DNA of 64,000 nt, taken from UHGV virus genome UHGV-1579991; one strand, written 5' to 3'. Origin of the DNA: a virus. This document shows, piece after piece, positions 1 through 64,000 of the stretch. Within the stretch, counting starts at the first letter, position 1. The number at the start of each line of letters is the position of its first letter. A program made the translations under genes and the position numbers. The notes under the pieces are model-generated. The model was not told where the DNA came from. It ran no database searches and was given only the letters and a program-made list of their open reading frames with translations.

Positions 1-2068
1 CCATCAATGCTGCAAGTGCACCAGTTACAACTGCAAGTGCTGCACCAGCTTTGCTCATGTCTTCCCAATCAAGCAATTTATATGGCAACATTGCAATGCC
101 AAGAATGCCGACTGCTGCAGCCATGACAACAACACCAGTAGCAATTGACATAACTTGTTTGCTATCTTTTGCAACTCTTGTCATTACTGCGAAAATCGTA
201 GCAAGTACGCCGATGCCAAGCGCAGCTTTACCCATGTCTTCCCACTCGACAATTCGCCAAGCAAATATGCTAAGTGCAAGTACGCCAACCGCTGCAGACA
301 TTGCAAGCACGCCTAAGCCAAGCTTTTGCATATCGCCATCTTTGCCAGCAAGATGATTTGCGCCAGCCATTGCCAATGCAAGTGTAGTGATTGTTATTGC
401 AGGCGCAAATGCATATGTGTAATCAGGGATGAGTTCGTGCCAAGCCCAAATTGACAATGCAAGCACCGCTATTGAACCTGCAATCATCATCATTTGAGCA
501 CCAATGCCACCCTTGAGATTTGAGCCCTCTGTCTGCATTTTGCTGAACGCTTCGGCATTACCTTTGCCAGCAAGCGTCATACCAAGACCTGCGCCTGCAG
601 ATGATATGCCATTTGCAAAGCCGATTGCAAGACCCAATGCAACAATGACACCAAAGATTAAGCCAACAGATTCCCAGCTTGCTTCCATCAATTCACCTGC
701 AGCAACCACTGCAAGCACAAACAGAGCAATTGAACCTGACAGCATCAACATTTCTTTGCCCACTGCATTCTGCTGTCCTTTCTTGCCGCCGCCTGAACCA
801 AACAGCGATTCACCAGACAACGCCTTGCCAAGTACCCAGATTGCTCCGCTAACTGCAAGCAAAGCAACTGAACCCATAACAACACCGCCCCACGACACAT
901 TACTAAACAGCATCATTGACAATGCTACCATGCTAAGTGCGCCTGCAATCATCATGACATTCTTTGCACCAGCTGATGCATCTTTGTCAGTAATTTTGCC
1001 AATTGCCCAATATGCTGCAATGAATGTCAATGTGCCAAGCGTGAACATTCCAAGAGCTTCAAATGTCACAAGTTGACCAAATGACCATATTGTAAGACCC
1101 ACAAGAGCAATTGCTGCAGCAGCTTTCATGACAACCTCTGTCGTTCTATCAAGAGATGCCACAAGTGATTCAACTTGGCTGACCATGTCAGCCACTGCAG
1201 TCATTGACTCTTTATGAGATTTCAGAGTTTCAGCAGCATTCAAATACGAATCGACAAGCTTATTCAAGGCAGCCTCAAATCTTGGAGCAGCCTTTTCAAG
1301 CCTGTCGACAATCAAATCGATAGCTTCAAGACCGCTTTCAAGCTGCAACCGTTTGACAGGCGACATATTTGTCAAAGAGTCAATGATTGTCGCAAAAGCA
1401 GTAGCTATCGTGCCCATTTTTGGGTCAATGTTGGGCGCATTGCTTGCATTGGCCTTGATGTTTGCGATTGAGTCTTTTTCTTGACGTTCTGCAATGACGT
1501 CTGCAAATGTTGTCAGGTCATCAAGTTTTGATGACATCAATGCAAAGATGTTGCGTTGATTTTCCTCGATAACTTCAAGATAGACTCTTACAAGATCGCA
1601 ATGTTGTGTAAATTCAGTATGTTGTGATTCAACATGCTCTGCAATCACATCAAGCAAAACAGAAGCATCTGATATGTTTGTTGCAGCAGCTTTGTTTTCA
1701 ATATGCTCTGCAATGATTTCGAGCAATGCGTTTGTGTCAGACAATAATGCAGATACTGATGTTGCTGAAGATGATTCGTCTGTTTGCAGTTCAGATATGA
1801 TTTGAGCAAGACCTGCAAACATATTTGTTTCTGCACTCGAATCTTTTTCTTTCCATGATTGATACAAAACTGCACCAACAGTTGAGCACAATGACGCAAC
1901 AATAGTGTCATTGCCAACAATTGACATGAAAGTGTTTTCAAGCTTTGTCAGCTCATCATCACTGACATCAGTCGAAGATGCTAACGATGTGTCAGCATCT
2001 TCGAACTCTTGCCAGTTTGTTGGCTTGTCGCCTGTAGAATCATAGACGTTTGTTTTGTCTTCAGCCAT
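1..2068 (-). CDS. Partial CDS (C-terminal part runs off the window start): long protein with acidic helical N-terminal region followed by many hydrophobic segments and internal repeats; putative virion/tail tape-measure-like or membrane-interacting structural protein
   Basis: Minus-strand frame translates without stops from ATG at 2068-2066 (MAEDKTNVYDSTGDK...) to position 1; repeated units such as ...LSIFAWRIVEWEDMGKAALGIGVLATIFAVM... and ...AMLPYKLLDWEDMSKAGAALAVVTGALAALM...; plus-strand ORFs here are antisense artefacts. Confidence 0.45.
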   Translation of the reverse strand, partial: MAEDKTNVYDSTGDKPTNWQEFEDADTSLASSTDVSDDELTKLENTFMSIVGNDTIVASLCSTVGAVLYQSWKEKDSSAETNMFAGLAQIISELQTDESSSATSVSALLSDTNALLEIIAEHIENKAAATNISDASVLLDVIAEHVESQHTEFTQHCDLVRVYLEVIEENQRNIFALMSSKLDDLTTFADVIAERQEKDSIANIKANASNAPNIDPKMGTIATAFATIIDSLTNMSPVKRLQLESGLEAIDLIVDRLEKAAPRFEAALNKLVDSYLNAAETLKSHKESMTAVADMVSQVESLVASLDRTTEVVMKAAAAIALVGLTIWSFGQLVTFEALGMFTLGTLTFIAAYWAIGKITDKDASAGAKNVMMIAGALSMVALSMMLFSNVSWGGVVMGSVALLAVSGAIWVLGKALSGESLFGSGGGKKGQQNAVGKEMLMLSGSIALFVLAVVAAGELMEASWESVGLIFGVIVALGLAIGFANGISSAGAGLGMTLAGKGNAEAFSKMQTEGSNLKGGIGAQMMMIAGSIAVLALSIWAWHELIPDYTYAFAPAITITTLALAMAGANHLAGKDGDMQKLGLGVLAMSAAVGVLALSIFAWRIVEWEDMGKAALGIGVLATIFAVMTRVAKDSKQVMSIATGVVVMAAAVGILGIAMLPYKLLDWEDMSKAGAALAVVTGALAALM

Positions 2069-2077
2069 AGTGTATCA

Positions 2078-2332
2078 TCAGAACTTTGGCAGTTCAAAAT
2101 TGTTGTTGAACTTTGGCATTGGCAGACTTGTTGGCATCATTGACTTTGCTTTGCGCATATATGCGTCTTGCTGAGCCTTGATACTTTTCTGAGTACTGCC
2201 TTGCGAATCGCCATCGCCTTTTCGAGCTTCTTCTTCAGTTTTGATAAGCTCAAGTACATCATCCAACAGCCATTGATATTCATAGTATGGCAATGCGTCC
2301 AATTCAGAAAACTGAAGAGGGCATTTTTGCAT
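2078..2332 (-). CDS. Small hypothetical protein (internal Met start chosen to avoid overlap with upstream gene)
   Basis: ORF 2078-2476; N-terminal portion overlaps 2349-3371 gene, so start placed at MQKCPLQF... Confidence 0.3.
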   Translation of the reverse strand: MQKCPLQFSELDALPYYEYQWLLDDVLELIKTEEEARKGDGDSQGSTQKSIKAQQDAYMRKAKSMMPTSLPMPKFNNNFELPKF

Positions 2333-2348
2333 GATGTATATGCGATTC

Positions 2349-3371
2349 TTACAAAAGTTCCGATTCGAGATTTTGAACTGGTTGAAAAATCTGCTTGATT
2401 CCCTCTGGAAATCGAAACGGGGCTTCACCCTCCATGTGACACTTCGGGCAAGTGAACTTGATATTGTTAGATGCAAGAATCATGCACTTAGACAAAATCT
2501 TCAGTTTAAGCGGCAATTCTTTGAATGCATCCATTGCTTGGAACGACTGACAAATTTGCTCAGCTTTCTTGACATTAAGACCTCGCCAATCAGGTGTAAG
2601 CCACTGAGCTGCAAGAATATATGTCTTTGCATTCATCAATGTGTCTTTGTCAAGTGTTCGCATGTACTCTGCAAAAACTTTGCCAACGCCGATTGTCGAT
2701 GGCTTGAGTACAAGTTCGCCATACGAACGAGTTTGAACTCGATAGCAGCCGGTTTCAGAATCAATGTACTTGTCCATTGACTCATCGGGCTCATCCCAAG
2801 TCATGTTATCAGCAGTCAAGTCAAGCTTAAAATTATGCTTGCAAGTGCCTGATGAAATTTCCAGCGTAATTGGATTTGTCAGCTCAGAGTTCTCAGGGAA
2901 TGTGAGGTCGTGAATCAACATTATTAAGCGCCACTTGTCATGTTCGTATATATCATCAACTGACCAATGATTCATACCAGACTTGCTGACACATCGAACA
3001 CATACCTTGACAATGTCGTTCAAATATGTTGCTGCTTCAGCTGGATTTGCATTGTCATCAAGATTTGACCAGTGACGAATTTCACCTGCTCGGCAAGCTC
3101 GATAGATAATTTGCAAATCACTTGGGTACAGTCGGCCTTGCTTAGCAAGCTTCGTCATGTCAACATTGAACCAGCCAGTATCTGTAACTTCTGATTGACG
3201 CGCTCTTTCTGCAATGCGCTCTTGAGCTACTTCAGTTGCAGCGTCAATTGCGCTGTCATTGATTTTTGTAGCTGCTTCAGCTTCTTCTACTGCAGATGCA
3301 AGTGGATTGTTTCGACCTGCATTCTCACCACCATCTGCTGGAATGCTAAGACGTTTTCTTTCTTGTGGCAT
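2349..3371 (-). CDS. Hypothetical protein, 340 aa, C-terminal Cys/His cluster (FTCPKCH)
   Basis: Long ORF with codon usage typical of the window; no recognisable catalytic motif. Confidence 0.5.
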   Translation of the reverse strand: MPQERKRLSIPADGGENAGRNNPLASAVEEAEAATKINDSAIDAATEVAQERIAERARQSEVTDTGWFNVDMTKLAKQGRLYPSDLQIIYRACRAGEIRHWSNLDDNANPAEAATYLNDIVKVCVRCVSKSGMNHWSVDDIYEHDKWRLIMLIHDLTFPENSELTNPITLEISSGTCKHNFKLDLTADNMTWDEPDESMDKYIDSETGCYRVQTRSYGELVLKPSTIGVGKVFAEYMRTLDKDTLMNAKTYILAAQWLTPDWRGLNVKKAEQICQSFQAMDAFKELPLKLKILSKCMILASNNIKFTCPKCHMEGEAPFRFPEGIKQIFQPVQNLESELL

Positions 3372-3444
3372 ATTGTAATGTATTTGAATGGTTTTGTTTT
3401 GTTTTTGCTATCGCATTTCAAAGACAAATGATATAATCATTTGT

Positions 3445-4719
3445 TTATATATTTGACAGCTGTTTGCGTTGCAAAATTGCATGACCGCAGTCATATACTG
3501 CAACATAACCTGCATCAATCATCTCTTGCTCATTTTGTCCGCAGTCTTCAATATGTTCTTTTGTCTTTAAATGACACCAGTGTTTGCGAATTGTTGACTT
3601 GTCATCTGACAGTTGCGGATTAAGTGCGAAGTTAGTTGAGTCTACTGGTTCACCTGCAAGATGCTTTCGAATGACATCAATGACTTCATTGTCATCCATC
3701 CATTCGAATATTGTAATGCAAGTGTAGCCAAGCTTAAGAGCAAGCTGAGTTTTGTCGAAGTGATAGAATTTGCTAACATGCTTATTGTGTGTAGTACGGC
3801 CAATTAAATATGCAAAACCATATGTTGAATTGTGTGACCAAGTTGGATTGATTTCAATCAATAATTTGCAATGTTCATTACTGTAATTGAGGTCATATGA
3901 CCATCGCTCAAGATTGACATCATCAAGCCCACAATCAATCCCAAGTTCTTGCAGCAATTTGTCATGCCACCAATGGTTTGCTCGTGATTTTACATGACCT
4001 TGAGCATCACGACATTTAGCAGTCATACAAAAATATGGGACACCATAGCGTTGCATGTTAGTTGACGCAATTTTTTGCAAATCGCCTGCAGCAGACCCAT
4101 ATTTTTGTCGTTTTGTTGCAACTGCTACTGCAATATTGCCAAATTTGTTGCCATATCGTTTCTGTTTAGTTTCAAGTGCTTTGTCAATATTTATGATGCC
4201 TCTTGTACCATGTTCTTTTTCACGTTTAGCTAAAATTGTTTGCATGTCGCCAAGTTTGTTGCCATATCGTTGCAATTTAGTTTCATGCATTTTTGCAATA
4301 TTTGTCCAACTATCACCATAATGTTGTCTATGTGTTGCAGCGCAACGTGCTTTGTCACCAAACATGTGTCCAAACTTTGCTAAACGACGCTCAACAAATT
4401 TTTGCATGTCACCCATGCCATTACCATATCGTTTCTGCTTAGTTGCAACAGCCTTTTGCATATTGACACCTCGATAGCCATAACGCATTTCTATTGTTGT
4501 AGTAATTTTATCACTGATGACTTTTGATTGCTGAGCATACTCAAAACCATATTTACGCAAGCAGCCAATTCGCTTATTATATTTCAAACGAATTTTACCA
4601 TGTGATGTCTTCTTTGGGCCATACCATTCATATGGCGTTTCTGCAATCAATTTATCACGTTCAGCTTCAAGTTCTTTTATTCGAGCTTCAAGAGCTTCAC
4701 CTATTAATTGTGTTGCCAT
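3445..4719 (-). CDS. Free-standing homing-endonuclease-like protein (family A): N-terminal coiled coil, tandem YG-repeats, C-terminal PD-(D/E)xK-like nuclease core
   Basis: N-term GEALEARIKELEAERD; repeats KQKRYGNGMGD / LQRYGNKLGD / KQKRYGNKFGN; C-term LLIEINPTWSHN...GYTCITIFEW; paralogs at 16935-18126 and 60966-62027. Confidence 0.5.
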   Translation of the reverse strand: MATQLIGEALEARIKELEAERDKLIAETPYEWYGPKKTSHGKIRLKYNKRIGCLRKYGFEYAQQSKVISDKITTTIEMRYGYRGVNMQKAVATKQKRYGNGMGDMQKFVERRLAKFGHMFGDKARCAATHRQHYGDSWTNIAKMHETKLQRYGNKLGDMQTILAKREKEHGTRGIINIDKALETKQKRYGNKFGNIAVAVATKRQKYGSAAGDLQKIASTNMQRYGVPYFCMTAKCRDAQGHVKSRANHWWHDKLLQELGIDCGLDDVNLERWSYDLNYSNEHCKLLIEINPTWSHNSTYGFAYLIGRTTHNKHVSKFYHFDKTQLALKLGYTCITIFEWMDDNEVIDVIRKHLAGEPVDSTNFALNPQLSDDKSTIRKHWCHLKTKEHIEDCGQNEQEMIDAGYVAVYDCGHAILQRKQLSNI

Positions 4720-4778
4720 TATAAAATATTGAGATATTCAATATATGTACATATAATACGAATATTCAAATTAAACAT

Positions 4779-6770
4779 ATGTCTGAAGTTAAGCATCAAG
4801 TATATGACCCTGTAGCACAATTCAAATCTGCAGAAGAAAAGGAAGCTGCAAGAGTCGTGTGGTGTTCAGAAAGTGTGCGTCGTGCATATGCAGCAGTTGA
4901 CCAAGGCCTGCCATTACGGTCGAATCCCTGGTTCTTTGGCAATATTGCATTGCGTAAGCCAGGACTATTGTATAGATACTCTGACGTAGAGCTACGTGAA
5001 TGGCTTAGATGTGCTTATGATATACTGTACTTTGCCAACACATACGCTACACTCATGACACCTGCAGGTGTGCGAATGCATATTACGTTGCGACCATATC
5101 AGAAAAAAATGCTTCGTGCGTATCAAAAGCAAAAGTACATTATAAGTTTGTGTGGACGACAAATAGGCAAAACTACGACTGCTGCAATTTTCCTCGCTTG
5201 GGCTGTCATTTTCAATCGTGAGCTCAACATAGCAGTACTTGGCGACCGCTTGGCTACATCAAGTGAAAACCTGAACAAAACAAAAGACATCATAAACAAT
5301 CTGCCATTCTTTATGAAGCCTGGTGTGTTTGTTTGGAATGGTGGAATGGTCGCATTTGACAATGGCTGCAAAATTATCACAGGTACTGCTCAAAAGTCAT
5401 CACTTGTCGGTAAAACAATTCACATCTTGTATCTTGATGAGCTCGCAATTCCGCCTGCTCAGCAATCAAAGACTCTTGTAGACTATGCATTGCCCACAAT
5501 TGCATCATTGCCAACTGGCAAAGTTATCGTAACATCTACGCCATCTGGTGATAATGTGTTCAAGACTTTGTGGCTTGGTGCAATTAACAAAACAAATGGA
5601 TTCTTTCCAATTCAAGTAAACTGGTGGGACATTCCAGGTCGTGATGAAAAGTGGAAAGCTGAACAAATTGCAATTCTTGGTGAAGATGCTTTCAATGAGC
5701 AATACAACTGCGTGTTCTTGTCAGGTGCAACGTCAATTTTCAATTCAAGAGCAATTGATGATATTGCAAGACGACAACAAAAGTATGAATTTGTTGCTGA
5801 TGAGCGTCTTGAATCGCTGCTCAGATTTTTCATTGCTGATTCAGATGTTGGCACTGAACCTGAGCCGCATTCATTTATGACTTGGCGTGCAGATATTGAC
5901 CCAGCGACACTCAAAAATGAAACATGTATCATCAACATCGACATCGCTGAAGGCTTATCTGGCGACTTTTCTGTCATACATGTGCATCGTATAGTTGACA
6001 TTGCAAAAGATGCTGAACTTGAACTTGATGCAAGCAATCTGTATGATATGTTTGACGATGACAAAAAATCATTGTTTGCAAAAGCAGTTGAAATGCAACG
6101 TCAAATGTCGGCAACACAAGCTCAAGATGATGACGATGATGACGATGACGACTGGTTTGGCGCAGACGATGATGTTGCTCAAGGAGTCGATGCATATCAA
6201 GATTATGCGAATGCTGCAGTAGAAGAGATTGGCTTGTGGCGCTCAAATGTGACGTCAATTAAAGTCATGGCTCTGTATTTGCAGTTCTTAATGACATATG
6301 TGTTTGACGCAAACAAAACAAAGATTATCTATGAACGCAACAAATATGGTGGAGAGTTTCGTTCATATTGTTTGTCTGAACGTGCACGCAATATTGCAAT
6401 TGATGAAGAGAGCTTCGTAAGCTTCCAACGAACTCTTGGTTCAGAACAACTTGCACCAGGCTGTTCAATTACGCCTGGCACCAAACCAGTGTACGTAAGA
6501 CAGCTCAAAGACCTTATTGAAACTGGCAAGATTCTTGAAAACAATGCAGATACGCAAAGAGAGCTTACATACTTTGGCGGTGTCAAAGGCAAGAATGGTC
6601 ATGTGTCATATCAGGCATCACCAGGCTTCCATGATGACATTGCAATGACTCTTGTATCTCTTGCAGCATTTATGGACACTCGATGCAACGATTGGCTTGA
6701 ACTGCTTGATGTGTTCTACAATGGCAGCAGTCAAACAAGTTCTGATGATGACGATGATGACTGGATTTGA
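4779..6770 (+). CDS. Terminase large subunit (T4 gp17-like)
   Basis: Walker A CGRQIGKTT, Walker B ILYLDELA, overall resemblance to gp17 ATPase region; ATG at 4779; unusual poly-Asp tracts (DDDDDDDDDW and C-terminal DDDDDDWI). Confidence 0.85.
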   Translation: MSEVKHQVYDPVAQFKSAEEKEAARVVWCSESVRRAYAAVDQGLPLRSNPWFFGNIALRKPGLLYRYSDVELREWLRCAYDILYFANTYATLMTPAGVRMHITLRPYQKKMLRAYQKQKYIISLCGRQIGKTTTAAIFLAWAVIFNRELNIAVLGDRLATSSENLNKTKDIINNLPFFMKPGVFVWNGGMVAFDNGCKIITGTAQKSSLVGKTIHILYLDELAIPPAQQSKTLVDYALPTIASLPTGKVIVTSTPSGDNVFKTLWLGAINKTNGFFPIQVNWWDIPGRDEKWKAEQIAILGEDAFNEQYNCVFLSGATSIFNSRAIDDIARRQQKYEFVADERLESLLRFFIADSDVGTEPEPHSFMTWRADIDPATLKNETCIINIDIAEGLSGDFSVIHVHRIVDIAKDAELELDASNLYDMFDDDKKSLFAKAVEMQRQMSATQAQDDDDDDDDDWFGADDDVAQGVDAYQDYANAAVEEIGLWRSNVTSIKVMALYLQFLMTYVFDANKTKIIYERNKYGGEFRSYCLSERARNIAIDEESFVSFQRTLGSEQLAPGCSITPGTKPVYVRQLKDLIETGKILENNADTQRELTYFGGVKGKNGHVSYQASPGFHDDIAMTLVSLAAFMDTRCNDWLELLDVFYNGSSQTSSDDDDDDWI

Positions 6771-6838
6771 TTTGTGGCACATCATCACAAAACAAGCCAG
6801 CAGAATTGTCTGCTGGCTTGTTTTGTGATGATGTGCTG

Positions 6839-7342
6839 TCATCGTTTTCGATGGAAGACTTTGAATTTGTATCGTAACGTTCTGTCATTATCTGTGCATG
6901 TGTATAGTGCAGACTCAGATTTTTTAGTCCACATTCGCCAATTGACTGCAGGAAATCGAACGTCGCCCTCAACATAATTGTCAATCATCGTCAAGTACAT
7001 TCTGTCTGCATAAATCATTGCTTCTTCAAACAACTTAGAACCGCCGATGATAAACATGTTAGACGCAAATGCAGACTTGCAATATGCTATTGCATTGGCT
7101 AGCGTGCTAAATACGAAATAGTCGCTTGTTGGCTGCAATGTAGAGCTTATAACAATGTTAATTCTGTCAGGCAAGGGTTTGCAATTCATCGACTCAAAAG
7201 TCTTACGACCCATGATGACAATGTGATTCTTTGTGAGTTTCTTGAAGTGCTGCAAGTCATATGGAATATGCCAGGGCAAATCACCATTGCGACCTATGAC
7301 ATTGTTATTTGATACTGCTGCTATGATATTGATGTATTGCAT
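6839..7342 (-). CDS. Dihydrofolate reductase
   Basis: MQYINIIAAVSNNNVIGRNGDLPWHIPYDLQHFKKLTKNHIVIMGRKTFESM matches the DHFR N-terminal signature (LPW...D...F...VIMGR.T.ES). Confidence 0.85.
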   Translation of the reverse strand: MQYINIIAAVSNNNVIGRNGDLPWHIPYDLQHFKKLTKNHIVIMGRKTFESMNCKPLPDRINIVISSTLQPTSDYFVFSTLANAIAYCKSAFASNMFIIGGSKLFEEAMIYADRMYLTMIDNYVEGDVRFPAVNWRMWTKKSESALYTCTDNDRTLRYKFKVFHRKR

Positions 7343-7357
7343 TGTTGATGAAGTTGT

Positions 7358-7669
7358 TTATAATGAGTCAGACACTACAGATGCATATTGCAAGACCTGT
7401 TTGCGAATATCACTGCCAATCAGTCGTTCATATTGCAGACGCAGTTCTGTAACTGTCATATTATCTGGCAGCTCTTTGACTTTGATAAAGATGCCTGCAG
7501 TGTCACCTTTAGCAATATAGCCTGTTTTCTCGCACATGTTACGCAAACAGTCAATATATGAATGTCGCTCAGATTTGACTGCACATAGCATTTGCTGCCT
7601 GCTAAATGACTCACCTACTGCAATGCTTGCAATGAATGACTTAAATGCATGCCAACGTGTCATTGTCAT
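7358..7669 (-). CDS. Hypothetical protein, 103 aa
   Basis: ORF in minus-strand gene array. Confidence 0.4.
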   Translation of the reverse strand: MTMTRWHAFKSFIASIAVGESFSRQQMLCAVKSERHSYIDCLRNMCEKTGYIAKGDTAGIFIKVKELPDNMTVTELRLQYERLIGSDIRKQVLQYASVVSDSL

Positions 7670-8124
7670 TACAGATTTGATTTGTATGTTTCACAGCGTT
7701 TCCAATCTGTTGCAGCTTTCAGACCCTTCAAGTATTCTACATACATTGGATGTTCCCATGCAGGGTCATCAGTTACAGCAACATAGCCTTTGCTATGCTT
7801 GTCTTTGTCAATAAGCATCTCTGCATATTTTGGCGCAAGCAGTCGTTTGTTTGCAGCCCAAGCAAAATGACATTTGATAAAGTGTCGCGTAATTCTTGTG
7901 TATGCCGCTTTGACAGACTTTAGCATATCAGGGTCTGCAATAACATCTGCCAAATTCTGTGGCGCTGCTGCAATGAAAACTGCTTCGCAGTCTTTATGCT
8001 TTGCAGCTATTTGCTGCAATAAGTCTTTATGTGAATTGAGATGCAGAATTGTCGAACAAATGACTACAATGTCTGTTGCAGGTTCAATTCGTTTTGCTTG
8101 TTCTTTAAGAGATGGTTGTTCCAT
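7669..8124 (-). CDS. Hypothetical protein, 151 aa
   Basis: ORF in minus-strand gene array. Confidence 0.45.
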   Translation of the reverse strand: MEQPSLKEQAKRIEPATDIVVICSTILHLNSHKDLLQQIAAKHKDCEAVFIAAAPQNLADVIADPDMLKSVKAAYTRITRHFIKCHFAWAANKRLLAPKYAEMLIDKDKHSKGYVAVTDDPAWEHPMYVEYLKGLKAATDWKRCETYKSNL

Positions 8125-8130
8125 GTTGTG

Positions 8131-8385
8131 TCAGATTTTGATATGTCGTAGCAAAATTTTATGCAAATTCAACAATGATTGCGCTGCATATGCTGGATTT
8201 GGTTGAAGCTCTTTGCAGTTGTCGCATTTCAATGACTGCTCAGTTATTTGAGCATCTGTGTCAATGTTAATTGCAGTTTGACAAACTATGCATTGCCATT
8301 TAAGCGTATGCGTATGTAAGTTGTCTACGAACAATGTAGAGCCAAACTTATCTTGCCAGTCTTCTGCGCATTTTGGATGAAACAT
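8131..8385 (-). CDS. Hypothetical small Cys-rich protein (possible zinc ribbon)
   Basis: CxxC pairs: WQCIVCQ ... CDNCKE. Confidence 0.4.
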   Translation of the reverse strand: MFHPKCAEDWQDKFGSTLFVDNLHTHTLKWQCIVCQTAINIDTDAQITEQSLKCDNCKELQPNPAYAAQSLLNLHKILLRHIKI

Positions 8386-8389
8386 ATTG

Positions 8390-9397
8390 TTATGCGTTGT
8401 GAGCCCAGTTCAGCCAAACGTCATCTATTGACTGTGTAGTGTATTCACAATCATACAAGAAATTTACAAGAGCATCATAATTGCGTCTGCCCCACAATTT
8501 GTGCTTCAAACTGCCGATTTCTTCGTCTTTCTTGTAATTGTTGTAGATTCGTTCAAGCATTGCTGAAGAGCCTGCTTTTGTGTCATATTCTGCCTCAAAC
8601 AAACAGCCACAACTTGCTTTCTTTACAATTATGCGGTCATACATTGACACTACTGCTCTCAAAATGCTTTTTGACTGCAATCGTAACACATCAAGTTTAT
8701 TGCATTGAGACTCCCATTTTTTGTACAATGTGTTGAATGATGGATTGTCAAGCAGCTTGTCTGCAATTGCGTATGCAAACGACATTGCATGCCAATCATC
8801 TGTTCTGAAGTCCTCTGTGTTATGCTTATTGTAATATGCGCCAGTCGGTGCACAACCAATAAATGCTTCAAGTTGTCCAGCGTCATTTCGCAATATACGC
8901 AATGAATGCTTATTAAAGAATGACACCCATATGCGATTATGCGCAACTATCACAGAATACTTGTTTTCACATTTTGCTGCAGCATCGCTTATTGAACGAC
9001 AATCAATCTGCTTGCAAATTGATGTTATGAATGCTGCAAACTCTTCATGCTTCTTGAGCTTGTTTTGCGTGACGTCATATAGATGCAACAAACCATTGAC
9101 AACAGAGTCAAGCTTAGCTTCATCAGACTCAAAACTACCAAATGTTTCAAAGACTCGCATCTCTTTGTCAACAAGCATTTCTACGATTGCGTCAATATCT
9201 TTGCTAAGCAGTGTTTTGGGTTCTAACGTTGCATGCATAAATGTCAATTGAAGCAGCGCATTCGCAGTTTGTTCAGACAGCACGTCATTTGCGCGCGCAA
9301 TGTCGATTGCAGCTTTAAGTTCTGTTCGTTTGACTTCAAAATATCGTTGCAGCTGTAGTTTAAGTTGCTGAGAATAGACATTATTTGGTCTGAGCAT
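8390..9397 (-). CDS. Hypothetical protein, 335 aa
   Basis: Long ORF, no recognisable motif. Confidence 0.5.
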   Translation of the reverse strand: MLRPNNVYSQQLKLQLQRYFEVKRTELKAAIDIARANDVLSEQTANALLQLTFMHATLEPKTLLSKDIDAIVEMLVDKEMRVFETFGSFESDEAKLDSVVNGLLHLYDVTQNKLKKHEEFAAFITSICKQIDCRSISDAAAKCENKYSVIVAHNRIWVSFFNKHSLRILRNDAGQLEAFIGCAPTGAYYNKHNTEDFRTDDWHAMSFAYAIADKLLDNPSFNTLYKKWESQCNKLDVLRLQSKSILRAVVSMYDRIIVKKASCGCLFEAEYDTKAGSSAMLERIYNNYKKDEEIGSLKHKLWGRRNYDALVNFLYDCEYTTQSIDDVWLNWAHNA

Positions 9398-9500
9398 ATT
9401 TGGGATGGACTCTTACGTTTATTTAAGAATAAAGTACCACAAGTTGTCAAGTTTTGCTAACTTTGACGACTTGTGGTACGTCTGTTTTATGCATGCACTG

Positions 9501-9869
9501 TTATTTGATTGCGCGTTCAAACATTCTGCAGCACCAGTCTTTATATGCTGGATTGCCCTTAACATCTGCTCGGAATGCACAGTTGATAAGAGTCTTCTCT
9601 TCATCAACAAAGCATGCATAACGACAGTTTGCACAGCAACGAGCATCTTCTTGCTTAGTACAGAATGCTGCACATGTCATGTCATCTTCTGTGTTGCGAA
9701 TTGTTTTTGTTGGCGTGTATTCATAAGTGCACTGACAAATGCCATTATGTTCACGATGAAAGAAGCAATTTTTGCAAACATGCGCAACTTCTTCAACTGG
9801 TGCTGATGCTGCATATGTTTGTTCTTGCTCTACTGCAGACTGTGCAGCAGCTTTAGTCTTTTTTGCCAT
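9501..9869 (-). CDS. Hypothetical Cys-rich protein (start at MAKKTKAAAQ; the longer ORF N-terminus is translation of a tandem repeat)
   Basis: ATG at 9869-9867; many Cys (CKNCFF, CQCTYEY, CCANCRYAC). Confidence 0.45.
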   Translation of the reverse strand: MAKKTKAAAQSAVEQEQTYAASAPVEEVAHVCKNCFFHREHNGICQCTYEYTPTKTIRNTEDDMTCAAFCTKQEDARCCANCRYACFVDEEKTLINCAFRADVKGNPAYKDWCCRMFERAIK

Positions 9870-9894
9870 TGTATCAAATGTTTGTATTTGTAAG

Positions 9895-9970
9895 TTGTTT
9901 TGATGCAAAATGCAAAACAATATAAAATTGTTTTGATGCAAAATGCAAAACAATATAAAATTGTTTTGAT
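9895..9970. repeat. Tandem direct repeat, 33-bp unit x 2.3 copies
   Basis: ttgttttgatgcaaaatgcaaaacaatataaaa at 9895-9927 and identically at 9928-9960, partial third copy 9961-9970; intergenic, immediately downstream of ligase stop. Confidence 0.9.
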
Positions 9971-9972
9971 AT

Positions 9973-11877
9973 CTACAAAGATTTGAACAATTCCTCGTAT
10001 GTTACAATTTTCTTGCCTTTTGCAAGTGCTGCTTTCATTTTGTTCGACAGCTTGTTGACATCATTTGTGACAACATAGTCACATGCATCAATGTTTGCAC
10101 CGACATCTTCAAGCTTACCATTTGCTGCATCAATAAATGCACCTTTTGTTGCCCAAGTAGGCTTAGGCGAGCCTGTCATGACAACCTTGATTGTGTTAGC
10201 ATGCGCAGATGCTTCTTTATGCATTTCATTGAACATCACGAAGCATTGTGGAAAGCGCTTGAGTAATCTTTGTATGACATTCAACTTTATGAGCCTGTCA
10301 ATTGGCTCCATGCTCAAGCCCTTAAAGTCATACTGGCAATTGCTAAAGTACGCAGACAACTGATATGCAGCTTTACCACCGAGACCAGGAATCTGCATGC
10401 ATTCAATGAAATGCGACAAGTGAATGCTACTGAAGCGTTCACGTAAGCCTGCAATGACTGTACGGTCATTTTTGCTGTTTGTGTCAAACTGCAGCAGCTC
10501 AAACAGTCGTTCATTGTCAACTTCTTGCACAATGCAGAACAAGTCTTCAATTGTGGGCGCATCAGAGAATGTCAACATGACATCAAGATTGTCTTGTGCA
10601 ATAAGCAATGCTTCACAAATTTTCGTAGCATAAACCCAGCCAAGCCCATCAATATTAAGCTTGCAAACGCCTTTGATAAACCTCGTGCATCTTGCAAATT
10701 CCTCAGGCATCATCAAGTGAATGCCATCGACATATGCATGTACAGGAATGTCAGCTTTGCTGCTATCACCAGGTTCAATACATTCTTGAATGTCTGGAAT
10801 AATGTCACCGCCCTTTTCAATACGAACAAGAGCGCCTGGCCAAATACCATTTGCATGCAAAAAGCCATAGTGAAATGCTGAAGCTGCTTTTACTGTAGTG
10901 CCATCAAGCTCAACAGGCTCAAGTTCAACTCTCGGAAAAAGCTCACCATTGATTCGCTGACGCCAATCAATTCGAGTCACTCGAGTTACAGCAGACATTG
11001 CGTCAAGCTTCAATGCAACCATGTTTGCATATTCTGCTGCATTTGCAAACTGCTGCTCAATCCACAAGTCATCTGCAAAAGGCTTGACTACAATGCCATC
11101 AATGCGATATTTGAATTCTGAACGCCCATTGGCAATTTTTGTGCAAGTTTCTGCAAACTCATTGTAATCAGTGACTTCAAAGACTTCTGCAATGAATTCT
11201 GCAGGCCAGCCAACTTTAGCAAGAGCATCTGCAGGATTGGTTTGCTCATATGTTTTGCCATCAAGTGTGTCAGTCAGCATGTATGCCATAGGGTCAATGT
11301 CTTCCATGCCACACATGTCTAATGACTTCACAAATGCTGCAGCAGTATTGCGCTCATTTTTGTATTTGACAGAGCCATCAGCATTGAAATGATATTTTTG
11401 TGCAAAAATGTCTTTTGCAATGACAGCCTCAAAGCGAATTTGATATGGCTGTTCTGCTGCAGCAAGCTGCATCGGCACTTTGCCTGCTACAACAAATTTG
11501 CGCGTGACATCATAGCCCGTATAGCCATCACCACGAGTAACAACTTTTAGCAATCTGCCATCAGTGTCGTAATGTGCTTCACAGCCCATGCCATCATACT
11601 TGTGCATAAGCAGCATTTCATGACCAACAATGTTGCACACAGTATCATGCAACGCAGTTGTAAACTGTGACTTTGTATGAATTGCAGCAAGACTCAATGC
11701 AGGTGTAAGATGCTTAACTTCTTGTTTATTTGACTCTTCAAAGCGAATCTTATGTTTAATGTCGCTATTTGCAAGAAGCTGCTGTTCAAGAGCATCAAAT
11801 GCCTCATCAGACATTATCGGATTGCCTGCATAATACGCAGCTATTGCGTCATGGTACATATTGAGTGTATCAGTCAT
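9973..11877 (-). CDS. ligA: NAD-dependent DNA ligase (LigA-like)
   Basis: Adenylation motif KYDGMG (KxDG), TRGDGYTGYDVT motif, C-terminal BRCT-like region; 634 aa. Confidence 0.8.
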   Translation of the reverse strand: MTDTLNMYHDAIAAYYAGNPIMSDEAFDALEQQLLANSDIKHKIRFEESNKQEVKHLTPALSLAAIHTKSQFTTALHDTVCNIVGHEMLLMHKYDGMGCEAHYDTDGRLLKVVTRGDGYTGYDVTRKFVVAGKVPMQLAAAEQPYQIRFEAVIAKDIFAQKYHFNADGSVKYKNERNTAAAFVKSLDMCGMEDIDPMAYMLTDTLDGKTYEQTNPADALAKVGWPAEFIAEVFEVTDYNEFAETCTKIANGRSEFKYRIDGIVVKPFADDLWIEQQFANAAEYANMVALKLDAMSAVTRVTRIDWRQRINGELFPRVELEPVELDGTTVKAASAFHYGFLHANGIWPGALVRIEKGGDIIPDIQECIEPGDSSKADIPVHAYVDGIHLMMPEEFARCTRFIKGVCKLNIDGLGWVYATKICEALLIAQDNLDVMLTFSDAPTIEDLFCIVQEVDNERLFELLQFDTNSKNDRTVIAGLRERFSSIHLSHFIECMQIPGLGGKAAYQLSAYFSNCQYDFKGLSMEPIDRLIKLNVIQRLLKRFPQCFVMFNEMHKEASAHANTIKVVMTGSPKPTWATKGAFIDAANGKLEDVGANIDACDYVVTNDVNKLSNKMKAALAKGKKIVTYEELFKSL

Positions 11878-12109
11878 CGTCTTCTTCTGTTAAATCATTT
11901 TCTTCTACCAATGTGTCAGTTGTGTCAATATCTGGAAATTCGTAGTTGTTAGGTCGTTTTACGCTAATGTCATGCAAATGCTTCATAAGTTCATCACGAG
12001 TCATAAAGAACGTGTTATTATTGTCATTTGCATACATTAAAGACTTTGCTGTAGATTCATATGTAGTTGCCGTGCACATATACAACGGCAAGCCATTCAG
12101 TGTTGGCAT
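11870..12109 (-). CDS. Hypothetical acidic protein, 79 aa
   Basis: ORF overlapping ligase start by 8 nt. Confidence 0.35.
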   Translation of the reverse strand: MPTLNGLPLYMCTATTYESTAKSLMYANDNNNTFFMTRDELMKHLHDISVKRPNNYEFPDIDTTDTLVEENDLTEEDDD

Positions 12110-12110
12110 T

Positions 12111-12554
12111 TCATTGCAATTGTTTTTGATACGCTATCAATTCATTAAGCAGTTCATCTGCATGACATTGAACAAGTAGTTGCCACGTTTTTGAATCAAT
12201 GTCTTCAGTTTGCATGTACAAGTCTACTACTCGTTTGTCAAACTTGTTTATTGCATCTATAGTAGCATTACTTACAGGCTTGTCAACTTTCTTACCGCTG
12301 ATAAAAGACCATTTTGGCTGTCTTGCATTACTAAGTTCTCTATGATAAGCATTCATAACTTGTGTCATGTCCATACCGAGTTTGTTGAATGCTTGAGCAA
12401 TCTGCGGAAAGGCTATGGCAACATTGCGATTTGTCATGAATGCATTGTCTGCTTTTTGTTTTGCAGTCAACTTATCATAATCGCTATCACGAACATACAG
12501 CAACTCCTTAAATTTGAAGAAGTCTACTTTTTGTGTGATGAATTGTTCTGCCAT
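12111..12554 (-). CDS. Hypothetical protein, 147 aa
   Basis: ORF preceded by promoter-like motif. Confidence 0.45.
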   Translation of the reverse strand: MAEQFITQKVDFFKFKELLYVRDSDYDKLTAKQKADNAFMTNRNVAIAFPQIAQAFNKLGMDMTQVMNAYHRELSNARQPKWSFISGKKVDKPVSNATIDAINKFDKRVVDLYMQTEDIDSKTWQLLVQCHADELLNELIAYQKQLQ

Positions 12555-12560
12555 TGAAGT

Positions 12561-12610
12561 TTATTGTTATATAGTGATATAATACAACAAAAATCTCAAA
12601 TTTGCACACT
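12561..12610 (-). promoter_or_regulatory. Promoter-like conserved motif (GTGCAAA box ... TTGTTGTATTATAT -10-like)
   Basis: Minus-strand reading GTGTGCAAATTTGAGATTTTTGTTGTATTATATCACTATATAAC upstream of 12111-12554. Confidence 0.5.
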
Positions 12611-13118
12611 ACGATGGCTTTTTGTCATCAAATTTGAAAATGACTGGCATTGCAGAATCAGGCTTTATGTCGCCTTTGTTAACTGCGTCATTTAAGCATT
12701 CTACAATCTTTTTGCCAAGGTCTTTTACTTCTGCAGGAATTTTCTCGTATGGCACATTTGATGACAGTTGAAGCTCATTTTGCTGATGCTCGTTTTGTTG
12801 AAGCTCTGCTGTTTCAGATAGCTGCTTGTCAATTCGAGTAAACATCAATTCATCACGTGCATCAATAAATTCTTGAATTGCTTGCAGCTGCTCAATGCTG
12901 CATATGACAACACATTGCAATAAGTTTGATGCATCATAGAATGACATGCCAATAATTCGTGTAGTGTCACAATCGAATGCGCAATTGATGTCTTTCAATG
13001 TGTCCATAAATGACATTGATAAGTCTTCAATGCCTGATACATCTGCAATGCTGAACACAAATTGTGTGCTGCCAACGCATTCATGCTCATCTGAAAATAT
13101 GAGCTTATCTACTGTCAT
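12609..13118 (-). CDS. Hypothetical protein, 169 aa
   Basis: ORF. Confidence 0.45.
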   Translation of the reverse strand: MTVDKLIFSDEHECVGSTQFVFSIADVSGIEDLSMSFMDTLKDINCAFDCDTTRIIGMSFYDASNLLQCVVICSIEQLQAIQEFIDARDELMFTRIDKQLSETAELQQNEHQQNELQLSSNVPYEKIPAEVKDLGKKIVECLNDAVNKGDIKPDSAMPVIFKFDDKKPS

Positions 13119-13330
13119 TTCGTAGTTGCTTTTGTGATGATGCCCTTTGCAAGCATCTTTTTGTATGTGTCATAGCCGATAATGTCAATTGTTGTGTCGT
13201 TTACTCGCCGAACAATCAACTCTGCTTTATCTGCAGCAGACATGATGTTATCTGCAGCTTCTTTGTTTGCAGTGATAGCAGACCATTTACCATTACCGAG
13301 CTTAGTTATGTTTGCTTTGATTGATGTCAT
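13115..13330 (-). CDS. Hypothetical protein, 71 aa
   Basis: ORF with 4-nt overlap to neighbours. Confidence 0.35.
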   Translation of the reverse strand: MTSIKANITKLGNGKWSAITANKEAADNIMSAADKAELIVRRVNDTTIDIIGYDTYKKMLAKGIITKATTK

Positions 13331-13335
13331 TGTTG

Positions 13336-14679
13336 TCAGAATTGAAACATGTTATTGATAAATGCGTCGCCAAACTGCGCATCTGCAGCTTTTGACGTTG
13401 TGTCATACGTTGCTGCATTGATGCCAAGTGCAGTTATTGTTGATTGCGCATCTACAAGTTCATACACTTTGCAGCTCGGCTTTGTAATGTCTGTAAACGA
13501 CATTGTGTACATGAAGTTTTCAAAGATATGTCTTGGTACTTCACGTGCATTCAAACATGCAAGTTGTCTATTTTCTGCAAATCGCGCCTTGAGCCATTCA
13601 AAGTCATCTGCAGGTACTGAGTCAACATTCATGAATGTCTTATATGCTGCAGTCAAAAACATTGCAATGACTTCGTCATCATACAAATCTTCACCAAGCA
13701 TATATCGCATGCCAGGTTCCAACTGTTTTGCATTGTTAGTTTCAATACCAAGAGACTTCAATGCATCGTAGATTTGGCCTACAGATAAATGCGACCAATT
13801 GTTGCCACGTTTCTTGAGCTTGCCAAACAATTCTGGGATGTTGTCACCAGCATCACCAAGCACAATCTTGTAAAACAAGAAACTTGGCACATGTTCATGA
13901 ATCTCAGCATCAACATACTCAAGCAATGCTGCATATGGGTTGTCAAGAATACGTGTTTTAACTTGAGCACCAGCAAAGCTGTCGAAGATGCTGCCGCCGA
14001 CATTCTGCGACTTTTCACCAGCAAGTTCTTTGATGTGTTCAAGCACAAACTTGTCGCCCATCAGTACTCGAGACTTCTGCCACCCATTTGCTTTGCAGCC
14101 ATTTTTGATGATTGCATATGCTGAACATGCGCCAGTGTTTGTGTTGACACATACACATTGAGTCAAGTCTTTATCAGTGCCTTGATACAGCACATTGCGG
14201 CCTTTTGATGTTGCATATCTACTAAGCATGAAGATGACATCATCAGCCTCTGCTTCAGAAAGCTTGATGTGACGAATGCCATGTACTTCTTGCATCAACT
14301 TAAGCCATTCAAAATATACACCATAAACTTTGAGCCAGTTGATTGTCTGGTCATACGTTCGAGTGCCTTTGTAACCAGCATCTTCACCTTGTTCAAAGCC
14401 TTCTCTTGTCAAATATTGATGCTTTGAGCGCCACAAATTCGACTTTTTGTCATCGACAGCAATAATGACATCATCAACGACATCTTCAAGTCTACGAAGC
14501 TCATTACAAAGGTCGAGCGTTAACTTGGATATCAAAGACAGTCTTGATGCATTCTCATTCTTTTCGAATGACAAGTCTGTACCTGATTTTGCTAATACTG
14601 GCACTCTGCTCTTAACCCACCAGCTCCCGTCAATTACGTAAATGAACTTGTGATTATGAGTATTGTCAAGCTTTGTCAT
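13336..14679 (-). CDS. 5'-3' exonuclease / flap endonuclease (T4 RNase H-like)
   Basis: FEN-family motifs GTDKDL and KIVLGDAGDNIP. Confidence 0.75.
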   Translation of the reverse strand: MTKLDNTHNHKFIYVIDGSWWVKSRVPVLAKSGTDLSFEKNENASRLSLISKLTLDLCNELRRLEDVVDDVIIAVDDKKSNLWRSKHQYLTREGFEQGEDAGYKGTRTYDQTINWLKVYGVYFEWLKLMQEVHGIRHIKLSEAEADDVIFMLSRYATSKGRNVLYQGTDKDLTQCVCVNTNTGACSAYAIIKNGCKANGWQKSRVLMGDKFVLEHIKELAGEKSQNVGGSIFDSFAGAQVKTRILDNPYAALLEYVDAEIHEHVPSFLFYKIVLGDAGDNIPELFGKLKKRGNNWSHLSVGQIYDALKSLGIETNNAKQLEPGMRYMLGEDLYDDEVIAMFLTAAYKTFMNVDSVPADDFEWLKARFAENRQLACLNAREVPRHIFENFMYTMSFTDITKPSCKVYELVDAQSTITALGINAATYDTTSKAADAQFGDAFINNMFQF

Positions 14680-14928
14680 TGTCTGAATGCTTTTGCAATT
14701 GCTGATGTTGAGAGCATTGGCACACTACCATTTTTGAAGCGAGGCTTTTTGTTTGACAACGACCACTTTTGCTTATGCCACTTTGAACAGCTTGTGCCAC
14801 GATTTGTTACATCTGCGCCGGACCTTGAGCACTTGAGTCGGAAATCTTGTGCAGATGTGCCATGCTTCTTTATTGAATGTTGACAATTATAACAGCATTT
14901 ATCGTGTCGTTCTACTGGATATCTCATG

Positions 14929-15396
14929 TCATTCAATGATAAGTGTATGACCAACTTCTTTCGCAAATGATACAATGCAGCCAAACAATTGCGGGTCGCA
15001 CCAAGGTTTGATGAACTGCTGCCACCAGTGAACATCAGATGACACCATCATTTCTTTGACAAGGTCTTCCTTTTCCCTGTCAAGATATGCAATATCACCC
15101 AACGCAAACATTGACTTCAAGATATTATCATCACTCATGTCAAACTTGCCAAGCCCTTGTTCGTCAACTTTTCGTGCAACTTTGATTGCATCGGGCAGCT
15201 TACATGCGCCATTTGCGCACAAACATGCTGCAAGAATTACAAATGCAGGCTTCTTATCCTGTGCAAGTCTGTATGCCCAATTGCGTGTAGCAGGAAAGTT
15301 TGGCACTCTGATGTCTACACCTTGAGGCAGATTGGATTCTTTAACTGCTTTAAGCTTGGCATCACTGCCAACCATGCCCATCTTTATTTGTGTCAT
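14929..15396 (-). CDS. Hypothetical protein, 155 aa
   Basis: ORF. Confidence 0.4.
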   Translation of the reverse strand: MTQIKMGMVGSDAKLKAVKESNLPQGVDIRVPNFPATRNWAYRLAQDKKPAFVILAACLCANGACKLPDAIKVARKVDEQGLGKFDMSDDNILKSMFALGDIAYLDREKEDLVKEMMVSSDVHWWQQFIKPWCDPQLFGCIVSFAKEVGHTLIIE

Positions 15397-15523
15397 ATAT
15401 CAATCTTGGTCAAGAAATTGTTCTTCGTCATTTGGTTGTTTCTTTGTCGACTCATCGACATTGTCTGCATCAAGCCACTTGTCATCTTGCTCGACTGTTC
15501 CAGTATCTGGTGTGTTCATATTG

Positions 15524-15919
15524 TTATCGGTTCTTTGAAAATGAAACTTGCGTTGATTGCTGTGGTCGAACATCAACAAACACTGAATCTACTGCGTCAA
15601 ACTTAAGCGTAGCAAGTGAATCAATTGTTTGCCTTGCTTTTTGCAAATTGCGTGCTTTGATGCCTGATACTGTTGCAGATTTTTCAAGCAGATATGCATC
15701 ACGAGGCGTCCAGTAGCGAGCCTGCCAACGCATATGCATAGAGTCGACAACCAAATTTTCTGCTGCAGCATCAATAATTGCTGCAGTTGATTGCTGAGTT
15801 GCATCAAGTCGTTGCTGCAATACTGCTAATTGCTTTGTGTGCTGCTGTTGATGTTTGAATACTATGCTGATTGCTCCAAATAAGAGAAACCATGCAATAA
15901 AACGCAAAAATGACTTCAT
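15524..15919 (-). CDS. Membrane-anchored protein (N-terminal TM helix, Gln-rich coiled region); spanin-like topology
   Basis: MKSFLRFIAWFLLFGAISIVF then QQQHTKQLAVLQQRLDATQQ. Confidence 0.4.
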   Translation of the reverse strand: MKSFLRFIAWFLLFGAISIVFKHQQQHTKQLAVLQQRLDATQQSTAAIIDAAAENLVVDSMHMRWQARYWTPRDAYLLEKSATVSGIKARNLQKARQTIDSLATLKFDAVDSVFVDVRPQQSTQVSFSKNR

Positions 15920-16890
15920 GATTGCTGCACGAATTTTGAGAGCTCGAATGACAATGCGAGCATTGTTATGAATTGGTCAATTGACTGTTTAGACTCTACA
16001 CTGTATTTGTGAGCTGCAATGACAATGTCTCCAAGTCGTGCAACAAAACCAGGCGTATTCTTTGAGAGCTTTGCATAGCACCAATTTGCAAAGTCAGTTG
16101 AGAGAGCATTGATGACTTCAGTTTCACGACCTTTGTATTGTGACAATGTTTTGTAAAATTCACGCGGGTCTTTGCATGCGACAATGAAGTCATACAGTTC
16201 TTCAAACTTTGCTGACATGCCCTTTGTGACATGCTCAAGCGTTATATGACGCTCACCTTGATTGAAGACAAAGTAGCAAATGTTCAGAATTTTGCGGAAG
16301 TCTGGATAGTTATCTTGAATTAGCTTGATGAGCGCTTCTTTTTCAATGGTGCATTCATTTTCCTTCAAGATATTGTAGACGCGAACCATGCACTTCTTCA
16401 TCAACTGTTCTGCAATATCATCAGAAAAGTCGAATGACAGCATTTTGAGACGAGATTGAGCAATTGATGCATCAATACGGTCTGGATAATTGCAAGTTGC
16501 AATGAAAAACGCAATGCCTGCAAACTCTTCAATGGTGCCTCGCAAAGCCATCTGGCTTTGTGTCGATAGATAATCCATTTCATCAAGCAGCACAACCTTT
16601 ACGCCACTTGACGACAATGACATATGCTGACAGAATTCTGAAATTGTGTTGCGAACTGTGTCAATGCCAGAATTCTTTGAGCAGTTGATTTGCAGAATTG
16701 AACGTCTATCAGTCCACTTCAATGCCAATGCTCTTGCTGCGGTTGTTTTTCCACTTCCTGGTGCTCCTGCGAACAAATAATTTTGCGGCTGACCATTAAA
16801 TGCCGCAGCATAATCATCAGGCACAATTAACTCTTCGACTTTTGTTGGCCTGTAGCGTTCTAACCAAGTTCTATCTTTAAGGGATGCCAT
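15916..16890 (-). CDS. Clamp loader ATPase subunit (T4 gp44 / RFC-like AAA+)
   Basis: Start at MASLKDRTWLERYRP (ATG 16890-16888); RFC box WLERYRP, Walker A GAPGSGKTT, Walker B LLDEMD, sensor QSRL. Confidence 0.8.
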   Translation of the reverse strand: MASLKDRTWLERYRPTKVEELIVPDDYAAAFNGQPQNYLFAGAPGSGKTTAARALALKWTDRRSILQINCSKNSGIDTVRNTISEFCQHMSLSSSGVKVVLLDEMDYLSTQSQMALRGTIEEFAGIAFFIATCNYPDRIDASIAQSRLKMLSFDFSDDIAEQLMKKCMVRVYNILKENECTIEKEALIKLIQDNYPDFRKILNICYFVFNQGERHITLEHVTKGMSAKFEELYDFIVACKDPREFYKTLSQYKGRETEVINALSTDFANWCYAKLSKNTPGFVARLGDIVIAAHKYSVESKQSIDQFITMLALSFELSKFVQQS

Positions 16891-16904
16891 TTGTTGTTTG
16901 TTGA

Positions 16905-16950
16905 TATATGTAAAAATATTGTACAACAATACTGTCATTTTTGCACAGCA
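16905..16950 (-). promoter_or_regulatory. Promoter-like conserved motif containing TTGTACAA
   Basis: Minus-strand GTGCAAAAATGACAGTATTGTTGTACAATATTTTTAC about 35 nt upstream of clamp-loader ATG. Confidence 0.5.
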
Positions 16951-18126
16951 TGGCCGCAATCGTACACAGGCACATAACCAGCGTCAAGCATTTGTTGTTC
17001 ATCTACTTCTGCAGTATGCGCAGCATACAGTCGCTTCTTGTAATTCCACCAATGTTTTCTAATAGTCAATTTGTCATTGCATATGACAGGATTTTTTGAC
17101 AAGTCTGTGCTATCTACACGTTCATTGCATAAATGCTGTCGTATGATTTCTACAACGTCATCAGGGTTATCCCAATCCCATATTGTAATGCATATGTAGC
17201 CTGCTGTAAGTGCTGCTTGAGTTTTTCTAAAATGTCTATCATTAGGAATTGGCAAATTGCGTTTAGATTTGCCAATTGCATATGCAAAGCCAAATGCAGC
17301 ATTATGTGAAAACGATGGGTTGATTTCTATTAGTAGATGCTTATAATGCAAATCATAAGAAAATCTGCCAATATTGACATCATCAAATGTGCAATCAATG
17401 TTAAGTCGTTGCAGCAAAAAATCATGCCACCAACGATTAACCGTTGTAATGGTGCGCCCATTAGCATGCCGACAACGCTCAGTCATAACAAACCAAGGTA
17501 CACCATAGCGTTCAAGATTTGTTTGCATGCGTTTTGCAGTGCCACCATATTCATCACCGTATCGTAATCTGCGTGTATGAACTGCTTTTAATGGGTTGCC
17601 AGCAGAATTGCCATATCGTAGCATCTTTGTTTGCTGCGCTTTAGCAGTAATTACACCATGGTCAGGATAGTGTTCGCGTATTGTTTGCTGCACTTTAGTA
17701 GCATTCCATGTGCGATAGCCGTACTTGTGTAATTTTGTTTGCTGGGCTTTTTGCATGTTGTTATAATATGGGTCGCCATAGCGTTCTTCTTTAATTTTGC
17801 ACATTAACTGTTGGTCGCCAAATGCATTGCCATATTTTGCAAGTTTTGTTGCCTTAAATTTAGTCATGTCGCCAAGCCCATTGCCATATCTTTCTCGTTT
17901 TGTTGCGACACCTTTGTTTGTAAATTCTTTTTAATTGCGCAGTGTTTTCAACACCATATTTACGCAAATTGCTTATACGACTGTTATATGTACGTTTGCA
18001 AATTGTGTATTGTGAGTAGCGTTTATGCTGAGGTCGTTCTTTAGACGCAGTTTGCAATATCACATCTCTTTCCTCTTCAAGTTCTTTTATGCGAGCTTCA
18101 AGAGCTTCTCCAGTTAATGGTTCCAT
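16935..18126 (-). pseudogene. Homing-endonuclease-like gene (family A paralog) split by a frameshift
   Basis: N-terminal ORF 17860-18126 (LTGEALEARIKELEEERD...ISNLRKYGVEN) and C-terminal ORF 16935-17867 (YG repeats, LLIEINPSFSHN, GYICITIWDWD) lie in different frames overlapping by 8 nt; T-run near 17925-17945. Confidence 0.5.
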
Positions 18127-18362
18127 ATGTCATTTGTGTAAATGTCAACAAAAATAGCGCAGCAGTGTAATCTCACGACTAACTGCTGCGCTTGAACATT
18201 GTGCTATGAAAGAATGACCATCCCAAACACCCAAACAAGCACAAATGTTCCGACACAAGAAAACGGAAGAACCCGAAAGAAGCGAGGAGCACGCTTTGTT
18301 TGTGACTGGATTATGTTATCAATGTATGTACTTATAGGGTGTTTGTTCGTGGGTTCTTGTCA

Positions 18363-21300
18363 TCAAAAGCCTCGATTCATCAGTTCATCAGCAAGTCGTT
18401 CAAGTTCAGTAGCAGCTTTTTGTCGCTTGGCTTCTCTTTCTGCTTCAACATCTGCTTTGCTTACTGGCGATTCCAAGTCTTTTGCAGGTGCATCTTCAAT
18501 AACAGTCAAATTGTTGTCATCAAACTTGTTGTCAATGTCAACTCGTTTGAATGATATGATGCCTGATGACACCTGAGCTTCTACTTGTTGTTTGTCAAAT
18601 ACAAGACTACTAATCGTTGATTGCAGTTTTGTAGATGCCAGCAATCGTTCTGTGTTATCTGCAAAAATGTCATCAGTAAACAATACATGCAGCATTTGAG
18701 CAATCGAATCACGACTTCTGCTGTAGCCACTGTCAAATGCAGGCAACTGCTTAATTGCATAGATGTCGCCATCATGTACAGTAATTGCATTGAACATGCG
18801 TCTTGCAATTGATGCCACCGAATCAAGTACATCTGGTGATTGCGGCGTGTAGCCTCGTGAATCAAAGTATATGAGTGCAGAGTTCTTAACAATTTGATCG
18901 ACTACTTCTGATGCAATTGAGACTGCATCTTTGCTGTTATTGAAGACATCATTTAGCATATATGACACAATCTTGATGTTCGACTCATGCATTGTGCCAC
19001 TTGAGCCAGCATCAAATATTGACACTGCGTCTTTGATTGATTTGAGTCTTGCAAGTCGATACATGTCTTTGTTATCAATGACATACATATCGATAGTCTT
19101 CATAATTGTGTCGAACAAGTAATGATGCGATAGTGTTCGCAATGCATGTCGCCAATCATCAAATACTCGTCTGTCTTCTACAAGATATGCAAGCTTGCCA
19201 TTTTTCTTGACAAGTTCAAATCTGTCTGATTCTTGAATTTGCTCTGCCGGCAAATTCATGATGACTTCGAATGTAGCCTGATTGACAAATGATGCAAACA
19301 TTTTGCCAATCTTGCTGTTCTTTTCTTGACGGTACTCTGCTCGAGCTTCTTTTGCAGCATTGAGAACTTGAGCAATCATCATGTCATCTGCAACAACATC
19401 TTGCACGACTTTGCATTCATAGCCATACGATGACAATGTGTTCTGAATGATGACAAGCTGAGTAGCCCATTGTCGCCATTTCTGCTCAAACATATTGAGC
19501 TTATACGCAGTCAAGTGAATCTTGATTTCACCTGTGTACGGGTCACGATAAAAGTACGGTGCATTGAATGCCCATTCAAAGAAATCAAAGAGACTTCTTG
19601 AGTCATTGCGCTTTGTCTGCATTTGCAAAATGTCCCAGAATGTCAACTTTTCAACATTTGTTAATGTCAAGTCAAGCTCATCATATGCAGTGATGTTTCG
19701 TGGGTCACCATTCGCTTTTGTCATACTGAAATACACATATGACTGAATGGATATTTTGCGAAGTCGTGAGTTGAACTGCTCAATTTCTTGACCAGTGAAT
19801 GCCTCGTCATAAATGACATCGAATTCGTAGCTGTCATTGATATCAATGCCAACTGACAAGTAATTTGTGCAGAATAGCAGTTCAATATCACCGATTGTGC
19901 CAGATTCATTGATTGATTGAACAAAGTCATGCATTGCATTGTCACGCTTGTAGTACTTGACTTTTGGATTTCTGCCAAGCATCATTCGAACTGCACCAAC
20001 AATTGCATGAGTAAATGCATCGCCTTTGTTTGTTGGGAACAGAATTCGTTTGCCTGCTTTAATTGCTGTTGAGATATGTGATGCAAGTTTTGTAATCTTG
20101 TCGCCGTCATGTTTGCAGCAGACAAATCTGACACCTTTGTTGTAATTAAGTGGCTTATCGCAGAATACGACAGTATCAAAATGACAGAACATGTGTTCAG
20201 CTACAGGTGTGCCTGTCATCAAAATGACTTTTGTCTGTAACTTTGTTAAGTTGTCAATCACATTTGCAGGTACAACATCACGATATGCAGACATTGTCAA
20301 CAAGTGCGACTCGTCGACGACGACGTAGTCATATAAAATTGACACTTCCTCTGGGTCAGCTAATGTAAATTTATCGAATGTCAAAGCTACATTGACATGC
20401 TTAGACAATTCAAGACCACGCTGACCAAATGAGCAATACATGCCAAGGTCTGACATCTCAATCTTTGATTGCAAGATTGATGTGTATGGTTCAATCAGCA
20501 TGACTCGTTTTCCATCACGAGTAAGCTGTTTGATGAATTCTGTCTTGCCTGAACCTGGTCGTGCAATCAAATAGTTGATGCCAGTTACAAATGCTTCTTC
20601 AAGTTCATGCTTGTATGTCGACAAATACTCATTTTCTGCAAGTTTGAAGACATGCGTATGTCGAAGTTCAAAGTCTTTTTGCTGTGCAACTTTCGACATA
20701 ATGTATTGACTGATTGCGTCTTCTGTATTGTGTTCAGCAATCAGTTCATTGACAGTTACAGACGACTTGTTAGCAAACTTGAATTTGAAGCCATGTTTTT
20801 CACGAAGTTCTTTGACAGATGACCATACACATGGACAAGTGCCTGCTGCATTACGTTCAACTGCAGACCTGAATGAGTTTGCCCAGCTGTTATGCTCTGC
20901 ATTGAACTTTGGATTGCCCGAACACATTTGCAAGAACATTTGCAACACATGTTGATATTGTGCAGAAGTCGTTGATTGCAAATCATATAAAAATGCTAAA
21001 GTATATGCAAGTCTGTATCTACCAGTGTTATCGTAGTTTTGTGGAGTGATTGTGAGCATTGTGCCCTCTTCAATCATTGTGATGTCGTCACGTTGAGTAA
21101 AGACTTGCTCGCCGTCAGTCATTGCAGTCATATGAGACTTCGGTGCATAATCAAAACGACCACGAAGTCTATCAAACATTGTCTTCAGTTTGTCGATGCA
21201 GAATTTTGCATCAACTGAAGCATAAATGCTAACATCAAACTCTGGTTGCTCAATGAATTGCGCGTTTTGATTGATGATGACATCTTTATCTCGTGCAACA

Positions 21301-21962
21301 AATAGTGGCTGACTAATTTTGCAAACAGACGCATCAACTACTCGAGATTCAGACATTTGACCTGACTTTTCAAGTCGTCTTGACAATGTATTGTTGACAG
21401 GATGCACTTCTCGAGCCATGTCATGATTGCCCTCTGATTCAAGCTGGTCACTCAGCAACACAAGGCATTTCCAAATGACATACAGTTTTGCCTCATATGC
21501 ATCAAGATATACTTTCTTTGCTGCAGAAGCATTTTCAGATGACACAAATACAGCATCTTCAGTTTGAATTGACAGAGGCTTTGAGATTGTATAGACGTGC
21601 AAGCCTGAACCAGAAGTCGACTTAAGCACAGCAACACACCACGGATATTTGCAAAGCATTGCAGCCAAACGTGGTTTAATGACTTCTACAAGTTCTTTTG
21701 AGTGAAAGTCCAAATCGACTGGCTGTAAGCCTGACCAAGTCAAGTAGTCATGAACTTGTTGTTTTGGTCGAGCAAACATTGTCGATTGCGACACAAAGGG
21801 ACGATGCGCTTTATCTACTGTGTCAAGTGACTCATCATTTGCAACTTTCATGATGAGGTCATACAATGAAATTTGTTGCTTATTGACAGTGTCTTCTGTT
21901 TTACGAACACTGTCGCCCATCATGAACTTTATGCCACTGAGCAAATCTTTGACGTTTGACAT
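18363..21962 (-). CDS. PrimPol-like (archaeo-eukaryotic primase) domain fused to DExH P-loop helicase; putative replicative primase-helicase
   Basis: Start at MSNVKDLL (ATG 21962-21960); AEP-like motifs VDLDFH and SGSGLHVY; Walker A LIARPGSGKTEF; Walker B VVVDESHLL; about 1199 aa. Confidence 0.5.
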   Translation of the reverse strand: MSNVKDLLSGIKFMMGDSVRKTEDTVNKQQISLYDLIMKVANDESLDTVDKAHRPFVSQSTMFARPKQQVHDYLTWSGLQPVDLDFHSKELVEVIKPRLAAMLCKYPWCVAVLKSTSGSGLHVYTISKPLSIQTEDAVFVSSENASAAKKVYLDAYEAKLYVIWKCLVLLSDQLESEGNHDMAREVHPVNNTLSRRLEKSGQMSESRVVDASVCKISQPLFVARDKDVIINQNAQFIEQPEFDVSIYASVDAKFCIDKLKTMFDRLRGRFDYAPKSHMTAMTDGEQVFTQRDDITMIEEGTMLTITPQNYDNTGRYRLAYTLAFLYDLQSTTSAQYQHVLQMFLQMCSGNPKFNAEHNSWANSFRSAVERNAAGTCPCVWSSVKELREKHGFKFKFANKSSVTVNELIAEHNTEDAISQYIMSKVAQQKDFELRHTHVFKLAENEYLSTYKHELEEAFVTGINYLIARPGSGKTEFIKQLTRDGKRVMLIEPYTSILQSKIEMSDLGMYCSFGQRGLELSKHVNVALTFDKFTLADPEEVSILYDYVVVDESHLLTMSAYRDVVPANVIDNLTKLQTKVILMTGTPVAEHMFCHFDTVVFCDKPLNYNKGVRFVCCKHDGDKITKLASHISTAIKAGKRILFPTNKGDAFTHAIVGAVRMMLGRNPKVKYYKRDNAMHDFVQSINESGTIGDIELLFCTNYLSVGIDINDSYEFDVIYDEAFTGQEIEQFNSRLRKISIQSYVYFSMTKANGDPRNITAYDELDLTLTNVEKLTFWDILQMQTKRNDSRSLFDFFEWAFNAPYFYRDPYTGEIKIHLTAYKLNMFEQKWRQWATQLVIIQNTLSSYGYECKVVQDVVADDMMIAQVLNAAKEARAEYRQEKNSKIGKMFASFVNQATFEVIMNLPAEQIQESDRFELVKKNGKLAYLVEDRRVFDDWRHALRTLSHHYLFDTIMKTIDMYVIDNKDMYRLARLKSIKDAVSIFDAGSSGTMHESNIKIVSYMLNDVFNNSKDAVSIASEVVDQIVKNSALIYFDSRGYTPQSPDVLDSVASIARRMFNAITVHDGDIYAIKQLPAFDSGYSRSRDSIAQMLHVLFTDDIFADNTERLLASTKLQSTISSLVFDKQQVEAQVSSGIISFKRVDIDNKFDDNNLTVIEDAPAKDLESPVSKADVEAEREAKRQKAATELERLADELMNRGF

Positions 21963-21974
21963 ATTTTGTTGATG

Positions 21975-22030
21975 CTTTTGTTTGGTCAAAATTATATTGA
22001 ATATGATACAACACTTGTGACATTTTTGCT
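21975..22030 (-). promoter_or_regulatory. Promoter-like motif variant upstream of primase-helicase
   Basis: Minus-strand GCAAAAATGTCACAAGTGTTGTATCATATTCAATATAAT. Confidence 0.4.
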
Positions 22031-22671
22031 TAGAATGCGACACCGACATGTGCGCCAATCATAGCAGCTTTTGAGTCAACTTGCTTCATGCAGCCAGCAT
22101 CAATACCGACACGCCATTGTAAACTACCTTTGCCAAATTGACGAGTGTATGACAGCCAATACATGTCAATTGATTGCTTGTCAAATGTGCCAAATGCATA
22201 ATGAAAGTCTACATTATTTCGTGGCGCATCATGGTCAATGACTTTAATTGTCGTAGTTTGCACTTCACGAATGACTGTGTCTGCTTTGAACATCAAAACG
22301 TCCCAATCACGTTGCTTAATTGCGTTTTGTGTGACATAGTCTTTTATTGCTATTTGCAGTTTGTCTGACTTCAATGTGTCTGCGTACTCATATTGTGCAA
22401 AGTAGTCATTAACATAATGCATAAGCTTTGTTGTGTCAATGTCAACTACAAGAGTCGTGTCACAATACACTGGCACTGGTATTGTCTTGCCAGGTATATG
22501 AACTGTGTCGTGTTTAATGAATGTGTCAACTTTGACAATTGGCTCTGCATTTATAGCATCTTGATATGTTTGCCAGTCTTTTGGGCTGACAAAATGCCAA
22601 TCTTTGAAAATCATGACAGCAGTCAATACAATGACTGCTGTCATGACTATGATTTTGAGTGTCTTCAACAT
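22030..22671 (-). CDS. Signal-peptide protein with C-terminal aromatic beta-strand; possible outer-membrane beta-barrel (Lom/OmpX/Ail-like)
   Basis: N-term MLKTLKIIVMTAVIVLTAVMIF; C-term ...WRVGIDAG...AMIGAHVGVAF ending in Phe. Confidence 0.4.
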   Translation of the reverse strand: MLKTLKIIVMTAVIVLTAVMIFKDWHFVSPKDWQTYQDAINAEPIVKVDTFIKHDTVHIPGKTIPVPVYCDTTLVVDIDTTKLMHYVNDYFAQYEYADTLKSDKLQIAIKDYVTQNAIKQRDWDVLMFKADTVIREVQTTTIKVIDHDAPRNNVDFHYAFGTFDKQSIDMYWLSYTRQFGKGSLQWRVGIDAGCMKQVDSKAAMIGAHVGVAF

Positions 22672-22677
22672 GGTTGC

Positions 22678-24273
22678 TTATGCTTTTGCAGTTACAGATG
22701 ATAAGACAATTCGCTGTAGGAAATTGCCCGTAGTGTCCATGATGTCCCAAGTAGTACTTGAGCCCTCATTGTTTGACAATGTAAATCTGATGTAATTCGA
22801 TGTTCTTGTCAATTCATCGCGAATGATATTGTTGCCTGAACGTGCAATGTAACTACCAAATTTCTGCAATGCAATTTGAGCATTGTCTGTGTCAAGCAAT
22901 GCAATTGATATGTCTACAGAAGAGCCTTTTGGACAGTTAATTGTCTTGACAACGAACAATGATTGAGCATCATCATTTATCACAAGCTTGCTGATAAGCG
23001 TAGGCACTGGTCTGTCAATCTGCAAGACTCTATCTACGCCTGCTTTAGCATTGCCAATGACAGTCTTTTGATTGATAACTTTATGCACAATGTCATATGA
23101 TTCAAATTTGACTTGAGGCTTACGATGCCAGCAAAGCATTGCAATGTCGTCTTCAGACAGAATCAATTGCATTGAACGACTTATACGCACTTGTCCAAGA
23201 GTCGACACGTAATCAAGTACAGCAGTAACATACACAAGAGCCATTTTTGGCTTGTTATCTGGATTGTCATTATCTACAATGATGGGTGACCATTCAACTG
23301 CTTGTGTCGCATTGTCAACATTTGCAAATTGCATATGTCGTATGCTTGAGTCTATGAGAGAGCCTTCTGCATTGTATGCTTGCAAGATGACGTCATATGT
23401 TACATTCGCATCATCAATCAACTCAAGTCTTGAAATCCAATCTGACAATTGCATTGTGCGATGCTTCATCTGCATTTCAATACATGCAGGCGCGTATTCG
23501 GATTCTTGTCTAAGTACTACATCTGCATACAAAGTCTCATCTTCATTGCCGGTCAACAGCAATGCTTGTTTGATTTCTCGAAGAGCAAACTGAGTAAACG
23601 TTCTGACTGCACCAGATACAAGTGACTGCTCAAATGAATAGACTTTGTCATCATATACAAGGCCAATTTCTACATTGATATTTGATTGCAGTGCTCGTCT
23701 TGTAGATGTACCAAACACGAACTCACGAACTTTAGACATTTCGTCACTGTTCATTGAACACAAAAAGTCAATATCAACAATTTTGAATTCAATTTCAGTA
23801 GTGAATTGCTCATTGTCAATGACAACAATTTTGTTCTTGACAGGTGCAAACAATGAACGTGCTTTGATGTCAAGCAATGACATCAAACTGTATTTGACAT
23901 CATCAATGTCAATTGACAGTCTAAGCCAAACGCCAATGACATTTGATGCATAACGAAATCCGCTGACTGCGTATAATCTGCATGTTAGATATTGCAGTTT
24001 GTCAAGCGATGTCGTTTTATATGCTGAATCTGCAAAATTTGCAACAATTGTGTCTGTGTATGAGTCTGGTGTCAGATATGTCGGCACCTGATATGTAGTG
24101 TTTTGTGCAACTGAACTATATTCACGAACATTGTGTGTTTCTGCACCATCGGCATTCAATAAATGCACAACACCACCACTTGCAATCTTATGCAAGGGCA
24201 CATCTGTCATATCATAGACACTTGAATCACCAATCTCAAGGGCAAAATCTTCAGTCAGTCTCAGTCGTTGCAT
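22678..24273 (-). CDS. Hypothetical protein, 531 aa
   Basis: Long ORF; no recognisable motif. Confidence 0.5.
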   Translation of the reverse strand: MQRLRLTEDFALEIGDSSVYDMTDVPLHKIASGGVVHLLNADGAETHNVREYSSVAQNTTYQVPTYLTPDSYTDTIVANFADSAYKTTSLDKLQYLTCRLYAVSGFRYASNVIGVWLRLSIDIDDVKYSLMSLLDIKARSLFAPVKNKIVVIDNEQFTTEIEFKIVDIDFLCSMNSDEMSKVREFVFGTSTRRALQSNINVEIGLVYDDKVYSFEQSLVSGAVRTFTQFALREIKQALLLTGNEDETLYADVVLRQESEYAPACIEMQMKHRTMQLSDWISRLELIDDANVTYDVILQAYNAEGSLIDSSIRHMQFANVDNATQAVEWSPIIVDNDNPDNKPKMALVYVTAVLDYVSTLGQVRISRSMQLILSEDDIAMLCWHRKPQVKFESYDIVHKVINQKTVIGNAKAGVDRVLQIDRPVPTLISKLVINDDAQSLFVVKTINCPKGSSVDISIALLDTDNAQIALQKFGSYIARSGNNIIRDELTRTSNYIRFTLSNNEGSSTTWDIMDTTGNFLQRIVLSSVTAKA

Positions 24274-24339
24274 ATTGTCGAAATCTTGTTTGTGTTATAT
24301 GTACACAAAACTGCACCAGCAAAATTGCTGGTGCAGTCG

Positions 24340-24597
24340 TTAATTGTTGAGATACTGCTGAAGCTCGGCTTCTGTTGCAAGTCTACATTGCTTAATATTG
24401 AACACTGTCATAATATGACAACTCTTGCATTTATGCCAAATTTCAGCAACAGCAGTTTGTGTGTTCTTTGGCAATGAGTGTCTGTACTTGACAATGTCTG
24501 TAGTACCGCAGCATTTACATGTGCCAAGCACTACATACAATTTTGAGTTAGTCGCGCTCAATTGTGACATGTCTAACTTCTGCTTCTTCATAGCCAT
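24340..24597 (-). CDS. Hypothetical small zinc-ribbon-like protein
   Basis: CKCCG ... CKSCH. Confidence 0.35.
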   Translation of the reverse strand: MAMKKQKLDMSQLSATNSKLYVVLGTCKCCGTTDIVKYRHSLPKNTQTAVAEIWHKCKSCHIMTVFNIKQCRLATEAELQQYLNN

Positions 24598-25969
24598 GCT
24601 CTCTTAGCTTTTCAATGAGCGCTTCAACATCTGCTCGATAAGTATCGCGATTGTCGGAACGTTCAACTATTTTGTACTCTTTCTTAAGTTCTACAATCTT
24701 TGCTTTAAGCTTTTTCTGTTCATCTTGAGTCAATCTGCTGACTGCAATTTCAAGAACTTTGTGATTGATTGAATGCTCATCAAGAATAGACTTGACTTGC
24801 TTAGTCGTCATTTTGTGCAGCACAATGACTTCGTCAAGCACAAGTTGAATGAACTTCATGATGTCTTCATACCACTGAATTGTAGTACGAATGTCTTCAA
24901 GTCGTTTTTGCTTGCGAATTTCATAGAATTGCAAACGCCACTCGACAAATCGCATAATGAGTGAACCGACTGTTTTGTATCGACGAATCTTGTCATCGAA
25001 GTCAATGACAGTCAAGTTGTCACGTTCAATTCTGCAGAACATTGCAAGAGTCCAGTATAATGAATCTTTTGCAAGCAACTCAGCAAGTTTTGCTTTCGTA
25101 AACTTTATCTCATACAGAATCTTGTCTTTGTGAGAGTAATTTGTCCATGCTTCAATAATGTCACGGTCAAGCAGCATATTGAGATGGTTTTCATAGCCAT
25201 CGAATGTGTTGTTGTATGGGATTGCAGTTACATTGACTGTAGTGTCATCAACAACTTCCATTCGACCATGATGCTCATATACACCATTGACAAGTCGCCA
25301 TTCTCCTTGCAAGCCTTTGACATATGGCGTAATTTTACGTTCAGAAATATCTTCGCCATCAAGAGCATCAATAACAGCATTGCAAACTTCAATTGGATTA
25401 CGATTGATAATTGTGCTTGAGTAGCCAACCGCAATGCCCATAATTGAATTTAGCAAAATTGTGGGCACAATTGGCAGATAAAATTGCGGCTCAACTTCAA
25501 TGCCCTCTTGCCAACGATTTGTAAGCAACTCATTGTCTTTCATAAGCAACTCAAATGCATCTGACAATCGAACAAAGATGTATCGAGGCGCACCTGCATA
25601 TGGGCTATAGAACGTACCAAACTGGCCTTCACCAATAAAATATGGAATGTTCTGCTTAAAGTCCTGAGACATGATTGTGATATTGCCCTCAAGACTTGTC
25701 TGGCCGTGTTCGTAACCACCCTCTGCTTTTACATAGCCTGCAAATGCACCTACAGTTTGCTTAACGCCACCTTTAAGACGCTTGAGTGCAACATACATGA
25801 TTTTTCGTGCAGTAGGCTTAAAGCCATCACGAACATCAGGTATCGCACGTTCAAATGCTGTGTGTAATGCGTACTCTTTATATCGAGTATTCAAAAATTC
25901 CGCAATGGAAATTTGAATATCTTGTTCTGTCAATGGTTCTGTGTAAACTTCTTGTTTTCGTCGTGCCAT
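24548..25969 (-). CDS. DNA topoisomerase II subunit (GyrA-like, T4 gp52-like)
   Basis: Start at MARRKQEV (ATG 25969-25967); AIPDVRDGFKPTARKIMYVAL resembles GyrA N-terminal box. Confidence 0.75.
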   Translation of the reverse strand: MARRKQEVYTEPLTEQDIQISIAEFLNTRYKEYALHTAFERAIPDVRDGFKPTARKIMYVALKRLKGGVKQTVGAFAGYVKAEGGYEHGQTSLEGNITIMSQDFKQNIPYFIGEGQFGTFYSPYAGAPRYIFVRLSDAFELLMKDNELLTNRWQEGIEVEPQFYLPIVPTILLNSIMGIAVGYSSTIINRNPIEVCNAVIDALDGEDISERKITPYVKGLQGEWRLVNGVYEHHGRMEVVDDTTVNVTAIPYNNTFDGYENHLNMLLDRDIIEAWTNYSHKDKILYEIKFTKAKLAELLAKDSLYWTLAMFCRIERDNLTVIDFDDKIRRYKTVGSLIMRFVEWRLQFYEIRKQKRLEDIRTTIQWYEDIMKFIQLVLDEVIVLHKMTTKQVKSILDEHSINHKVLEIAVSRLTQDEQKKLKAKIVELKKEYKIVERSDNRDTYRADVEALIEKLREHGYEEAEVRHVTIERD

Positions 25970-25989
25970 TGTAGCTAATTTGATTTTAT

Positions 25990-26035
25990 TTCCTATATTA
26001 TTGTACAACGATGTTGTTAGATTTGCATCATTTGA
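25990..26035 (-). promoter_or_regulatory. Promoter-like conserved motif containing TTGTACAA
   Basis: Minus-strand GATGCAAATCTAACAACATCGTTGTACAATAATATAGG, 30 nt before topoisomerase ATG. Confidence 0.5.
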
Positions 26036-26205
26036 ATATCTTCAAATCTGCAAAGCTGCGCAGTAGACTGAATACGGAATACTAAGAATACACCGCAATC
26101 AGTGACACGTTTAACAAGTGCATCTTCATTTGTAGGCGTATACAGTACAACATCCCAAGGTTCGAGTTGTTTTGCTTCTTCTGCTGTCATATTTGTAGTA
26201 ATGTT

Positions 26206-27174
26206 TTAGTCGAGCCAATGCAGCATATTCTCGTCATCAAAACGAGATTCAAGCTCTGCTGTCGTAATGAATGCAAGTTTGTTCAGCATATACTGCTGCA
26301 ATTCACGTTTGCGAATTGATTCAAATCTGACAAATGTTTCAGGCACTTCAAGCTCACCATCAGCATCATATGTTGCAACAGAAGTGTCAACATTGATGTT
26401 GTGAATCTTTTCGCATGACACTCTGTACTTTGTCAAGTCAAAGCCTGGTTTGCCATCATTACGAGGCAACAAACTCCACATAGCAAAGTTTTCTACAGCT
26501 TCAGCAACAAATGCAAGAGCTTCATGCATGTCAACACTGTAGTCTTCTATAAGATTTGCGTATAGTGTAGCTACAATGTTTTGATGTGTCGCAAGGTCAA
26601 GCTTATTGCTAATTGCATGCTCAAAAATGTCTTTGAAGTTCTCATACATAGTAAAGTTCTTCAAGACAAGTCGCTGTAATGCTGTGCGGTCTTCAAGAGC
26701 TGCATATGCAGTGTCATCATGCATTGCAGAAGCCGCTGCTTGCTGAGCATTCAGTACAACTGATACGTCATGAATGACAAATTTTGAGTCAATCAGCACT
26801 GACACTGCAATAAACGGTGCAACAGACTTTGAGTCTTTTTGAGCAAAGTCAATCTCAATGTGAAATGAATTGCCTTGTCGCGATTGCACCGAATGATAAA
26901 TTTCATAGTCATTGACGTACAGCTTAAAGTGCTGCTTAATTGCGTCATTGACTGCATTGATGCCCGCATCATAAATGTTGCCAATCACTTCAAGTGCACG
27001 AGTGTTAAGTGTATGTGCAAGAAATGCTACATTTTGATAGTTGACGAGTTTGTGAGACAAATCAGTCGTGTTGTTAAGTTGTCTCATCAAATCATGCAGT
27101 GCATCATATGACAGTTTGATGTCATCTAACGTGTTGCACTCATGTATTGCGTTAATTTGCTGTGTCAGAGTCAT
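26206..27174 (-). CDS. Hypothetical protein, 322 aa
   Basis: ORF. Confidence 0.5.
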   Translation of the reverse strand: MTLTQQINAIHECNTLDDIKLSYDALHDLMRQLNNTTDLSHKLVNYQNVAFLAHTLNTRALEVIGNIYDAGINAVNDAIKQHFKLYVNDYEIYHSVQSRQGNSFHIEIDFAQKDSKSVAPFIAVSVLIDSKFVIHDVSVVLNAQQAAASAMHDDTAYAALEDRTALQRLVLKNFTMYENFKDIFEHAISNKLDLATHQNIVATLYANLIEDYSVDMHEALAFVAEAVENFAMWSLLPRNDGKPGFDLTKYRVSCEKIHNINVDTSVATYDADGELEVPETFVRFESIRKRELQQYMLNKLAFITTAELESRFDDENMLHWLD

Positions 27175-27418
27175 TTTGTGTATGTTCTTGATTTGCTTGT
27201 TCTGCTAAGTTGTTTATGAATGCTTTGAGCAATTCAATGATTGTTGTTAGTAACTGAATTTGAAACAATACAATGCTAAACATGACAATTGCTACAATGC
27301 AAATTGAAATGAAGAGCATATTGATGTCAAATTTGTTTGCTATCAATGTTTGCAGCCAAGTTATGACTGCAAACATTGAAATCAGTATGAATACTTTGTG
27401 CTGTGATAACGATTTCAT
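27152..27418 (-). CDS. Small membrane protein (two predicted TM helices)
   Basis: FILISMFAVITWL and ISICIVAIVMFSIVLF. Confidence 0.4.
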   Translation of the reverse strand: MKSLSQHKVFILISMFAVITWLQTLIANKFDINMLFISICIVAIVMFSIVLFQIQLLTTIIELLKAFINNLAEQANQEHTQNDSDTAN

Positions 27419-28134
27419 TTGAAATGTGCGGATGTCGGATTAGTGTCGGTCATTCTAATGTGCCAGTCATAAATGAACCATCTTGCGAGGTCATCATTTT
27501 TGATGTTATGAGTTTTGACATACTGTTCAGGGCCTAATGCCTCGCCGGTTTCAGGATTGACTGCGAAGTGGGATTCATCTACATTAGTAGACTTGTTTTT
27601 GATGTTTGAGATTCGGAGCTTTGTATGCAGTTCAGTGCCATCAGATTGCAGTGTTTTGACATAGAATGCAGTTTTTGTCGTTGCTTCATTGTCAAGCCAT
27701 ACACCGAACTTAACTCCGTGCGATTTCCAGTATGCATTGTCAGCATCCCTGATTGCTTTGAAGTTCGGGTCATCAAGCCAAGGCTTGAAGACATATACAG
27801 CATGTTGTTCCTTTCGAGTGATTTCGCCTTTGCCTTCACAAACTGTATGATACAGCCGCATTGCAGTTTCTTCATCGAAATAATAAGTCAGATTGCCTGG
27901 CTTATCGAATGTGCCAAACTGCTGACCATCGATTACGAGAATGAATGTGTAACGTGAATCCTTGAAGAACTCTACTCGTACAGGCTGTTTGTGCTGTCTG
28001 CTGTTAAGCAGTCTGTCAATTGTAATGACTGCCCAGTTGGTGCCTGTCTTTGTTTTGTTGCCGTGAAACAGTTCAGGATATGAAACTGTGTAAGGCAATG
28101 CTTTGTACTTCCAATGTTCATTAAAACTTTTCAT
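27415..28134 (-). CDS. Hypothetical protein, 239 aa
   Basis: ORF preceded by promoter motif. Confidence 0.5.
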   Translation of the reverse strand: MKSFNEHWKYKALPYTVSYPELFHGNKTKTGTNWAVITIDRLLNSRQHKQPVRVEFFKDSRYTFILVIDGQQFGTFDKPGNLTYYFDEETAMRLYHTVCEGKGEITRKEQHAVYVFKPWLDDPNFKAIRDADNAYWKSHGVKFGVWLDNEATTKTAFYVKTLQSDGTELHTKLRISNIKNKSTNVDESHFAVNPETGEALGPEQYVKTHNIKNDDLARWFIYDWHIRMTDTNPTSAHFK

Positions 28135-28202
28135 ATGTAGAGATTTTTGTAGTTTGTATCAATTGCATTCTATATCAATTGCATCTTGTATCAAATACAT
28201 TA

Positions 28203-28250
28203 TATTGATATATGATAATTGTACTACAAAAATCCCAAATTTGCACACTT
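28203..28250 (-). promoter_or_regulatory. Promoter-like conserved motif
   Basis: Minus-strand GTGTGCAAATTTGGGATTTTTGTAGTACAATTATCATATATC. Confidence 0.55.
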
Positions 28251-28291
28251 TGATAATCAAAAGTGCAAACAAAATTCAAAGTTATATTGTA

Positions 28292-28323
28292 CATCATAAA
28301 GTGCAAATTTGCACTTTATGATG
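28292..28323. promoter_or_regulatory. Perfect 32-bp palindrome (putative operator)
   Basis: CATCATAAAGTGCAAATTTGCACTTTATGATG, no spacer, centred on the GTGCAAA/TTTGCAC box. Confidence 0.5.
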
Positions 28324-28349
28324 CTGCAAAATGTTTGCATAAAAAAATA

Positions 28350-28373
28350 AGCAGCTTAGATTGCTAAGCTGCT
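28350..28373 (-). terminator. Rho-independent terminator
   Basis: Stem agcagcttag/ctaagctgct, loop attg, followed on minus strand by T-run. Confidence 0.6.
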
Positions 28374-28397
28374 GTCATTGTATGTATGCAGTCACTG

Positions 28398-28883
28398 TCA
28401 TTTGTAGTGTTCAGTTATGTATGCAGAGCATAGCAAAACAACTGATACACAAATGACAATGTATGTTGGCGTAATCAGTGTCACATTGAATAACAATGCA
28501 GTCAATGCGCATACTGTTACTGATATGAGTGTTGAAATGAATGCAGCATATGCACTAAACTTGCTTTTTAACAAACGTTCGATGATATATGTTGTCGCAA
28601 CAGACAGTAAGACTACACATGCAAATAACAACAGCCAAGTTGAGTTTGACGTTGTCGGCTCTTCAATAAACTGCAATGTTGCTGATGGCACTTCAATATT
28701 GTTTGATGCTTGTAATGTGCCACTTGCAGCATCTGCGTACATCACAGTTAAGTAGTGTCGTTGAATTTCTGCTGCGTCTACTTTATAGATTCTATGCCAT
28801 GCAACATCTGATATGATGTATGTTGCAGCCATAAATGCAGCAATGCATAGCATATAAGAGCCAAACTTTGCAATCGGTTTCAT
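28398..28883 (-). CDS. Integral membrane protein (about 4 TM helices)
   Basis: Start at MKPIAKF (ATG 28883-28881); hydrophobic stretches throughout. Confidence 0.45.
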   Translation of the reverse strand: MKPIAKFGSYMLCIAAFMAATYIISDVAWHRIYKVDAAEIQRHYLTVMYADAASGTLQASNNIEVPSATLQFIEEPTTSNSTWLLLFACVVLLSVATTYIIERLLKSKFSAYAAFISTLISVTVCALTALLFNVTLITPTYIVICVSVVLLCSAYITEHYK

Positions 28884-29260
28884 GCAAATATATTTTTGTT
28901 TGTATATGTACATAAAAGAGCAAGTTCTCCACATTGAGAACTTGCTCAGCTGACCTGTTACCAGGTGAAAGCGTGGTGCAGCACCTTGTGCTGCAATGGC
29001 TATGCTGCCATCGCCATAACGGGCTGAGCATTGCCCAGCATCATTACACGACCAGCTGCATTAAGCGTACGCTTTGCTTTGTTGAAAAATTTGCCAGTTA
29101 TCTGGTATCTGCACATCTATTCAAGCGACCTACTATGCAATCAAATGCCTGTCGAGCCCAATGTTTGAGCAGTTGTTTGTCAGATGCTCAGCTGACTGCA
29201 GTCTTTCTGAGTGTATCAAGTTCAGCGATTCTGCATCTTTGCTAAATGGCAATGGTTCAG

Positions 29261-29341
29261 GTGGACTCGCCGAGAATCGAACTCGGGTCTTACATAGCGC
29301 ATCCTTGACTTGGTCCTGTAAACAGGGTTGTCAACATGCAT
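29261..29341 (-). other. tRNA-like element: clean T-arm and 3' acceptor strand, no matching 5' acceptor strand found
   Basis: Minus-strand ccgag-TTCGATT-ctcgg then cgagtcc-a; upstream sequence does not supply GGACTCG-type partner. Confidence 0.25.
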
Positions 29342-29412
29342 TGCAATACGACAGGACTCGAACCTGCGACCTCGGATTGGACGTCCGCGCTCTTACCGCT
29401 GAGCTACGTATT
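29342..29412 (-). tRNA. tRNA, isotype ambiguous (anticodon region reads CGTCCAAT: UCC/Gly with G33, or CCA/Trp with poor stem)
   Basis: Acceptor GAATACG/CGTATTG (1:72 mismatch), D-arm GCTC-AGCGGTAA-GAGC, T-arm GCAGG-TTCGAGT-CCTGT. Confidence 0.55.
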
Positions 29413-29506
29413 CTTATCAATTGACTGCACTGCAATGCAATCAATCGTGCCAATGATATTTGACACGCATAATTGCAGTTATGCGTAACAATTCAAATGT
29501 CATTTG

Positions 29507-29579
29507 AGCCAACTGCAGGAATCGAACCTGTAACCTGCTGAGTACAAATCAGCTGCTCTACCAATTGAGCTAAGTTGGC
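29507..29579 (-). tRNA. tRNA-Thr (anticodon TGT)
   Basis: Acceptor GCCAACT/AGTTGGC, D-arm GCTC-AATTGGTA-GAGC, anticodon stem GCTGA/TCAGC, loop TTTGTAC, T-loop TTCGATT. Confidence 0.75.
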
Positions 29580-29661
29580 ATAAAGTCGTTGGGCCATTGC
29601 AACCCAAACCTATCATCTTTGCCTAACCAAAGATGCAAGCGCTCTCTTACACCACGACTTG

Positions 29662-29733
29662 TAGCCGAACTTGGAGTCGAACCAAGCTTTCGAGAATGAA
29701 AATCTCGCGTCCTAACCGATAGACGAAACGGCC
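29662..29733 (-). tRNA. tRNA-Glu-like (anticodon TTC), acceptor stem irregular
   Basis: Anticodon stem CGAGA/TCTCG, loop TTTTCAT, T-arm CTTGG-TTCGACT-CCAAG; acceptor GGCCGTT vs TTCGGCT has mismatches at 6:67 and 7:66. Confidence 0.5.
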
Positions 29734-29916
29734 AAGAGCAGTTCAAGTCTGCAGCATTGAACTGCGGAAACAATGCCTGTACGGGCAACCAATTGTGCAG
29801 ATACAGCGACATTGCAAAATCACACCGAACCAAGTTTGTGGCTCTTCTGTCTCATAAAAACAAGTAATCATTACACTTGGCACCAATGATTTTGATGTAA
29901 AAATCGGTGTGTTACG

Positions 29917-30001
29917 CGGAGAGTAAGGGATTCGAACCCCTGGTACGTTGCCGTACAGTGGTTTTCAAGACCACCGCCATCGACCGCTCGGCCAACTCTC
30001 C
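29917..30001 (-). tRNA. tRNA-Ser (anticodon TGA), long variable arm
   Basis: Acceptor GGAGAGT/ACTCTCC, anticodon stem GTGGT/ACCAC, loop CTTGAAA, variable arm GTACG-GCAA-CGTAC, T-loop TTCGAAT. Confidence 0.75.
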
Positions 30002-30194
30002 ATAAAACATTGCATAAGCATTCTTATCTCTTGATGAGGCCAAGTAGCTAATTTGGCAAGTTTGTTATATCTATCGTGACTGTTGCAGTTTGTTGTCACT
30101 CAATACACAAAACTTTCGAACATTCATTGACAACACTGCAATATCGCTTTTTAAGCTCAGCCATCAATGTATTTATGCAATGTATAACAATTCG

Positions 30195-30276
30195 TAGCCA
30201 AACCGGGACTTGAACCCAGACTCCTAATGGAACAACATTTTGAGTGTTGCGTGTCTACCAATTCCACCATTTGGCC
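30195..30276 (-). tRNA. tRNA-Leu (anticodon CAA), long variable arm
   Basis: Acceptor GGCCAAA/TTTGGCT, anticodon stem CAACA/TGTTG, loop CTCAAAA, T-loop TTCAAGT. Confidence 0.7.
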
Positions 30277-30373
30277 ATTTGCAAATGCAAGCTGTTTCAC
30301 AACTGTTTGCATTTGCATTTGCATTGTTTAACACACTAAAATATGATTCATCTAATCAAAAACCAGAGAATTG

Positions 30374-30446
30374 TCGAGAATGTGCGATTTGAACGCCAAT
30401 TATACGTCCCAAACGTATCGTGTTACCGGATTACACTACATTCTCG
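30374..30446 (-). tRNA. tRNA-Pro (anticodon TGG)
   Basis: Acceptor CGAGAAT/ATTCTCG, anticodon stem ATACG/CGTAT, loop TTTGGGA, T-loop TTCAAAT (T-stem imperfect). Confidence 0.65.
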
Positions 30447-30453
30447 TTAATTG

Positions 30454-30524
30454 TTGAACTGTCTGGACTCGAACCAGAAATATATCATCCAAAGTGATAT
30501 GTGTTACCATTACACCACAGCTCA
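30454..30524 (-). tRNA. tRNA-Gln (anticodon TTG)
   Basis: Acceptor TGAGCTG/CAGTTCA, D-stem GTGT/ACAC, anticodon stem TATCA/TGATA, loop CTTTGGA, T-arm TCTGG-TTCGAGT-CCAGA. Confidence 0.75.
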
Positions 30525-30568
30525 GTATATAATGTATGCTTGTGTTATTATGTATATTTGTTAGTAAT

Positions 30569-30607
30569 TATATGAATAATATACTACATTTATTTATGAT
30601 TTGCACC
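30569..30607 (-). promoter_or_regulatory. Promoter-like conserved motif upstream of tRNA cluster
   Basis: Minus-strand GGTGCAAATCATAAATAAATGTAGTATATTATTCATATA. Confidence 0.5.
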
Positions 30608-30629
30608 ATATACTGCAACTTTGTATCAC

Positions 30630-30992
30630 TTAATTGCACAATGTGACTCTGTCTTTAAGTTTATGCATGTGTAGCACGTTTGCAATATCTACTGGCAACT
30701 TATATGACCCATCAGATATTGCAAATGCTGCAAGTTGCATAATCAAATCTGCATTGTCTGTAAGAACTTCTGCAAATTTACTGGCATCACAACATGCGTA
30801 ATACTTGCGAATTGTTGCTGCTTGCTTTTGTATGATGACACGCACATATACAGTTTGAGCAATGACTGCGCGTCGTAAATCAACTTTGACAATACACATA
30901 GTGTCATCGTCGTCTTTCACGACATGTCGCCATACGCCGTCATTGCAAATGCCATGCTGTGCTATAAGTGTTTTAGTGATATCAGACATCAT
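30630..30992 (-). CDS. Hypothetical protein, 120 aa
   Basis: ORF. Confidence 0.4.
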   Translation of the reverse strand: MMSDITKTLIAQHGICNDGVWRHVVKDDDDTMCIVKVDLRRAVIAQTVYVRVIIQKQAATIRKYYACCDASKFAEVLTDNADLIMQLAAFAISDGSYKLPVDIANVLHMHKLKDRVTLCN

Positions 30993-31037
30993 CTCTACTC
31001 AAATATAATTTTTTGATAATAAAATTCCATACAAATA

Positions 31038-31535
31038 TCATTCGATGTTACCAGATAATATCCGAATGGCATCCAATGCATTTTCTCGTATCAAGCCAAA
31101 CTTACCTATAACTTGAACAAAATGTTTGTCATTTTCAAATGTTGAGTCATCAAGAATGACATATTGTTTGATGTTATGTTTCTCAACAAGCGCAGGCACT
31201 GCAGCAAATCTGTCATGAAAGCCCTCAGCATAAATTGATGGCAACAAATAGCCTGGCATATTGCGCTTAAGCCACATTATCTTGCAGTCATCAAGAATAG
31301 CCCAACTGCTTATTAAGCATATTGCACCAACATCTGACATTTGACAAATGTATCTCAACCAGCCAACACAACGTTCATCGAACAATTGGCCAAACTCATC
31401 TTTTGACTGCACATCCATGTTTGCACGATGCTTTGACATGTGCAACATATTGAGATTATCTTGGCTATTCAGAACACCATCAATGTCCAAGAATATCACT
31501 TTGTCAGGCCAAATCACTTTGTTTGTTGTGTTCAT
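31038..31535 (-). CDS. HAD-superfamily hydrolase-like protein
   Basis: Motif I FLDIDGVL near N-terminus. Confidence 0.45.
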   Translation of the reverse strand: MNTTNKVIWPDKVIFLDIDGVLNSQDNLNMLHMSKHRANMDVQSKDEFGQLFDERCVGWLRYICQMSDVGAICLISSWAILDDCKIMWLKRNMPGYLLPSIYAEGFHDRFAAVPALVEKHNIKQYVILDDSTFENDKHFVQVIGKFGLIRENALDAIRILSGNIE

Positions 31536-32403
31536 GACGATGTTTTGTTATGTCTTCTACTGTTAGCTTGAGTTCAGGCCAAGTGTCAAACACTTTCTGC
31601 AGCTGCTCATCTGACTTGTTAAGAAGCTTCTTGTATATTGTGTGTATTGATTGATAATGAGCATCAAGAGCTTTGCCGATGTGCACAAACGGTATTTGCA
31701 AATGCACAATGCAATGCAGTATGAATGCTTGTTTACGAAGTCTTTGAACACCGCCATCCAAACGCCAAATTTGTAGTACACCTGCATTCAGTGCATCTTC
31801 ATACAATGACTGTACAACTTGTATGTTATGTTCTGCTGTAGCACGTTTGTTATCGCGCTTTGCTGCTGCAAGCGACCTACGTGAATCTGGCATTGCTCTT
31901 GTGTGCTTAGTAGTCTGTACTGTGACATCATTGATATGACTATGAATGTTCTCAACATCAATGAATTCAGTACGATGTTCTTTTGCTGCAGTTTTTCGTC
32001 TGCCAAGTATATGTTTATCATACACTTGTTCTTGCAGTCGTTCAGACAACTCTGCTTGCAAATCTGCAACTTGTTTGCGTAATACAACATTCTGCGCAGA
32101 TTGCTGTGCTGCAATATCTGCAACAGACATAATGTCAAAGACTGTGTTGAGCTGCAGCCATACATTATATGCGCATTCTACAATATGACGTTTGGCTGCA
32201 TCAATTGTGGCAAATTGCTCACGAGTCTTAAATGCATCAAGCATTGTGCTTATGACATACACATGCTCACGTTGAATTATGGTGACATTGATGCTGCCAA
32301 TGGTTGCAGTCCATTGCATTGGTGCAGATAACTGCACATTGACAGATGCATCGATAGACTTGCGCAATGAATCAAACATGGTTGCTTGGGGGTGGGTGGT
32401 CAT
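31504..32403 (-). CDS. Hypothetical protein, 299 aa
   Basis: ORF. Confidence 0.45.
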   Translation of the reverse strand: MTTHPQATMFDSLRKSIDASVNVQLSAPMQWTATIGSINVTIIQREHVYVISTMLDAFKTREQFATIDAAKRHIVECAYNVWLQLNTVFDIMSVADIAAQQSAQNVVLRKQVADLQAELSERLQEQVYDKHILGRRKTAAKEHRTEFIDVENIHSHINDVTVQTTKHTRAMPDSRRSLAAAKRDNKRATAEHNIQVVQSLYEDALNAGVLQIWRLDGGVQRLRKQAFILHCIVHLQIPFVHIGKALDAHYQSIHTIYKKLLNKSDEQLQKVFDTWPELKLTVEDITKHRHEHNKQSDLA

Positions 32404-32912
32404 TATAACATTACGAGTTGTTGACGTGCCTGCATCTGTTCAATGCAATCATCGCCTATTATGCACAAATACTGAGGCAGCTTATCAAGTGAAATGAGCG
32501 TGCAAATGTATGGGTCAAAGAACTTATTTGTTGATGCAAGCAAATCGTAAAATAGACATGCTTGTTCTGCGTCAAGTCGAGTAACAACAAGTCTATTGTA
32601 TCCAGGCGCATCAAACCCGCATTTGAGCAAATGTCTACCGACATGTATGTCATTGCCCATTGTCAATGTGGCTGCAAGCATGCTGTCGCATTCTACTGCA
32701 GGTTCTGAGTAATGCCAGTTAATTGATGCATATGCAGTTAGCACATACATGCCAGCAGTCACATCCCATTCAGACTCTGCAATAATTGCCCATGTGCGCT
32801 TGCCATTATGTTCAATTTCGACAAAGTCACCTCTTGTGAATGAATCTACAAGCTTTGCAGTTATCAGATATTGCAGTTGTTCTGTGCTATTGTATTTGAT
32901 GCAAGTTTTCAT
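32403..32912 (-). CDS. Hypothetical protein, 169 aa
   Basis: ORF. Confidence 0.45.
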   Translation of the reverse strand: MKTCIKYNSTEQLQYLITAKLVDSFTRGDFVEIEHNGKRTWAIIAESEWDVTAGMYVLTAYASINWHYSEPAVECDSMLAATLTMGNDIHVGRHLLKCGFDAPGYNRLVVTRLDAEQACLFYDLLASTNKFFDPYICTLISLDKLPQYLCIIGDDCIEQMQARQQLVML

Positions 32913-33207
32913 AATCTGTCAATATAAAACATCTAACAAGTTTTGAAACAAGTCGTCTATGACCCGTCTCAACTCGTATCATATGCTTGGTGAATAGTGG
33001 ACCTGCTGCTGTAACACAATGTCTGTCAAGGGCATTTAGTACTTTGTTCATTGCAATCAATGGGTGCAAATGACTATTCGGCCAGCATTCTTCTGCAATG
33101 TCTGTCAGAATGTCATCACCATATGACACAACTGAACATTTGTCTGCAATAAGATGCTTCTTAGCAATCTCTGCAACTTTTTGTGTAGAACAACGCATAA
33201 CAATCAA
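32887..33207 (-). CDS. Hypothetical protein, 106 aa
   Basis: ORF. Confidence 0.35.
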   Translation of the reverse strand: MIVMRCSTQKVAEIAKKHLIADKCSVVSYGDDILTDIAEECWPNSHLHPLIAMNKVLNALDRHCVTAAGPLFTKHMIRVETGHRRLVSKLVRCFILTDYENLHQIQ

Positions 33208-35198
33208 TCATCTGCAGCGTCACCATCGAAGCCCATGAGCACTTTGCGTACATGCGCATTGCCGCCGAGCCATGCATTGATTGCATCCCATGAGTCTTCT
33301 TTAGCGACTACTTGTTCGAGTACAGGTGCAGACATAATGTCTTCAAACTCTGTAGAAGTCAATGATGCAAGACCCTTCTTATGATTAACTTCCCAATCTT
33401 TGCTGCCATTGAATTTGTCTGCGACTTTATTGTAGTCATCATAGAAGTAGAACTTTCGTTCTTCACCAGTTTTGCGATTGTTGCAGATGATGATTGGCGT
33501 GACTACATTATACACAAGACCCATGTCAAACAACTCAGGCCAGAACTTGTAGAAGAACAGCTGCAGCAATGATGAAATGCTGTAGCCATCAACATCTGCA
33601 TCAGTCAAAATGCAAATCTTGCCATAGCGTAATTTGCGTGGGTCTGCTTTTTCATTGAATCGCAAACCAAGTGACTGCATCAAACCTGCAATTTCAGGCT
33701 TTTCTATGAGTTTCTTTGGATTGTCATAGTAGCAATTGCCAATTGACTTACCACGAATACAGTAGAAGCCTTGGGTCAATGCATTTCGATTGACTCGAAT
33801 ACCTTGTGATGCAGAATCACCTTCTACAATGAACAACATGCATTCATTACGATTTGTCTTTTGTGCAGCATCTACAAGCTTATTGACATGAAACTGCTTT
33901 GTCTTGACTTCAAGTTTCTTATTGAGCTCCTTGGCTTCTTTGGCTTTCTCTTTCTCTTCTTCAATCTGTTTCTTGATTTTGCAGTCCATCAAGATGCGGT
34001 CAAGAATTTCAGTTTTTGTCAAGTACTTCTTGAGCTTATCTGAAATGAGAATTGGGAAGCCGAACTTTTGCGTCTTTGTAGCCAATTTGTCTTTGACCTG
34101 CGCATCGAATTCAGGATTAGGAATTTTCCACATTGACAAGATTGACATGTGCTTGAACACGTCTTTCTTTGCGGGTTCAAATCCATATTTGTTTTTGATG
34201 TGGTCAATCAAAAAGTCTGCGCATACATTCGCGATGAAGTCCATATGCGTGCCATAGTCACATCGAATTGAATTGACTATTGCAAAGCTTTCAAAGAAGC
34301 CTGCTCTACTTGGGCCAATCTCGAAACTATAGTTCTCGTTTTCATCACCACGAAATTCTTTGGTGTGTTCCCACAAGTCTTTGTACTCCCAAAAGTGCTT
34401 GAACTTGAATTCATAGTTTTCGCCAGTAGCTTCATTGTGCCATTCAACTACAAGTGGATTGTTTACATCGCAGCCCATAACTGCGACTTCGATTGCTCGT
34501 GACAGCCACTTGTCTACAGTGTCATCTGGAATGTGGTCAAGCGGAGCTGCGTTAATCCACTCCCATCTGCCAAGGTCAAGATGAGCTTCGATGTATGTAA
34601 AATGTTCAGACTTACGGCATTTGCTGACTTTTGCCTCATCATGTCGCCCCATGTTGTCATACCAGCAAATTTCAAGTTTTTTGCCATCTTTTGCTGTAAT
34701 GACTTTGAATGACTTAGACATCACATTGACAAGTGACGCGCCAAGACCATTTGTGCCAGACAATGCGCCGCGGTCAGCAACAAAATTTGAACCAGACCTC
34801 AATGAGCCAAATACCATCTGCGGTATGTACTCATTGTACTCTGGATGCATCACTACAGGAATGCCACCGTTGTCCCATACTGCAAGCTTGCCTGTTTTTG
34901 GGTTGACTGTGACTGATATGCGATTGACGATGCTACTGTCATGTCGTTGTATGCTACGTTCATGTTCATCAAATGAGTTTGAAATTAACTCATTAAACAT
35001 AGTATTCAATGCAAGTGATTGATATGTTGTATAAACACGTCGAATTGGTCTTTCAGCGTCCTCATATGGACGATACAGCTCACATTCTTGTTCTGCAAGA
35101 AATTCAAGCGACCCTATGTACATACCAGGCTTCAGTAGACAATGTTCGCGCGTTGAAAGTTTTTTGAACTTTTCTGTCAGATTGTTTATGTCAGACAT
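33204..35198 (-). CDS. DNA topoisomerase II large subunit (GHKL ATPase + TOPRIM; GyrB-like, T4 gp39-like)
   Basis: Start at MSDINNLTEKF (ATG 35198-35196); LLKPGMYIGS, TOPRIM EGDSA in IVEGDSASQG, and a ParE/GyrB-like Gly-rich segment. Confidence 0.85.
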   Translation of the reverse strand: MSDINNLTEKFKKLSTREHCLLKPGMYIGSLEFLAEQECELYRPYEDAERPIRRVYTTYQSLALNTMFNELISNSFDEHERSIQRHDSSIVNRISVTVNPKTGKLAVWDNGGIPVVMHPEYNEYIPQMVFGSLRSGSNFVADRGALSGTNGLGASLVNVMSKSFKVITAKDGKKLEICWYDNMGRHDEAKVSKCRKSEHFTYIEAHLDLGRWEWINAAPLDHIPDDTVDKWLSRAIEVAVMGCDVNNPLVVEWHNEATGENYEFKFKHFWEYKDLWEHTKEFRGDENENYSFEIGPSRAGFFESFAIVNSIRCDYGTHMDFIANVCADFLIDHIKNKYGFEPAKKDVFKHMSILSMWKIPNPEFDAQVKDKLATKTQKFGFPILISDKLKKYLTKTEILDRILMDCKIKKQIEEEKEKAKEAKELNKKLEVKTKQFHVNKLVDAAQKTNRNECMLFIVEGDSASQGIRVNRNALTQGFYCIRGKSIGNCYYDNPKKLIEKPEIAGLMQSLGLRFNEKADPRKLRYGKICILTDADVDGYSISSLLQLFFYKFWPELFDMGLVYNVVTPIIICNNRKTGEERKFYFYDDYNKVADKFNGSKDWEVNHKKGLASLTSTEFEDIMSAPVLEQVVAKEDSWDAINAWLGGNAHVRKVLMGFDGDAADD

Positions 35199-35225
35199 GT
35201 CTGTAAATTGAGATGTTTGTATATG

Positions 35226-35259
35226 TATATTGTACAACAAGAATGCAAAACTTGCACTG
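35226..35259 (-). promoter_or_regulatory. Promoter-like conserved motif containing TTGTACAA
   Basis: Minus-strand CAGTGCAAGTTTTGCATTCTTGTTGTACAATATAC. Confidence 0.5.
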
Positions 35260-35385
35260 AAAATATACACATTTTCACATAGCTGCAAGCATAATGCCAA
35301 GCACTACTGCAAGACATATCAAACCTATGCCAAGAACAATAAAGTCCAGCATAGAATAAGTGTCATTAGACTGTTTCATAAGTAA

Positions 35386-36312
35386 TTATCGCAATTGATT
35401 CTTTGCAATGAATGCATTGATGTGCTCTGGCTTGCATACAGCACGATAGTAGAGTTCAAATACTCGTTTAGCAGATGGCAATTTGCATGCAGTCAAATCT
35501 TTATCTTGCATTACAACACCAGTAATGTACTTAATGTCATGCAGCTCAATGTCTGAACAATGATGCTTTGCTGCAAACTCAAATGCTTGCTTAACAATTT
35601 TTGAGCATTCTGCTGTAGTACATTGCTGAAATGCTGCACAAAACTCTGCATAAGTGCTGCAGTCATTTTGCAGATGTAATGCAACAGATGATTTCAACAT
35701 TGCTTCTGTTAAGTACTTTGGCAGCTTGCACAAAATTTTGACGTACTTGCACTTGTCATCTGTCACATGCACGTAGCCAGACACTGCAAGCATTCTAACA
35801 TATCGAACAAGTTCTCTATGCTGTAGTGCTGTGCGCAGTATGACATTGTTTTGCAGCAAAATCTCATTGTCAACTGTGCAGTTAAGTGGCAATGTGTTGT
35901 ATGCTACTTTAAGATACGATAGCTTCGTTAATTGTTGTAAGCCATCATAGCCAACAAAATCTGCTGGCACAATCAGTGGCAGACTGCAAACGACTTGTCG
36001 ATTATTTCTGTCAACAATTGTGATTGCTGGGTTTTGCAAGTCAAGCACAGATTTTGAACAAAACACTTGCATTGTGTCTTGAACTGTAACAAATCCGAAG
36101 TTCTTGCACAATTGCATATTGCATGTACGAGCTTCTGCTGCGCTAATTGTTGCAATGGGCAACTGTTTGTCGCTACACACATGCATCGGAGTTGGCCATA
36201 TTGGGTCAGCTCTCAATACAAGCACATGTTTGTTGCAGTCATATATTGCAGCAAAATCTGCAAGATTGCTGATGTATCTTAAAGTAGTGTTACAAATCCC
36301 ATTCATATGCAT
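35386..36312 (-). CDS. Hypothetical protein (start approximate)
   Basis: ORF 35386-36504; internal Met chosen to limit overlap with upstream gene. Confidence 0.4.
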   Translation of the reverse strand: MHMNGICNTTLRYISNLADFAAIYDCNKHVLVLRADPIWPTPMHVCSDKQLPIATISAAEARTCNMQLCKNFGFVTVQDTMQVFCSKSVLDLQNPAITIVDRNNRQVVCSLPLIVPADFVGYDGLQQLTKLSYLKVAYNTLPLNCTVDNEILLQNNVILRTALQHRELVRYVRMLAVSGYVHVTDDKCKYVKILCKLPKYLTEAMLKSSVALHLQNDCSTYAEFCAAFQQCTTAECSKIVKQAFEFAAKHHCSDIELHDIKYITGVVMQDKDLTACKLPSAKRVFELYYRAVCKPEHINAFIAKNQLR

Positions 36313-37123
36313 TGTCTTGTACAGGTCCGCTAATTTGAACATCGAGGCCAAAGCGCTCAAGATAGCCATCGCAGAAATCAAGCCCATATTTGTTGCACTG
36401 TCTGAATGCATACTGGAACTTATCCAAGATTGCCCATAGATAAGGCTTCGAGCCCTCGGTGGGATATCCACCCTTTCTGTAATGCCACCAGCGCATGATA
36501 TCATGAAACTCCCAATCTTCTGCTTCGCATTCTACTGTAAAGCAGTCATGATATTTTGTCATCTGAGGCCAGAGCTCAGTGTTGATGCGCTGACGAGTTG
36601 CTGCACAGTCATCAAGCAACTCAAGAAACTCTTCAGGCGCATCAATCATGGGCAGATTTGCTTCATTGACATCGATTTCTGCATCATTCGACAGCAGCTT
36701 TGTGATACGACCATTGTGCTCTGCAATGTCTTCATAGACTTTTTTGCGCGTAGCATCCATAGTCGCAGTCCACTTCGTGCCCTCTTCAATTTTCGGAAGT
36801 TGCTTGTCTTTGTTTTCATTCCATTCAGGTGACTGGTCGAATATTGCCTTGCGACGAATATCGACAAGCTCCAAAAAGAAGGGCTTCGTCAACATAACAG
36901 TATCACCCAGAATTTCTTTTGCTTGTTCAAAGCCCTCAATTTTGATTGAGTCTGCTGCAGCACAAATCTGCTCCTGAATTTTGTCTGCAGCTTCAAGAAT
37001 GATGCGAGCTTTTGTTTTGATGTCGTAAGATGCAGAATGTAAGCCAAGCTGCTCTGCAATTTCTACGGAATTTTGAAGACGAGCCTGCATGGCTTCTTCA
37101 TTGTTCTTCTTTCCTCGTGCCAT
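36290..37123 (-). CDS. Hypothetical protein, 277 aa
   Basis: ORF. Confidence 0.5.
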   Translation of the reverse strand: MARGKKNNEEAMQARLQNSVEIAEQLGLHSASYDIKTKARIILEAADKIQEQICAAADSIKIEGFEQAKEILGDTVMLTKPFFLELVDIRRKAIFDQSPEWNENKDKQLPKIEEGTKWTATMDATRKKVYEDIAEHNGRITKLLSNDAEIDVNEANLPMIDAPEEFLELLDDCAATRQRINTELWPQMTKYHDCFTVECEAEDWEFHDIMRWWHYRKGGYPTEGSKPYLWAILDKFQYAFRQCNKYGLDFCDGYLERFGLDVQISGPVQDNAYEWDL

Positions 37124-37138
37124 AATGTTATTGTTTTG

Positions 37139-37387
37139 CTATATGAGACTTGTTATGACTTCAAGCACATGTTCTTTTGAATAGCACTTATCAAACTTAT
37201 GCTTGAAGTCAATTAGTGACTCAAGCTTTGTTAAGTACCATTGATTGTCATACTTGAACCAGACTCGAGCATTTGCCGAACATATTGCATGCATTGCAGC
37301 ATTCTGGTCTTCTTCAGGATTACGCCACATAGACCCAAAGTGATATTGCAATGTAATGCCGCATTTATGAATTTCGTGCAATTTCAT
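37139..37387 (-). CDS. Hypothetical protein, 82 aa
   Basis: ORF. Confidence 0.35.
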   Translation of the reverse strand: MKLHEIHKCGITLQYHFGSMWRNPEEDQNAAMHAICSANARVWFKYDNQWYLTKLESLIDFKHKFDKCYSKEHVLEVITSLI

Positions 37388-37396
37388 GTGTACTTG

Positions 37397-37651
37397 CTAA
37401 AATGTTAACTGTAATGACTTGATATTGACGCATTCAATTTTTAACATGACAAGCTTATCATGTGCAGCCATTGCGTCATATTTGATGTTTGCAATTTCGA
37501 GCTTTTGTGCAATTTTGTATGCAGTGGCGCCATCAGTAGATATGCAGATGCAATTGCCAATGACAATATTTGCTGCATCTGTTATATTAACTTTGCATGC
37601 ATTATCATTGTTATCAATGACTTCTATGCATTTGATTGAGTTAAAGTCCAT
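37397..37651 (-). CDS. Hypothetical protein, 84 aa
   Basis: ORF preceded by promoter motif. Confidence 0.4.
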   Translation of the reverse strand: MDFNSIKCIEVIDNNDNACKVNITDAANIVIGNCICISTDGATAYKIAQKLEIANIKYDAMAAHDKLVMLKIECVNIKSLQLTF

Positions 37652-37680
37652 ATTGCAGAGGTTTAGTATATTTGACAGTA

Positions 37681-37725
37681 TATTATTTATAGATATATAA
37701 TACTACATACTTGCAGATTTTGCAC
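37681..37725 (-). promoter_or_regulatory. Promoter-like conserved motif
   Basis: Minus-strand AAGTGCAAAATCTGCAAGTATGTAGTATTATATATCTATAAATAATA. Confidence 0.55.
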
Positions 37726-37858
37726 TTAGTTGATAAATAATTTATAAACATTTTCACAAACTTTTAACAGCTCTTTCGCTTATGAAAACTACTCAACTCT
37801 GGTTTGAACGCCAGCAGTCAATCGCGGGGGGGCTCTTCGTGCTCCTGATTACATAGAT

Positions 37859-38551
37859 GTGCGGTTTACACTCGTAGATGATATGAGCATACCTTGTGCA
37901 TATATGCCAAACATATATGTGTTTGCTGATGGCAATGAGTATGCAATATCTCCAATAGGTTCACAATCACTTGATTATGACGGCTCATGTATTGTACGTA
38001 TTACCAAGTCAGACTGGATTGAAATGTTTGGCGCTGGTGTTACACAAGGCAGACTTAAATTTGGCTATGGCACAAATGAGCTTGAATTTTGTGAATTGAT
38101 AAGCGCTGCAACTGCTGAAGTCAAATTCGTTATTGGTTATGAACAAAGCCAGTCTGTCACTGCAACATTTAGTGATTTGCTGCATAATCCACTTGTCGCA
38201 ACAAACAACAATTCTGCACAAGCAACAATTACATATACATTTAGTCATGCGACATTTAGAACAGCAGCATTTAAGATTATCGGTAATGTGACATTATTAC
38301 CAGGCGGTGATGTAAGTAACACAGCTACAATTCTTGCGCCTAATTATAGTACAACAATTAAGTACACTACGTCATCAACGCCAAAACTATTTGAGCATTC
38401 AATGACATTTGAGCGTAACAATGAAATGCTTGAGTATGTTGGCACTGAAGTAGACAGACATGCGTATTGTCAAATGAGACGTAGAACTACGGGCTTAACT
38501 GTATATTGTCATGTGTATATTGATGATAGCATGCTTAATATGATGAATTGA
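37859..38551 (+). CDS. Hypothetical beta-rich protein on the plus strand; GTG start at 37859 or ATG at 37883
   Basis: Only plus-strand gene in a long minus-strand array; preceded by a G7 tract (37826-37832) and followed by a strong hairpin terminator. Confidence 0.45.
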   Translation: MRFTLVDDMSIPCAYMPNIYVFADGNEYAISPIGSQSLDYDGSCIVRITKSDWIEMFGAGVTQGRLKFGYGTNELEFCELISAATAEVKFVIGYEQSQSVTATFSDLLHNPLVATNNNSAQATITYTFSHATFRTAAFKIIGNVTLLPGGDVSNTATILAPNYSTTIKYTTSSTPKLFEHSMTFERNNEMLEYVGTEVDRHAYCQMRRRTTGLTVYCHVYIDDSMLNMMN

Positions 38552-38576
38552 TAGTTGTGTAACATTGCGCAAAAAG

Positions 38577-38604
38577 AAAGCCGAACTGAAATTCAGTTCG
38601 GCTT
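38577..38604. terminator. Bidirectional rho-independent terminator between convergent genes
   Basis: Stem aagccgaactga/tcagttcggctt with AAATT loop, flanked by A-run upstream and T-run downstream. Confidence 0.7.
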
Positions 38605-38629
38605 TCTTTTTGCATACGCTTATGCTATG

Positions 38630-41600
38630 TTAGAACAGAGCAATGATGTTGTCGACAAACATAAAGCATGCATGCAGCAATTCAGCTGTCGGCGTCATCT
38701 CATATGCTTTGCCATCATACATGAATCGCACAGTGACAATTGGTGATACTTCGTCTTTGAATGCAAGCACTGGAATGTCTACGCCTGCAGTCAATTGCAC
38801 TTCAACGTCCTTGTCAGCTGCTGCATCTTTAGCAATCACTGCGATATCTCGACAACGACCAGCAGCTACTGCATACCGAACATTTGTCAATGCTGCAGAC
38901 ATATCAACAAGAGCTTGCATAATTTGCTGTTGAGTAAATTGCTCGACTGACTTCTTTGCAGCCTTGACTGCTTCGATATCTTGCGTATTTGCAAGAATCA
39001 ATGCTACCACTGCAGGGTCAGAAGTAGTCCACCAACGGCCATCAATTGCAAGCCACAGTCGATTGCCATTGACGTCAATTGCATATGCATATTGAGTGTT
39101 TGGTGCCAATGTGACTTTTCGAGTGTTCTTTAAGAACTCTGCTGCATCAGGAGCTGCAACAATGTTCTTGACAAATGACGGCAGCATTTCAGCTTCAAAT
39201 GTTTGTGTAGCTTCAAAGACACCGCCACGTGCATCGTCATCAATTCTGCCTGCAAAGCGTTTGCAGATTTGAATGATTGTAGCCATGCCTACTGTTGGAA
39301 CGACTTGACGTTTCATTGCAGGCATTTGCAGAGGCATTGTATCTTGTGCAATGTACAATGATGCAACATCAACTGTGTCAAGTACTCGTACAATGTCAGC
39401 AGCGTCAACAATTACAAACCAGTCACCATCATGACAAACAATCAGTTGCTTGCTATCATTTGCGAATGTTAACAGCACTGCAACGTCATTTTTGATTGAT
39501 ATTGCAGGAATCCATGCTTGTTGCAGAGGTAAGTCAAGATTTGGTGTGCCGCATGGATAAAGCGCAGATGGCTGCATAATTGAGCGGCAATCAAAACCTA
39601 TTGAACTTACAAGCTGCAGAACTTCGCCACGAATGCAAGCATTACTTTGATTCTGTGTCATATCATATGCAAGCCAACTGCAAATTGCTTTGATTGATGA
39701 CACTGGAAATGCTATGCCAATTGTGCTGTATGCAATCTTGCCGTCTGCTGACAATGACTCATCAACTGCAATGCCAGCATCATTGAACAATGACATATCA
39801 ATTGAACAATGGAATTCGCCACCAGGCATTGGACCTGCAGCAATACCATAGCCAGGACCAAGTGACAGCCATTCTTTCATTGCATCTGAATTGTATGACG
39901 AGAACTTGTACAACACATATGACTTATGCGGGTCACTAACTGACTTGCGAATCTCCATCTTGGCGCCTGCTTTCTTTGCAATTGCTTTGATGTTGTCAGC
40001 ATGCTTCTTTGCCTCAGACTTGTCAAATTTGCCTTCATCAAGTTGAGCAATCTTGCCAAGCGCATAAGCAGTCCATGCAATTGACAATTGATTCAGTGCA
40101 CCAACTTCTGACCACGACTTTTCTGCAAACCATGAGCCAAGACCAGATTTGTCAAGAGTTGCTTTGCGTTCAGCTTTTGTTGCAGCATCCCACCACTTGC
40201 CTGTTGCAGGCAACACAATGTCTTTGATTTGCTCCTTGCGAAGCTCATTGACGCCAATTTTGCCCTCATGAATATGCGCATTTGCATGATATGCTCTAAG
40301 AGCAGCCAATGCAGCATCATATGAGTCATAGTCTTGCGGCCAGAATTCCCCATTCTTGCCAATGATGCCCCATACGCCCTTTGACTTTTCTTGGATGACA
40401 GAGTCTTTGTCACCAGCAGCTTCATTGACAAATGCAGTGTTAAGATATGCAATGACATGCTGAAGCTCTTTGTCGTCTGCAGACTCATTGACGTTCTTAG
40501 CGTAATCACCAAGAATTGATTCAACTTTGCCACGTAAATTGCTTGGCATATCATCAAGGTCAAGATTGCCATACTTCGTGACTTCTGGTTGAGACAATCC
40601 AAGCAATTTCAACACCTTATCACGGTACTTGTTTGCGAGCTTCTTCCAAATCCAGCGGAATGTTACAGCGCCAATCAAGAATTTGATGAGGCCCTCATCA
40701 AGTACATGTTGTTCACGCAAATATGCTGTAATGCATGAACGTTGACCATCAGTTAAGTCAACCCACATTTTATCAAGCAGTATTGAATCTGGGTTGCTTG
40801 CAATGCCAGCGCCACTGCGGTTGTACACATTCATTCTGTCAATTGCTGGTGTTGCGTCATTGTCCCACCAAGCTTGCGCATATGAACATCCAGCAGGATT
40901 TGAGATTGCCTCATCAATGTACATGACATTGAAAATTTCGCAAAGACGCTTGCGACATTCAGGTGACATAACTTGCCATTGTGTTGCAATTTTGTCTTCT
41001 GACCACTGCAACAGCATGTCTGCAAATTCTTTACCTGCACATTGCTCAACTGCGCCATGTTTCGAACGCCAATAATTGTCAGGCTCAATCTGCGCAATTG
41101 CATGAACAAATGAAGTCAGATTGTATGACGCAGATTCGCAAATGCAATGCTGTTCAATGTAGCTACGAACAGCAAGTGCAGTGTCTTCCGGCAAGTTGCT
41201 ATATGGTGACTCATAGATGTTTGCTTGCTGATTGAGCATATGTGGAGCGACTTCTGCAATGATTTGTTTGCGAACATTCAATGGCCATGCATTCCACGAA
41301 GATTCCACAGATTCATCAAGATGCATACCAATTGCATCCATAACTGCATCAGCATCTTTGCCCGACAGTTCGTCAAACAATTTGTCTACTACTGCAGCGT
41401 CATATCGCAAATTTGGCTGAGCTTTTGCAAGAGCATCCATCATTGCTTTGCGTTCTTGTTTTGACGCATTGTTCCATGTGCCAGCATACAATTCTGCTGT
41501 CGCGCTTTCACAAACAATATCTGCAGTAGCATATGCTTGCTTCATAATGTCCATGAAGATTGACTTCATTTTTGGATGCATCACATGATACTTTTCATTG

Positions 41601-41836
41601 TAAATGTCAAGTGTGCCATAGACATCTTTCAATGGTCTAATGCTTTCTGATGAGCCGAATGATGGCTTCAAAATTGAATTGCATACACGTTCAACGGTGC
41701 CACGCATAAACTTGACATCACTTCGCTTGTCACTGATAGACATAAATGCATCAATGACAGACTTGATGGTGTCATCTGCGGCTTCATTAACAAAGCCTAC
41801 TGGTCGACCGCCAAACTTGTTTGTTTGTGTTGTCAT
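38630..41836 (-). CDS. Large hypothetical protein, 1068 aa
   Basis: Uninterrupted ORF; no polymerase, helicase or nuclease motif recognised. Confidence 0.55.
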   Translation of the reverse strand: MTTQTNKFGGRPVGFVNEAADDTIKSVIDAFMSISDKRSDVKFMRGTVERVCNSILKPSFGSSESIRPLKDVYGTLDIYNEKYHVMHPKMKSIFMDIMKQAYATADIVCESATAELYAGTWNNASKQERKAMMDALAKAQPNLRYDAAVVDKLFDELSGKDADAVMDAIGMHLDESVESSWNAWPLNVRKQIIAEVAPHMLNQQANIYESPYSNLPEDTALAVRSYIEQHCICESASYNLTSFVHAIAQIEPDNYWRSKHGAVEQCAGKEFADMLLQWSEDKIATQWQVMSPECRKRLCEIFNVMYIDEAISNPAGCSYAQAWWDNDATPAIDRMNVYNRSGAGIASNPDSILLDKMWVDLTDGQRSCITAYLREQHVLDEGLIKFLIGAVTFRWIWKKLANKYRDKVLKLLGLSQPEVTKYGNLDLDDMPSNLRGKVESILGDYAKNVNESADDKELQHVIAYLNTAFVNEAAGDKDSVIQEKSKGVWGIIGKNGEFWPQDYDSYDAALAALRAYHANAHIHEGKIGVNELRKEQIKDIVLPATGKWWDAATKAERKATLDKSGLGSWFAEKSWSEVGALNQLSIAWTAYALGKIAQLDEGKFDKSEAKKHADNIKAIAKKAGAKMEIRKSVSDPHKSYVLYKFSSYNSDAMKEWLSLGPGYGIAAGPMPGGEFHCSIDMSLFNDAGIAVDESLSADGKIAYSTIGIAFPVSSIKAICSWLAYDMTQNQSNACIRGEVLQLVSSIGFDCRSIMQPSALYPCGTPNLDLPLQQAWIPAISIKNDVAVLLTFANDSKQLIVCHDGDWFVIVDAADIVRVLDTVDVASLYIAQDTMPLQMPAMKRQVVPTVGMATIIQICKRFAGRIDDDARGGVFEATQTFEAEMLPSFVKNIVAAPDAAEFLKNTRKVTLAPNTQYAYAIDVNGNRLWLAIDGRWWTTSDPAVVALILANTQDIEAVKAAKKSVEQFTQQQIMQALVDMSAALTNVRYAVAAGRCRDIAVIAKDAAADKDVEVQLTAGVDIPVLAFKDEVSPIVTVRFMYDGKAYEMTPTAELLHACFMFVDNIIALF

Positions 41837-41900
41837 ATATCAACTATTTTGATTGTCAATCAATTGATTTGTTTGTTATATGTATGCAACAATGCAAAAT

Positions 41901-41926
41901 GAACCTGCAAATTTCTTCGCAGGTTC
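41901..41926 (-). terminator. Hairpin terminator downstream of RNR gene
   Basis: Stem gaacctgc/gcaggttc with T-run on plus side. Confidence 0.45.
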
Positions 41927-41949
41927 ATTTTTGTATGCATCATGCAGCA

Positions 41950-44900
41950 TCAATTACATGCTGAATGTCCGCAGTTGGTGCATCGAACACAGCCGTCAAA
42001 CTTGACCATGTCACCACCGCATTCAGGACACTTTGCATACATCTTTGAGCCATCTTGAATGTGTAGTTTCAATGCGCGACCAATTGCTTTGCAGAATGTG
42101 CCAACAGATGCAAAGCTTTTTGCAGTTTGGTCGACAATTTCACCAAGGTCGATGCCATTGCGAAGCATCGTTGAGTACAGTCGAGTAATTGTTTGCTGCT
42201 CATCTGAACCAAGACGTTCTGAGATATTGTCATAGTGTTGCAAGAATGACAAATTATCACCAAGCTTGTAGTGCTTCTTATCAGTCTTTGTGATTGTCGT
42301 TTGTTCAATGCCTTGCAACTTGTCAAATTCGTCTTTGTCAAGTTCAAATGCAAAGATTTCATAGGGTCGACCATCATCACAACCTACAAGAATACACCAC
42401 TTACGCTTATACACTGATACACAATACACTGCAGCAGGCAATACAGGTTTTCGTTTTGAGCGATGACCAGACTGCAAGACATGCGACTTATCCTTAGACT
42501 GCTTATCATCTTTTACGAGAACACCTGCACGTGAGCCATCTCGATAAATTGTGCAACCCTTGCAGCCAGATTTCCATGCAGTCAGATAAATTTCACGAAC
42601 AAGCTCTTTTGTTGCAGAGTTTGGAATATTGACTGTTACAGAAATTGATGAGTCAATGTACTTTTGCAACGCGCCTTGCAGTTTAACCTTGCCAATCCAG
42701 TCAACATCTTCAGTAGTTGCCTTATAGTATGGTGATTGAACAAGCAATTCATCAATGACTGCTTGCGAAGCATTTGACAACCAAGCTTTGATACGAGACA
42801 TTTCTGCTTCTGACCATTCAATGCCAGTATCTTTGACAAGGGTGAATTTGTCATCACCAAGCTGCACTCGTTTGCAAATCCACTGCATCAATGGGTAGTG
42901 AACTACAGCGTATTCAATGAACTTGTCACCAGTAGTCTCATCAATGAAGTTGATGTCTGCTTCATTATCAACTGCAGTAGGCTTTCGACGACGTTTGTGC
43001 AGTGGCATAAAAACAGGTTCAATGCCAGAAGTTGTCTGAGTCATCAAAGCTGTGGTGCCAGTTGGCGCAATTGTTGTTGTGTTGATGTTTCGACGACCAA
43101 ATTGTTGATAAGTTGTGATGTGCTCATCATCAATCAGTTCAGATAACATACGCTGAATGAACTTTGACTGCACATCTGTGTCATAGTCGAATATTGCAAA
43201 TGAGCCACGAATCTCTGCCAAGTCAATTGACGCTTCATAAGTCGCCTTTACAAGCCATTGTTGCATAGTGACTGCGAAGTCAATTGACTCTTGTGAACCA
43301 TAGCGCAAGCCAAGCATTGCCATTGCATCGCCAAGTGCAAGAAAGCCCATGCCATATCGACGAGTATTTGTCAATTTGTCATAGACTTTATGCCACAAGT
43401 CAAGCTCAGTTTTCTTAATGTCAAATGATTCTTTGTCTGATTCAACCTTTGCAATGATTCGTTGAACTGCTTCAATTTCAAGCTGCACAAGGTCATCCAT
43501 GATGACTGCACAGTCATATGTATCTTTGTAGAATGCTTCAAAGTCAAATGATGCATCAGCAGTCCAAGGATTAAGCACATATGCAGTCAAATTGCGATGT
43601 GATAAAATGCAGCTTGCATATGCTGCAAGAGGCTGTTCACCGCACTGCCTGTTGTTTACAAATACTTGCATATGTCTGTCATTTGTATCATTGACAGCGT
43701 CAAATGACCCTACAAAAAAGTTGTGATAATCATCTACAGTGCCATTATACACATCTTCTACACCATCAAGTTCAACAGTGTGTACCCTATGATTGTAGTA
43801 ATCTGCAAACTGCTTAAACTTTCTGTATGACGCATGAATAGCAGCGTCAACATTGTTAGATTTGCATTCATTTGCAAATTCTTCATAATTTGGTCGTTTG
43901 CCAAGTTTTTGCTTTGCTGCAGTATATACAAGCACTTGTTCTTTAGACCATTTTGCTTGCTGAGCTGCGTGGCCGCATTCGGCAGAACAATATGCAACTT
44001 CTCTATAAAACCAGTGCGCCCAAAATTCAGAGCCGCAATGTTCGCAAATACGTTTAACATACACTTGTTTGTCAACAAATTTAGTGTCATAGCCCATATT
44101 GCGAACTTTAATTGCTGTTGCTATGCATCTGCTATCAATGCCAACTAAATCAGGATATTTAACATTAGCGCGCGTTGCACAATGACTTAAAAATGCATCA
44201 ATAGAGCCAAATGTTTCTACTAATTTATTGTACCTGTAGCCAGACCATGCAACAGTATTATTGCCTGGCGCATAGCGCATATAGTATTCTAATTCTTTGC
44301 GACTAAGGCCTCTTCCAACTTTTGCAGTGCATTGCGTAACATAGTCTACAATTGATTGCACAGTTGTATCAATATCATATCTGCCATTACGTTCACCAGA
44401 AGTAGATGCACTCATTTTAGCAGAATACTGTGCAAAACGTTCTGCATTTGCTTTAATTTTGTATATTGGATTGTTAGTGCCTCTACGTTCAAGTGCATGT
44501 AATGCATCATGCTCTTTTTTGCTTAGTACTTGTAAGTTATTTGGGTCATTGTTTAATGAATTGCCATCGATATGATGCACTACTGTGTGTGTAGCATCAA
44601 ACTGTTCAGCATGACAGTATTCTGCTATTAAACGATGCTCAAACTTATATACACCATTATTCAACACTGCATAATATGGTGCAGATTTGCTATTTGTTTG
44701 ATAGCTAAGCACTTCATCAAATGAACATTGTTGTCTTGCAATAATTGCTAAGCTATCACCATGCTGTAATTGTCGTGCTTCTTTGTATGTGCCATCTGTT
44801 AACTTAAACTTGTGATTACCTGTGCAACGAATAACATCACCAGAATCAAGTGTAACTTTGTATATTTGCACATTTGAGCCTGTTTTGCGTGGATGCCGCA

Positions 44901-45936
44901 TTTTGCGTACAACTACATTATTGTTGTCATCATAGCAATACACATTAACATCATCGCCAATATCTGCAAGTTCACGTATTGTCATTGTTTGTCTGCCATC
45001 AGCAAGCATAACTTTAGTGCTGCCAACAATGCATGGATTTGTTGAGCGCTCTTCATACATTTTACCGTATGCTTTCGAGTTCGACTCTTCCATAATGCGG
45101 TCCCAAAAGAACACGCCGGGTTCTGCAGATGCCCATACATTGTCAACAATTTTGTCAAATAATGCTTTTGCATCTGATGTCTTATGCAGCTCTTGGCCAT
45201 CAGAGCCACGCCAAATATGTTCAAACTGCTGTTCTGCAAGCACTGCACGCATAAATGCATCAGTAAGCTTGATGGAAATGTTTGCACCTGTGATTTTTGT
45301 CAAGTCTTTTTTTGCGTCAATGAACTTATCTGCATCAGGATGCTCAATTGACAATGACAACATCAATGCGCCACGCCTGCCATTTTGTGCAACTTCTTTT
45401 GTCGATGTTGAAAAGCGTTCCATAAATGACACGACACCAGACGTCGTAATAGCACTGTTATGTACTTCTACGCCTTCTGGGCGAATATGCGACAAATCAT
45501 GGCCAACACCACCACGACGTTTCATCAACTGAACTTGCTCTTCATCTGTTTTGAAGATGCCGCCATATGAATCTGCATCATTGCCTATTACATAGCAATT
45601 TGACATTGATGTGTAACCGCCAAGACCGATACCAGCCATTGGAGAACCACCAAGTACAAATCGCTTAAATGGCTCAAGCAAATATGCAAGTCGCTCTTTT
45701 GACAATACACGTTTGCCTGTCTGTTCTTCAAATTGTGATTCTATACGGTCAAATTCATTGACCCAGCGCTCATGCATATCAGACAATGAGTGTTCATACA
45801 AATTGTCTTTGTCATGATGCAAGTATTTTGACATGCATATGTCAGCAGCCATTGAGTCGCCCGTAAATTCATGCGTCAGTGTAGTGTGCACTTCAGCATA
45901 TTCAGGCGACCCAATTTGAATGGGACGTTTTGTCAT
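41950..45936 (-). CDS. nrdJ: Ribonucleotide reductase, class II (adenosylcobalamin-dependent, NrdJ-like), interrupted in-frame by an intein
   Basis: Start at MTKRP (ATG 45936-45934); extein motifs STNP...CGEQPL (reconstitutes NPCGE), TIYRDGSR, C-terminal CPECGG...CTNCG zinc ribbon; total ORF 1328 aa is far longer than a typical RNR. Confidence 0.75.
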   Translation of the reverse strand: MTKRPIQIGSPEYAEVHTTLTHEFTGDSMAADICMSKYLHHDKDNLYEHSLSDMHERWVNEFDRIESQFEEQTGKRVLSKERLAYLLEPFKRFVLGGSPMAGIGLGGYTSMSNCYVIGNDADSYGGIFKTDEEQVQLMKRRGGVGHDLSHIRPEGVEVHNSAITTSGVVSFMERFSTSTKEVAQNGRRGALMLSLSIEHPDADKFIDAKKDLTKITGANISIKLTDAFMRAVLAEQQFEHIWRGSDGQELHKTSDAKALFDKIVDNVWASAEPGVFFWDRIMEESNSKAYGKMYEERSTNPCIVGSTKVMLADGRQTMTIRELADIGDDVNVYCYDDNNNVVVRKMRHPRKTGSNVQIYKVTLDSGDVIRCTGNHKFKLTDGTYKEARQLQHGDSLAIIARQQCSFDEVLSYQTNSKSAPYYAVLNNGVYKFEHRLIAEYCHAEQFDATHTVVHHIDGNSLNNDPNNLQVLSKKEHDALHALERRGTNNPIYKIKANAERFAQYSAKMSASTSGERNGRYDIDTTVQSIVDYVTQCTAKVGRGLSRKELEYYMRYAPGNNTVAWSGYRYNKLVETFGSIDAFLSHCATRANVKYPDLVGIDSRCIATAIKVRNMGYDTKFVDKQVYVKRICEHCGSEFWAHWFYREVAYCSAECGHAAQQAKWSKEQVLVYTAAKQKLGKRPNYEEFANECKSNNVDAAIHASYRKFKQFADYYNHRVHTVELDGVEDVYNGTVDDYHNFFVGSFDAVNDTNDRHMQVFVNNRQCGEQPLAAYASCILSHRNLTAYVLNPWTADASFDFEAFYKDTYDCAVIMDDLVQLEIEAVQRIIAKVESDKESFDIKKTELDLWHKVYDKLTNTRRYGMGFLALGDAMAMLGLRYGSQESIDFAVTMQQWLVKATYEASIDLAEIRGSFAIFDYDTDVQSKFIQRMLSELIDDEHITTYQQFGRRNINTTTIAPTGTTALMTQTTSGIEPVFMPLHKRRRKPTAVDNEADINFIDETTGDKFIEYAVVHYPLMQWICKRVQLGDDKFTLVKDTGIEWSEAEMSRIKAWLSNASQAVIDELLVQSPYYKATTEDVDWIGKVKLQGALQKYIDSSISVTVNIPNSATKELVREIYLTAWKSGCKGCTIYRDGSRAGVLVKDDKQSKDKSHVLQSGHRSKRKPVLPAAVYCVSVYKRKWCILVGCDDGRPYEIFAFELDKDEFDKLQGIEQTTITKTDKKHYKLGDNLSFLQHYDNISERLGSDEQQTITRLYSTMLRNGIDLGEIVDQTAKSFASVGTFCKAIGRALKLHIQDGSKMYAKCPECGGDMVKFDGCVRCTNCGHSACN
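43645..45033 (-). mobile_element. Intein (about 463 aa) with Hint blocks and an HNH endonuclease domain, apparently ending in Gln
   Basis: Begins at Cys after STNP (CIVGSTKVMLADGRQTMTIRELADIGDD, block A); block B GNHKFKLTDG; HNH motif VVHHIDGNSLNNDPNNLQVLSKKEHDALH; zinc-finger-like CEHCGSEF...CSAECGH; block F VYNGTVDDYHNFFVG; ends ...VFVNNRQ immediately before CGEQ. Confidence 0.65.
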
Positions 45937-45973
45937 TGTAACAGTGCATTTAAGTGTTTTAACAGTTTTATGT

Positions 45974-46007
45974 ATAAATTGTACAACAATGGGCAAAATT
46001 TTGCATC
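45974..46007 (-). promoter_or_regulatory. Promoter-like conserved motif containing TTGTACAA upstream of RNR
   Basis: Minus-strand GATGCAAAATTTTGCCCATTGTTGTACAATTTATAC. Confidence 0.5.
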
Positions 46008-46061
46008 AACTCAAAACAGCCAAGCAATTCATTGCTTGGCTGTTTTGAGTTGATGCTGCGC

Positions 46062-46367
46062 TTAGTATTGCTTGTATTGTATCTGCATTGCATCATACAA
46101 AAGCAGTCGAACATCTTTGTTCATTGTAAGCTTTGACATTGTAGTTTCATGTTTGTCTTTGCCAATGTTAAAATTTACAATGGTGCTACCTACTGCAGAC
46201 ATCAATTGCAGAAAATTCAACTTTGTCATTGCTTTGCCATTATAACGTATCTGCTGTTGTTTGATAAGTTCGTCCATGTAGTCAAACAGCTGCCAATTTT
46301 CTACATTGTTAGCTTTGACCGCTAATTCAAGTGTTTGACGATACTTGCTAAGCTTGTTTGTTGCCAT
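46062..46367 (-). CDS. Hypothetical protein, 101 aa
   Basis: ORF. Confidence 0.4.
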   Translation of the reverse strand: MATNKLSKYRQTLELAVKANNVENWQLFDYMDELIKQQQIRYNGKAMTKLNFLQLMSAVGSTIVNFNIGKDKHETTMSKLTMNKDVRLLLYDAMQIQYKQY

Positions 46368-46383
46368 AGTGCATAGTATTTAG

Positions 46384-46845
46384 TTATTGTGCTTTTGCTT
46401 GTGCAGTGTAATAAGTGATTGCATCAATGTAAGGTAGTTCTTTAGACATTAGCCAATCAATGCCAAATACTGTATCTTGGCGAAATCTTCGTTGTGCAAT
46501 CATTTGAACTTCGATTGGCATATCTACGTCCTTGCCAAATCTGATTGTATTTGCAAGTTCTGTGATTGCATATCTGAGAATTTTATCGGTACTCATTGTT
46601 AAGGTGCTTTCCGGCAATTGCCAATAACGTTCTTGGAATGCTCGATTTGCTGAGTAAGTCCAAAGTTCAAGTCTTGCATTTCTGCAATCATATGAAACAA
46701 TCAGACTTAATCCTTTTGTCCAGCAATGTGCTATCTTAATGATTGGCTTGTCATCATTGATAGATGACATTGCTTGCAGTTTTTCGAAATCTTTAACATA
46801 TCTGTTATCATTCGAAAGCTGTTCCATTATTTCACCGTAAGTCAT
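46384..46845 (-). CDS. Hypothetical protein (start at MTYGEIMEQ)
   Basis: ATG 46845-46843 downstream of promoter motif 46866-46910. Confidence 0.45.
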   Translation of the reverse strand: MTYGEIMEQLSNDNRYVKDFEKLQAMSSINDDKPIIKIAHCWTKGLSLIVSYDCRNARLELWTYSANRAFQERYWQLPESTLTMSTDKILRYAITELANTIRFGKDVDMPIEVQMIAQRRFRQDTVFGIDWLMSKELPYIDAITYYTAQAKAQ

Positions 46846-46865
46846 TGTAGTAGAGGTTAAAATAT

Positions 46866-46910
46866 ATTGATATATAATAATTATACTACAAAGTTGCCAG
46901 ATTTGCACCA
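46866..46910 (-). promoter_or_regulatory. Promoter-like conserved motif
   Basis: Minus-strand GGTGCAAATCTGGCAACTTTGTAGTATAATTATTATATATC. Confidence 0.55.
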
Positions 46911-46964
46911 GAATGTATAACAAGTTTGCATAAAAAAGTTTTTACATAAAATGGCAAACAAAAA

Positions 46965-46996
46965 ACAAGCAGACTGCAATTGCAGCCTGCTTGCGC
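46965..46996 (-). terminator. Rho-independent terminator
   Basis: Stem caagcagactgcaa/ttgcagcctgcttg followed on minus strand by TTTTTGTTTG. Confidence 0.6.
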
Positions 46997-47037
46997 CAAA
47001 ACAGAAAAAGATGATAACTTAACCCAAAAACCTAACT

Positions 47038-48579
47038 TTATCTACTTGCAGAATCTCGCATTGAAATCATAACTTGCTCTTGAATTGATATAGGTATGAT
47101 GTTGAAGTCTGACACTTCAGCAACGTCATCAACATCAAGAGCTCTCAATGTATCTGTGTCACAGCAAGTCACAATGATTGACTTGCGAACATACTCATCA
47201 GCAACATTCCACAGCAGCTGACAAATTGCCCTATTATCAAGACAAATTTCATTGACTGTGCGAACAAGACTATACCATGCAGTCACATTATTGCGCTTCA
47301 GAGTTTCAAGCATATATCGTGCAAGCCCAAAACCTGCTACATATGACCCAGTCTGCTTATTGAATGACTCAATTGCGTATGCATCAAACAATGCTTCTGT
47401 CATCAAAGGCATTGCTGCAGTCATTCTGTAGTATCGATAGTCAACACATACAATCAACCAGTTAACATATGAATTGACTGCATATGCATGTGCCTTGAAG
47501 CCAAGGTCATTCAAGATTGTGCAGATGGCATTGTAAGTCGATTCATCAGCATTGCCAAAGTTTGCAAGCAGCTTAACTTTAAGAATGTCTTCGCCAATTG
47601 CATTTCTTGTAGCAGTGAATGATGGCATGCATGCAAAGCTTCTTTTGCAGATGTCTGTGATAAGTTGCTGTGCGTCATTTACAAGCTGTCTTGCAGCTTC
47701 AGCACGTTTTTCAGACTGTGCTTGATATTTTGGCCGCAACTGTGATGAGCCAGTTGCAGCGCCATATCGCATAGCAGCTTGCCAGTCCTTGAGATTATTT
47801 TGCAATTCACGAACATAGTCTGCAGCAACAATTGCAGATGGAGTTCTTTGTTGCTCGATTAGTTTGTTGATGTTTGCAAGCACATCTGATGCAAACATAT
47901 CTTTTGGCTTGACTCTTGCAATTTCAGCAAGCACTGCCGGTACACGAGCAATACCGCGAGGTTCATTTGAAACTACTACTGCATAGTCTACAAGCGCCTC
48001 ACATACAAGCTGCTCATCAACAAAGTACTCAGGATTCTGCACAGCATCTTCAACAACTGCAATCAATGTTGCTCTACGATTGCTGTCAGGTTTGTTGCCA
48101 AACAGCTCAATGTACAGCATGTCTGCTTGCTGATCTGTCATTGAACCTGCGATGTCAATTGTCTTTGCAAGTTTGTTAAGCAGTTCAGCTTGCTTACTTG
48201 ACAATCTGACTTTGTATGACGACTCTACGGCTTCTTTGACTGCTTTGAGTTTTCTGTCAATGTCAAGGCTGCTTTCATTGACATTCATGCCGACAATGCC
48301 TGCAGCATCAGTATTAAATTGCTCAACAGTTTCTGCTGCAGTTATTGGCAATGACACAATAGATTGTTTTGCATTTGCTGCAAGCTGATTGAGTCGAGTG
48401 ACTGCTTCAGAATCTTGCGCAACTGCAAGATATCTTACGCACAGCTCATCAATCTGTGAAAGATAACTTTGGGTCATGTTTATTGAAAAATTGTTGTTTC
48501 TTGACGAATAGCTGTTGGATGCAATTTGCGGAAACACTTCGACATTTCTAAGTTCCGATGATGACAACAATGTTTCCAT
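47038..48579 (-). CDS. Hypothetical protein, 513 aa
   Basis: Long ORF. Confidence 0.5.
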   Translation of the reverse strand: METLLSSSELRNVEVFPQIASNSYSSRNNNFSINMTQSYLSQIDELCVRYLAVAQDSEAVTRLNQLAANAKQSIVSLPITAAETVEQFNTDAAGIVGMNVNESSLDIDRKLKAVKEAVESSYKVRLSSKQAELLNKLAKTIDIAGSMTDQQADMLYIELFGNKPDSNRRATLIAVVEDAVQNPEYFVDEQLVCEALVDYAVVVSNEPRGIARVPAVLAEIARVKPKDMFASDVLANINKLIEQQRTPSAIVAADYVRELQNNLKDWQAAMRYGAATGSSQLRPKYQAQSEKRAEAARQLVNDAQQLITDICKRSFACMPSFTATRNAIGEDILKVKLLANFGNADESTYNAICTILNDLGFKAHAYAVNSYVNWLIVCVDYRYYRMTAAMPLMTEALFDAYAIESFNKQTGSYVAGFGLARYMLETLKRNNVTAWYSLVRTVNEICLDNRAICQLLWNVADEYVRKSIIVTCCDTDTLRALDVDDVAEVSDFNIIPISIQEQVMISMRDSASR

Positions 48580-48591
48580 GTGATATGTATT

Positions 48592-49137
48592 TTAGCCTGC
48601 AAACTCATTGATTTTTAGGTCATTTGTCGTAACTGCAAAGCAATCAATGTGCAGCCATGTGACGTCTTTTTCTATACGACAACGATGCGGCAATTCATCT
48701 GCATGTTCTTTAATGAGCTTTCGCATTTCTGCAGCAGTCATATCTGCAGACTGACAATCAATTGCTGCACCATTACAATGAGCACTCAAATAAAGCTTGT
48801 TTGCAAGTGTCTTGTCTTTTGGGATTTGACAGATATTGCATCGTAAGCCCCGTTGACTCATTGTGCCACCTTTAGCCCAATTATTGACACACAACGGAAC
48901 TTTCAGCACAAACTTGCGTAATGCAAGCAGCAAGTCAAGCAGTTCTCTGTCAAGAAACTGCCAAGAATTATCGCCAAACTTGTCATAGCAATGTTTGCAT
49001 ACAAGTTCTTTTATGCTGAAGTACTGCTTAAGCTCTGCAATAACAGAGTCTCTTGAAGCACTTGCAATATCTGCAATGTTAGTTATGCTGTTGTTGCTGT
49101 TCATGTTGTCTGTCAAGTTCTTTGCATTTGCACTCAT
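48592..49137 (-). CDS. Putative endolysin, peptidase M15 / LAS-type zinc peptidase-like
   Basis: Motifs LSAHCNGAAIDC and WLHIDC; ATG at 49137-49135 (ORF-track start at 49197 is TTG). Confidence 0.5.
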   Translation of the reverse strand: MSANAKNLTDNMNSNNSITNIADIASASRDSVIAELKQYFSIKELVCKHCYDKFGDNSWQFLDRELLDLLLALRKFVLKVPLCVNNWAKGGTMSQRGLRCNICQIPKDKTLANKLYLSAHCNGAAIDCQSADMTAAEMRKLIKEHADELPHRCRIEKDVTWLHIDCFAVTTNDLKINEFAG

Positions 49138-49387
49138 TTCGTTCACCCATGACTTTTGTAATGCCTGCAGTTGCAAACATGCCTGCGACTGCACCAATTA
49201 TGCCTGCAACTGCGCCAAGCTGTTCAGTTGTTTTACCAGTTGCTACGACTTCCCATATGATAGCAAAACAAACAACGAGCAATATAAAGATGCCTATAAA
49301 AGTCACAGCTACAACAAAAAATGATTTGACTGACACACCTGTGTCATTCGTCACTAAGTTGCGCATTGTAAATTTGTTGTTATTCAT
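49079..49387 (-). CDS. Holin-like small membrane protein
   Basis: Two hydrophobic helices (FFVVAVTFIGIFILLVVCFAIIW; AVAGIIGAVAGMFATAGI), charged C-terminus, immediately upstream of the peptidase gene. Confidence 0.45.
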   Translation of the reverse strand: MNNNKFTMRNLVTNDTGVSVKSFFVVAVTFIGIFILLVVCFAIIWEVVATGKTTEQLGAVAGIIGAVAGMFATAGITKVMGERNECKCKELDRQHEQQQQHN

Positions 49388-49400
49388 AGGGATGGCGAAC

Positions 49401-49427
49401 TGTACACATTGTACACATTGTACACAC
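49401..49427. repeat. Tandem 9-bp repeat x3
   Basis: tgtacacat tgtacacat tgtacacac directly upstream of holin-like gene start. Confidence 0.85.
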
Positions 49428-49547
49428 TTATATTGTATGTGTTTGTATATGTATTTTAACAGGCATTAGCAAACAATACAAAAATGCAAAATGAAAGTGG
49501 CTCAGATGTATATCTGGGCCACTTTCATTTGTCATATACGTTGTCTA

Positions 49548-51203
49548 TTATGCAAGCAATGTTTGCAGCATGTAGCAGCCTTTTGCATATGCGACAATTG
49601 CTTTTGCAGGGTTGTTCTTGATGTATGCAGGCAACTTGAGCCAAATCAATGCCACAAGCACTTTCTGTCGCAGCGTCAAATCAAGTTCATCAATGTTGTA
49701 GCCAATGACTTTTGCTCTGACGTCGCCATCAACATAATCGAATTGCTGATATGCTGACTGATTGAATACATCATAGCCAGACAAACCATATGCAAACTTT
49801 GCAATGTCATAATCGATGTCACCTGTCATCTTAACGTCACCAAAGTAGCCTCTGGGGTCAATGAACATGCATTTTGATGAATCTGCACTGAACATTGTAT
49901 TTGACGTATTCGGGTCACCATGAATGAATGACCAATTTTCGCATGCATAGTCAATTGAATCTTCTTGTGACAAGAAGAATCTTAACTTGCTCATCAGTTC
50001 ATCGAATGGCATCAATGCAATACCATTGAATGATTCGATGCCTGCTACAAGTGACTTGACTTCAGCATATCTTGCAATAGTAGTCTCAATGTACTCTTTG
50101 CGCATTGCGTCAATCATTTGCTGTCTGCTAACTGGCCAAATCTCGTCATTGTCAAGATTGCTTGCATGCAATTCATTGATTGACTGCTTGAATGTCGTCA
50201 TGCAGCCACGTGCAATTGTAGCATATCTACGCTCAATATCAACTTTGTTGAGGAACTGATGTACAGTCACTCCGTTAATTTTCGACATTTTGATGAAGTC
50301 TTCACCAGTTTCAAATATCGATGGAATGACTGTCGATTCTGCATTCATAGCATGACGATACCATTCTTGTTCTTTCTGAATGAGTGCCAAACCACGAGCA
50401 TTTGTAGCAGATTTCGTAACAATATCGCCATCAATGCTAATGCTATTGAAATACCGTACTTCATTATCACGTGCAGCCTTGACTGCTTCACTGACAAATG
50501 CTCCGCGTTCGCCATATGAATGACAGCCAGCAATTTCATATCTGTCTACAAATGTAACGTTGGTCATTAAATCAGCAAAATCAGCATTGTTATCATTATG
50601 CTGCATATCAATGACATTGTTATGAAACGCTGCAGGTACATAATATGCGCCAACAATGCCACTATGATATGTAGACTCATACAAATGGTCGAGCACATAT
50701 GCTTCTGCATCTGCATAAGACCCTACTTTGTAGAATGCATCAGTAGGAATGAGATGCAGTCTGCAATCAATGTCATTTGACGTGCAGCAAGTTATGCAGC
50801 CAGTTTTGAATTTGTCAAGTGGCAATTTAATGTCACCAAGCCATACGTCAGACCAGTGATAGAATACATTGCAGCCACCAATGTTGTTAGCAACATACAG
50901 TGCTACATCTGCGCATGCTTTTGCTGAGCCATCAGCTTTGTCATGCACAATAGTTGACAATTTGATATCTGGTGCAAATGCTGCAGCATGTTCATGAATC
51001 ATTGCTGCATGAGTGTCATTTGCACATGCAACAATGACTTCATCAAACTGTCGAGCATAGGATGTCAAAATTTTTGCGAGCACGGTTTGTTTGCCCGCAT
51101 TTACAAGAGTTTTAGGGATGTAATTGTTGCCAGTCATTGTTGACATGCGAGTGCCCAAACCACATGCAATGATTGCTAACACATTTGGATATTGATGAGA
51201 CAT
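49548..51203 (-). CDS. Bifunctional sugar-phosphate nucleotidyltransferase (N-terminal) and APH/choline-kinase-family kinase (C-terminal)
   Basis: Start at MSHQYPNV (ATG 51203-51201); NTP-transferase signature LAIIACGLGTRM...IPKTL; kinase motifs FIHGDPNTSNTMF and FIDPRGYFGD. Confidence 0.6.
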   Translation of the reverse strand: MSHQYPNVLAIIACGLGTRMSTMTGNNYIPKTLVNAGKQTVLAKILTSYARQFDEVIVACANDTHAAMIHEHAAAFAPDIKLSTIVHDKADGSAKACADVALYVANNIGGCNVFYHWSDVWLGDIKLPLDKFKTGCITCCTSNDIDCRLHLIPTDAFYKVGSYADAEAYVLDHLYESTYHSGIVGAYYVPAAFHNNVIDMQHNDNNADFADLMTNVTFVDRYEIAGCHSYGERGAFVSEAVKAARDNEVRYFNSISIDGDIVTKSATNARGLALIQKEQEWYRHAMNAESTVIPSIFETGEDFIKMSKINGVTVHQFLNKVDIERRYATIARGCMTTFKQSINELHASNLDNDEIWPVSRQQMIDAMRKEYIETTIARYAEVKSLVAGIESFNGIALMPFDELMSKLRFFLSQEDSIDYACENWSFIHGDPNTSNTMFSADSSKCMFIDPRGYFGDVKMTGDIDYDIAKFAYGLSGYDVFNQSAYQQFDYVDGDVRAKVIGYNIDELDLTLRQKVLVALIWLKLPAYIKNNPAKAIVAYAKGCYMLQTLLA

Positions 51204-51224
51204 TGTGTAGTGTTGTTTATATGA

Positions 51225-51258
51225 GAATATTGTACAATATGCATTGCTATTTTGCAAG
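51225..51258 (-). promoter_or_regulatory. Promoter-like conserved motif containing TTGTACAA
   Basis: Minus-strand CTTGCAAAATAGCAATGCATATTGTACAATATTC. Confidence 0.5.
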
Positions 51259-51504
51259 ATGACAATGCTTACGCCATACTGCAATTTCAACATCTGTAGC
51301 AAAATCAAAGTGCAAGCCATGCAATTGTTTCATGCCATATTGACGTCTTGCAATATACTTATTGCCAACTCGCTCAACAACGGAACCAATTTCTACTACA
51401 TTTTTAGAATGTCGTGGCTCATGTAATGGCACTCTGAATATGTATCTGCCATCTAATGTTGACATTATGTCACCATTATCAATTATGCCTGTTTGCCTGC
51501 TCAT
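51247..51504 (-). CDS. Hypothetical protein, 85 aa
   Basis: ORF. Confidence 0.35.
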   Translation of the reverse strand: MSRQTGIIDNGDIMSTLDGRYIFRVPLHEPRHSKNVVEIGSVVERVGNKYIARRQYGMKQLHGLHFDFATDVEIAVWRKHCHLAK

Positions 51505-51519
51505 TGTTAAAGCATCAAG

Positions 51520-52194
51520 TCATTTTTGAATGCCTACAAGTTCTGCAACAATTCTATTGTATGCTAATAAGTGCTTAGTTGCGTCATCAAGCAGCTTGTT
51601 AAATTCAAGATACTGCTGCAGCACTTTGTCATTATGCAATGACTGCTCAAGCGCAGCATAATCACCTGCAAACGGGCGATTCATTGACAGGCCAAAGTTC
51701 TTCGCACATTTAGCATAAAATGCATTGTACTCTGCAGCATCAATTGGTGTCGCGTCATGCGCATTAAGCGCACTTTTACTGAGCAATGGAATGCTGAGTT
51801 TTCTGCAACGAGTAAACTCATCTTTGTCGACATACAGCACAGAACAACGAACCACATGGTCTTCTGCATTCATGCCACCTGTCAACAAATCCATTTCCCA
51901 ATCGAAGCAAATGTTGTAGATGTACAGCATCACAGTTCGATGCTTGTTATCAACAAACTTCCAATATCGAGACTTTTTGCAGATAGCTTTGATATGCTGC
52001 AAGTCATGCATAAACTTATCATGCGATATCGCATCAAAGCGAGGCAATGATTTGTTGTCAATGAATGCGTTTGCTGCATCTGCACAACGTTTGAATTCTG
52101 CTTGATGCATATTCAGCTCTTCTATGCGCTTTGCTACAAGCGCTTCATATTCTGCTTTTGCAAGAGCAAGTCTTGCTTCATACAAACTTTGCAT
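51520..52194 (-). CDS. Hypothetical protein, 224 aa
   Basis: ORF. Confidence 0.45.
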   Translation of the reverse strand: MQSLYEARLALAKAEYEALVAKRIEELNMHQAEFKRCADAANAFIDNKSLPRFDAISHDKFMHDLQHIKAICKKSRYWKFVDNKHRTVMLYIYNICFDWEMDLLTGGMNAEDHVVRCSVLYVDKDEFTRCRKLSIPLLSKSALNAHDATPIDAAEYNAFYAKCAKNFGLSMNRPFAGDYAALEQSLHNDKVLQQYLEFNKLLDDATKHLLAYNRIVAELVGIQK

Positions 52195-52219
52195 ATTTGT
52201 GTATGTTTATGAGTTTCTG

Positions 52220-52675
52220 TTAAAATTTGCCATCTGCTACTTGAAAGCATCGATAGCCAAGCTCTCGCCATTTAGCGACCATGGAATCGCGGTCTTCAAG
52301 CACAAATGCAATTTGTTGCAGTTCGTCTTCAGACAATGCTTCTACAAGCAATTCAGGTTTGACAAGCGTATCATGACGTTTATCACCATCTTTTCGCATA
52401 AGAATTTGCGGATTAACGATTCTGTAATCTGTATGCTGTGCAAGCCAAACTTCTGTCATTTGTCTGCAGCTTTCACGACGGCCTGTGCAGAATATGATTC
52501 TATAGCCAACTTGCTGCAAATCGCAAAGCAAGTCAAGCACAGTCATAATAGGCTTGTCTTCATAACAGTGTGCATAAAATGCATCCCAATCTTTGTTTTG
52601 CTGTTGAAGATATTTTAGACGGTCGCCAACTTTTGAAATTGTTCCGTCAATGTCGCATATGATGATATTTGCCAT
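52220..52675 (-). CDS. HAD-superfamily phosphatase
   Basis: Motif I IICDIDGT, motif II FCTGRR, acidic motif DGDKRHD / EDRD. Confidence 0.6.
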   Translation of the reverse strand: MANIIICDIDGTISKVGDRLKYLQQQNKDWDAFYAHCYEDKPIMTVLDLLCDLQQVGYRIIFCTGRRESCRQMTEVWLAQHTDYRIVNPQILMRKDGDKRHDTLVKPELLVEALSEDELQQIAFVLEDRDSMVAKWRELGYRCFQVADGKF

Positions 52676-52693
52676 GATGTGTATGCTTATGAA

Positions 52694-52719
52694 AGGAAGA
52701 GCTCAATTGAGCTCTTCCT
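52694..52719 (-). terminator. Perfect hairpin downstream of 52750-53622
   Basis: aggaagagctc-AATT-gagctcttcct; core AGCTCAATTGAGCT shared with hairpin at 57019-57046. Confidence 0.45.
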
Positions 52720-52749
52720 GATAGTCAACTTGATAAACCTCTACGAAAA

Positions 52750-53622
52750 TCAAGCTTGACTACTTTTGTTGATTACGAGATACTTGTATCGTTCTTTGAT
52801 TGTGATGTTCTTTGATTTTGCCGCCTCGATTTCTTTGCGTTCCTTGGAGGAATAGTTGAACTTAATGTAGTCGGAGAACAATTCGGGCTTATCTGCTACT
52901 TCATTGTTCTTGACTTCTTTTACAAGAGTTTGCTGAAACTCATTGATTGTAGTGAAACCAAGGAATGACTGGAACTTGTTAAGCGGAAACAGCTTATCTG
53001 TGTTGTCCTCGAATGTCGGGAATTCGTCGGAATACGTAATTTCGATTTGGTCTACGAAATATCTAAGTTTTTCCCAAGGTTCCTTGCCAATGAGGAGAAT
53101 GTTCTGATGGTCAAGTTTTTCCTCGAACATTTCCAGGAGACATTCGTATGATTTTACGAGACGAACTCCAGGATATGTAATTGATGCAATTGAACGAGGT
53201 TTGTGAGTCGTCTTGACTTCTTTATTGTATGTTTCCTCGTCGATGCAATAGATGTATCGCTTGACCTTGTCGTATTCTTTCGGAAGATAGTTGTTGTCAA
53301 GGAATTGCTTGTCAACTACAATGAAACTGAAAGGATAGAGTTCATTGAATCGTTGACGAAGCTGTTCTGTTGCAAGGAAGAAATGCGAGCCATCTTTTGC
53401 TGCAAATTCCATATTTGAATTGCATCCTGCATATGCAATGTATCTGTTTCGCTTCCATTTGAGGAATCGACTTACCAGGTTCTTTTCGAAGATGTCCTTG
53501 TATTTGAAGTAGGTGTCCCAGTACTCCTTAACAATTCCATCTTGCATTTTTCTTGACAATTTTGAATTGTCTACCGGCCTATCAGTAAAAACTGATGGTT
53601 TGTTTGCGTTGTATAATCCCAT
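52750..53622 (-). CDS. Hypothetical Lys/Glu-rich protein with codon usage unlike neighbouring genes; candidate transferase of the sugar module (function unassigned)
   Basis: 290-aa ORF; visibly different codon choice (frequent GAG, AAG, TTC, AGG-containing context) compared with the GCA/CAA-rich flanking genes. Confidence 0.5.
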   Translation of the reverse strand: MGLYNANKPSVFTDRPVDNSKLSRKMQDGIVKEYWDTYFKYKDIFEKNLVSRFLKWKRNRYIAYAGCNSNMEFAAKDGSHFFLATEQLRQRFNELYPFSFIVVDKQFLDNNYLPKEYDKVKRYIYCIDEETYNKEVKTTHKPRSIASITYPGVRLVKSYECLLEMFEEKLDHQNILLIGKEPWEKLRYFVDQIEITYSDEFPTFEDNTDKLFPLNKFQSFLGFTTINEFQQTLVKEVKNNEVADKPELFSDYIKFNYSSKERKEIEAAKSKNITIKERYKYLVINKSSQA

Positions 53623-53643
53623 TGTAGTAGAGGTTTGTTAATT

Positions 53644-53691
53644 TATTATTTATAGATATATAATACTACGACAATGCAAATTTTGCACTGT
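53644..53691 (-). promoter_or_regulatory. Promoter-like conserved motif
   Basis: Minus-strand CAGTGCAAAATTTGCATTGTCGTAGTATTATATATCTATAAATAAT. Confidence 0.55.
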
Positions 53692-53717
53692 CGTAGCATA
53701 AAAGTTTACACATTTTT

Positions 53718-54056
53718 TTACAAATGCGAGAACAACTTATTCGTAACTCGTTCAATTGCAAATTCAACACCATATTGCAACAACTGTTCAGTGCTAAATG
53801 CTTTTGCTGCATGCGCAGGCGCAATATGCTTTGTCTGTGCATACAAAGTCCAAGTATCAGTTGGCCTGTCATAAGTAACTGTCAGTCTGTATGTTTGCAA
53901 CACAAACTCTTGACTAAAGTATTCTCTTCGCCAAAACTCTGGTTCTGCAATATGCAAATCAAGCCAAGCAAACTCAAACAGAATTTGTTTAAGTTGACGT
54001 TGATGCTTACGTTCAGCACGATATGTGCCACTAAACAGATACTTGATGATGTTCAT
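53718..54056 (-). CDS. Hypothetical protein, 112 aa
   Basis: ORF. Confidence 0.4.
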   Translation of the reverse strand: MNIIKYLFSGTYRAERKHQRQLKQILFEFAWLDLHIAEPEFWRREYFSQEFVLQTYRLTVTYDRPTDTWTLYAQTKHIAPAHAAKAFSTEQLLQYGVEFAIERVTNKLFSHL

Positions 54057-54075
54057 TTATTTAAGTTTTGTGTTA

Positions 54076-55062
54076 TTATACTACAGCAGACAATTGTTGC
54101 AATGTTGACTGCATAACGTCATCAGTTACAAATAATTCGTTTTCAGTGAACACATAAAATTTTAAGCCATGTTGTTTTGCATATTGCACTGCTGCAGTAG
54201 ATTTTTTACGTACTGCATCACAAAATGCATATGCACATGGCTTAATTTCTATTAGCAATCCATATGTAGGCAAATAGAAATCTACAATGTATTTATGATG
54301 CCCATTGTATGGCACTGCAACAGTTTCATATTCATATTGAATGCCAAGACGTTCTAATGTCAATACAAAATGAGTTTCATAACTACTGCGTGTATGCAAT
54401 TGCGTTGGCATTGCAATAGAATGACATTTTACACACTGCTGAACAAGTACTAATGCGCGTTTGCCCTTACCACAGTTTTGCATTTTGCCATTTTGCATTG
54501 CTCGTGCAACACCTGCAGCAACGTGCATAGCAAATGATGGGTCTTCTTTATATTTTCGTCGTAACCCTGCAGATACACGAGACTTAAAGTCTGGGTCTTC
54601 TGCATAGCGTCTGTTCAAACCAGCAGTTACTCGTTGGCTAAATGTCGGGTCATTCACTACAGCAACCATTGCTTTTCGCGTGCCAATTGACACATTTTTA
54701 CATCGAGTTTCATCTCGCCATACTTTAGACATAGATGCTGTCCAGCGTTTAACATATTCAGGGTCATCAAACGCATGTTTTGCGCGACAGCATTTACAAA
54801 CATTATTAAAGTAGCCATATCTAATGCCTATGTATGCTATAGCAGCCCCACAATATTTGCAATGTTTTGCTGCGTCATCATACAATAGATATTTGTCATA
54901 GTAGTCTTGTTCATGCATATTAACAGATTGTAATGCTCTGCGTATTGTGCATGATGTACACCATTTGTTAAGCTCTGGTACATAATACTCATAACGTTGC
55001 TGCCCCTTTGGTGTTATTCGTGCAAGTCTTTTATATTCCGGATGATATGTAGGATTTTTCAT
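54076..55062 (-). CDS. Free-standing homing-endonuclease-like protein (family B): Cys-rich N-terminus, NUMOD3-like repeats, C-terminal PD-(D/E)xK core
   Basis: Repeats PTFSQRVTAGLNRRY / PDFKSRVSAGLRRKY / PSFAMHVAAGVARAM; nuclease core YIVDFYLPTYGLLIEIKP. Confidence 0.5.
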   Translation of the reverse strand: MKNPTYHPEYKRLARITPKGQQRYEYYVPELNKWCTSCTIRRALQSVNMHEQDYYDKYLLYDDAAKHCKYCGAAIAYIGIRYGYFNNVCKCCRAKHAFDDPEYVKRWTASMSKVWRDETRCKNVSIGTRKAMVAVVNDPTFSQRVTAGLNRRYAEDPDFKSRVSAGLRRKYKEDPSFAMHVAAGVARAMQNGKMQNCGKGKRALVLVQQCVKCHSIAMPTQLHTRSSYETHFVLTLERLGIQYEYETVAVPYNGHHKYIVDFYLPTYGLLIEIKPCAYAFCDAVRKKSTAAVQYAKQHGLKFYVFTENELFVTDDVMQSTLQQLSAVV

Positions 55063-55156
55063 AGAATATGTATATGCACGTTATGCACCAGGATGCACAA
55101 ACAAAAACTCACAGTAACTATGTATAGTTACTGTGAGTTATCACAACATGCTTTAA

Positions 55157-55879
55157 TTAGTTATCATGCACAGCAGCTATATAACGGCCTTGCGAATCCA
55201 AATGAATCGCAGTTTGCATTGTAATTTCTGGCTGCGCTTTGTTGTGTTGTTGCTCTGCATCATATTCACGTCGCAACCCACCATTCGGATGACATAGGTA
55301 AAACCTATCAAAATCTGTACCCAACTGTTCAGCGACAGACAGCATAATATTGTCGCCTACAAGCTGAGATGCTAGCAGAGAATTTGTTGGGATTCGTGGA
55401 TTGCGTGAGTCCTCGTCAATTGCTGGCAATGATACAAGCAAGTCTGCCCAAGCATTCATATCAGTGACCTTGCCACCGGCAAAGTTGATGCCAATGATTT
55501 GACAATTCGGTGCAAGCAATTCACGATGTTCACGAAGATATGTCATTGCAGTTGCAAGTTCAGATGTGTTGCCAGTTTTGCTGAATGCTACAATAACATC
55601 GTTGTTTCGAATCATGCCAAAGTCACCATGCATTGCATGCACTGCATCAAAGAATGATGCGTTCAATGACAAGCAATAACATGTTGCAGCAAGTTTTTCA
55701 CAGCAATGCACATTTTTGCCGATGCCAGTGAACAACACTTTGCCATCAGACTTCAATGCATTTGCAATGATATCTGCTGCAATGCCAAGAACATCATATT
55801 GCGCATCTGAAATGTTGTTGTGCCATGCTACAAGCGATTCAACTGATGCAGCAATGCCTTTGTGTACAAGTGTTTTCAT
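55157..55879 (-). CDS. SIS-domain sugar-phosphate isomerase, arabinose-5-phosphate isomerase (KdsD/KpsF)-like
   Basis: VLFTGIGKN, FFDAVHAMHGDFGMIRNNDVIVAFSKTGNTSEL, PTNSLLASQLVGDNI, FYLCHPNGGL follow the KdsD-type SIS pattern. Confidence 0.6.
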   Translation of the reverse strand: MKTLVHKGIAASVESLVAWHNNISDAQYDVLGIAADIIANALKSDGKVLFTGIGKNVHCCEKLAATCYCLSLNASFFDAVHAMHGDFGMIRNNDVIVAFSKTGNTSELATAMTYLREHRELLAPNCQIIGINFAGGKVTDMNAWADLLVSLPAIDEDSRNPRIPTNSLLASQLVGDNIMLSVAEQLGTDFDRFYLCHPNGGLRREYDAEQQHNKAQPEITMQTAIHLDSQGRYIAAVHDN

Positions 55880-55897
55880 TTTGTGATGTTTGAAGGT

Positions 55898-56578
55898 TCA
55901 AAAAAACTTAAGTTTTGATAGCATTTCAGTGTCTTGTTCTGTGTTGATGCCAAGCTCTTGCATGACATCAAGCAATGCAGACCATAATTGCTCATATGAT
56001 TTGCCGCTGTTCATAACAACAGCGTCAACAAACAACTCGTCGATATATTGTTCACTTGAATGATTGATGCTTTGCTTGACATCGTCATTGATAATTTTAA
56101 TGAGTTTGAAGCCTCTTGAACGCAATGCGGTCGCTTCATTTGGATATCGACAATCGCCAACACAAATAAGAGCTTCATTATGACAATTGTCAAGTCGATA
56201 CAGCAAACTGTTTACAAAGAAGTCTTCACCATACAGTTTCTTGAGCGCATCTGAAACATCAAGATGCACATTGCGAATCGATGAACCTGCAAACTCTACA
56301 AAGTGTTTCTGTTTGAATGCATTGTTATGCAAGTCTTGCAAATTGTAGCCCAGTGTACTTGCAATAAATGCTTTCAGTGGCTTTGCAAAGCACTCATATG
56401 CAAGATTGCAGCCACATGACCAGTATGGATTCGCTTCAATTTGCTGTAAAGTTGATGTGTAAATGCCATCAACTACAGTGAACTTGCATTTAGTCATGAC
56501 TCGAATCATCGCCCAAGCCAAATCTTTGCCTACGCCTGCATGACCAACAAGCGCAATTTTTGTTATGTCATCATTCAT
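55898..56578 (-). CDS. P-loop kinase, dNMP kinase-like (T4 gp1-like)
   Basis: Walker A KIALVGHAGVGKD and overall arrangement resembling T4 deoxynucleotide monophosphate kinase. Confidence 0.5.
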   Translation of the reverse strand: MNDDITKIALVGHAGVGKDLAWAMIRVMTKCKFTVVDGIYTSTLQQIEANPYWSCGCNLAYECFAKPLKAFIASTLGYNLQDLHNNAFKQKHFVEFAGSSIRNVHLDVSDALKKLYGEDFFVNSLLYRLDNCHNEALICVGDCRYPNEATALRSRGFKLIKIINDDVKQSINHSSEQYIDELFVDAVVMNSGKSYEQLWSALLDVMQELGINTEQDTEMLSKLKFF

Positions 56579-56960
56579 TGCACCACTGTTTAAGAGTCAC
56601 AAAATTGTTGAAGTCTGCATAAAAGTCATCGCCACCGTTAAGCATTGCGACATTCTCAAGTTCATTGAGAATGATTTGCTTATCAATGACTATTGCAAGA
56701 GCGTCAAAGTCTTCTTTTGATTGCAAGTCAAGTAGCACAGGATGACCTTTGAGTCTTGTAGTTAATGTTGCTGGCAGTCTATGCACAGACTTCTTTTTCT
56801 TTGACTGCGTAGGATGTTTTGAGCGCTTTCTTGTAGCAGTCAGCTGAATATCATAATCAATTTCAAGCAAACCTGCATCTTGCATTACAAAATTGAGATT
56901 AACATGCACAGGATGCTTTTGCTGAATGTCTATGAATTCTTGTAATTTGTCGTTTATCAT
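56571..56960 (-). CDS. Hypothetical protein (start at MINDKLQEF)
   Basis: ATG 56960-56958 just downstream of promoter motif. Confidence 0.4.
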   Translation of the reverse strand: MINDKLQEFIDIQQKHPVHVNLNFVMQDAGLLEIDYDIQLTATRKRSKHPTQSKKKKSVHRLPATLTTRLKGHPVLLDLQSKEDFDALAIVIDKQIILNELENVAMLNGGDDFYADFNNFVTLKQWCNE

Positions 56961-56973
56961 TTGAAATGCATTT

Positions 56974-57014
56974 GTATATGATAATTGTACCACGCATGCA
57001 TCAACTTTGCACAC
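56974..57014 (-). promoter_or_regulatory. Promoter-like conserved motif
   Basis: Minus-strand GTGTGCAAAGTTGATGCATGCGTGGTACAATTATCATAT. Confidence 0.55.
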
Positions 57015-57018
57015 AAAA

Positions 57019-57046
57019 CAAGACCAGCTCAATTGAGCTGGTCTTG
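57019..57046 (-). terminator. Rho-independent terminator
   Basis: caagaccagctc-AATT-gagctggtcttg followed on minus strand by TTTTGTGTG. Confidence 0.6.
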
Positions 57047-57064
57047 CGGTCATATGTAGACTTC

Positions 57065-57637
57065 TTAAAATTTGGATAGACTCGTAGTATCAAGCGATGC
57101 AATTGAATCAATGCGCAAAGAATCTGCTATAGGTGCGCAATCATCAATTGGGTGACTTGCAGGCTTAACTTTGAGCATATACATTCTGCAATTGCCAATA
57201 TCTATAAGGGAACCAGAACGTGTCATATAATCACAGCCCAAAATGCCAACGACTTCATGACCAAGTGCTTTGCTAAGCTGAACTAAAATAGGTGAAATAT
57301 CATCAATAAACATATCCAACTGTACAGAGCCATTTGCGATAGTAATATCTGCGTCTATTGCATGAGATACTTGAAGAGCCCCTGTAACATATGATAATCG
57401 CTTAACTGAACGCTCTTTGCCAACCATGTCATGAGTAGCAACAAATGTGCTATCAATCAATGACAATGACGCGCCAGTATCAAGCAAAAGCCATGCATCG
57501 ACACCATTGACATTTGCATGCACAAATGGCAGGCTCTTCAAAACAATTGGTGACTGTGATTGCTGCAATGCTTCATTGCACATTGTCAGCGTCATAATCG
57601 CAAGTAGCGATATGAGAAACAATTTGAATGCTTTCAT
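57065..57637 (-). CDS. Retropepsin-like aspartic protease with N-terminal signal peptide
   Basis: MKAFKLFLISLLAIMTLTMC hydrophobic leader; active-site LLLDTGAS; downstream VVGILGCDYM. Confidence 0.55.
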   Translation of the reverse strand: MKAFKLFLISLLAIMTLTMCNEALQQSQSPIVLKSLPFVHANVNGVDAWLLLDTGASLSLIDSTFVATHDMVGKERSVKRLSYVTGALQVSHAIDADITIANGSVQLDMFIDDISPILVQLSKALGHEVVGILGCDYMTRSGSLIDIGNCRMYMLKVKPASHPIDDCAPIADSLRIDSIASLDTTSLSKF

Positions 57638-57651
57638 AAGGCTACTCTGCT

Positions 57652-59601
57652 TTAGTCATTTGCTTTAGTTGCTTGCATCAGTTCAGCAAAGCTTACAGTG
57701 TAAGCGTCTTCGCCAACGGTCACGTATGCAGCATTGACATTTGAGTCATTGCCTGTGTATGTAACCAAGGTGCCTGCAGGAATTTCCACACCGTCAATGG
57801 TTCGCATCGAATTGACAAGCTTGTATGTCTTGTTATCTTCGAAGTTCTCATTGACATATGCAGCAGCAATCATTGTTGAACGCTTACGAGATTCATTGAT
57901 GAAACTTGCGCCAACAAGTTCTGACAACTTCTTCTTTGTTACAGCAGAGCATTTGTCATATGCAATGTCAATTGCGAGGTCTACATCACCAAGTTCCTTT
58001 GCAATGAGTTCATCAATCTGAGACAGCTTCTTGTCATCTTTGACAGCGACAAAATTCATTGCAAACTTGCGAGCGTTGTCTGACAATGATTCATCAATGT
58101 TCCACTGTTTCATCAATGTCTGCTTCAGTACCTTGTCAAGTTCCGACCAGTCCTTATCTGCAAGAGTAGTTGCATCAAAGTCTTCATTGCTGAACTGCTT
58201 CAGCACTTTGACTTTGTCATCATGTGACAATGCAGCCCACTTGTTTGCAGCCTCTTCAGCAGATTCAAGCAAAGGCTTGATTGCATCTTTGAGTTCTTGC
58301 GGCCAAGTTTCAGGCGCTTTGAGCAGCATCTCAGATGAGTTGTACTCAAGCATGTCAGTCATGATTGCAAGCTTAACATTGTTAGCTTTCTCCTCGGGTG
58401 ACAGAGCTTTGAACTTTTCAGCCCAGTCTTCAGATTCAGTTACAATTGACACTGGTTTTGCAAAACCAGCAACAAAGACAAGCTTATACATGATATTCGT
58501 CATGAATGAGCAAACTGCATCAATGTCTGACTGTGTTGCTGCAGATTGAGCATCACGAATGTTGAGCAATGCCTGACGAAGAGACATAATGCCTACAACA
58601 GGGTCAGACCATGTCAACACAACAGAGCTGTCAATTGTGATACCCTTGTCGAATCGCATATTTTCTGCAATACGGTCAGCAAGTTCAGGCAGTTCAGTGT
58701 AGTACTGCTCAAGTGCTGCATGTGTAGCAGGAATCGAAACTTTTGCAGCATCAAATGGGTTGTTGATGTGCATAACATGTGCAGTTTGAATTGACTGCAT
58801 CAGCATCGACACTACTGCAGATTCTATTGCAACATCATCTGCAGCAGCTTCATCAAGATTTGCAAGTTTTAGCAATGTCTTTTTGTCTGCATCTGACAAT
58901 CGCAGCCAAATGTATTCCCATTGACTGTTTGCATCATAGCCACGGTCAGTAGCAAACTTGGTGAGTTCTGCAGATTTCTTTGCTGCGTCATCGTCATCAA
59001 GCCAATCCAAGAATGCTTTCAGTTTGTCGTCAAATGCTTCATTAACAAATGACGCCATTGCATTTTGCAGCAAATATTGATGGTCTCGTACTGGCGACTC
59101 AACAATTTCAAAGCCTTCAAGAGACTTTGGCGAGTCAGTTGCTGAACCAGCTTCAAGACACTTCTTTGATGCATTGTCAATGACAAACCACATCTTTTGT
59201 GCTTTGAGTGCAATGTAAGTCTTGTCTTTTGATTGCTGAACAGTCATGTTGTCAAGAGCCAATGCACTGATTGGCAAATTCTTGACTGCTGACTTGTCAA
59301 GTGCTTCATTGACTGCTACATTGTCATCACTCATTAACTGAGTATTTGCAGCAAATGTTGCAGAATCAATGTTAAGCTCTTTGCCATCAGGCATAGAGAA
59401 CTTAACTGCATCTGCAACATCAAGCACTTGTACCATGGTACCTGCTTCGACTTTGTCATCACCAACAGCGAACTCAGTTACAACCTGATATGCCTTGTTA
59501 GCTTCAACAGTTTCAACAGACTCCATAATGAACTTTGCTGTACTGCAAGAGATTTTGTGCTTTTTCATGTTCATGTATGAATTTGAGTGTTTGTTGTTCA
59601 T
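57652..59601 (-). CDS. Hypothetical acidic helical protein, about 649 aa (start uncertain); possible scaffold or virion protein
   Basis: Long ORF located between capsid-gene region and the protease gene. Confidence 0.45.
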   Translation of the reverse strand: MNNKHSNSYMNMKKHKISCSTAKFIMESVETVEANKAYQVVTEFAVGDDKVEAGTMVQVLDVADAVKFSMPDGKELNIDSATFAANTQLMSDDNVAVNEALDKSAVKNLPISALALDNMTVQQSKDKTYIALKAQKMWFVIDNASKKCLEAGSATDSPKSLEGFEIVESPVRDHQYLLQNAMASFVNEAFDDKLKAFLDWLDDDDAAKKSAELTKFATDRGYDANSQWEYIWLRLSDADKKTLLKLANLDEAAADDVAIESAVVSMLMQSIQTAHVMHINNPFDAAKVSIPATHAALEQYYTELPELADRIAENMRFDKGITIDSSVVLTWSDPVVGIMSLRQALLNIRDAQSAATQSDIDAVCSFMTNIMYKLVFVAGFAKPVSIVTESEDWAEKFKALSPEEKANNVKLAIMTDMLEYNSSEMLLKAPETWPQELKDAIKPLLESAEEAANKWAALSHDDKVKVLKQFSNEDFDATTLADKDWSELDKVLKQTLMKQWNIDESLSDNARKFAMNFVAVKDDKKLSQIDELIAKELGDVDLAIDIAYDKCSAVTKKKLSELVGASFINESRKRSTMIAAAYVNENFEDNKTYKLVNSMRTIDGVEIPAGTLVTYTGNDSNVNAAYVTVGEDAYTVSFAELMQATKAND

Positions 59602-59650
59602 ATGATATGATATATATCAAGTGCAGCAATTGAACAGATTGCAAAAACAA

Positions 59651-59674
59651 TGCTCAGACTTTACAGTCTGAGCA
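59651..59674 (-). terminator. Rho-independent terminator
   Basis: tgctcagact-TTAC-agtctgagca followed on minus strand by TTGTTTTTG. Confidence 0.6.
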
Positions 59675-59851
59675 TTGAACGACTAAATTGTACATCTTCC
59701 ACAATGATATAGAATCATTGTTAATATTGTATTGATATTGTACAACATGCATTGCATATTTGCAATGATACAACATGCAAAATGCACTTGCACTTTGATG
59801 CAAAGTACTGCGTACACAACATGCATTGCATATTTGCATTTTGACGCAATG

Positions 59852-60874
59852 TCATTGTTGTTTATGCCAGCCATATGATGCCTGACCAGCATCATACACT
59901 TCTACAAAACCATGGTCGTACATAAAATCTTCATTACGAGTGCCCTTGCCACCATTAGTGCCAAGAATACGGTCTGCACCATGCATAAGTAGCATGTTAT
60001 TTGTGACATGTTGCTTTGTCAGCATATTGAACCAGTGTTTGCTATATGACAAACCAAGACCATCAAAGCCCAGCTTTGTGTACACACCACCGTCAAACTT
60101 GCTTAAATCACAATATGATAACACAGATTCAGGGTCATATGTCTTGATAAAGTGCTTAAAGATTCGTTCAGCACCACCAACAACTTTGGTTGCTGCACAA
60201 AGACGTAGCAATTCATATTGATAGCGCTTATTGTATCGTGGACGACCAAATGTCATAAGTTGATGAATGACATAACCACCAAGCAACTCAAGTGGATGAC
60301 CTTCAATCAACGCAAGATTGATAAAATTGCCTGAGCACTTGCCTTGCAAATGATGTTCAATCAAAAATTGATTTGCAGTATACTTGTCAATTTCAACAAC
60401 TTTAAGCTTGCGAGCATATACAATCTTTGATTTGTCTACGATTTGATGCTTGATGTGATTGATAACTTTCTTGGCGTCATCCCAATCCCACACATGAATA
60501 CAATGAAAGCCTGCAGCTTTTGCAATGTCTGTTTTCTTTGCATGAACATCACAAGGCAAATGTGCATCTTTTGCATCATGCATAAACAAGTGCTCAAATG
60601 AATGCGTACTGTTATGCGAAAATGCAGGATTGATGTTAATGACAATATTGTCATGTCGAAAATCGAAGACTTCATCACCAATGACAAAGTTGCGCTCAAA
60701 ATCTATACCGACATGTTTGAGCAACACTTGATGCCACACGTCTTTATAGGCTGATTCAAGCTTGCTTAGCTCATCACAGTTTGCAATGTTTTTGTAACGT
60801 TGAATAGCAGCATCAAAGTCAAGATTGACTTCAGCGTAGTCTGCATTTTTATCATAGTGAAATTTTGAGCTCAT
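59852..60874 (-). CDS. Homing-endonuclease-like protein with N-terminal PD-(D/E)xK-like domain related to the C-terminal domain of family A
   Basis: Start at MSSKFHYDK (ATG 60874-60872); IVININPAFSHNSTH...GFHCIHVWDWDD. Confidence 0.45.
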   Translation of the reverse strand: MSSKFHYDKNADYAEVNLDFDAAIQRYKNIANCDELSKLESAYKDVWHQVLLKHVGIDFERNFVIGDEVFDFRHDNIVININPAFSHNSTHSFEHLFMHDAKDAHLPCDVHAKKTDIAKAAGFHCIHVWDWDDAKKVINHIKHQIVDKSKIVYARKLKVVEIDKYTANQFLIEHHLQGKCSGNFINLALIEGHPLELLGGYVIHQLMTFGRPRYNKRYQYELLRLCAATKVVGGAERIFKHFIKTYDPESVLSYCDLSKFDGGVYTKLGFDGLGLSYSKHWFNMLTKQHVTNNMLLMHGADRILGTNGGKGTRNEDFMYDHGFVEVYDAGQASYGWHKQQ

Positions 60875-60890
60875 GCGTATAATTTTGTGT

Positions 60891-60935
60891 ATATAATTAT
60901 TGTACAACATGCAAATGCACATTGCATTTGATACA
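60891..60935 (-). promoter_or_regulatory. Promoter/operator element shared by homing-endonuclease genes
   Basis: Minus-strand GCAATGTGCATTTGCATGTTGTACAATAATTATATAC; near-identical element at 62041-62085. Confidence 0.5.
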
Positions 60936-60965
60936 ACATACAGTATAAGTTTGCTTTTGACAGAC

Positions 60966-62027
60966 TTATTTTGTATTGCTACGCGTCATTGTTAAATGAC
61001 CGCAATCATACACATCAACTTCTGTTTTGCCAAGCATACATGTATGACAATTTATTTTGAAATCTGCTGCAGTGTAATCAGGATAGTTTAGCGGAGATTC
61101 TTTTGACAAATCAATTTCAATTGTGTCAGTAGTTTTAAGTTGTTCAGTGCCTGCAATGATATCTGCAATAAGATTGATAACTTCTTCTTGTGAATCCCAA
61201 TCAAACACAGTTATGCAACGATAGCCTGCATCAAGTGCAAGTTTTGTTTTGTTGTAATGGTATTGAGCACCAATAACATTGTTGTCTTTTGCTCGACCAG
61301 TTAAATATGCAAAACTAACAGTGCAGTTGTGCGTAACTGTTGGACAAATTTCTATAAGTAACTTTGCAGGCTCATACTGCAAATCATATGTTTGATTATT
61401 GATGTTAAACTCGTACTGTGTATCAATTGCCAACTGTCGTAATAACGCATCATGCCACATCATATTACATTTAGAAATTGTTTTGGATGACAATCTGCAT
61501 TGCGGCAATTGACATGGCCAATCTACGCCGTACATTTGTTGTGTTGTTTGACGCATTTTGTTAACATCACCAAAATGATTGCCATATCGATGCTCTTTGG
61601 TTTTAAGCGACTGCTCAATATTGACATTGCCTACACAACCATAACGTTCAAGTTTTGTTGCAGCAGTTTTGCTAACATCACCATGCCCATTGCCAAATTT
61701 GGCGACTTTAGTTGCAAGTATTTTATGACTTGGGCCAAATGCATTGCCATACAATTCTTGTTTAGTCGCAAGCATTTTGTCGATATTACAACCAGCGCCA
61801 TAAGTGTTATGCATAGTTTGCATACGTTGTCGAATAAATTTTGGCACAGATAAAGGACTTTCTACACCATATTTGCGTAAGCAACTGATTTTGCATGCGT
61901 ACTTTTGCTTGATGACAGAATGTGCATTTCGACGTCCTATGTAAGTGTTTTCTGATGTAGCAGCAAGCTCTGCATCTCTAAGAACTTCAAGTGCAGCAAT
62001 TCGTGCTTCAATTTCTTCAGATGTCAT
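60966..62027 (-). CDS. Free-standing homing-endonuclease-like protein (family A paralog)
   Basis: N-term EEIEARIAALEVLRD, YG repeats (ELYGNAFG, ERYGCVGN, HRYGNHFGD), C-term LLIEICPTVTHN...GYRCITVFDWD. Confidence 0.5.
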   Translation of the reverse strand: MTSEEIEARIAALEVLRDAELAATSENTYIGRRNAHSVIKQKYACKISCLRKYGVESPLSVPKFIRQRMQTMHNTYGAGCNIDKMLATKQELYGNAFGPSHKILATKVAKFGNGHGDVSKTAATKLERYGCVGNVNIEQSLKTKEHRYGNHFGDVNKMRQTTQQMYGVDWPCQLPQCRLSSKTISKCNMMWHDALLRQLAIDTQYEFNINNQTYDLQYEPAKLLIEICPTVTHNCTVSFAYLTGRAKDNNVIGAQYHYNKTKLALDAGYRCITVFDWDSQEEVINLIADIIAGTEQLKTTDTIEIDLSKESPLNYPDYTAADFKINCHTCMLGKTEVDVYDCGHLTMTRSNTK

Positions 62028-62040
62028 TTTTTATCATATT

Positions 62041-62085
62041 GATAATTGTACAACATGCAAATGGCGTTTGCATTTGATGCAACAA
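62041..62085 (-). promoter_or_regulatory. Promoter/operator element shared by homing-endonuclease genes
   Basis: Minus-strand GCAAACGCCATTTGCATGTTGTACAATTATCAATATG. Confidence 0.5.
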
Positions 62086-62113
62086 TGACTTAGCTTGTAC
62101 AGTTTGCAAAAAA

Positions 62114-62144
62114 GAACCGCTTGCAATCTAATTGCAAGCGGTTC
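62114..62144 (-). terminator. Rho-independent terminator downstream of capsid gene
   Basis: 14-bp stem gaaccgcttgcaat/attgcaagcggttc followed on minus strand by TTTTTT. Confidence 0.7.
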
Positions 62145-62373
62145 AATGAATACGTTTGTCAGAAACTGTCAATGGTGCAATCGCTTGAAGAGTTAGCTGA
62201 ACAACTTGTTGATGCGATTGCTGCATTGGTGACTACCAAGCAGCCCATTGAACATTGGATTCGACATCAACGTCTTTGTGGTTGTTGTTAAACTCCCCAA
62301 GCCAGCAAGTATCATTTAGCAAGTTTCCAAACTTAACGTACTTGTCGTTCCCCGGCTTGGGTGGCGCAGGTTG

Positions 62374-63957
62374 TCAAATCCAGCCGTAGTCGCTGTGGAT
62401 AGCGAAGGTGAGGTAAGCCAACTCGGGATACATACCCGTCTCCGCGAGAGCGTAATCCGACTCAATCAGCAACTTAGGCGCTGCTGTACCTTCGGCTGTT
62501 AATTCCACACTTGATGCAAGGTCATATGGCATGAATACGCATCCCTGGTTGACATTCTCTACGTCAACGCCGTCAGCAGTTTTGTTCGTACGAAGAACGA
62601 GAACAGTGTTATCGTTCAGCGGCTGCTTAGGATTGCAATAGATTTTAATGCCAGCAAGGTCACCTGCATAATACAGGTTCTTGTTGTCCTGTACCAGCGT
62701 ATTGTCAAGAGCTGCAACAAAGTTCTTCTGAGCCTTAATTGCAACCAAGGCAATCGTATTGACCACGGCAGCATCACCGGCACCGAAACGCGACAGGTTG
62801 CCAATGATTGCCGAAGCAGCCAGGATACGAGTTGCGATACGAGCCTGACGGGTAATCTGGTTCTCAGCCGAGCTGTTCGATTCAGCGTTCGGAACCATAC
62901 CGAATTCAGCCGTACGGTCTACACCCATCTTGTCGACAAATGCAGGAGCCTGGAATTCTGAGAATGCCTTGGCGGTTGAACCAGCGTAGCCAATGTACAA
63001 GTTCAGGTTGTAGCCCTGAGCAGCCAACAGCTGAGCATGTGTCGTAACACCAAGTGCACGCATGCGCTTCAGACCATTGTCGTTAATTGACTGCGTGATT
63101 TCATTCTGCATTGCATTCTTGATGATTGCAACTGCATCCAAACCGCGAGCACGGAGGTCCTTAACCTGTCGACGAGTCAGAGCACCCCAAGTCTGGTACG
63201 TCTTAACTTCGATAGCCTTTGAGAAGGTGCGGAGCTCCAGCATGTTCGGGTTGCCAGCCTCAGCCTCAGAACGAGACATTGGGTTGCCGTCAATGTCATC
63301 CATTGCAGCGAAGCCGTGGATGTGTTCGTCACCAGCCGAAACCAGGTCGAACATAACCTCAGTCATGCCAGTCAGCATGTCAGTTACAGCACCTGCAGCG
63401 TCAACCGAGTAGATTTTCGATGCAGCCATTGCAACATCAGCCAACGACTTGTCAGGAGCAACTGTCATTGCGCCACCTGCGCCTACAGTGTACACGCCCT
63501 CATTGCGAACTACGAGGTAGCCTGCAACACGCGATACCTGTACAAACGTTACCTTGGCAGCAAGCTCACCGGCAGCTGAACCGCCGATGTACAGAACTTG
63601 ACCCTTCTTGAGGCCATGAACCATTGTCTGCGAAGCAACATTGTACAACTCCTTCCACTTGATGAGGAAGTAACGAGGACCCTTGGCTGCATTCAACTTG
63701 CCACCGCCATATACGTAGTCTACATAGTCCAGCTGAACCAGCGGGCTGTAAACAGGAATGGTCGGGAGCAGGTCGAACAGAATCGTGTTGGCTGCGATGT
63801 TCATGTTCAGAGCCAGAACATTGGCAGCTACATCTATTGAACCACGCTTACGCGACGGGTCATGGAACTGTGCTTGCGTACCTGGGTCAGCAGGGAAAGC
63901 GACCGGACCTACGCCATTGAGATTCTGCGAATACGTCGACTCAAACGACTCGTTCAT
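62374..63957 (-). CDS. Major capsid protein (T4 gp23-like)
   Basis: 527 aa; central region NMLELRTFSKAIEVKTYQTWGALTRRQVKDLRARGLDAVAIIKNAMQNEITQSINDNGLKRM parallels the gp23 segment around IDKQVIEAKSRQLKAAYSIELAQDLRAVHGMDADAELSGILATEIMLEINREVVDWI; markedly G/C-ending codon usage unlike the rest of the window. Confidence 0.65.
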   Translation of the reverse strand: MNESFESTYSQNLNGVGPVAFPADPGTQAQFHDPSRKRGSIDVAANVLALNMNIAANTILFDLLPTIPVYSPLVQLDYVDYVYGGGKLNAAKGPRYFLIKWKELYNVASQTMVHGLKKGQVLYIGGSAAGELAAKVTFVQVSRVAGYLVVRNEGVYTVGAGGAMTVAPDKSLADVAMAASKIYSVDAAGAVTDMLTGMTEVMFDLVSAGDEHIHGFAAMDDIDGNPMSRSEAEAGNPNMLELRTFSKAIEVKTYQTWGALTRRQVKDLRARGLDAVAIIKNAMQNEITQSINDNGLKRMRALGVTTHAQLLAAQGYNLNLYIGYAGSTAKAFSEFQAPAFVDKMGVDRTAEFGMVPNAESNSSAENQITRQARIATRILAASAIIGNLSRFGAGDAAVVNTIALVAIKAQKNFVAALDNTLVQDNKNLYYAGDLAGIKIYCNPKQPLNDNTVLVLRTNKTADGVDVENVNQGCVFMPYDLASSVELTAEGTAAPKLLIESDYALAETGMYPELAYLTFAIHSDYGWI

Positions 63958-64000
63958 ATACTGAACGTTCTGAGCGATTGATGCGAGCAGATACTTCTTA

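What the first reader, a model, noticed from the sequence alone, without database searches (positions are those of the whole stretch)
28292..28323. Perfect 32-bp palindrome centred on the GTGCAAA box, between a terminator and a promoter
CATCATAAAGTGCAAATTTGCACTTTATGATG is a spacerless perfect palindrome, so more likely a dimeric protein-binding site than an RNA hairpin. Its half-site GTGCAAA is the same box found upstream of the conserved promoters, and related inverted repeats (CAAATGCA-cat-TGCATTTG at about 60915-60933; ATGCAAA-tggcg-TTTGCAT at about 62065-62083) sit in the homing-endonuclease promoters.
Basis: seen in the sequence. Interest (0 to 1): 0.5.

Follow-up and report, generated by a model that had tools for sequence, protein, structure and literature searches.

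The report
Hairpin-forming palindrome inside a phage promoter
The perfect 32-bp palindrome is real, but it overlaps the -35 box and spacer of one of about 19 copies of this T4-like phage's standard promoter, so it is best read as a promoter-plus-stem-loop cassette of a kind already described in T4-type phages, not as a new regulator-binding site.

Summary
CATCATAAAGTGCAAATTTGCACTTTATGATG at 28292-28323 is a perfect palindrome and the longest in the window; 100 shuffles reached at most 26 bp.

- **Context.** Genes here run on the minus strand. "GTGCAAA" is the -35-like box of a promoter class, TGCAAA-N16-TAyAAT: 13 copies on the minus strand, 0 on the plus strand, 0.22 expected, with strict spacing.
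- **Position.** The palindrome covers the -35 box and the whole spacer of promoter P1. It lies 26 nt after an intrinsic terminator and 68 bp before a second promoter copy, P2.
- **Pairing, not half-sites.** A second promoter (53666-53696) has a 31-bp palindrome in the same position with different outer arms. Relatives show a mirrored T-A to C-G change and sense-strand G·U wobbles. TGCAAA/TTTGCA spacing varies (0, 1, 5).
- **Spacerless does not mean protein.** The other two long spacerless palindromes sit at gene ends like terminator hairpins; the scan flags one.
- **No regulator found.** No DNA-binding domain turned up in 58 ORFs of the window.
- **Conservation.** A relative whose downstream protein is 65% identical keeps the terminator, P1 and P2 but has no palindrome.
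- **Closest known.** The phage is T4-like. The element matches the promoter-early stem-loop (PeSL) cassettes of T4-type phages, including indels at promoter copies between close relatives.

It is a new member of a known kind. A dimeric-regulator operator or a cruciform switch is not excluded.

The parts
28340..28373 (-). Intrinsic terminator after the 178-aa membrane ORF. The stem-loop AGCAGCTTAG-CAAT-CTAAGCTGCT runs 28373..28350 and is followed by TATTTTTTTA.
   Evidence: Terminator scan and DNA fold at -10 kcal/mol. In relative L002 the loop CAAT is inverted to ATTG.
28325..28339 (-). Small dyad TGCAAA-CAT-TTTGCA next to the terminator's T-run. It may be the remnant of a -35 box plus its inverted copy.
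   Evidence: Relatives L001 and L002 have TGCAGA, which gives a G·U pair on the sense strand only.
28292..28323 (.). The perfect 32-bp palindrome. It is 34 bp in relative L002.
   Evidence: It folds as a 14-bp stem with a 4-nt loop: DNA -13.2 kcal/mol, z = -7.3. It also forms in the RNA fold of the whole intergenic region.
28308..28314 (-). GTGCAAA, the -35-like element of promoter P1. It forms the inner part of the palindrome's upstream arm.
   Evidence: It is 16 nt from the -10, as in all 13 strict matches to the promoter class.
28286..28291 (-). The -10 hexamer TACAAT of promoter P1. It directly abuts the palindrome.
   Evidence: The conserved G at +18 and G at +21 of the class are present as GATG.
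28240..28269 (-). Imperfect inverted repeat TTTGCACTTTTGAT-T-ATCAAAGTGTGCAAA. Its downstream arm contains the -35 box of P2.
   Evidence: (I13). The P2 region is a 71% direct repeat of the P1 region at 68-bp spacing (D2).
28218..28246 (-). Promoter P2: GTGCAAA (28246..28240), a 16-nt spacer, then TACAAT (28223..28218).
   Evidence: It is 100% conserved in L001, L002 and L012. P2 is also present in the 65%-identity relative L007.
28154..28194 (-). A 16-nt tandem repeat between P2 and the start codon, with variable copy number.
   Evidence: TRF finds 2.6 copies in the window and 5.6 copies in L001. The repeat is replaced by other sequence in L009 and L011 and is absent in L007.
27415..28134 (-). 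The 239-aa ORF of unknown function, the first gene downstream of P1 and P2. It is followed by ORFs of 88, 322 and 57 aa and then the topoisomerase II subunit gene at 24548-26008.
   Evidence: It has no Pfam, PHROG or PDB match. The AlphaFold model was unusable, with pLDDT 41.8.
53666..53696 (-). A second palindromic promoter, CTACGACAGTGCAAA-A-TTTGCATTGTCGTAG. It has the same position relative to the -35 and -10 (TATTAT 53665..53660) but different outer arms.
   Evidence: 17-pair RNA stem, z = -8.6. The only non-Watson-Crick pair is a G·U on the sense strand, and it is G-C in relative L016.

Best explanation
The palindrome is the stem-loop part of a composite promoter/stem-loop cassette of the PeSL (promoter-early stem-loop) type, in a distant T4-like phage.

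**Shown.**
- The phage drives its replication and nucleotide-metabolism genes from a repeated sigma70-like promoter, (G/T)TGCAA(A)-N16/17-TAyAAT, preceded by a conserved GTnG.
- Promoter P1 in the 28.3-kb intergenic region is one copy of it.
- In P1, the sequence upstream of and including the -35 box is the exact reverse complement of the spacer. The region from about -45 to -13 can therefore fold on one strand into a 14-bp hairpin with a 4-nt loop.

**Inferred.**
- The symmetry acts, or at least is kept, through nucleic-acid pairing rather than through recognition by a symmetric protein.
- As RNA, the hairpin would sit in transcripts that read through the upstream terminator. In relative L002 it would also sit in transcripts started at an extra promoter, P0, just upstream. 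There it would attenuate or insulate upstream transcription or stabilise an RNA end, and P1 and P2 would then restart transcription of the operon from the 239-aa ORF to topoisomerase II.
- As single-stranded DNA, it forms during replication. This would explain the templated, mirror-image mutations and the clustering of indels at these cassettes.
For: **The phage is T4-like.** It has a Gp23 capsid protein (PF07068), a T4-type large terminase (PF03237), a gp44-type clamp loader and split topoisomerase II.

**The promoter class is real.**
- TGCAAA-N16-TA[CT][AT]AT occurs 13 times on the minus strand and 0 times on the plus strand, against 0.22 expected. There are no matches at spacings 14, 15 or 17.
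- Anchoring on the -10 alone recovers a TGCAA-type box (TGCAAA, TGCAAT or TGCAAG) at the -35 position in 13 of 16 hits.

**The palindrome is the -35 box plus spacer of P1**.

**Other promoters carry stem-loops in the same way.**
- A second promoter has the same architecture with different arm sequences.
- Others have shorter stems between the -35 and -10, or terminator hairpins that abut the -35.

**Changes in relatives are compatible with pairing.**
- L002 has a mirrored T-A to C-G change. Overall divergence over 13 kb is about 4.7%.
- Two further stem changes are a G·U to G-C change and an A-U to G·U change, in both cases with the wobble on the sense strand only.

**The largest indels between close relatives sit at promoter cassettes.**
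- A 75-bp insert carrying an extra promoter lies exactly at the palindrome's upstream edge.
- A 33-bp promoter duplication lies at window 26010.
- The 16-nt tandem repeat next to P2 has expanded.

**Published description of PeSLs.**
- They occur in T4-type phages, and the stem-loop can lie between the -35 and -10 or overlap the -35. One such stem-loop terminated transcription in a reporter assay (PMC2839356).
- The nt-1/KVP40 promoter consensus TTGYVH-N17-TAWWAT accommodates TTGCAA (PMC4122927).
Against: - **Poor terminator.** The hairpin has an A/U-rich stem and no U-tract after it, and the terminator scan does not flag it. A good terminator already stands 26 nt upstream, so an attenuator role here is not obviously needed.
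- **Not conserved.** The palindrome is absent from the only more distant relative found, L007, whose downstream 239-aa protein is 65% identical. That relative keeps the terminator, P1 and P2. Whatever the palindrome does is therefore dispensable or lineage-specific.
- **Mutation alone could explain the mirrored change.** A single template-switch event would produce it without any selection. The terminator loop inversion CAAT/ATTG shows that such events happen in this lineage.
- **Thin sampling.** The palindrome region was seen in six sequences: the window, L001, L002, L012 and the partial L009 and L011. Only L002 carries a variant.
- **Different hosts and features.** PeSLs were described in phages of Gram-negative enterics and vibrios. 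This phage's host is unknown and its genes lack Shine-Dalgarno sequences.
Confidence: 0.5

Rival explanations
1. It is an operator for a dimeric DNA-binding regulator. A phage or host dimer would bind the GTGCAAA|TTTGCAC core on duplex DNA. Centred at about -28.5 and covering the -35 box and spacer, it would repress P1, and perhaps the other dyad-bearing promoters, as a timed shut-off.
For: - The site is perfectly symmetric and overlaps the -35 box and spacer, the classical repressor position.
- TGCAAA..TTTGCA dyads are enriched in the head-to-head orientation only.
- TTTGCA occurs in the spacer of 6 of 19 promoters.
- The region carries four copies of the roughly 15-nt ATCAnAAAGTGCAAA element in inverted pairs.
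Against: - The half-site spacing varies among promoters: 0, 1 and 5 nt, with a 3-nt gap in the related dyad at 60912-60930.
- The outer 8-9 bp of each arm differ between the two long palindromes yet stay complementary.
- A perfect 32 bp is far longer than a typical operator.
- The palindrome is absent in the 65%-identity relative, which keeps the promoters.
- No HTH or other DNA-binding domain was found among 58 ORFs of the window.
- The TGCAAA half is already accounted for as the -35 element.
Confidence: 0.17
2. It is a by-product with no function of its own. The short palindrome CAAATTTG, which is part of several copies of this promoter, seeded intrastrand hairpins during replication. Template switching (quasipalindrome correction) then copied the constrained spacer onto the unconstrained upstream region, which extended and homogenised the arms. 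The promoter still works, and the symmetry is neutral.
For: - TGCAAATTTG, which contains CAAATTTG, is shared by three promoters: 28313, 28245 and 12606.
- The right arm carries the conserved promoter positions (G at +18, G at +21), and the left arm lies in the otherwise unconserved region from -36 to -45.
- A terminator loop inversion, CAAT to ATTG, between close relatives is a recognised signature of template switching (PMC8604942 abstract).
- Template switching is reported to homogenise and expand the arms of inverted repeats at promoters (PMC13100816).
- The palindrome is not conserved in L007.
Against: - All three longest palindromes in the window lie at transcription signals, not at random positions.
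- Two promoters independently carry full-length palindromes that end exactly at the -10.
- The palindrome survives intact next to a 75-bp indel junction in three different upstream contexts.
- The intergenic region around it is more conserved than the 13-kb average: 3 substitutions in about 190 nt against 4.7%.
Confidence: 0.2
3. It is a supercoiling-sensitive cruciform switch. On negatively supercoiled phage DNA the A+T-rich perfect palindrome would extrude as a cruciform and remove the -35 box and spacer from duplex form, so that P1 output would fall with supercoiling. This would couple expression of the downstream topoisomerase II operon to DNA topology.
For: - A perfect 32-bp A+T-rich palindrome with no spacer is the geometry most prone to extrusion.
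- It overlaps essential promoter elements.
- P1 and P2 head the operon that ends in a topoisomerase II subunit gene.
- The promoter of the other topoisomerase II subunit gene (35256) also carries a TGCAAG-T-TTTGCA dyad.
- A laboratory precedent, cited from my own knowledge and not checked here: Horwitz and Loeb 1988, Science 241:703, described an E. coli promoter repressed by superhelix-induced cruciform extrusion.
Against: - There is no direct evidence.
- The promoter directly upstream of the topoisomerase gene (26027) has no dyad.
- The tandem promoter P2 would bypass any such control.
- The palindrome is missing in L007.
- The sense-strand G·U wobbles favour RNA or single-strand pairing over a symmetric cruciform.
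Confidence: 0.07
4. It is part of a replication origin resembling T4 oriE, which combines an early promoter with iterons. The palindrome would serve as an unwinding or loading element.
For: - Two tandem early-type promoters, an A+T-rich leader and an array of 16-nt direct repeats lie together.
- T4 oriE depends on an early promoter and contains evenly spaced 12-nt iterons (PMC3016281).
Against: - There is no GC-skew shift or change of transcription direction here.
- The repeat array varies from 2.6 to 5.6 copies, is replaced by other sequence in L009 and L011, and is absent in L007.
- The palindrome is absent in L007.
- Even in T4 the role of the iterons is unproven.
Confidence: 0.05

Closest known systems
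PeSLs (promoter-early stem-loops) of T4-type phages. Arbiol et al. 2010, PMC2839356; Comeau et al. 2014, PMC4122927.
   Same: - Both are repeated intergenic cassettes in a T4-like genome that combine a sigma70-like early promoter with a stem-loop.
- Published subclasses include stem-loops between the -35 and -10 and stem-loops overlapping the -35.
- The cassettes coincide with indels and cassette exchange between close relatives.
- The nt-1/KVP40 -35 consensus TTGYVH fits TTGCAA.
   Different: - This stem is much longer (14-16 bp), perfectly symmetric, A/T-rich and without a U-tract. RB49/phi1 stem-loops are typically G-run/C-run stems.
- A separate canonical terminator is also present.
- The phage is only distantly T4-like, its host is unknown, and its genes lack the Shine-Dalgarno element that forms part of the published PeSL layout.
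Rho-independent (intrinsic) terminators
   Same: It is a hairpin-forming perfect palindrome in an intergenic region. The terminator hairpin at 57019-57046 in this window is also a spacerless palindrome.
   Different: It has no T/U-run after the stem and only 3 G-C pairs per arm. The terminator scan does not flag it.
Dyad-symmetric repressor operators overlapping the -35 or spacer, such as those of lambdoid CI/Cro or LacI/PurR-type regulators
   Same: It has dyad symmetry and lies over the -35 box and spacer. The core TGCAAA..TTTGCA superficially resembles LacI/PurR-type half-sites (this resemblance is from memory and was not tested).
   Different: At 32 bp of perfect symmetry it is far longer than such operators. 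The spacing of the halves varies among sites, the outer arms covary rather than being conserved, and no cognate regulator was found.
Hairpin promoters of the phage N4 virion RNA polymerase (from my own knowledge)
   Same: In both cases a promoter's function would involve a DNA hairpin extruded from an inverted repeat.
   Different: N4 promoters have a 5-7-bp stem, a 3-nt loop and specific conserved bases, and they need a virion RNA polymerase. Here the element has a sigma70-like -35/-10 architecture with a 14-16-bp stem, and no such polymerase was detected in the window.
Quasipalindrome template-switch products (PMC7202029, PMC8604942, PMC13100816)
   Same: Arm homogenisation, a mirrored double substitution and a loop (spacer) inversion are all seen between close relatives.
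   Different: This is a mutational mechanism, not a functional class. It explains how the palindrome could arise and stay perfect, not whether it is used.

Membership tests
PeSL (promoter-early stem-loop cassette of T4-type phages) | It resides in a T4-type phage genome. | tested here: met
   Gp23 major capsid protein PF07068, T4-type terminase PF03237, gp44 clamp-loader lid, and split topoisomerase II. The relationship is distant: the best topoisomerase II hit is 37% identical, to Chryseobacterium phage MA9V-1.
PeSL (promoter-early stem-loop cassette of T4-type phages) | A repeated sigma70-like promoter (-35, spacer of about 17 nt, -10) in intergenic regions. | tested here: met
   TGCAAA-N16-TA[CT][AT]AT occurs 13 times on the minus strand and 0 times on the plus strand, against 0.22 expected, with strict spacing. 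Consensus table; search anchored on the -10.
PeSL (promoter-early stem-loop cassette of T4-type phages) | A stable stem-loop adjacent to or overlapping the promoter. Published subclasses include stem-loops between the -35 and -10 and stem-loops overlapping the -35. | tested here: met
   The palindrome spans the -35 box and spacer. The published subclasses are quoted.
PeSL (promoter-early stem-loop cassette of T4-type phages) | The stem-loop terminates or attenuates upstream transcription. | not testable with these tools
   In silico it lacks a U-tract and is not flagged as a terminator. A reporter assay or Term-seq is needed.
PeSL (promoter-early stem-loop cassette of T4-type phages) | Association with insertions, deletions or replacements between closely related phages. 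| tested here: met
   Of the four largest indels in a 13-kb comparison with two relatives, three lie at or beside promoter cassettes: 28324, 28185 and 26010.
PeSL (promoter-early stem-loop cassette of T4-type phages) | A Shine-Dalgarno sequence and start codon at the 3' end of the cassette. | tested here: not met
   Only 1 of 55 genes in the window has an SD-like motif. This reflects the translation signals of the unknown host rather than the cassette logic.
Operator of a dimeric transcription regulator | The same half-site at a fixed spacing in several regulated promoters. | tested here: not met
   The TGCAAA/TTTGCA spacing is 0, 1 or 5 nt, with a 3-nt gap in the related dyad at 60912-60930. 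The outer arms differ between the two long palindromes.
Operator of a dimeric transcription regulator | A cognate DNA-binding protein encoded by the phage. | tested here: inconclusive
   No HTH or other DNA-binding Pfam domain was found in 58 ORFs of the window. The window is only about 36% of a genome of about 175 kb, and many ORFs have no match at all.
Intrinsic terminator | A G+C-rich stem followed by a U-tract. | tested here: not met
   flags only the hairpin at 28373..28350. The palindrome is followed by TACAATATAAC.
N4-type hairpin promoter | A 5-7-bp stem with a 3-nt loop, recognised by a virion RNA polymerase. | tested here: not met
   The stem is 14-16 bp with a 4-nt loop and sits within a -35/-10 architecture. 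No RNA polymerase domain was detected in the window.
T4 oriE-like replication origin | An early promoter plus a conserved iteron array at a site of replication initiation. | tested here: inconclusive
   Promoters and 16-nt repeats are present. However, the repeats vary in number or are absent in relatives, and there is no skew shift. Initiation itself cannot be tested here.

The most novel reading that the evidence does not exclude
The promoters that carry a TGCAAA|TTTGCA dyad over the -35 box and spacer would form a separately controlled subset of this phage's early promoters. These are 28313, 53687, 35256 and the extra promoter P0 in relative L002. They would be switched either by supercoiling-driven cruciform extrusion or by an unidentified symmetric binder. 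Two of them head the operons for the two topoisomerase II subunits, so the palindrome would be a topology sensor that feeds back on the phage's own topoisomerase.
Probability: 0.1. Interest if true: 0.55.

Novelty: new member of a known kind. Interest (0 to 1): 0.25.

Why it matters
- **Annotation value.** The work defines the main early-type promoter, (G/T)TGCAAA-N16-TAyAAT with an upstream GTnG, of an uncharacterised, distant T4-like phage lineage. The same element can now be used to map transcription units in that lineage.
- **Reach of a known mechanism.** Promoter/stem-loop cassettes, and the genome plasticity linked to them, appear to extend well beyond the T-even, pseudo-T-even and schizo-T-even phages in which they were described.
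- **A natural test case.** The mirrored substitution and the loop inversion between genomes that are 95% identical give a clean example of hairpin-templated mutation acting on regulatory DNA.
- **What it does not show.** It does not reveal a new regulatory system.

Tried and rejected
1. **Bacteroidetes-type promoter.** P1 contains a perfect TTTG-N19-TAACTTTG, but the motif is not enriched in the window (4 found, 2.5 expected). I treat it as chance.
2. **T4 MotA-box middle promoter.** The box here lies 22 nt from the start of the -10, at the canonical -35 position. My recollection is that the T4 MotA box lies about 19 nt away. No MotA or AsiA domain was seen, so I did not adopt this reading.
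3. **The downstream 239-aa ORF as an autoregulator.** It has no Pfam, PHROG or PDB match. Only two homologue clusters exist, and the AlphaFold model had pLDDT 41.8. No fold search was run.
4. **Known RNA family.** Only sub-threshold chance hits to hairpin families were found. Across the window, Rfam finds only tRNAs.
5. **Looking for more distant relatives to test covariation.**
   - IMG/VR holds only two genomes, each about 95% identical.
   - The metagenome scan added one near-identical contig and two chance hits.
   - One relative whose downstream protein is 65% identical was found, and it lacks the palindrome.
6. **Scanning bacterial genomes for the 18-bp core, to find a host or a host regulon.** There were 34 scattered hits in unrelated phyla. 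Many lie inside longer palindromes or are flanked by A- and T-runs. Five belong to one repeat in enterohepatic Helicobacter. No usable signal emerged.
7. **The 20-bp core in IMG/VR.** Two unrelated phages carry it, one in a terminator-like context. I treat both as chance.
8. **An invalid fold.** My first DNA fold of the second palindrome used truncated coordinates (53658-53690) and is not valid. The correct element is 53666-53696, folded.
Full report
**1. The observation**

Window 28292-28323 is CATCATAAAGTGCAAATTTGCACTTTATGATG, and it is identical to its reverse complement. It is the longest perfect spacerless palindrome in the 64-kb window. The next two are 28 bp (57019-57046) and 26 bp (52694-52719). 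In 100 dinucleotide-preserving shuffles the longest palindrome was 14-26 bp. The feature is therefore real and not a chance event.

**2. Context**

Almost all genes in the window are on the minus strand. The 263-bp intergenic region reads as follows on that strand:
- the stop codon of a 178-aa membrane ORF (28934..28398);
- an intrinsic terminator, with its stem at 28373..28350 followed by TATTTTTTTA;
- a small dyad, TGCAAACATTTTGCA;
- the 32-bp palindrome;
- TACAAT immediately after it;
- 68 bp further on, a second block, GTGCAAA-N16-TACAAT;
- a 16-nt tandem repeat;
- the ATG of a 239-aa ORF (28134..27415).

Behind that ORF come ORFs of 88, 322 and 57 aa and a topoisomerase II subunit gene.

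The phage is a distant T4-like virus. It has a Gp23-type capsid protein, a T4-type large terminase, a gp44-type clamp loader, split topoisomerase II, DHFR, an NAD-dependent ligase, a ribonucleotide reductase carrying an intein, and seven tRNAs. Its nearest catalogued relatives are jumbo Chryseobacterium phages at 37% identity in topoisomerase II. Two IMG/VR contigs of about 175 kb are about 95% identical to the window.

**3. What the "GTGCAAA box" is**

Listing every TGCAAA on the minus strand exposed a repeated architecture. TGCAAA-N16-TA[CT][AT]AT occurs 13 times on the minus strand and never on the plus strand, against 0.22 expected on both strands together. There is no match at spacings of 14, 15 or 17 nt.

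A position table shows the consensus g-TGCAAA-(t)(t)T(g)...G-T-n-G-TAyAAT. When the search is anchored only on GTnGTAyAAT, a TGCAA-type box (TGCAAA, TGCAAT or TGCAAG) turns up at the -35 position in 13 of 16 minus-strand hits.

Read as nTGCAA-N17-TAyAAT, this is a sigma70-like promoter with a variant -35 box. These promoters precede the tRNA array, both topoisomerase II genes, the clamp loader, the ribonucleotide reductase and the homing-endonuclease genes. All of these are early- or middle-type functions.

The palindrome is the -35 box (28314..28308) plus the complete 16-nt spacer of one copy, P1, whose -10 is at 28291..28286. The next copy, P2, is a 71%-identical direct repeat 68 bp downstream (family D2).

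**4. Pairing or protein?**

Several observations point to intrastrand pairing rather than a symmetric protein site.

- **Other spacerless palindromes are hairpins at gene ends.** The other two long spacerless palindromes sit just after stop codons. The scan flags the 28-bp one as an intrinsic terminator. The 26-bp one folds stably but has only a weak T-run. Being spacerless therefore does not argue for protein binding in this genome.
- **A second promoter has the same layout with different arms.** At 53666-53696 the sequence is CTACGACAGTGCAAA-A-TTTGCATTGTCGTAG, followed directly by the -10 TATTAT. It occupies the same position relative to the -35 and -10, and shares only the core with P1. Its outer arms are different but still complementary. 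In RNA it folds as a 17-pair stem, z = -8.6.
- **The right arm is promoter-constrained and the left arm mirrors it.** In both palindromes the right arm carries the conserved promoter positions (G at +18, G at +21). The left arm, in the otherwise unconserved region from -36 to -45, mirrors it.
- **The half-spacing varies.** The two halves are 0, 1 or 5 nt apart among promoters. The related dyad at 60912-60930 has a 3-nt gap.
- **Changes in relatives keep pairing.**
  - Relative L002 has CATCAC...GTGATG, a mirrored T-A to C-G change. Only three substitutions occur in about 190 nt of the surrounding intergenic sequence, against 4.7% divergence over 13 kb.
  - The single non-Watson-Crick pair in the 53.7-kb stem is a G·U on the sense strand, and it is G-C in L016.
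  - The small dyad next to the terminator changes from A-U to G·U, again with the wobble on the sense strand only.
- **No candidate binder.** No HTH or other DNA-binding domain was found in 58 ORFs of the window. This is weak evidence, because the window covers about a third of the genome and many ORFs match nothing.

- There are 10 TGCAAA-N0-8-TTTGCA dyads, against about 1.4 expected from shuffles or about 2.7 from hexamer frequencies. The reverse orientation is not enriched.
- TTTGCA lies in the spacer of 6 of 19 promoters, P about 1e-6. Some of these are paralogous copies in the homing-endonuclease region.

Stem-loops that pair the -35 box with part of the spacer explain this enrichment just as well as a binding site does.

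**5. Comparison with what is known**

Arbiol et al. (2010) and Comeau et al. (2014) described PeSLs (promoter-early stem-loops) in T4-type phages.
- They are repeated cassettes that combine a strong sigma70-like early promoter with a stem-loop.
- The stem-loops are proposed, and in one case shown, to terminate or attenuate upstream transcription.
- The cassettes act as recombination points that create indels between close relatives.
- The nt-1/KVP40 promoter consensus TTGYVH-N17-TAWWAT accommodates TTGCAA.

The window shows the same picture. Terminator hairpins abut the -35 box at 62.1, 59.7, 57.0 and 47.0 kb. Shorter stems lie between the -35 and -10 elsewhere.

Of the four largest indels in a 13-kb comparison with the two relatives, three sit at or next to promoter cassettes:
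- a 75-bp insert carrying an extra promoter, P0, with its own GTGC-N6-GCAC dyad, exactly at the palindrome's upstream edge;
- a 33-bp promoter duplication at window 26010;
- an expansion of the 16-nt repeat beside P2.

I therefore file the palindrome as a PeSL-type element of the "stem-loop over the -35 and spacer" kind. Its unusual features are its length, its perfect symmetry and its A/T richness.

**6. Caveats and rivals**

- **Weak terminator case.** The hairpin has no U-tract and is not flagged as a terminator. A good terminator stands 26 nt upstream. The attenuator role is therefore inferred, not shown.
- **Not conserved.** The only more distant relative found, L007, has a 65%-identical downstream protein. 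It keeps the terminator, P1 and P2 but has neither the palindrome nor the 16-nt repeats. The symmetry is therefore lineage-specific and dispensable.
- **Template switching could account for the symmetry.**
  - The terminator loop is inverted (CAAT to ATTG) between the window and L002. Loop inversion is a recognised signature of template switching at inverted repeats (PMC8604942 abstract).
  - The same mechanism could create and homogenise the palindrome and produce the mirrored substitution in one step, without selection (PMC13100816).

I rate the explanations as follows:
- PeSL-type nucleic-acid element: 0.5
- neutral by-product of template switching: 0.2
- operator for a dimeric regulator: 0.17
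- supercoil-driven cruciform switch: 0.07
- oriE-like origin element: 0.05

The origin idea is weakened by the absence of a skew shift and by the variable or absent repeats.

**7. Verdict**

The link to the promoter box is right, but it needs re-reading: the box is the -35 element. The protein-site inference is not supported, although it is not excluded.

The element is a new member of a known kind, the PeSL-type promoter/stem-loop cassette, in an uncharacterised distant T4-like phage. Interest is low to moderate at 0.25. The most novel reading still open is a topology-sensing palindromic promoter subset that controls the phage's topoisomerase II operons. I give that reading about 0.1.

Noticed in passing
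window 28154-28194 (minus strand), between P2 and the ATG at 28134: A 16-nt tandem repeat (unit about ATGCAATTGATATAGA) has 2.6 copies in the window and 5.6 perfect copies in relative L001. It is replaced by unrelated sequence in L009 and L011 and is absent in the 65%-identity relative L007. This is a hypervariable array in a 5' leader of unknown role; an iteron-like function is one possibility.
   Followed up: partly
window 28360-28363 (loop of the terminator at 28373..28350): The terminator loop CAAT is exactly inverted to ATTG in relative L002 while the stem is unchanged. L012 has CACT at this position. This looks like a spacer inversion of the kind produced by template switching at inverted repeats.
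   Followed up: partly
whole window: 22 nt upstream of 55 start codons: Only 1 of 55 genes has a Shine-Dalgarno-like motif. The leaders are A/C-rich, for example CAAACTACAAAAATCTCTACAT-ATG. This suggests a host that does not use SD-led initiation, such as Bacteroidota. However, the Bacteroidetes -33/-7 promoter motif is not enriched, and the phage promoters look sigma70-like. The host remains unknown.
   Followed up: partly
L002/L017, insertion at window coordinate 28324; L018, insertion at window coordinate 26010: Relatives carry extra promoter copies. One is a 75-bp insert with P0 (TTTGTGCAAAATAGCACAAAATATTG-TACAAT, with its own GTGC-N6-GCAC dyad) directly upstream of the palindrome; L001 has a partly deleted version of it. 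The other is a 33-bp tandem promoter duplication in front of the topoisomerase II gene.
   Followed up: yes
window 53655-53647 and 37692-37684 (minus strand): CTATAAATA, which matches the T4 late-promoter core TATAAATA, lies a few nucleotides downstream of the -10 of two early-type promoters (2 found, 0.4 expected). These may be stacked early and late promoters.
   Followed up: no
window 18363-22058 and 38630-41836 (minus strand): Two very large ORFs (1231 and 1068 aa) inside the replication and nucleotide-metabolism region have no Pfam, PHROG or PDB sequence match at all.
   Followed up: partly
window 41950-45996 (minus strand): The ribonucleotide reductase large-subunit gene is interrupted by an intein carrying an HNH endonuclease (Intein_splicing plus HNH_3).
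   Followed up: no
window 3445-4719, 16935-17867, 59852-60922 and 60966-62027 (minus strand): There are several free-standing homing-endonuclease-like paralogues. Three match DUF7487: at or near the Pfam cut-off for 3445-4719 and 60966-62027, and only weakly (19.1 bits against a cut-off of 27) for 16935-17867. Two match phrog_3339. Those at 60-62 kb each sit behind their own copy of the TTTGCATGTTG-TACAAT promoter subtype.
   Followed up: partly
window 28909-29351 (minus strand): ARAGORN calls a permuted tmRNA here, overlapping the 178-aa ORF and adjoining tRNA-Gly. Rfam at gathering threshold finds only the seven tRNAs, so this is probably a false positive.
   Followed up: partly
L009 and L011 (Logan contigs), first bases: Two independent assemblies begin 2 nt inside the palindrome (TCATAAAGTGCAAATTTGCAC...). 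A 32-bp perfect palindrome probably folds a k=31 de Bruijn graph back on itself, so short-read assemblies of this lineage probably tend to break at this locus.
   Followed up: no
L019-L052 (bacterial genome hits to AAGTGCAAATTTGCACTT): The 18-bp core occurs in 34 places across unrelated phyla. It is often embedded in longer palindromes, for example CGTCCATCAAAGTGCAAATTTGCACTTTGATGGACG in a Chloroflexota MAG, or flanked by A- and T-runs. Five copies form a repeat family in Helicobacter magdeburgensis and H. labetoulli.
   Followed up: partly

What the first reader, a model, noticed from the sequence alone, without database searches (positions are those of the whole stretch)
29261..30524. tRNA cluster with two irregular members
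Seven tRNA-like genes on the minus strand (Thr-TGT, Glu-TTC-like, Ser-TGA, Leu-CAA, Pro-TGG, Gln-TTG and one ambiguous) plus a tRNA-like 3' half at 29261-29341 whose T-arm and 3' acceptor strand are clean but which has no matching 5' acceptor strand. The tRNA at 29342-29412 has an anticodon region (CGTCCAAT) that folds either as UCC with G33 or as CCA with a poor stem. The Glu-like tRNA has two acceptor-stem mismatches. These could be degenerate, intron-containing, or processed in an unusual way.
Basis: seen in the sequence. Interest (0 to 1): 0.4.

Follow-up and report, generated by a model that had tools for sequence, protein, structure and literature searches.

The report
Phage tRNA cluster plus two-piece tmRNA
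The "orphan half tRNA" at the end of this phage's seven-tRNA cluster is the first half of a split (circularly permuted, two-piece) tmRNA gene, a ribosome-rescue RNA of a kind already known from some phages. It is too divergent to pass the standard database thresholds.

Summary
Seven tRNA genes lie on the minus strand at 29343-30524, followed by a clean T-arm and 3' acceptor strand at 29286-29260 with no 5' partner upstream. The partner exists about 100 nt downstream: GGGCUCG (29159-29153) pairs with CGAGUCC (29269-29263), giving a 7-bp stem with the alanine identity pair G3:U70. ARAGORN calls a permuted tmRNA at 28909-29351. Rfam's permuted-tmRNA model aligns over its full length, but at 30.7 bits it is below the gathering score of 47. 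Eight copies from related phage contigs fall into two alleles of the tRNA-like domain. These differ by fully compensated changes: 182 of 182 cells paired, 7 double-sided pairs in the formal count (9 with the side hairpin) and none broken. The intervening segment and tag frame stay 95-99% identical. A tag frame (…NAQPVMAMAA-stop) and an intrinsic terminator follow.

Of the two irregular tRNAs, Glu has U6:U67 and U7:U66. The Gly(UCC)-like gene has G1:G72, a 4-bp anticodon stem and G33, and it reads codons the phage hardly uses (GGA+GGG, 7% of Gly codons). Phage two-piece tmRNAs are already described, so this is a divergent new member of a known kind. Expression, charging and tagging are untested.

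The parts
30453..30524 (-). tRNA-Gln (UUG), first gene of the RNA island
   Evidence: ARAGORN; Rfam tRNA 64.4 bits. Acceptor stem is 7/7 paired with one G:U. Relatives carry three divergent alleles, and all keep the helices.
30373..30446 (-). tRNA-Pro (UGG), weak T stem
   Evidence: ARAGORN; Rfam 49.9 bits. T stem UGGCG/CGCAC has only 3 Watson-Crick pairs. The other alleles score up to 64.7 bits, in L026.
30194..30276 (-). tRNA-Leu (CAA), long variable arm
   Evidence: ARAGORN; Rfam 54.2 bits. G1:U72.
29916..30001 (-). tRNA-Ser (UGA), long variable arm
   Evidence: ARAGORN; Rfam 56.5 bits. In L002 it is replaced by an aberrant Ser-like sequence that keeps the UGA anticodon loop. It is also not called in L029.
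29661..29733 (-). tRNA-Glu (UUC) with G1:U72, U6:U67 and U7:U66
   Evidence: ARAGORN; Rfam 46.4 bits; stem check. The D arm is of bacterial tRNA-Glu type (my own recollection of the E. coli sequence, not tested here). The gene is identical in four of five copies; L026 differs at position 32, U to G.
29506..29579 (-). tRNA-Thr (UGU)
   Evidence: ARAGORN; Rfam 67.7 bits. Relatives differ at position 38, C or A.
29343..29413 (-). tRNA-Gly(UCC)-like gene, the most irregular member
   Evidence: ARAGORN anticodon UCC; Rfam 44.1 bits, the lowest of the seven. It has a G1:G72 mismatch, a 4-bp anticodon stem CGGA/UCCG and the loop CGUCCAA with G33. Its cognate codons GGA+GGG are only 7% of the phage's Gly codons. 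L025 adds a C4:A69 mismatch.
29260..29340 (-). tmRNA acceptor piece
   Evidence: Elements, 5' to 3': P2 strands 29340-29333, 29308-29301 and 29298-29290; side hairpin 29326-29315; T arm 29286-29270; acceptor 3' strand 29269-29263; A-CC 29262-29260. Evidence: ARAGORN tmRNA*; RF04321 alignment; co-fold; compensatory changes in the T stem, acceptor stem and side hairpin. The 5' end is inferred, not mapped.
29160..29259 (-). Intervening segment, removed on processing; holds two hairpins
   Evidence: 95% identical between the two alleles, while the flanking tRNA-like-domain halves are 40% and 64% identical. The second hairpin GAGCA/UGCUC becomes GGACA/UGUCC in L002, which is 2 compensated pairs.
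28914..29159 (-). tmRNA coding piece
   Evidence: Elements, 5' to 3': acceptor 5' strand GGGCUCG 29159-29153; D-loop analogue 29152-29141; P2 strands 29140-29110; hairpin 29105-29094; tag frame; two hairpins 28995-28977 and 28966-28953; terminator. Evidence. The 5' end is inferred from the tRNA-like geometry (an RNase P site).
29000..29095 (-). Tag reading frame
   Evidence: Reads GKFFNKAKRTLNAAGRVMMLGNAQPVMAMAA-stop if translation resumes at GGC 29095-29093 (ARAGORN). An in-frame alternative resume codon is GCA 29077-29075 (Rfam alignment). ARAGORN; RF04321 alignment. The frame is open in all 8 copies, with 1 synonymous and 2 conservative changes. The context AUAACUGGCAAA resembles AUAAAUGGCAAA at the resume codon of a standard phage tmRNA in L008.
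28914..28947 (-). Intrinsic terminator closing the island (12-bp stem, then UUUU)
   Evidence: Terminator scan. The stem is conserved and the loop varies among copies. The next gene starts at 28883, from the 161-aa gene calls on related contigs.

Best explanation
The region is an RNA island in a large T4-like phage. Seven tRNA genes are followed by a circularly permuted ssrA gene that encodes a two-piece tmRNA.

Shown here:
- The gene order is acceptor piece, then a 100-nt spacer, then the coding piece.
- The two pieces can form a tRNA-Ala-like domain in trans. It has a 7-bp acceptor stem with G3:U70, a T arm and long P2 pairing.
- These helices are maintained by compensatory substitutions between two natural alleles.
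- A conserved open frame ending in ...MAMAA-stop follows, and then a terminator.

Inferred, not shown:
- The island is transcribed as a precursor.
- Host RNase P cuts 5' of G29159, and tRNA 3'-processing enzymes plus the CCA-adding enzyme finish the acceptor piece. Only CC is encoded.
- Host alanyl-tRNA synthetase charges the RNA through G3:U70.
- Host SmpB delivers it to stalled ribosomes, which resume on the tag frame and mark the nascent peptide for proteolysis.

Six of the seven tRNAs match the phage's preferred codons and probably supplement or replace host tRNAs. The seventh, the Gly(UCC)-like gene, is structurally deviant and reads codons the phage avoids. It is probably decaying or serves some other role, such as a processing handle.
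For: - ARAGORN calls tmRNA* with a tag in the window, L001, L026 and L029.
- Rfam RF04321 (tmRNA_permuted) aligns all 213 model positions, E = 2.4e-4 in the local search. It places the T arm, acceptor stem and P2 as described.
- Minimum-free-energy and co-folds recover the T arm and the long-range acceptor stem independently in both alleles, at about -50 kcal/mol each.
- Covariation: 182/182 cells paired, 7 pairs changed on both sides, and slid controls only 25-39% paired. Three compensated pairs lie in the stem that bridges about 107 nt, and G3:U70 is invariant. Adding the side hairpin gives 9 double changes, 2 wobble-compatible single changes and 0 broken pairs out of 24.
- Segment identity between alleles: acceptor piece 40%, coding-piece tRNA-like part 64%, spacer 95%, tag frame 99%. 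All 8 copies carry matched halves.
- An intrinsic terminator lies at 28947-28918.
- Precedent: phage two-piece tmRNAs are documented (PMC9004378).
- Codon match for six tRNAs: CAA 61%, CCA 46%, UUG 32%, UCA 44%, GAA 71%, ACA 49%.
Against: - The Rfam score is below the gathering threshold (30.7 vs 47). The alpha-type model gives only 12.8 bits.
- No convincing pseudoknot 1 lies upstream of the resume codon, only a 4-bp hairpin.
- The resume codon is ambiguous, so the tag is 31, 25 or fewer residues.
- Allele B has a 6-nt T loop, a C53:G61 pair and a different P2 register, so its function is less certain.
- Covariation rests on essentially one contrast, between two alleles.
- No SmpB-like motif is in the 64-kb window. 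The rest of the genome was not examined.
- There are no expression, processing or charging data.
Confidence: 0.8

Rival explanations
1. The 3' half is a dead fragment: a tRNA pseudogene or a scar left by recombination or homing-endonuclease activity. On this view the ARAGORN tmRNA call is a false positive.
For: - The Rfam score is below gathering.
- The cluster is a recombination hotspot with swapped tRNA alleles and an endonuclease gene inserted next to it in L025 and L027.
- ARAGORN fails on allele B.
Against: - A scar would not keep a complementary strand 100 nt away through three double substitutions while preserving G3:U70.
- It would not keep T-stem and hairpin complementarity after complete sequence replacement.
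- It would not be followed by a conserved open frame ending in AA-stop and a terminator.
Confidence: 0.03
2. It is a real two-piece tRNA-like RNA, but its job is to interfere with host trans-translation rather than to tag proteins. It would titrate SmpB or AlaRS, as proposed for the tRNA-like-domain-only RNA of mycobacteriophage DS6A.
For: - The window has no phage smpB.
- There is no clear pseudoknot 1, and the tag is unusually long and atypical.
- The DS6A precedent is cited in PMC4131195 and PMC11915505.
- The tRNA-like domain, not the tag, is the part that diversifies.
Against: - The tag frame is the most conserved segment: 99% identical, open in 8 of 8 copies, with a canonical ...AA-stop ending.
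- The resume context resembles that of a bona fide standard phage tmRNA in L008.
- A pure decoy would not need the 150-nt coding part.
Confidence: 0.12
3. On the irregular Gly member: it is a fully functional tRNA-Gly(UCC). Its odd anticodon arm (G33, 4-bp stem) would be an adaptation that escapes a host anticodon nuclease, not decay.
For: - Both programs score it as a tRNA.
- Anticodon-loop changes that evade tRNA-targeting defences are documented for phage tRNAs (PMC10264068, PMC11555353).
- Point differences among relatives fall in anticodon loops: Thr position 38 and Glu position 32.
- RNA-repair-type domains are encoded nearby.
Against: - GGA and GGG are 4% and 3% of the phage's Gly codons, unlike the other six tRNAs.
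- There is a G1:G72 mismatch, and L025 adds a further C4:A69 mismatch.
- U33 is almost universal in elongator tRNAs (established knowledge).
Confidence: 0.3

Closest known systems
Two-piece tmRNAs of marine T4-like phages (Methylophilales phage Melnitz, pelagimyophages such as HTVC008M and Mosig, cyanophages; PMC9004378)
   Same: - Phage-borne permuted ssrA in a T4-like myophage.
- Acceptor piece upstream of the coding piece.
- Detected by ARAGORN as tmRNA*.
- Presumably relies on host SmpB.
   Different: - No blastn similarity to any tmRNA in 50,697 GenBank phage records.
- No glutamine riboswitch or any other Rfam family at gathering score.
- The capsid relates it to the PAU, Tenacibaculum, Chryseobacterium and Lak phage group rather than to pelagimyophages.
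- The alpha-type model scores only 12.8 bits, whereas Melnitz groups with alphaproteobacterial ssrA.
- It lies at the end of a 7-tRNA cluster.
Bacterial two-piece tmRNA (Caulobacter type; Rfam RF01849 alpha, RF01850 beta, RF01851 cyano, merged in RF04321)
   Same: - Permuted gene order.
- tRNA-like domain assembled in trans, with G3:U70.
- T arm UUCGAUU.
- P2 pairing between the pieces.
- Tag ending in AA.
   Different: - Below the gathering score of RF04321, and far below that of the lineage-specific alpha model.
- Long tag of up to 31 residues, ending MAMAA.
- A hairpin where pseudoknot 1 is expected.
- Not found in any of 185,579 species-representative genomes by exact pattern.
Standard one-piece phage tmRNAs (locus L008 from IMG/VR; Lak phages; mycobacteriophage Bxz1 group)
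   Same: - L008 comes from a phage whose topoisomerase is 32% identical, and its tmRNA lies downstream of the same gene.
- Its tag also starts GK.
- Its resume context AUAAAUGGCAAA resembles ours.
   Different: - L008 is unpermuted and scores 95.9 bits on RF00023.
- Overall sequence similarity to ours is weak: 13 of 500 shuffles reach the observed score.
Phage T4/T5-type tRNA gene clusters
   Same: - Tandem same-strand tRNA genes without encoded CCA.
- Some have imperfect stems.
- They are presumably processed from a polycistronic precursor by host enzymes.
   Different: - This cluster ends in a tmRNA.
- Individual tRNA genes occur as highly divergent, compensated alleles in genomes that are otherwise 92-99% identical across the locus.

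Membership tests
Two-piece (permuted) tmRNA, Rfam RF04321 | Permuted gene order: T arm and 3' acceptor strand upstream of the 5' acceptor strand and tag frame, on one strand | tested here: met
   Acceptor piece 29340-29260, spacer 29259-29160, coding piece 29159-28914.
Two-piece (permuted) tmRNA, Rfam RF04321 | 7-bp acceptor stem formed between the pieces, with the G3:U70 alanine identity pair | tested here: met
   GGGCUCG/CGAGUCC in allele A and GGGGGUG/CACCUCC in allele B. There are 3 compensated pairs, and G:U is invariant in 7 distinct sequences.
Two-piece (permuted) tmRNA, Rfam RF04321 | T arm with a T-loop-like UUCGAnn loop; no anticodon arm; P2 helix joining the pieces | tested here: met
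   CCGAG-UUCGAUU-CUCGG, with 2 compensated pairs. P2 is predicted by the Rfam alignment and the co-fold. Allele B has a 6-nt loop and a shifted P2 register.
Two-piece (permuted) tmRNA, Rfam RF04321 | Tag reading frame with no start codon, ending in a hydrophobic ...AA followed by a stop | tested here: met
   ...NAQPVMAMAA-UAG, open in 8 of 8 copies. The resume codon is not resolved (GGC 29095 or GCA 29077).
Two-piece (permuted) tmRNA, Rfam RF04321 | Score at or above the family's gathering threshold (47 bits) | tested here: not met
   30.7 bits, E = 2.4e-4 in a 751-nt search; absent from the gathering-threshold scan. This is a curation cut-off, not a structural feature.
Two-piece (permuted) tmRNA, Rfam RF04321 | Pseudoknot 1 upstream of the resume codon | tested here: inconclusive
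   Only the hairpin CCAG-AUAA-CUGG (29105-29094) is predicted. The tools used do not predict pseudoknots.
Two-piece (permuted) tmRNA, Rfam RF04321 | Processing into two RNAs, alanylation, SmpB binding and trans-translation | not testable with these tools
   Needs RNA and biochemical data. No SmpB-like motif is in the window.
Alpha-, beta- or cyanobacterial tmRNA lineages (RF01849/RF01850/RF01851) | Lineage-specific sequence and structure beyond the tRNA-like domain (gathering score 50 bits for the alpha model) | tested here: not met
   The alpha model gives 12.8 bits over model positions 92-155 only. No beta or cyano match is listed at E <= 10, although same-clan overlapping matches are suppressed in the output.
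Standard one-piece tmRNA (RF00023) | 5' acceptor strand first, tag frame, pseudoknots, then T arm and 3' acceptor strand | tested here: not met
   The order is reversed here. RF00023 gives only an 18.5-bit fragment on the acceptor piece of L026, against 95.9 bits for the genuine standard tmRNA in L008.
tRNA (RF00005), for the seven cluster members | Cloverleaf scoring above 29 bits, with an anticodon call | tested here: met
   44.1-67.7 bits, with anticodons from ARAGORN. Gly, Glu and Pro have non-canonical stems.
   The complementary 5' strand is followed by a 12-nt D-loop analogue and P2, not by D and anticodon arms. ARAGORN reports no intron.

The most novel reading that the evidence does not exclude
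This would be an independent origin of tmRNA gene permutation inside a phage lineage, the PAU/Lak-related T4-like phages. Their cultured relatives mostly infect Bacteroidota, which have one-piece tmRNA. The permuted gene would derive from a phage-borne standard tmRNA like that of L008, not from capture of an alpha-, beta- or cyanobacterial two-piece gene. Its tRNA-like domain and the neighbouring tRNAs would be diversifying as compensated allele cassettes, under pressure from a homing endonuclease or from host tRNA-targeting defences.
Probability: 0.25. Interest if true: 0.6.

Novelty: new member of a known kind. Interest (0 to 1): 0.4.

Why it matters
- **Annotation.** A genuine tmRNA gene is missed at Rfam gathering thresholds, and its first half reads as a broken tRNA. 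ARAGORN misses allele B altogether.
- **Structural proof.** The two naturally occurring, fully compensated alleles give unusually clean comparative evidence for a trans-assembled tRNA-like domain.
- **Phage biology.** This adds a two-piece tmRNA to a phage lineage outside the marine pelagiphage and cyanophage groups where such genes have mostly been reported. It shows that translation RNAs (tRNAs and the tmRNA's tRNA-like domain) are the fastest-changing parts of otherwise near-identical genomes. That pattern fits the current idea that phage tRNAs are shaped by host tRNA-targeting immunity.

Tried and rejected
- **Rfam at gathering thresholds:** only the seven tRNAs.
- **blastn of the whole island against 50,697 phage records:** only tRNA-sized hits, none to the tmRNA. 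blastn of L008's tmRNA found nothing.
- **More relatives:** IMG/VR by topoisomerase, by the neighbouring protein and by DNA pattern gave only two close contigs. The metagenome scan gave one more. The protein-database route gave four more contigs.
- **Host clues:** no exact tmRNA pattern and no capsid relative in 185,579 species genomes. The sample identifiers appear in no paper. Host and habitat therefore stay unproven. The ENA sample labels (ZELL14, COST17, SHET22) look to me like human-gut study codes, but that is my reading only.
- **Synteny:** no tRNA or tmRNA next to the topoisomerase genes in Chryseobacterium phage MA9V-1, uncultured phage LR756502.1 or Lak-B5.
- **Homology to L008's standard tmRNA:** only a weak local match at the resume codon, not enough to claim descent.
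- **CCA (Trp) reading of the ambiguous tRNA:** rejected, because only 1 of 5 stem pairs forms.
- **His-like G-1:C73 reading of its 5' G:** rejected, because it breaks the register.
- **Pairing between the acceptor-piece 5' hairpin and the coding-piece 3' hairpin (10 of 12 pairs in allele A):** rejected, because allele B replaces only one side.
- **L025 endonuclease ORF as a member of the window's paralogous ORF family:** no similarity.
- **TTGCA motif as an island-specific signal:** rejected, because it is genome-wide.
Full report
**What is there.** ARAGORN finds seven tRNA genes on the minus strand between 29343 and 30524: Gln-UUG, Pro-UGG, Leu-CAA, Ser-UGA, Glu-UUC, Thr-UGU and Gly-UCC. It also finds a permuted tmRNA ("tmRNA*") at 28909-29351 with a tag peptide. 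The Rfam tRNA model hits the same seven genes at 44-68 bits, and nothing else in the 64-kb window reaches a gathering score.

**Genome context.** The window belongs to a large T4-like phage. It encodes a Gp23-type capsid protein, a T4-type terminase, both topoisomerase II subunits, a ribonucleotide reductase interrupted by an HNH/intein-like insert, and an NAD-dependent ligase. The capsid protein is 35-39% identical to those of Chryseobacterium phages MA9V-1/2, Sphingomonas phage PAU and Tenacibaculum phages, and 28% identical to Lak phages. No GenBank phage is close at the DNA level. The RNA island sits between the two topoisomerase genes. That site holds no tRNA or tmRNA in MA9V-1, in a 642-kb uncultured phage or in Lak-B5.

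**The orphan 3' half is the acceptor piece of a two-piece tmRNA.** All elements below read 5' to 3' on the minus strand.
- T arm CCGAG-UUCGAUU-CUCGG (29286-29270).
- CGAGUCC-A-CC (29269-29260).
- A 100-nt spacer.
- GGGCUCG (29159-29153), which pairs with CGAGUCC to give a 7-bp stem whose third pair is G:U. That pair is the alanyl-tRNA synthetase identity element of tRNA-Ala and of all tmRNAs (established knowledge).
- A 12-nt D-loop analogue (ACAGGCAUUUGA).
- Three strands that pair with the 5' part of the acceptor piece (P2).
- A small hairpin.
- An open frame ending ...NAQPVMAMAA-UAG (stop at 29002-29000).
- Two hairpins.
- A 12-bp intrinsic terminator at 28947-28918, followed by UUUU.

Rfam's merged permuted-tmRNA model RF04321 aligns all 213 positions in exactly this way. 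It scores 30.7 bits against a gathering score of 47, with E = 2.4e-4 in the local search. The alphaproteobacterial model gives only 12.8 bits. Minimum-free-energy folding of the whole gene and co-folding of the two pieces recover the T arm and the long-range acceptor stem without constraints.

**Comparative evidence.** I collected eight copies of the locus:
- the window;
- two IMG/VR contigs (L001, L002);
- four contigs found through the downstream protein (L025-L028);
- one metagenome contig (L029).

They fall into two alleles of the tRNA-like domain. Allele A is in the window, L001, L026 and L029. Allele B is in L002, L025, L027 and L028. Identity between the alleles varies sharply by segment:

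| Segment | Identity between alleles |
|---|---|
| Acceptor piece | 40% |
| tRNA-like 5' part of the coding piece | 64% |
| Spacer between them | 95% |
| Tag frame | 99% |

The changes are compensatory. On an in-register alignment, 182 of 182 cells form standard pairs, against 25-39% when the partners are slid by one to three columns. Seven pairs change on both sides: three in the acceptor stem that bridges about 107 nt, two in the T stem, and two in a spacer hairpin in L002. G3:U70 never varies. Adding the side hairpin of the acceptor piece (CCUG/CAGG replaced by UUGC/GCAA) gives 9 double changes, 2 wobble-compatible single changes and no broken pair among 24 pairs. All eight copies carry matched halves. 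This rules out a dead tRNA fragment, and it is the main reason for my confidence. The caveat is that the evidence is essentially one contrast between two alleles. Allele B also has a 6-nt T loop, a C53:G61 pair and a different P2 register, which is probably why ARAGORN does not call it.

**The tag.** ARAGORN resumes at GGC (29095-29093), giving a 31-residue tag. The Rfam alignment places the consensus resume codon on the in-frame GCA at 29077-29075, giving 25 residues. A standard one-piece tmRNA in the distantly related phage contig L008 scores 95.9 bits on RF00023 and has the tag GKETFAFAA. Its resume context AUAAAUGGCAAA resembles AUAACUGGCAAA here. However, the local alignment is matched by 13 of 500 shuffles, so this is a hint and not proof. 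Among the eight copies the frame stays open, with one synonymous change and two conservative changes (M to T, A to S). I found no convincing pseudoknot 1, only the hairpin at 29105-29094.

**The irregular tRNAs.**
- **tRNA-Glu** has G1:U72 and two U:U mismatches at 6:67 and 7:66. Its D arm is otherwise typical of bacterial tRNA-Glu (my own recollection of the E. coli sequence, not tested here). The sequence is identical in four of five copies; L026 differs at position 32.
- **The Gly(UCC)-like gene** is the lowest-scoring member. It has a G1:G72 mismatch, a 4-bp anticodon stem and the loop CGUCCAA with G at the nearly universal U33 position. The alternative CCA (Trp) reading leaves no stem.
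- **Codon usage separates the Gly gene from the rest.** The other six tRNAs read major phage codons: CAA 61%, CCA 46%, UUG 32%, UCA 44%, GAA 71% and ACA 49%. GGA and GGG are only 4% and 3% of Gly codons. L025 carries an extra C4:A69 mismatch. I therefore lean towards decay or a non-decoding role for this gene, but I cannot exclude an adapted functional tRNA.
- **None of the genes encodes a full CCA**.

**Mechanism, shown versus inferred.** Shown: the gene anatomy, the structural conservation, the open tag frame and the terminator. Inferred from established tmRNA biology (Keiler, Shapiro and Williams 2000, as cited in PMC9004378 and PMC11915505): transcription of a precursor, cleavage by RNase P at G29159, 3' trimming and CCA completion of the acceptor piece, alanylation through G3:U70, SmpB-dependent entry into stalled ribosomes, and tagging. 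No SmpB-like motif is in the window, so host SmpB is presumed. A decoy role, titrating SmpB as proposed for the DS6A tRNA-like RNA (PMC4131195), is the main functional rival. The strong conservation of the tag frame argues against it.

**Comparison with what is known.** Phage two-piece tmRNAs are documented. The Melnitz study found 53 ARAGORN-called permuted tmRNAs among 133 unique phage tmRNAs. Fifty were from marine or aquatic phages, and the table also lists some soil- or human-associated phages (PMC9004378). The 2025 tmRNA database lists 79 unique bacteriophage sequences (PMC11915505). This is therefore a new member of a known kind. It differs in four ways:
- It fails all Rfam thresholds.
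- It has no detectable sequence similarity to other phage tmRNAs.
- It lies in a phage lineage where a relative (L008), and by the published table Lak-A2, carry standard tmRNAs.
- It is not recognised by the alphaproteobacterial model, and no beta- or cyanobacterial match is listed.

Whether it arose by an independent permutation is open. I put that at about 0.25.

**Verdict.** The interpretation needed correcting: this is a permuted tmRNA, not a degenerate or intron-containing tRNA. The finding is solid, moderately interesting, and not categorically new.

Noticed in passing
window 30373-30524 and 29916-30001; L001:14789-14941, L002:14800-15430, L025:75-227, L026:127-278: In phage contigs whose tmRNA-locus DNA outside the RNA genes is 92-99% identical, whole tRNA genes occur as highly divergent alleles that keep the anticodon and all helices. 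tRNA-Gln has three alleles and tRNA-Pro has three. tRNA-Ser is replaced by an aberrant Ser-like sequence in L002 and is also not called in L029. The alleles assort independently of the tmRNA allele. Single differences fall in anticodon loops (Thr position 38, Glu position 32). This could reflect recombination among co-circulating phages or selection by tRNA-targeting defences.
   Followed up: partly
L025:1305-2144 (Logan ERR13912692 contig); partial copy at the start of L027: A 279-aa ORF with a DUF559/Vsr-like endonuclease domain (25.9 bits) and an N-terminal Cys-rich motif is inserted between tRNA-Gly and the allele-B acceptor piece. Its stop codon lies inside the acceptor piece. It looks like a free-standing homing endonuclease. 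Allele B may be the cleavage-immune version of its target.
   Followed up: partly
window 3445-4719, 16935-17867, 59852-60922, 60966-62027 (all minus strand): Four paralogous ORFs (30-46% identical) carry repeated ...RYGN... motifs and a conserved C-terminal LIEINP..SHN...W(D/M)D block. Pfam gives only a weak DUF7487 match. They are possibly a family of mobile nuclease genes scattered through the genome.
   Followed up: partly
window 31038-31535 and 52220-52675 (minus strand): RNA-repair-type domains: a HAD domain of the 'Swiss Army Knife' RNA repair proteins, about 0.5 kb upstream of the tRNA cluster, and a PNKP phosphatase domain (107 bits). Both are compatible with repair of cleaved tRNAs.
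   Followed up: no
whole window: The palindrome TGCA occurs 1,149 times (one per 56 bp), about five times the base-composition expectation. It is spread evenly along the window and frame-biased in ORFs (NNT-GCA). Strong TG, CA and GC dinucleotide excess (odds about 1.65) and TA/CG depletion account for it. It is unusual for a phage to be enriched in a 4-bp palindrome rather than depleted.
   Followed up: partly
window 41950-45996 (minus strand): The ribonucleotide reductase large-subunit gene (1,348 aa) contains an internal HNH endonuclease region (residues about 440-740) between reductase segments. This suggests an intein or an inserted homing endonuclease.
   Followed up: no
L008:18430-18778: A distantly related IMG/VR phage contig (topoisomerase 32% identical) carries a standard one-piece tmRNA (RF00023, 95.9 bits; tag GKETFAFAA) about 6.5 kb downstream of the topoisomerase large-subunit gene. 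ARAGORN called no tRNA genes in the 22 kb held for that locus.
   Followed up: partly
window 28883-28934: The mechanical ORF 28398-28934 (178 aa) overlaps the terminator. Gene calls on related contigs give 161 aa, so the real start is the ATG at 28883, after the terminator.
   Followed up: yes

What the first reader, a model, noticed from the sequence alone, without database searches (positions are those of the whole stretch)
37782..37883. G7 homopolymer linking a short upstream ORF to the only plus-strand small gene
An uninterrupted run of seven G (37826-37832) is conspicuous in this AT-rich genome. A 24-codon ORF (ATG 37782 to TAG 37854-37856) spans it; gain of one G would place that ORF in frame with 37859-38551, giving an N-terminally extended product. 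This is a possible slipped-strand or frameshift switch for what may be a host-interaction protein.
Basis: inference. Interest (0 to 1): 0.4.

Follow-up and report, generated by a model that had tools for sequence, protein, structure and literature searches.

The report
Poly-G on/off switch cassette, gut phage
The run of seven G's is a real slippage-prone on/off switch: other natural copies of this large gut phage carry six or eight G's, eight joins a short shared leader peptide to the protein, and the same switch cassette sits in front of at least four different genes of the phage.

Summary
The G7 run is far from chance: GG is strongly depleted here, so about 0.003 runs of G>=7 are expected per 64 kb.

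The uORF and tract belong to a ~70-nt invariant cassette (about 110 nt with a partly conserved upstream block) that precedes at least four unrelated ~220-260-aa ORFan genes in a widespread ~175-181 kb T4-capsid-type gut phage.

In 25 cassette copies the tract is G6 (6), G7 (15), G8 (3) or GGGTGGG (1). An independent 181-kb assembly matches the window over 6,771 nt with 0 mismatches and one gap, which is the tract (G8). Its called protein is exactly the predicted 256-aa fusion.

The stretch between the tract and the first in-frame ATG evolves as coding sequence, so the annotated internal ATG (37883) is not the true start.

Best reading: a phage contingency locus. Replication slippage at the tract switches translation from the cassette ATG on (G8) or off (G7). 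G6 puts the cargo in frame with a TTG.

Open questions: whether G7 is leaky through -1 frameshifting or transcriptional slippage, and what the cargo proteins and the shared leader peptide do.

Novelty: a new variant of a known kind.

The parts
37672..37701 (+). Perfect sigma-70-type consensus promoter (TTGACA-18-TATAAT), a candidate promoter for the unit
   Evidence: 12 of 12 match. It is only partly conserved in relatives (alignment). Function is not shown.
37730..37770 (+). Partly conserved upstream block of the cassette (TTGATAAATAATTTATAAACATTTTCACAAAC...), shared in variant form by all copies. It probably holds a promoter-proximal or leader element
   Evidence: Alignment of 13 copies. The same A-type block also precedes the type D copy.
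37771..37841 (+). Invariant cassette core: pyrimidine tract CTCTTTCGCTT, ATG, 14 codons plus GC, the G tract, then CTCTTCGTG. Sequences of the different genes diverge immediately after 37841
   Evidence: The core is nearly identical in 25 copies in front of four or five different cargo genes. Only 2-3 substitutions are seen outside the tract.
37782..37784 (+). Cassette start codon (ATG), the only ATG that can serve the cargo ORF. It is in frame with the cargo only when the tract is G8 (or G5)
   Evidence: The G8 contigs L014, L015 and L016 give ATG-initiated 256- and 259-aa products.
37804..37806 (+). TTG that comes into frame with the cargo ORF when the tract is G6. It is a possible weak alternative start giving MNASSQSRG-ALR...
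   Evidence: frame 1 of the G6 copies. A gene caller used it for P0005, P0015, P0017 and P0026 (251 aa). Its use in vivo is not shown.
37826..37832 (+). Hypervariable poly-G tract (G7 here), which is the switch
   Evidence: Counts are G6 x6, G7 x15, G8 x3 and GGGTGGG x1. In three pairs or groups of otherwise identical DNA it is the only difference.
37854..37856 (+). TAG that ends the 24-codon out-of-frame product in the G7 phase
   Evidence: The out-of-frame tails differ between cargo types, so they are unlikely to be functional.
37832..38551 (+). Cargo ORF 'type A', 239 codons from ALRAPDYIDVRF... to the stop. It is an ORFan, beta-rich and acidic, with 5 Cys
   Evidence: No Pfam or PHROG family. 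Only its own small family was found among 1.84 billion representatives. AF2 pLDDT is 42.
37883..37885 (+). Internal ATG (Met18 of the cargo frame) that gene callers use as the start in G6 and G7 genomes. It is probably not the true start
   Evidence: P0001-3 start here. However, codons upstream of it evolve as coding sequence, and the predicted first beta-strand lies upstream of it. GTG 37859 is GTA in L001.
38569..38613 (.). Perfect 21-bp hairpin flanked by A and T runs. It is a bidirectional terminator between the cargo gene and the convergent 1068-aa gene
   Evidence: -35.7 kcal/mol, z = -7.9, 0 of 200 shuffles fold as well.

Best explanation
The G tract is the switch of a phage contingency locus.

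A conserved 5' cassette supplies a leader, the only usable ATG and 16-17 codons (MKTTQLWFERQQSIAGG). It ends in a poly-G tract placed exactly at the junction with the cargo ORF. Slipped-strand mispairing during phage DNA replication changes the tract length.
- G8 (or G5) puts the cargo in frame with the ATG. This is the ON state and gives a 256-aa product carrying the shared N-terminal peptide.
- G7 leaves the cargo frame with no start codon. This is OFF, or at most leaky.
- G6 puts the cargo in frame with a TTG inside the cassette. This may give weak expression with a different N-terminus.

The same cassette heads at least four unrelated cargo genes per genome, and each tract varies independently. 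A phage population is therefore a mixture of expression combinations.

Shown: the tract polymorphism in otherwise identical DNA, the frame logic, the natural in-frame alleles, the coding signature upstream of the internal ATG, and the multi-copy cassette.

Inferred: that replication slippage is the cause, that switching is frequent and reversible within a lineage, and that it serves bet-hedging.
For: 1. Tract-only differences.
- Window (G7) against L014 (G8): 6,771 nt, 0 mismatches, 1 gap.
- L018-20 (G7) against L022 (G6) at type C: 0 mismatches in 1,576 nt.
- L018 (G7) against L019 (G6) at type D, in genomes identical over 2.9 kb around type C.

2. Census of 25 unique copies: G6 x6, G7 x15, G8 x3, GGGTGGG x1. 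The ~70 flanking cassette positions show only 2-3 substitutions.

3. The ON alleles exist.
- P0012 and P0013 (256 aa) equal the predicted fusion.
- P0027 (259 aa) is the type C fusion, and its tract was read as G8.
- The type C cluster shows three length classes: 217, 251 and 259 aa.

4. Translation must enter from the cassette.
- Between the tract and the first in-frame ATG, variable sites by codon position are 9/2/20, with 19 synonymous-only against 10 non-synonymous codons.
- Type B has its first Met at residue 80 of 216 in two of three genomes.
- Type C has no ATG, GTG or TTG before residue 26.
- GTG 37859 is not conserved.
- A and A' keep ALRAP..IDVR at the protein level on diverged DNA.
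- AF2 places the first beta-strand upstream of the internal ATG in both modelled cargos.

5. The tract is strongly non-random in a GG-depleted genome.

6. Precedent: hypermutable polyG tracts giving phase-variable expression in Campylobacter phages (Sorensen 2021, as cited in PMC10579305 and PMC8696038), and homopolymeric tracts near 5' ends used as switches in prokaryotes (PMC2831843).
Against: - The commonest state (G7, 15 of 25, plus the 7-nt GGGTGGG) is the one with no start codon in frame. That is unexpected if DNA-level ON is the only expression route, and it leaves room for RNA-level or ribosomal slippage.
- The three G8 copies were found through their protein length, so their share is inflated. 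By contig counts of the listed type C cluster members, the 259-aa form is 1 of about 77 contigs.
- G6-G8 is short for a classical contingency tract, so the switching rate may be low.
- All data are assembly consensus sequences. Several contigs have 3-5x coverage or begin at the cassette (L002, L003, L022). No read-level heterogeneity could be examined.
- No expression or protein data exist.
Confidence: 0.72

Rival explanations
1. G7 is the functional state. The cargo is made by programmed -1 ribosomal frameshifting on G_GGG_GGG, or by RNA polymerase slippage that adds one G. This yields a fixed low fraction of fusion protein, and G6 and G8 are mutational noise. This could also act together with the DNA-level switch.
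For: - In G7 the heptamer G_GGG_GGG sits exactly in the X_XXY_YYZ phase of the ATG frame, and a -1 shift gives the same product as G8.
- G7 is the majority in every cargo type (15 of 25), and the interrupted variant keeps 7 nt.
- GGG is likely a rare codon in this GG-depleted genome, which would favour pausing.
- The cargo ORFs are under purifying selection although most genomes are nominally OFF.
Against: - No stimulatory structure downstream of the tract stands out. Fold z-scores are about 0 for types A, B and C, and the sequences diverge 9 nt after the tract.
- The site length is not conserved, unlike known programmed frameshift sites. G6 copies would need a +1 shift and G8 copies none.
- GGGTGGG breaks the slippery heptamer.
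- Seven G is short for efficient transcriptional slippage (general knowledge).
Confidence: 0.2
2. The 24-codon ORF is a regulatory upstream ORF in a shared 5' leader, and the cargo protein starts at the internal ATG 37883 as annotated. The G tract only tunes where the uORF ends, or forms RNA structure.
For: - Gene callers start P0001-3 at Met18.
- In G7 the uORF stop (TAG 37854) abuts ATG/GTG codons.
- An 11-bp helix between the 5'-UTR pyrimidine tract and GCGGGGGGGCU is predicted in both cassette variants.
- The two substitutions seen in the cassette ATG frame are non-synonymous (L6F, S13L).
Against: - There is a coding signature upstream of the internal ATG in all three cargo types.
- Type B has no Met for 79 conserved residues in two of three genomes.
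- Type C has no canonical start for 25 conserved residues.
- The predicted first beta-strand would be lost.
- The helix z-score is only -1.1 to -1.5.
- Natural G8 alleles encode the full fusion.
Confidence: 0.06
3. The length differences are sequencing or assembly errors at a homopolymer inside a repeated element. The real tract is uniform.
For: - Some contigs have 3-5x coverage (L002, L013).
- The cassette is a multi-copy repeat of about 110 nt at which contigs break (L002, L003 and L022 start there).
- It can also cause chimeric joins (L012).
Against: - G6, G7 and G8 recur in many independent short-read assemblies (MEGAHIT- and SPAdes-style contig names), well inside long contigs of 175-181 kb (L001, L009, L014).
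- The G6-phase 251-aa form occurs as four distinct sequences on 9 contigs.
- Consensus errors at 6-8-nt runs are rare in short-read assemblies (general knowledge).
- The out-of-frame architecture is conserved in all four paralogues.
Confidence: 0.04

Closest known systems
Hypermutable polyG tracts in Campylobacter (Fletchervirus) phages (Sorensen et al. 2021, Cell Rep 35:109214; cited in PMC10579305 and PMC8696038; the paper itself was not readable here)
   Same: Poly-G tracts inside phage genes change length and give phase-variable expression and phenotypic diversity within a phage population.
   Different: - The host group and phage lineage differ: here a ~176-181 kb gut phage with a Gp23-type capsid and no Shine-Dalgarno use.
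- The tract here is part of a repeated 5' cassette shared by unrelated cargo genes, sitting exactly at the junction between leader and cargo.
- The tract is shorter (6-8 nt).
- The cargo functions are unknown, so there is no evidence that they are receptor-binding proteins.
Bacterial contingency gene families with a repeat in the leader-coding region (Neisseria opa CTCTT repeats, pilC poly-G; from general knowledge). Homopolymeric tracts at 5' ends as switches are reviewed in PMC2831843
   Same: A family of genes shares a conserved 5' leader-peptide region containing a slippage-prone repeat. Each copy switches independently, giving combinatorial expression.
   Different: - This one is in a virus, not a bacterium.
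- The cargo proteins are unrelated to one another, whereas Opa proteins are paralogues.
- The shared peptide is not a Sec signal peptide.
T4 internal proteins with the capsid targeting sequence (CTS, MKTYQEFIAE; PMC8442874, PMC3012670)
   Same: - Highly diverse small proteins share only a short conserved N-terminal peptide.
- The phage has a T4-type (Gp23) capsid.
- The peptide here starts M-K-T-x-Q-x-[FW]-[IF], like the CTS.
   Different: - The match is short and 'MKT' starts are common.
- There is no (L/I)-x-E cleavage motif (the sequence is L-W-F-E).
- The T4 CTS genes have no frameshift-prone tract.
- Packaging and cleavage are untested.
PeSL mobile regulatory cassettes of T4-type phages (PMC2839356, PMC4122927)
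   Same: - Short conserved cassettes are repeated in the genome next to ORFan genes.
- The gene body is replaced with the cassette kept (A against A' at one locus).
- The unit is bounded by a strong terminator hairpin.
   Different: - PeSLs are non-coding promoter-plus-stem-loop units.
- This cassette contains a start codon, 16-17 codons and a hypervariable tract, and has no stem-loop of its own with significant support.

Membership tests
Simple-sequence contingency locus (slipped-strand phase variation) | Homopolymer or short repeat inside, or at the 5' end of, a reading frame | tested here: met
   G7 lies at codons 15-17 of the ATG-initiated frame. It is unique in a GG-depleted 64 kb.
Simple-sequence contingency locus (slipped-strand phase variation) | Repeat length is polymorphic among otherwise identical or near-identical genomes | tested here: met
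   Window against L014: 0 mismatches and 1 gap in 6,771 nt. Two further tract-only differences were found. The census is G6, G7 and G8.
Simple-sequence contingency locus (slipped-strand phase variation) | Length changes move the ORF in and out of frame with its start codon | tested here: met
   G8 gives the 256- and 259-aa ATG fusions. G7 has no start in frame. G6 is in frame with a TTG.
Simple-sequence contingency locus (slipped-strand phase variation) | High-frequency, reversible switching within a clonal population, with a phenotypic consequence | not testable with these tools
   Only assembly consensus sequences were available. There were no reads, isolates or phenotypes.
Programmed -1 ribosomal frameshift site | Slippery heptamer X_XXY_YYZ in the zero frame | tested here: inconclusive
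   G_GGG_GGG is in phase in G7 copies. It is not in phase in G6 copies, is unnecessary in G8 copies, and is broken in GGGTGGG.
Programmed -1 ribosomal frameshift site | Stimulatory RNA structure 5-9 nt downstream, conserved among homologues | tested here: not met
   The sequences of the cargo types diverge 9 nt after the tract. Downstream folds have z about 0.
Programmed -1 ribosomal frameshift site | Site and frame relation fixed across relatives | tested here: not met
   The frame relation is -1, +1 or 0 depending on the genome.
T4-type CTS-bearing internal (capsid-packaged) proteins | Short N-terminal peptide shared by otherwise unrelated small proteins | tested here: met
   MKTTQLWFERQQSIAGG-ALR is shared by cargo types A, A', B and C, and by D with two changes. 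The cargo bodies have no pairwise similarity.
T4-type CTS-bearing internal (capsid-packaged) proteins | Prohead-protease cleavage motif (L/I-x-E) ending the CTS | tested here: not met
   The peptide reads L-W-F-E-R with no (L/I)-x-E, as seen directly in the sequence. The T4 CTS sequence is from PMC8442874. The (L/I)-x-E motif itself is from general knowledge and was not checked in a paper here.
T4-type CTS-bearing internal (capsid-packaged) proteins | T4-type head machinery (Gp23 capsid, S77 prohead protease) | tested here: inconclusive
   Gp23 is confirmed at 43.2 bits against a cutoff of 24.4. Peptidase_S77 is only a precomputed 'weak' hit on a 1316-aa protein whose relevant part was outside the fetched locus.
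T4-type CTS-bearing internal (capsid-packaged) proteins | Protein is packaged in the capsid and the CTS is cleaved | not testable with these tools
   This needs virion proteomics.
PeSL mobile regulatory cassette | Non-coding composite of a sigma-70-like promoter and a terminator stem-loop | tested here: not met
   The conserved core contains an ATG and 16-17 codons. There is no significant stem-loop within it (z -1.1 to -1.5). A promoter consensus and a terminator exist in the unit, but outside the core.
PeSL mobile regulatory cassette | Repeated in the genome next to variable ORFan genes and associated with gene replacement | tested here: met
   There are three or four copies per genome. A' replaces A at the same locus. 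L012 looks like a swap but may be an assembly chimera.

The most novel reading that the evidence does not exclude
The shared 17-20-aa peptide is a virion- or capsid-targeting tag analogous to the T4 CTS. The poly-G switches would then let this gut phage load, stochastically and in different combinations, any of four or more unrelated cargo proteins into its particles. Such cargo could be ejected anti-defence proteins or surface-decoration proteins. This would be a phase-variable virion proteome serving as bet-hedging against host defences, built from a swappable cassette.
Probability: 0.15. Interest if true: 0.85.

Novelty: new variant of a known kind. Interest (0 to 1): 0.62.

Why it matters
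Phase variation through simple repeats is a hallmark of bacterial host adaptation. In phages it has been documented essentially only for Campylobacter phages.

Here a widespread, uncultured ~180-kb human-gut phage carries a modular version of it. One short cassette (leader, start codon, shared peptide, poly-G tract) is placed in front of several unrelated accessory genes, and natural ON, OFF and alternative-phase alleles are visible in public assemblies.

This has three consequences.
- These genes are systematically mis-annotated. Their N-termini are truncated, or the genes look like pseudogenes.
- Phage populations in the gut are genetically heterogeneous at defined switch points.
- The cassette gives a ready sequence handle for finding and testing phage contingency genes in metagenomic read data.

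If the shared peptide proves to be a targeting tag, the system would also be a natural cargo-swapping platform.

Tried and rejected
- **Known phages:** megablast, blastn and tblastn of the locus, cassette and protein against 50,697 phage records gave no match.
- **Protein families:** Pfam and PHROGs on cargo A, A', B and C gave nothing above threshold. The only hit was a sub-threshold CorA-like beta-sandwich match for A'.
- **Exhaustive profile search:** only the protein's own family was found among 1.84 billion representatives.
- **Rfam:** no hits on the cassette. The weak hits all fall on the terminator hairpin.
- **Structure:** AF2 models of cargo A (pLDDT 42) and cargo C (pLDDT 47) were too poor for fold assignment. 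A Foldseek search of the C model gave only generic Ig-like matches with TM <= 0.28.
- **Wasted search:** a chimeric 742-aa query saturated the candidate cap and returned nothing.
- **Host genomes:** a scan of GTDB genomes for the cassette found no copies.
- **Head-gene look-up:** an exact look-up of the 527-aa capsid-like ORF found no record, presumably because it was called with a different start.
- **Rejected, G run as a Shine-Dalgarno site for the conserved GTG at 37839:** that GTG is out of frame with the cargo, and the phage does not use SD sites (1 of 43 genes).
- **Rejected, T4 gene-60-style bypassing:** there is no matching landing codon.
- **Not accepted, L012 as proof of cassette-mediated recombination:** the 112-nt identical overlap in a ~5x SPAdes contig allows an assembly chimera.

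Full report
**1. The observation**

The sequence is as described.
- An uninterrupted G7 lies at 37826-37832.
- ATG 37782 opens a 24-codon ORF (MKTTQLWFERQQSIAGGLFVLLIT) ending at TAG 37854-37856.
- The long plus-strand ORF (listed from GTG 37859 to 38551) lies in the -1/+2 frame and is open back to 37808.
- Inserting one G gives an uninterrupted 256-aa ORF.

The run is the only G or C homopolymer of 6 or more in the window. GG dinucleotides are strongly depleted, with P(G|G) = 0.081 against a G frequency of 0.193. An order-1 model therefore predicts about 0.003 runs of G>=7 per 64 kb, although a naive i.i.d. model would give 0.5. The feature is real and not a chance run.

**2. Genome context**

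The window is part of a large phage.
- It carries a large terminase, both topoisomerase II subunits, an NAD ligase, an intein-bearing RNR and a Gp23-family capsid protein.
- Related contigs are 175-181 kb and come from gut metagenomes. One type C allele alone is indexed in 53 blocks of the collection.
- The nearest cultured relatives by terminase are Chryseobacterium and Tenacibaculum phages and Sphingomonas phage PAU, at 32-49% identity.
- Only 1 of 43 genes has an SD-like motif. That fits a Bacteroidota-type host, which is an inference.

The target gene is a self-contained plus-strand unit inside a minus-strand replication module. A perfect sigma-70 consensus lies upstream, and a perfect 21-bp terminator hairpin follows the stop codon.

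**3. The uORF and tract form a repeated cassette**

A 19-mer from the leader occurs three times in each of two ~175-kb IMG/VR genomes. Alignment of the copies shows a ~70-nt invariant core: CTYTTTCGCTT, ATG AAA ACT ACT CAA CTC TGG TTT GAA CGC CAG CAG TCA ATC GC, the G tract, then CTCTTCGTG. A partly conserved upstream block precedes it. The sequences diverge completely after the core.

The cassette heads unrelated genes of about 216-242 codons:
- type A (the window's gene);
- A', an allelic replacement at the same locus;
- type B, in a helicase/SSB region;
- type C;
- type D, a slightly diverged copy convergent with C.

The cargo proteins show no significant similarity to each other or to any family.

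**4. Translation must enter from the cassette**

In every copy the long ORF runs up to the tract but has no canonical start codon near it.
- Between the tract and the first in-frame ATG, variable sites fall 9/2/20 on codon positions 1/2/3. Synonymous-only codons number 19 against 10 non-synonymous.
- Type B has its first Met at residue 80 of 216 in two of three genomes.
- Type C has no ATG, GTG or TTG before residue 26.
- The GTG at 37859 is GTA in L001.
- A and A' keep ALRAP..IDVR at the protein level on diverged DNA.
- In the two low-confidence AF2 models, the best-predicted N-terminal beta-sandwich begins with a strand encoded upstream of the internal ATG.

The annotated start (ATG 37883, used for P0001-3) is therefore very probably not the true N-terminus.

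**5. The tract is hypervariable, and the ON allele exists**

Tract lengths read directly from 25 unique cassette copies:

| Tract | Copies |
|---|---|
| G6 | 6 |
| G7 | 15 |
| G8 | 3 |
| GGGTGGG | 1 |

The rest of the core shows only 2-3 substitutions.

Contig L014 (ENA ERZ27260843, 181,037 bp) matches window 34782-41551 with 0 mismatches and a single gap, which is the tract (G8 there, G7 here). Its called protein P0012 is exactly the fusion predicted. L015 is also G8, and so is L016 for type C.

Two more tract-only differences occur in otherwise identical DNA: L018-20 against L022 at type C, and L018 against L019 at type D.

The type C protein cluster shows three called lengths: 217 aa (called from the internal ATG), 251 aa (TTG start, G6 phase) and 259 aa (ATG fusion). 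Called length is not a perfect proxy for phase, because L022 is G6 yet was called at 217 aa.

Frame logic:
- G8 is in frame with the ATG.
- G7 has no start in frame.
- G6 is in frame with TTG 37804.

**6. Mechanism**

The best-supported reading is a contingency locus. Slipped-strand mispairing at the poly-G tract switches each cassette-headed gene independently. Replication slippage as the cause, and reversibility, are inferred and not shown.

The predominance of G7, which is nominally OFF, is the main loose end. G_GGG_GGG is a perfect -1 slippery heptamer in phase with the ATG, so low-level -1 frameshifting or transcriptional slippage may give leaky expression. Against that:
- no stimulatory structure downstream of the tract is shared or stands out;
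- the frame relation is not fixed among relatives;
- the GGGTGGG variant breaks the heptamer.

A predicted 11-bp helix joins the 5'-UTR pyrimidine tract to the G run in both cassette variants, but its z-score is only -1.1 to -1.5. It remains a lead only.

An artefact explanation is unlikely. All three lengths recur across many independent assemblies and inside long contigs. Low coverage and contig breaks at the cassette do affect a few copies (L002, L003, L022).

**7. Comparison with known systems**

Functionally this works like the hypermutable polyG tracts of Campylobacter phages (Sorensen 2021, cited in PMC10579305 and PMC8696038). It also works like bacterial contingency families with a repeat in a shared leader, such as Neisseria opa and pilC (general knowledge), and like homopolymer switches near 5' ends (PMC2831843).

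The cassette also recalls two T4 features.
- **PeSL regulatory cassettes** (PMC2839356, PMC4122927). It fails that definition because it is partly coding.
- **The capsid targeting sequence shared by diverse internal proteins** (MKTYQEFIAE; PMC8442874, PMC3012670). The peptide here begins MKTTQLWFE and the phage has a Gp23-type capsid. However, the cleavage motif is absent, and the S77 protease hit is only a weak precomputed one. This remains a speculative lead.

**8. Verdict**

What is new is not the principle but the architecture: one poly-G-gated start cassette serving several unrelated, swappable genes in a widespread gut phage. I rate it a new variant of a known kind, of moderate to high interest. 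The functions of the cargo proteins and of the shared peptide are unknown.

Noticed in passing
L018 2222-3092 (minus strand); also L019, L020, L022: The fourth cassette copy (type D) carries Q12H and an extra in-frame GCG codon. Its cargo is a paralogue of type C (CLPWI motif) but is split. There are 90 codons from the tract to a stop, then a 164-aa ORF in another frame, with no homopolymer at the break. It is either a pseudogene or a second recoding site.
   Followed up: partly
L012 (whole contig; junction about 2470-2581 in cassette orientation): This contig joins type B-locus upstream DNA to type C cargo through a 112-nt identical cassette overlap. It is either a true cassette-mediated cargo swap or an assembly chimera (a SPAdes contig at about 5x coverage).
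   Followed up: partly
L007 4204-4955: In genome IMGVR_UViG_3300045988_149023 the window's locus holds a different cargo (A') behind the same cassette. Its tract is interrupted (GGGTGGG), which should lock the phase in the out-of-frame 7-nt state.
   Followed up: partly
window 37672-37701 (+): There is a 12/12 match to the sigma-70 consensus (TTGACA-18-TATAAT) in a phage whose genes lack Shine-Dalgarno sites and whose relatives infect Bacteroidota, where such promoters are not the norm. It is only partly conserved in relatives.
   Followed up: partly
window 38569-38613: A perfect 21-bp hairpin flanked by A and T runs (z = -7.9) lies between the convergent cargo gene and the 1068-aa gene. It is a likely bidirectional terminator. 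The simple terminator scan missed it, and Rfam gave only spurious miRNA and leader hits on it.
   Followed up: yes
window, whole (64 kb): GG and CC dinucleotides are strongly depleted. P(G|G) is 0.081 and P(C|C) is 0.13, against base frequencies of 0.19 and 0.21. There is no C run of 5 or more. This may reflect restriction-site avoidance or codon bias.
   Followed up: no
window 41950-45996 (-): The ribonucleotide reductase large subunit is interrupted by an intein with an HNH endonuclease domain (1348 aa). The orthologue in L001 is 1073 aa with only a weak intein hit, so intein content differs between close relatives.
   Followed up: no
window 46843-46858 and 53620-53635 (-): An identical 16-mer, AACCTCTACTACAATG, lies at two minus-strand gene starts (0.08 expected by chance). 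Similar ACCTCT..ATG strings occur at other starts, including the divergent gene at 37651. This may be a phage-specific translation-initiation or promoter element.
   Followed up: partly
window 38630-41836 (-): The 1068-aa protein next to the cargo gene is conserved in all relatives but has no Pfam or PHROG family. The only hit is a sub-threshold match to the Cas9 alpha-helical lobe (16 bits).
   Followed up: no
L016 2239-2853; L018 636-1250: The gene immediately upstream of the type C unit has a faint BACON-domain hit (a carbohydrate-binding domain associated with Bacteroidetes). This hints at a host-surface-interaction neighbourhood and a Bacteroidota host.
   Followed up: no
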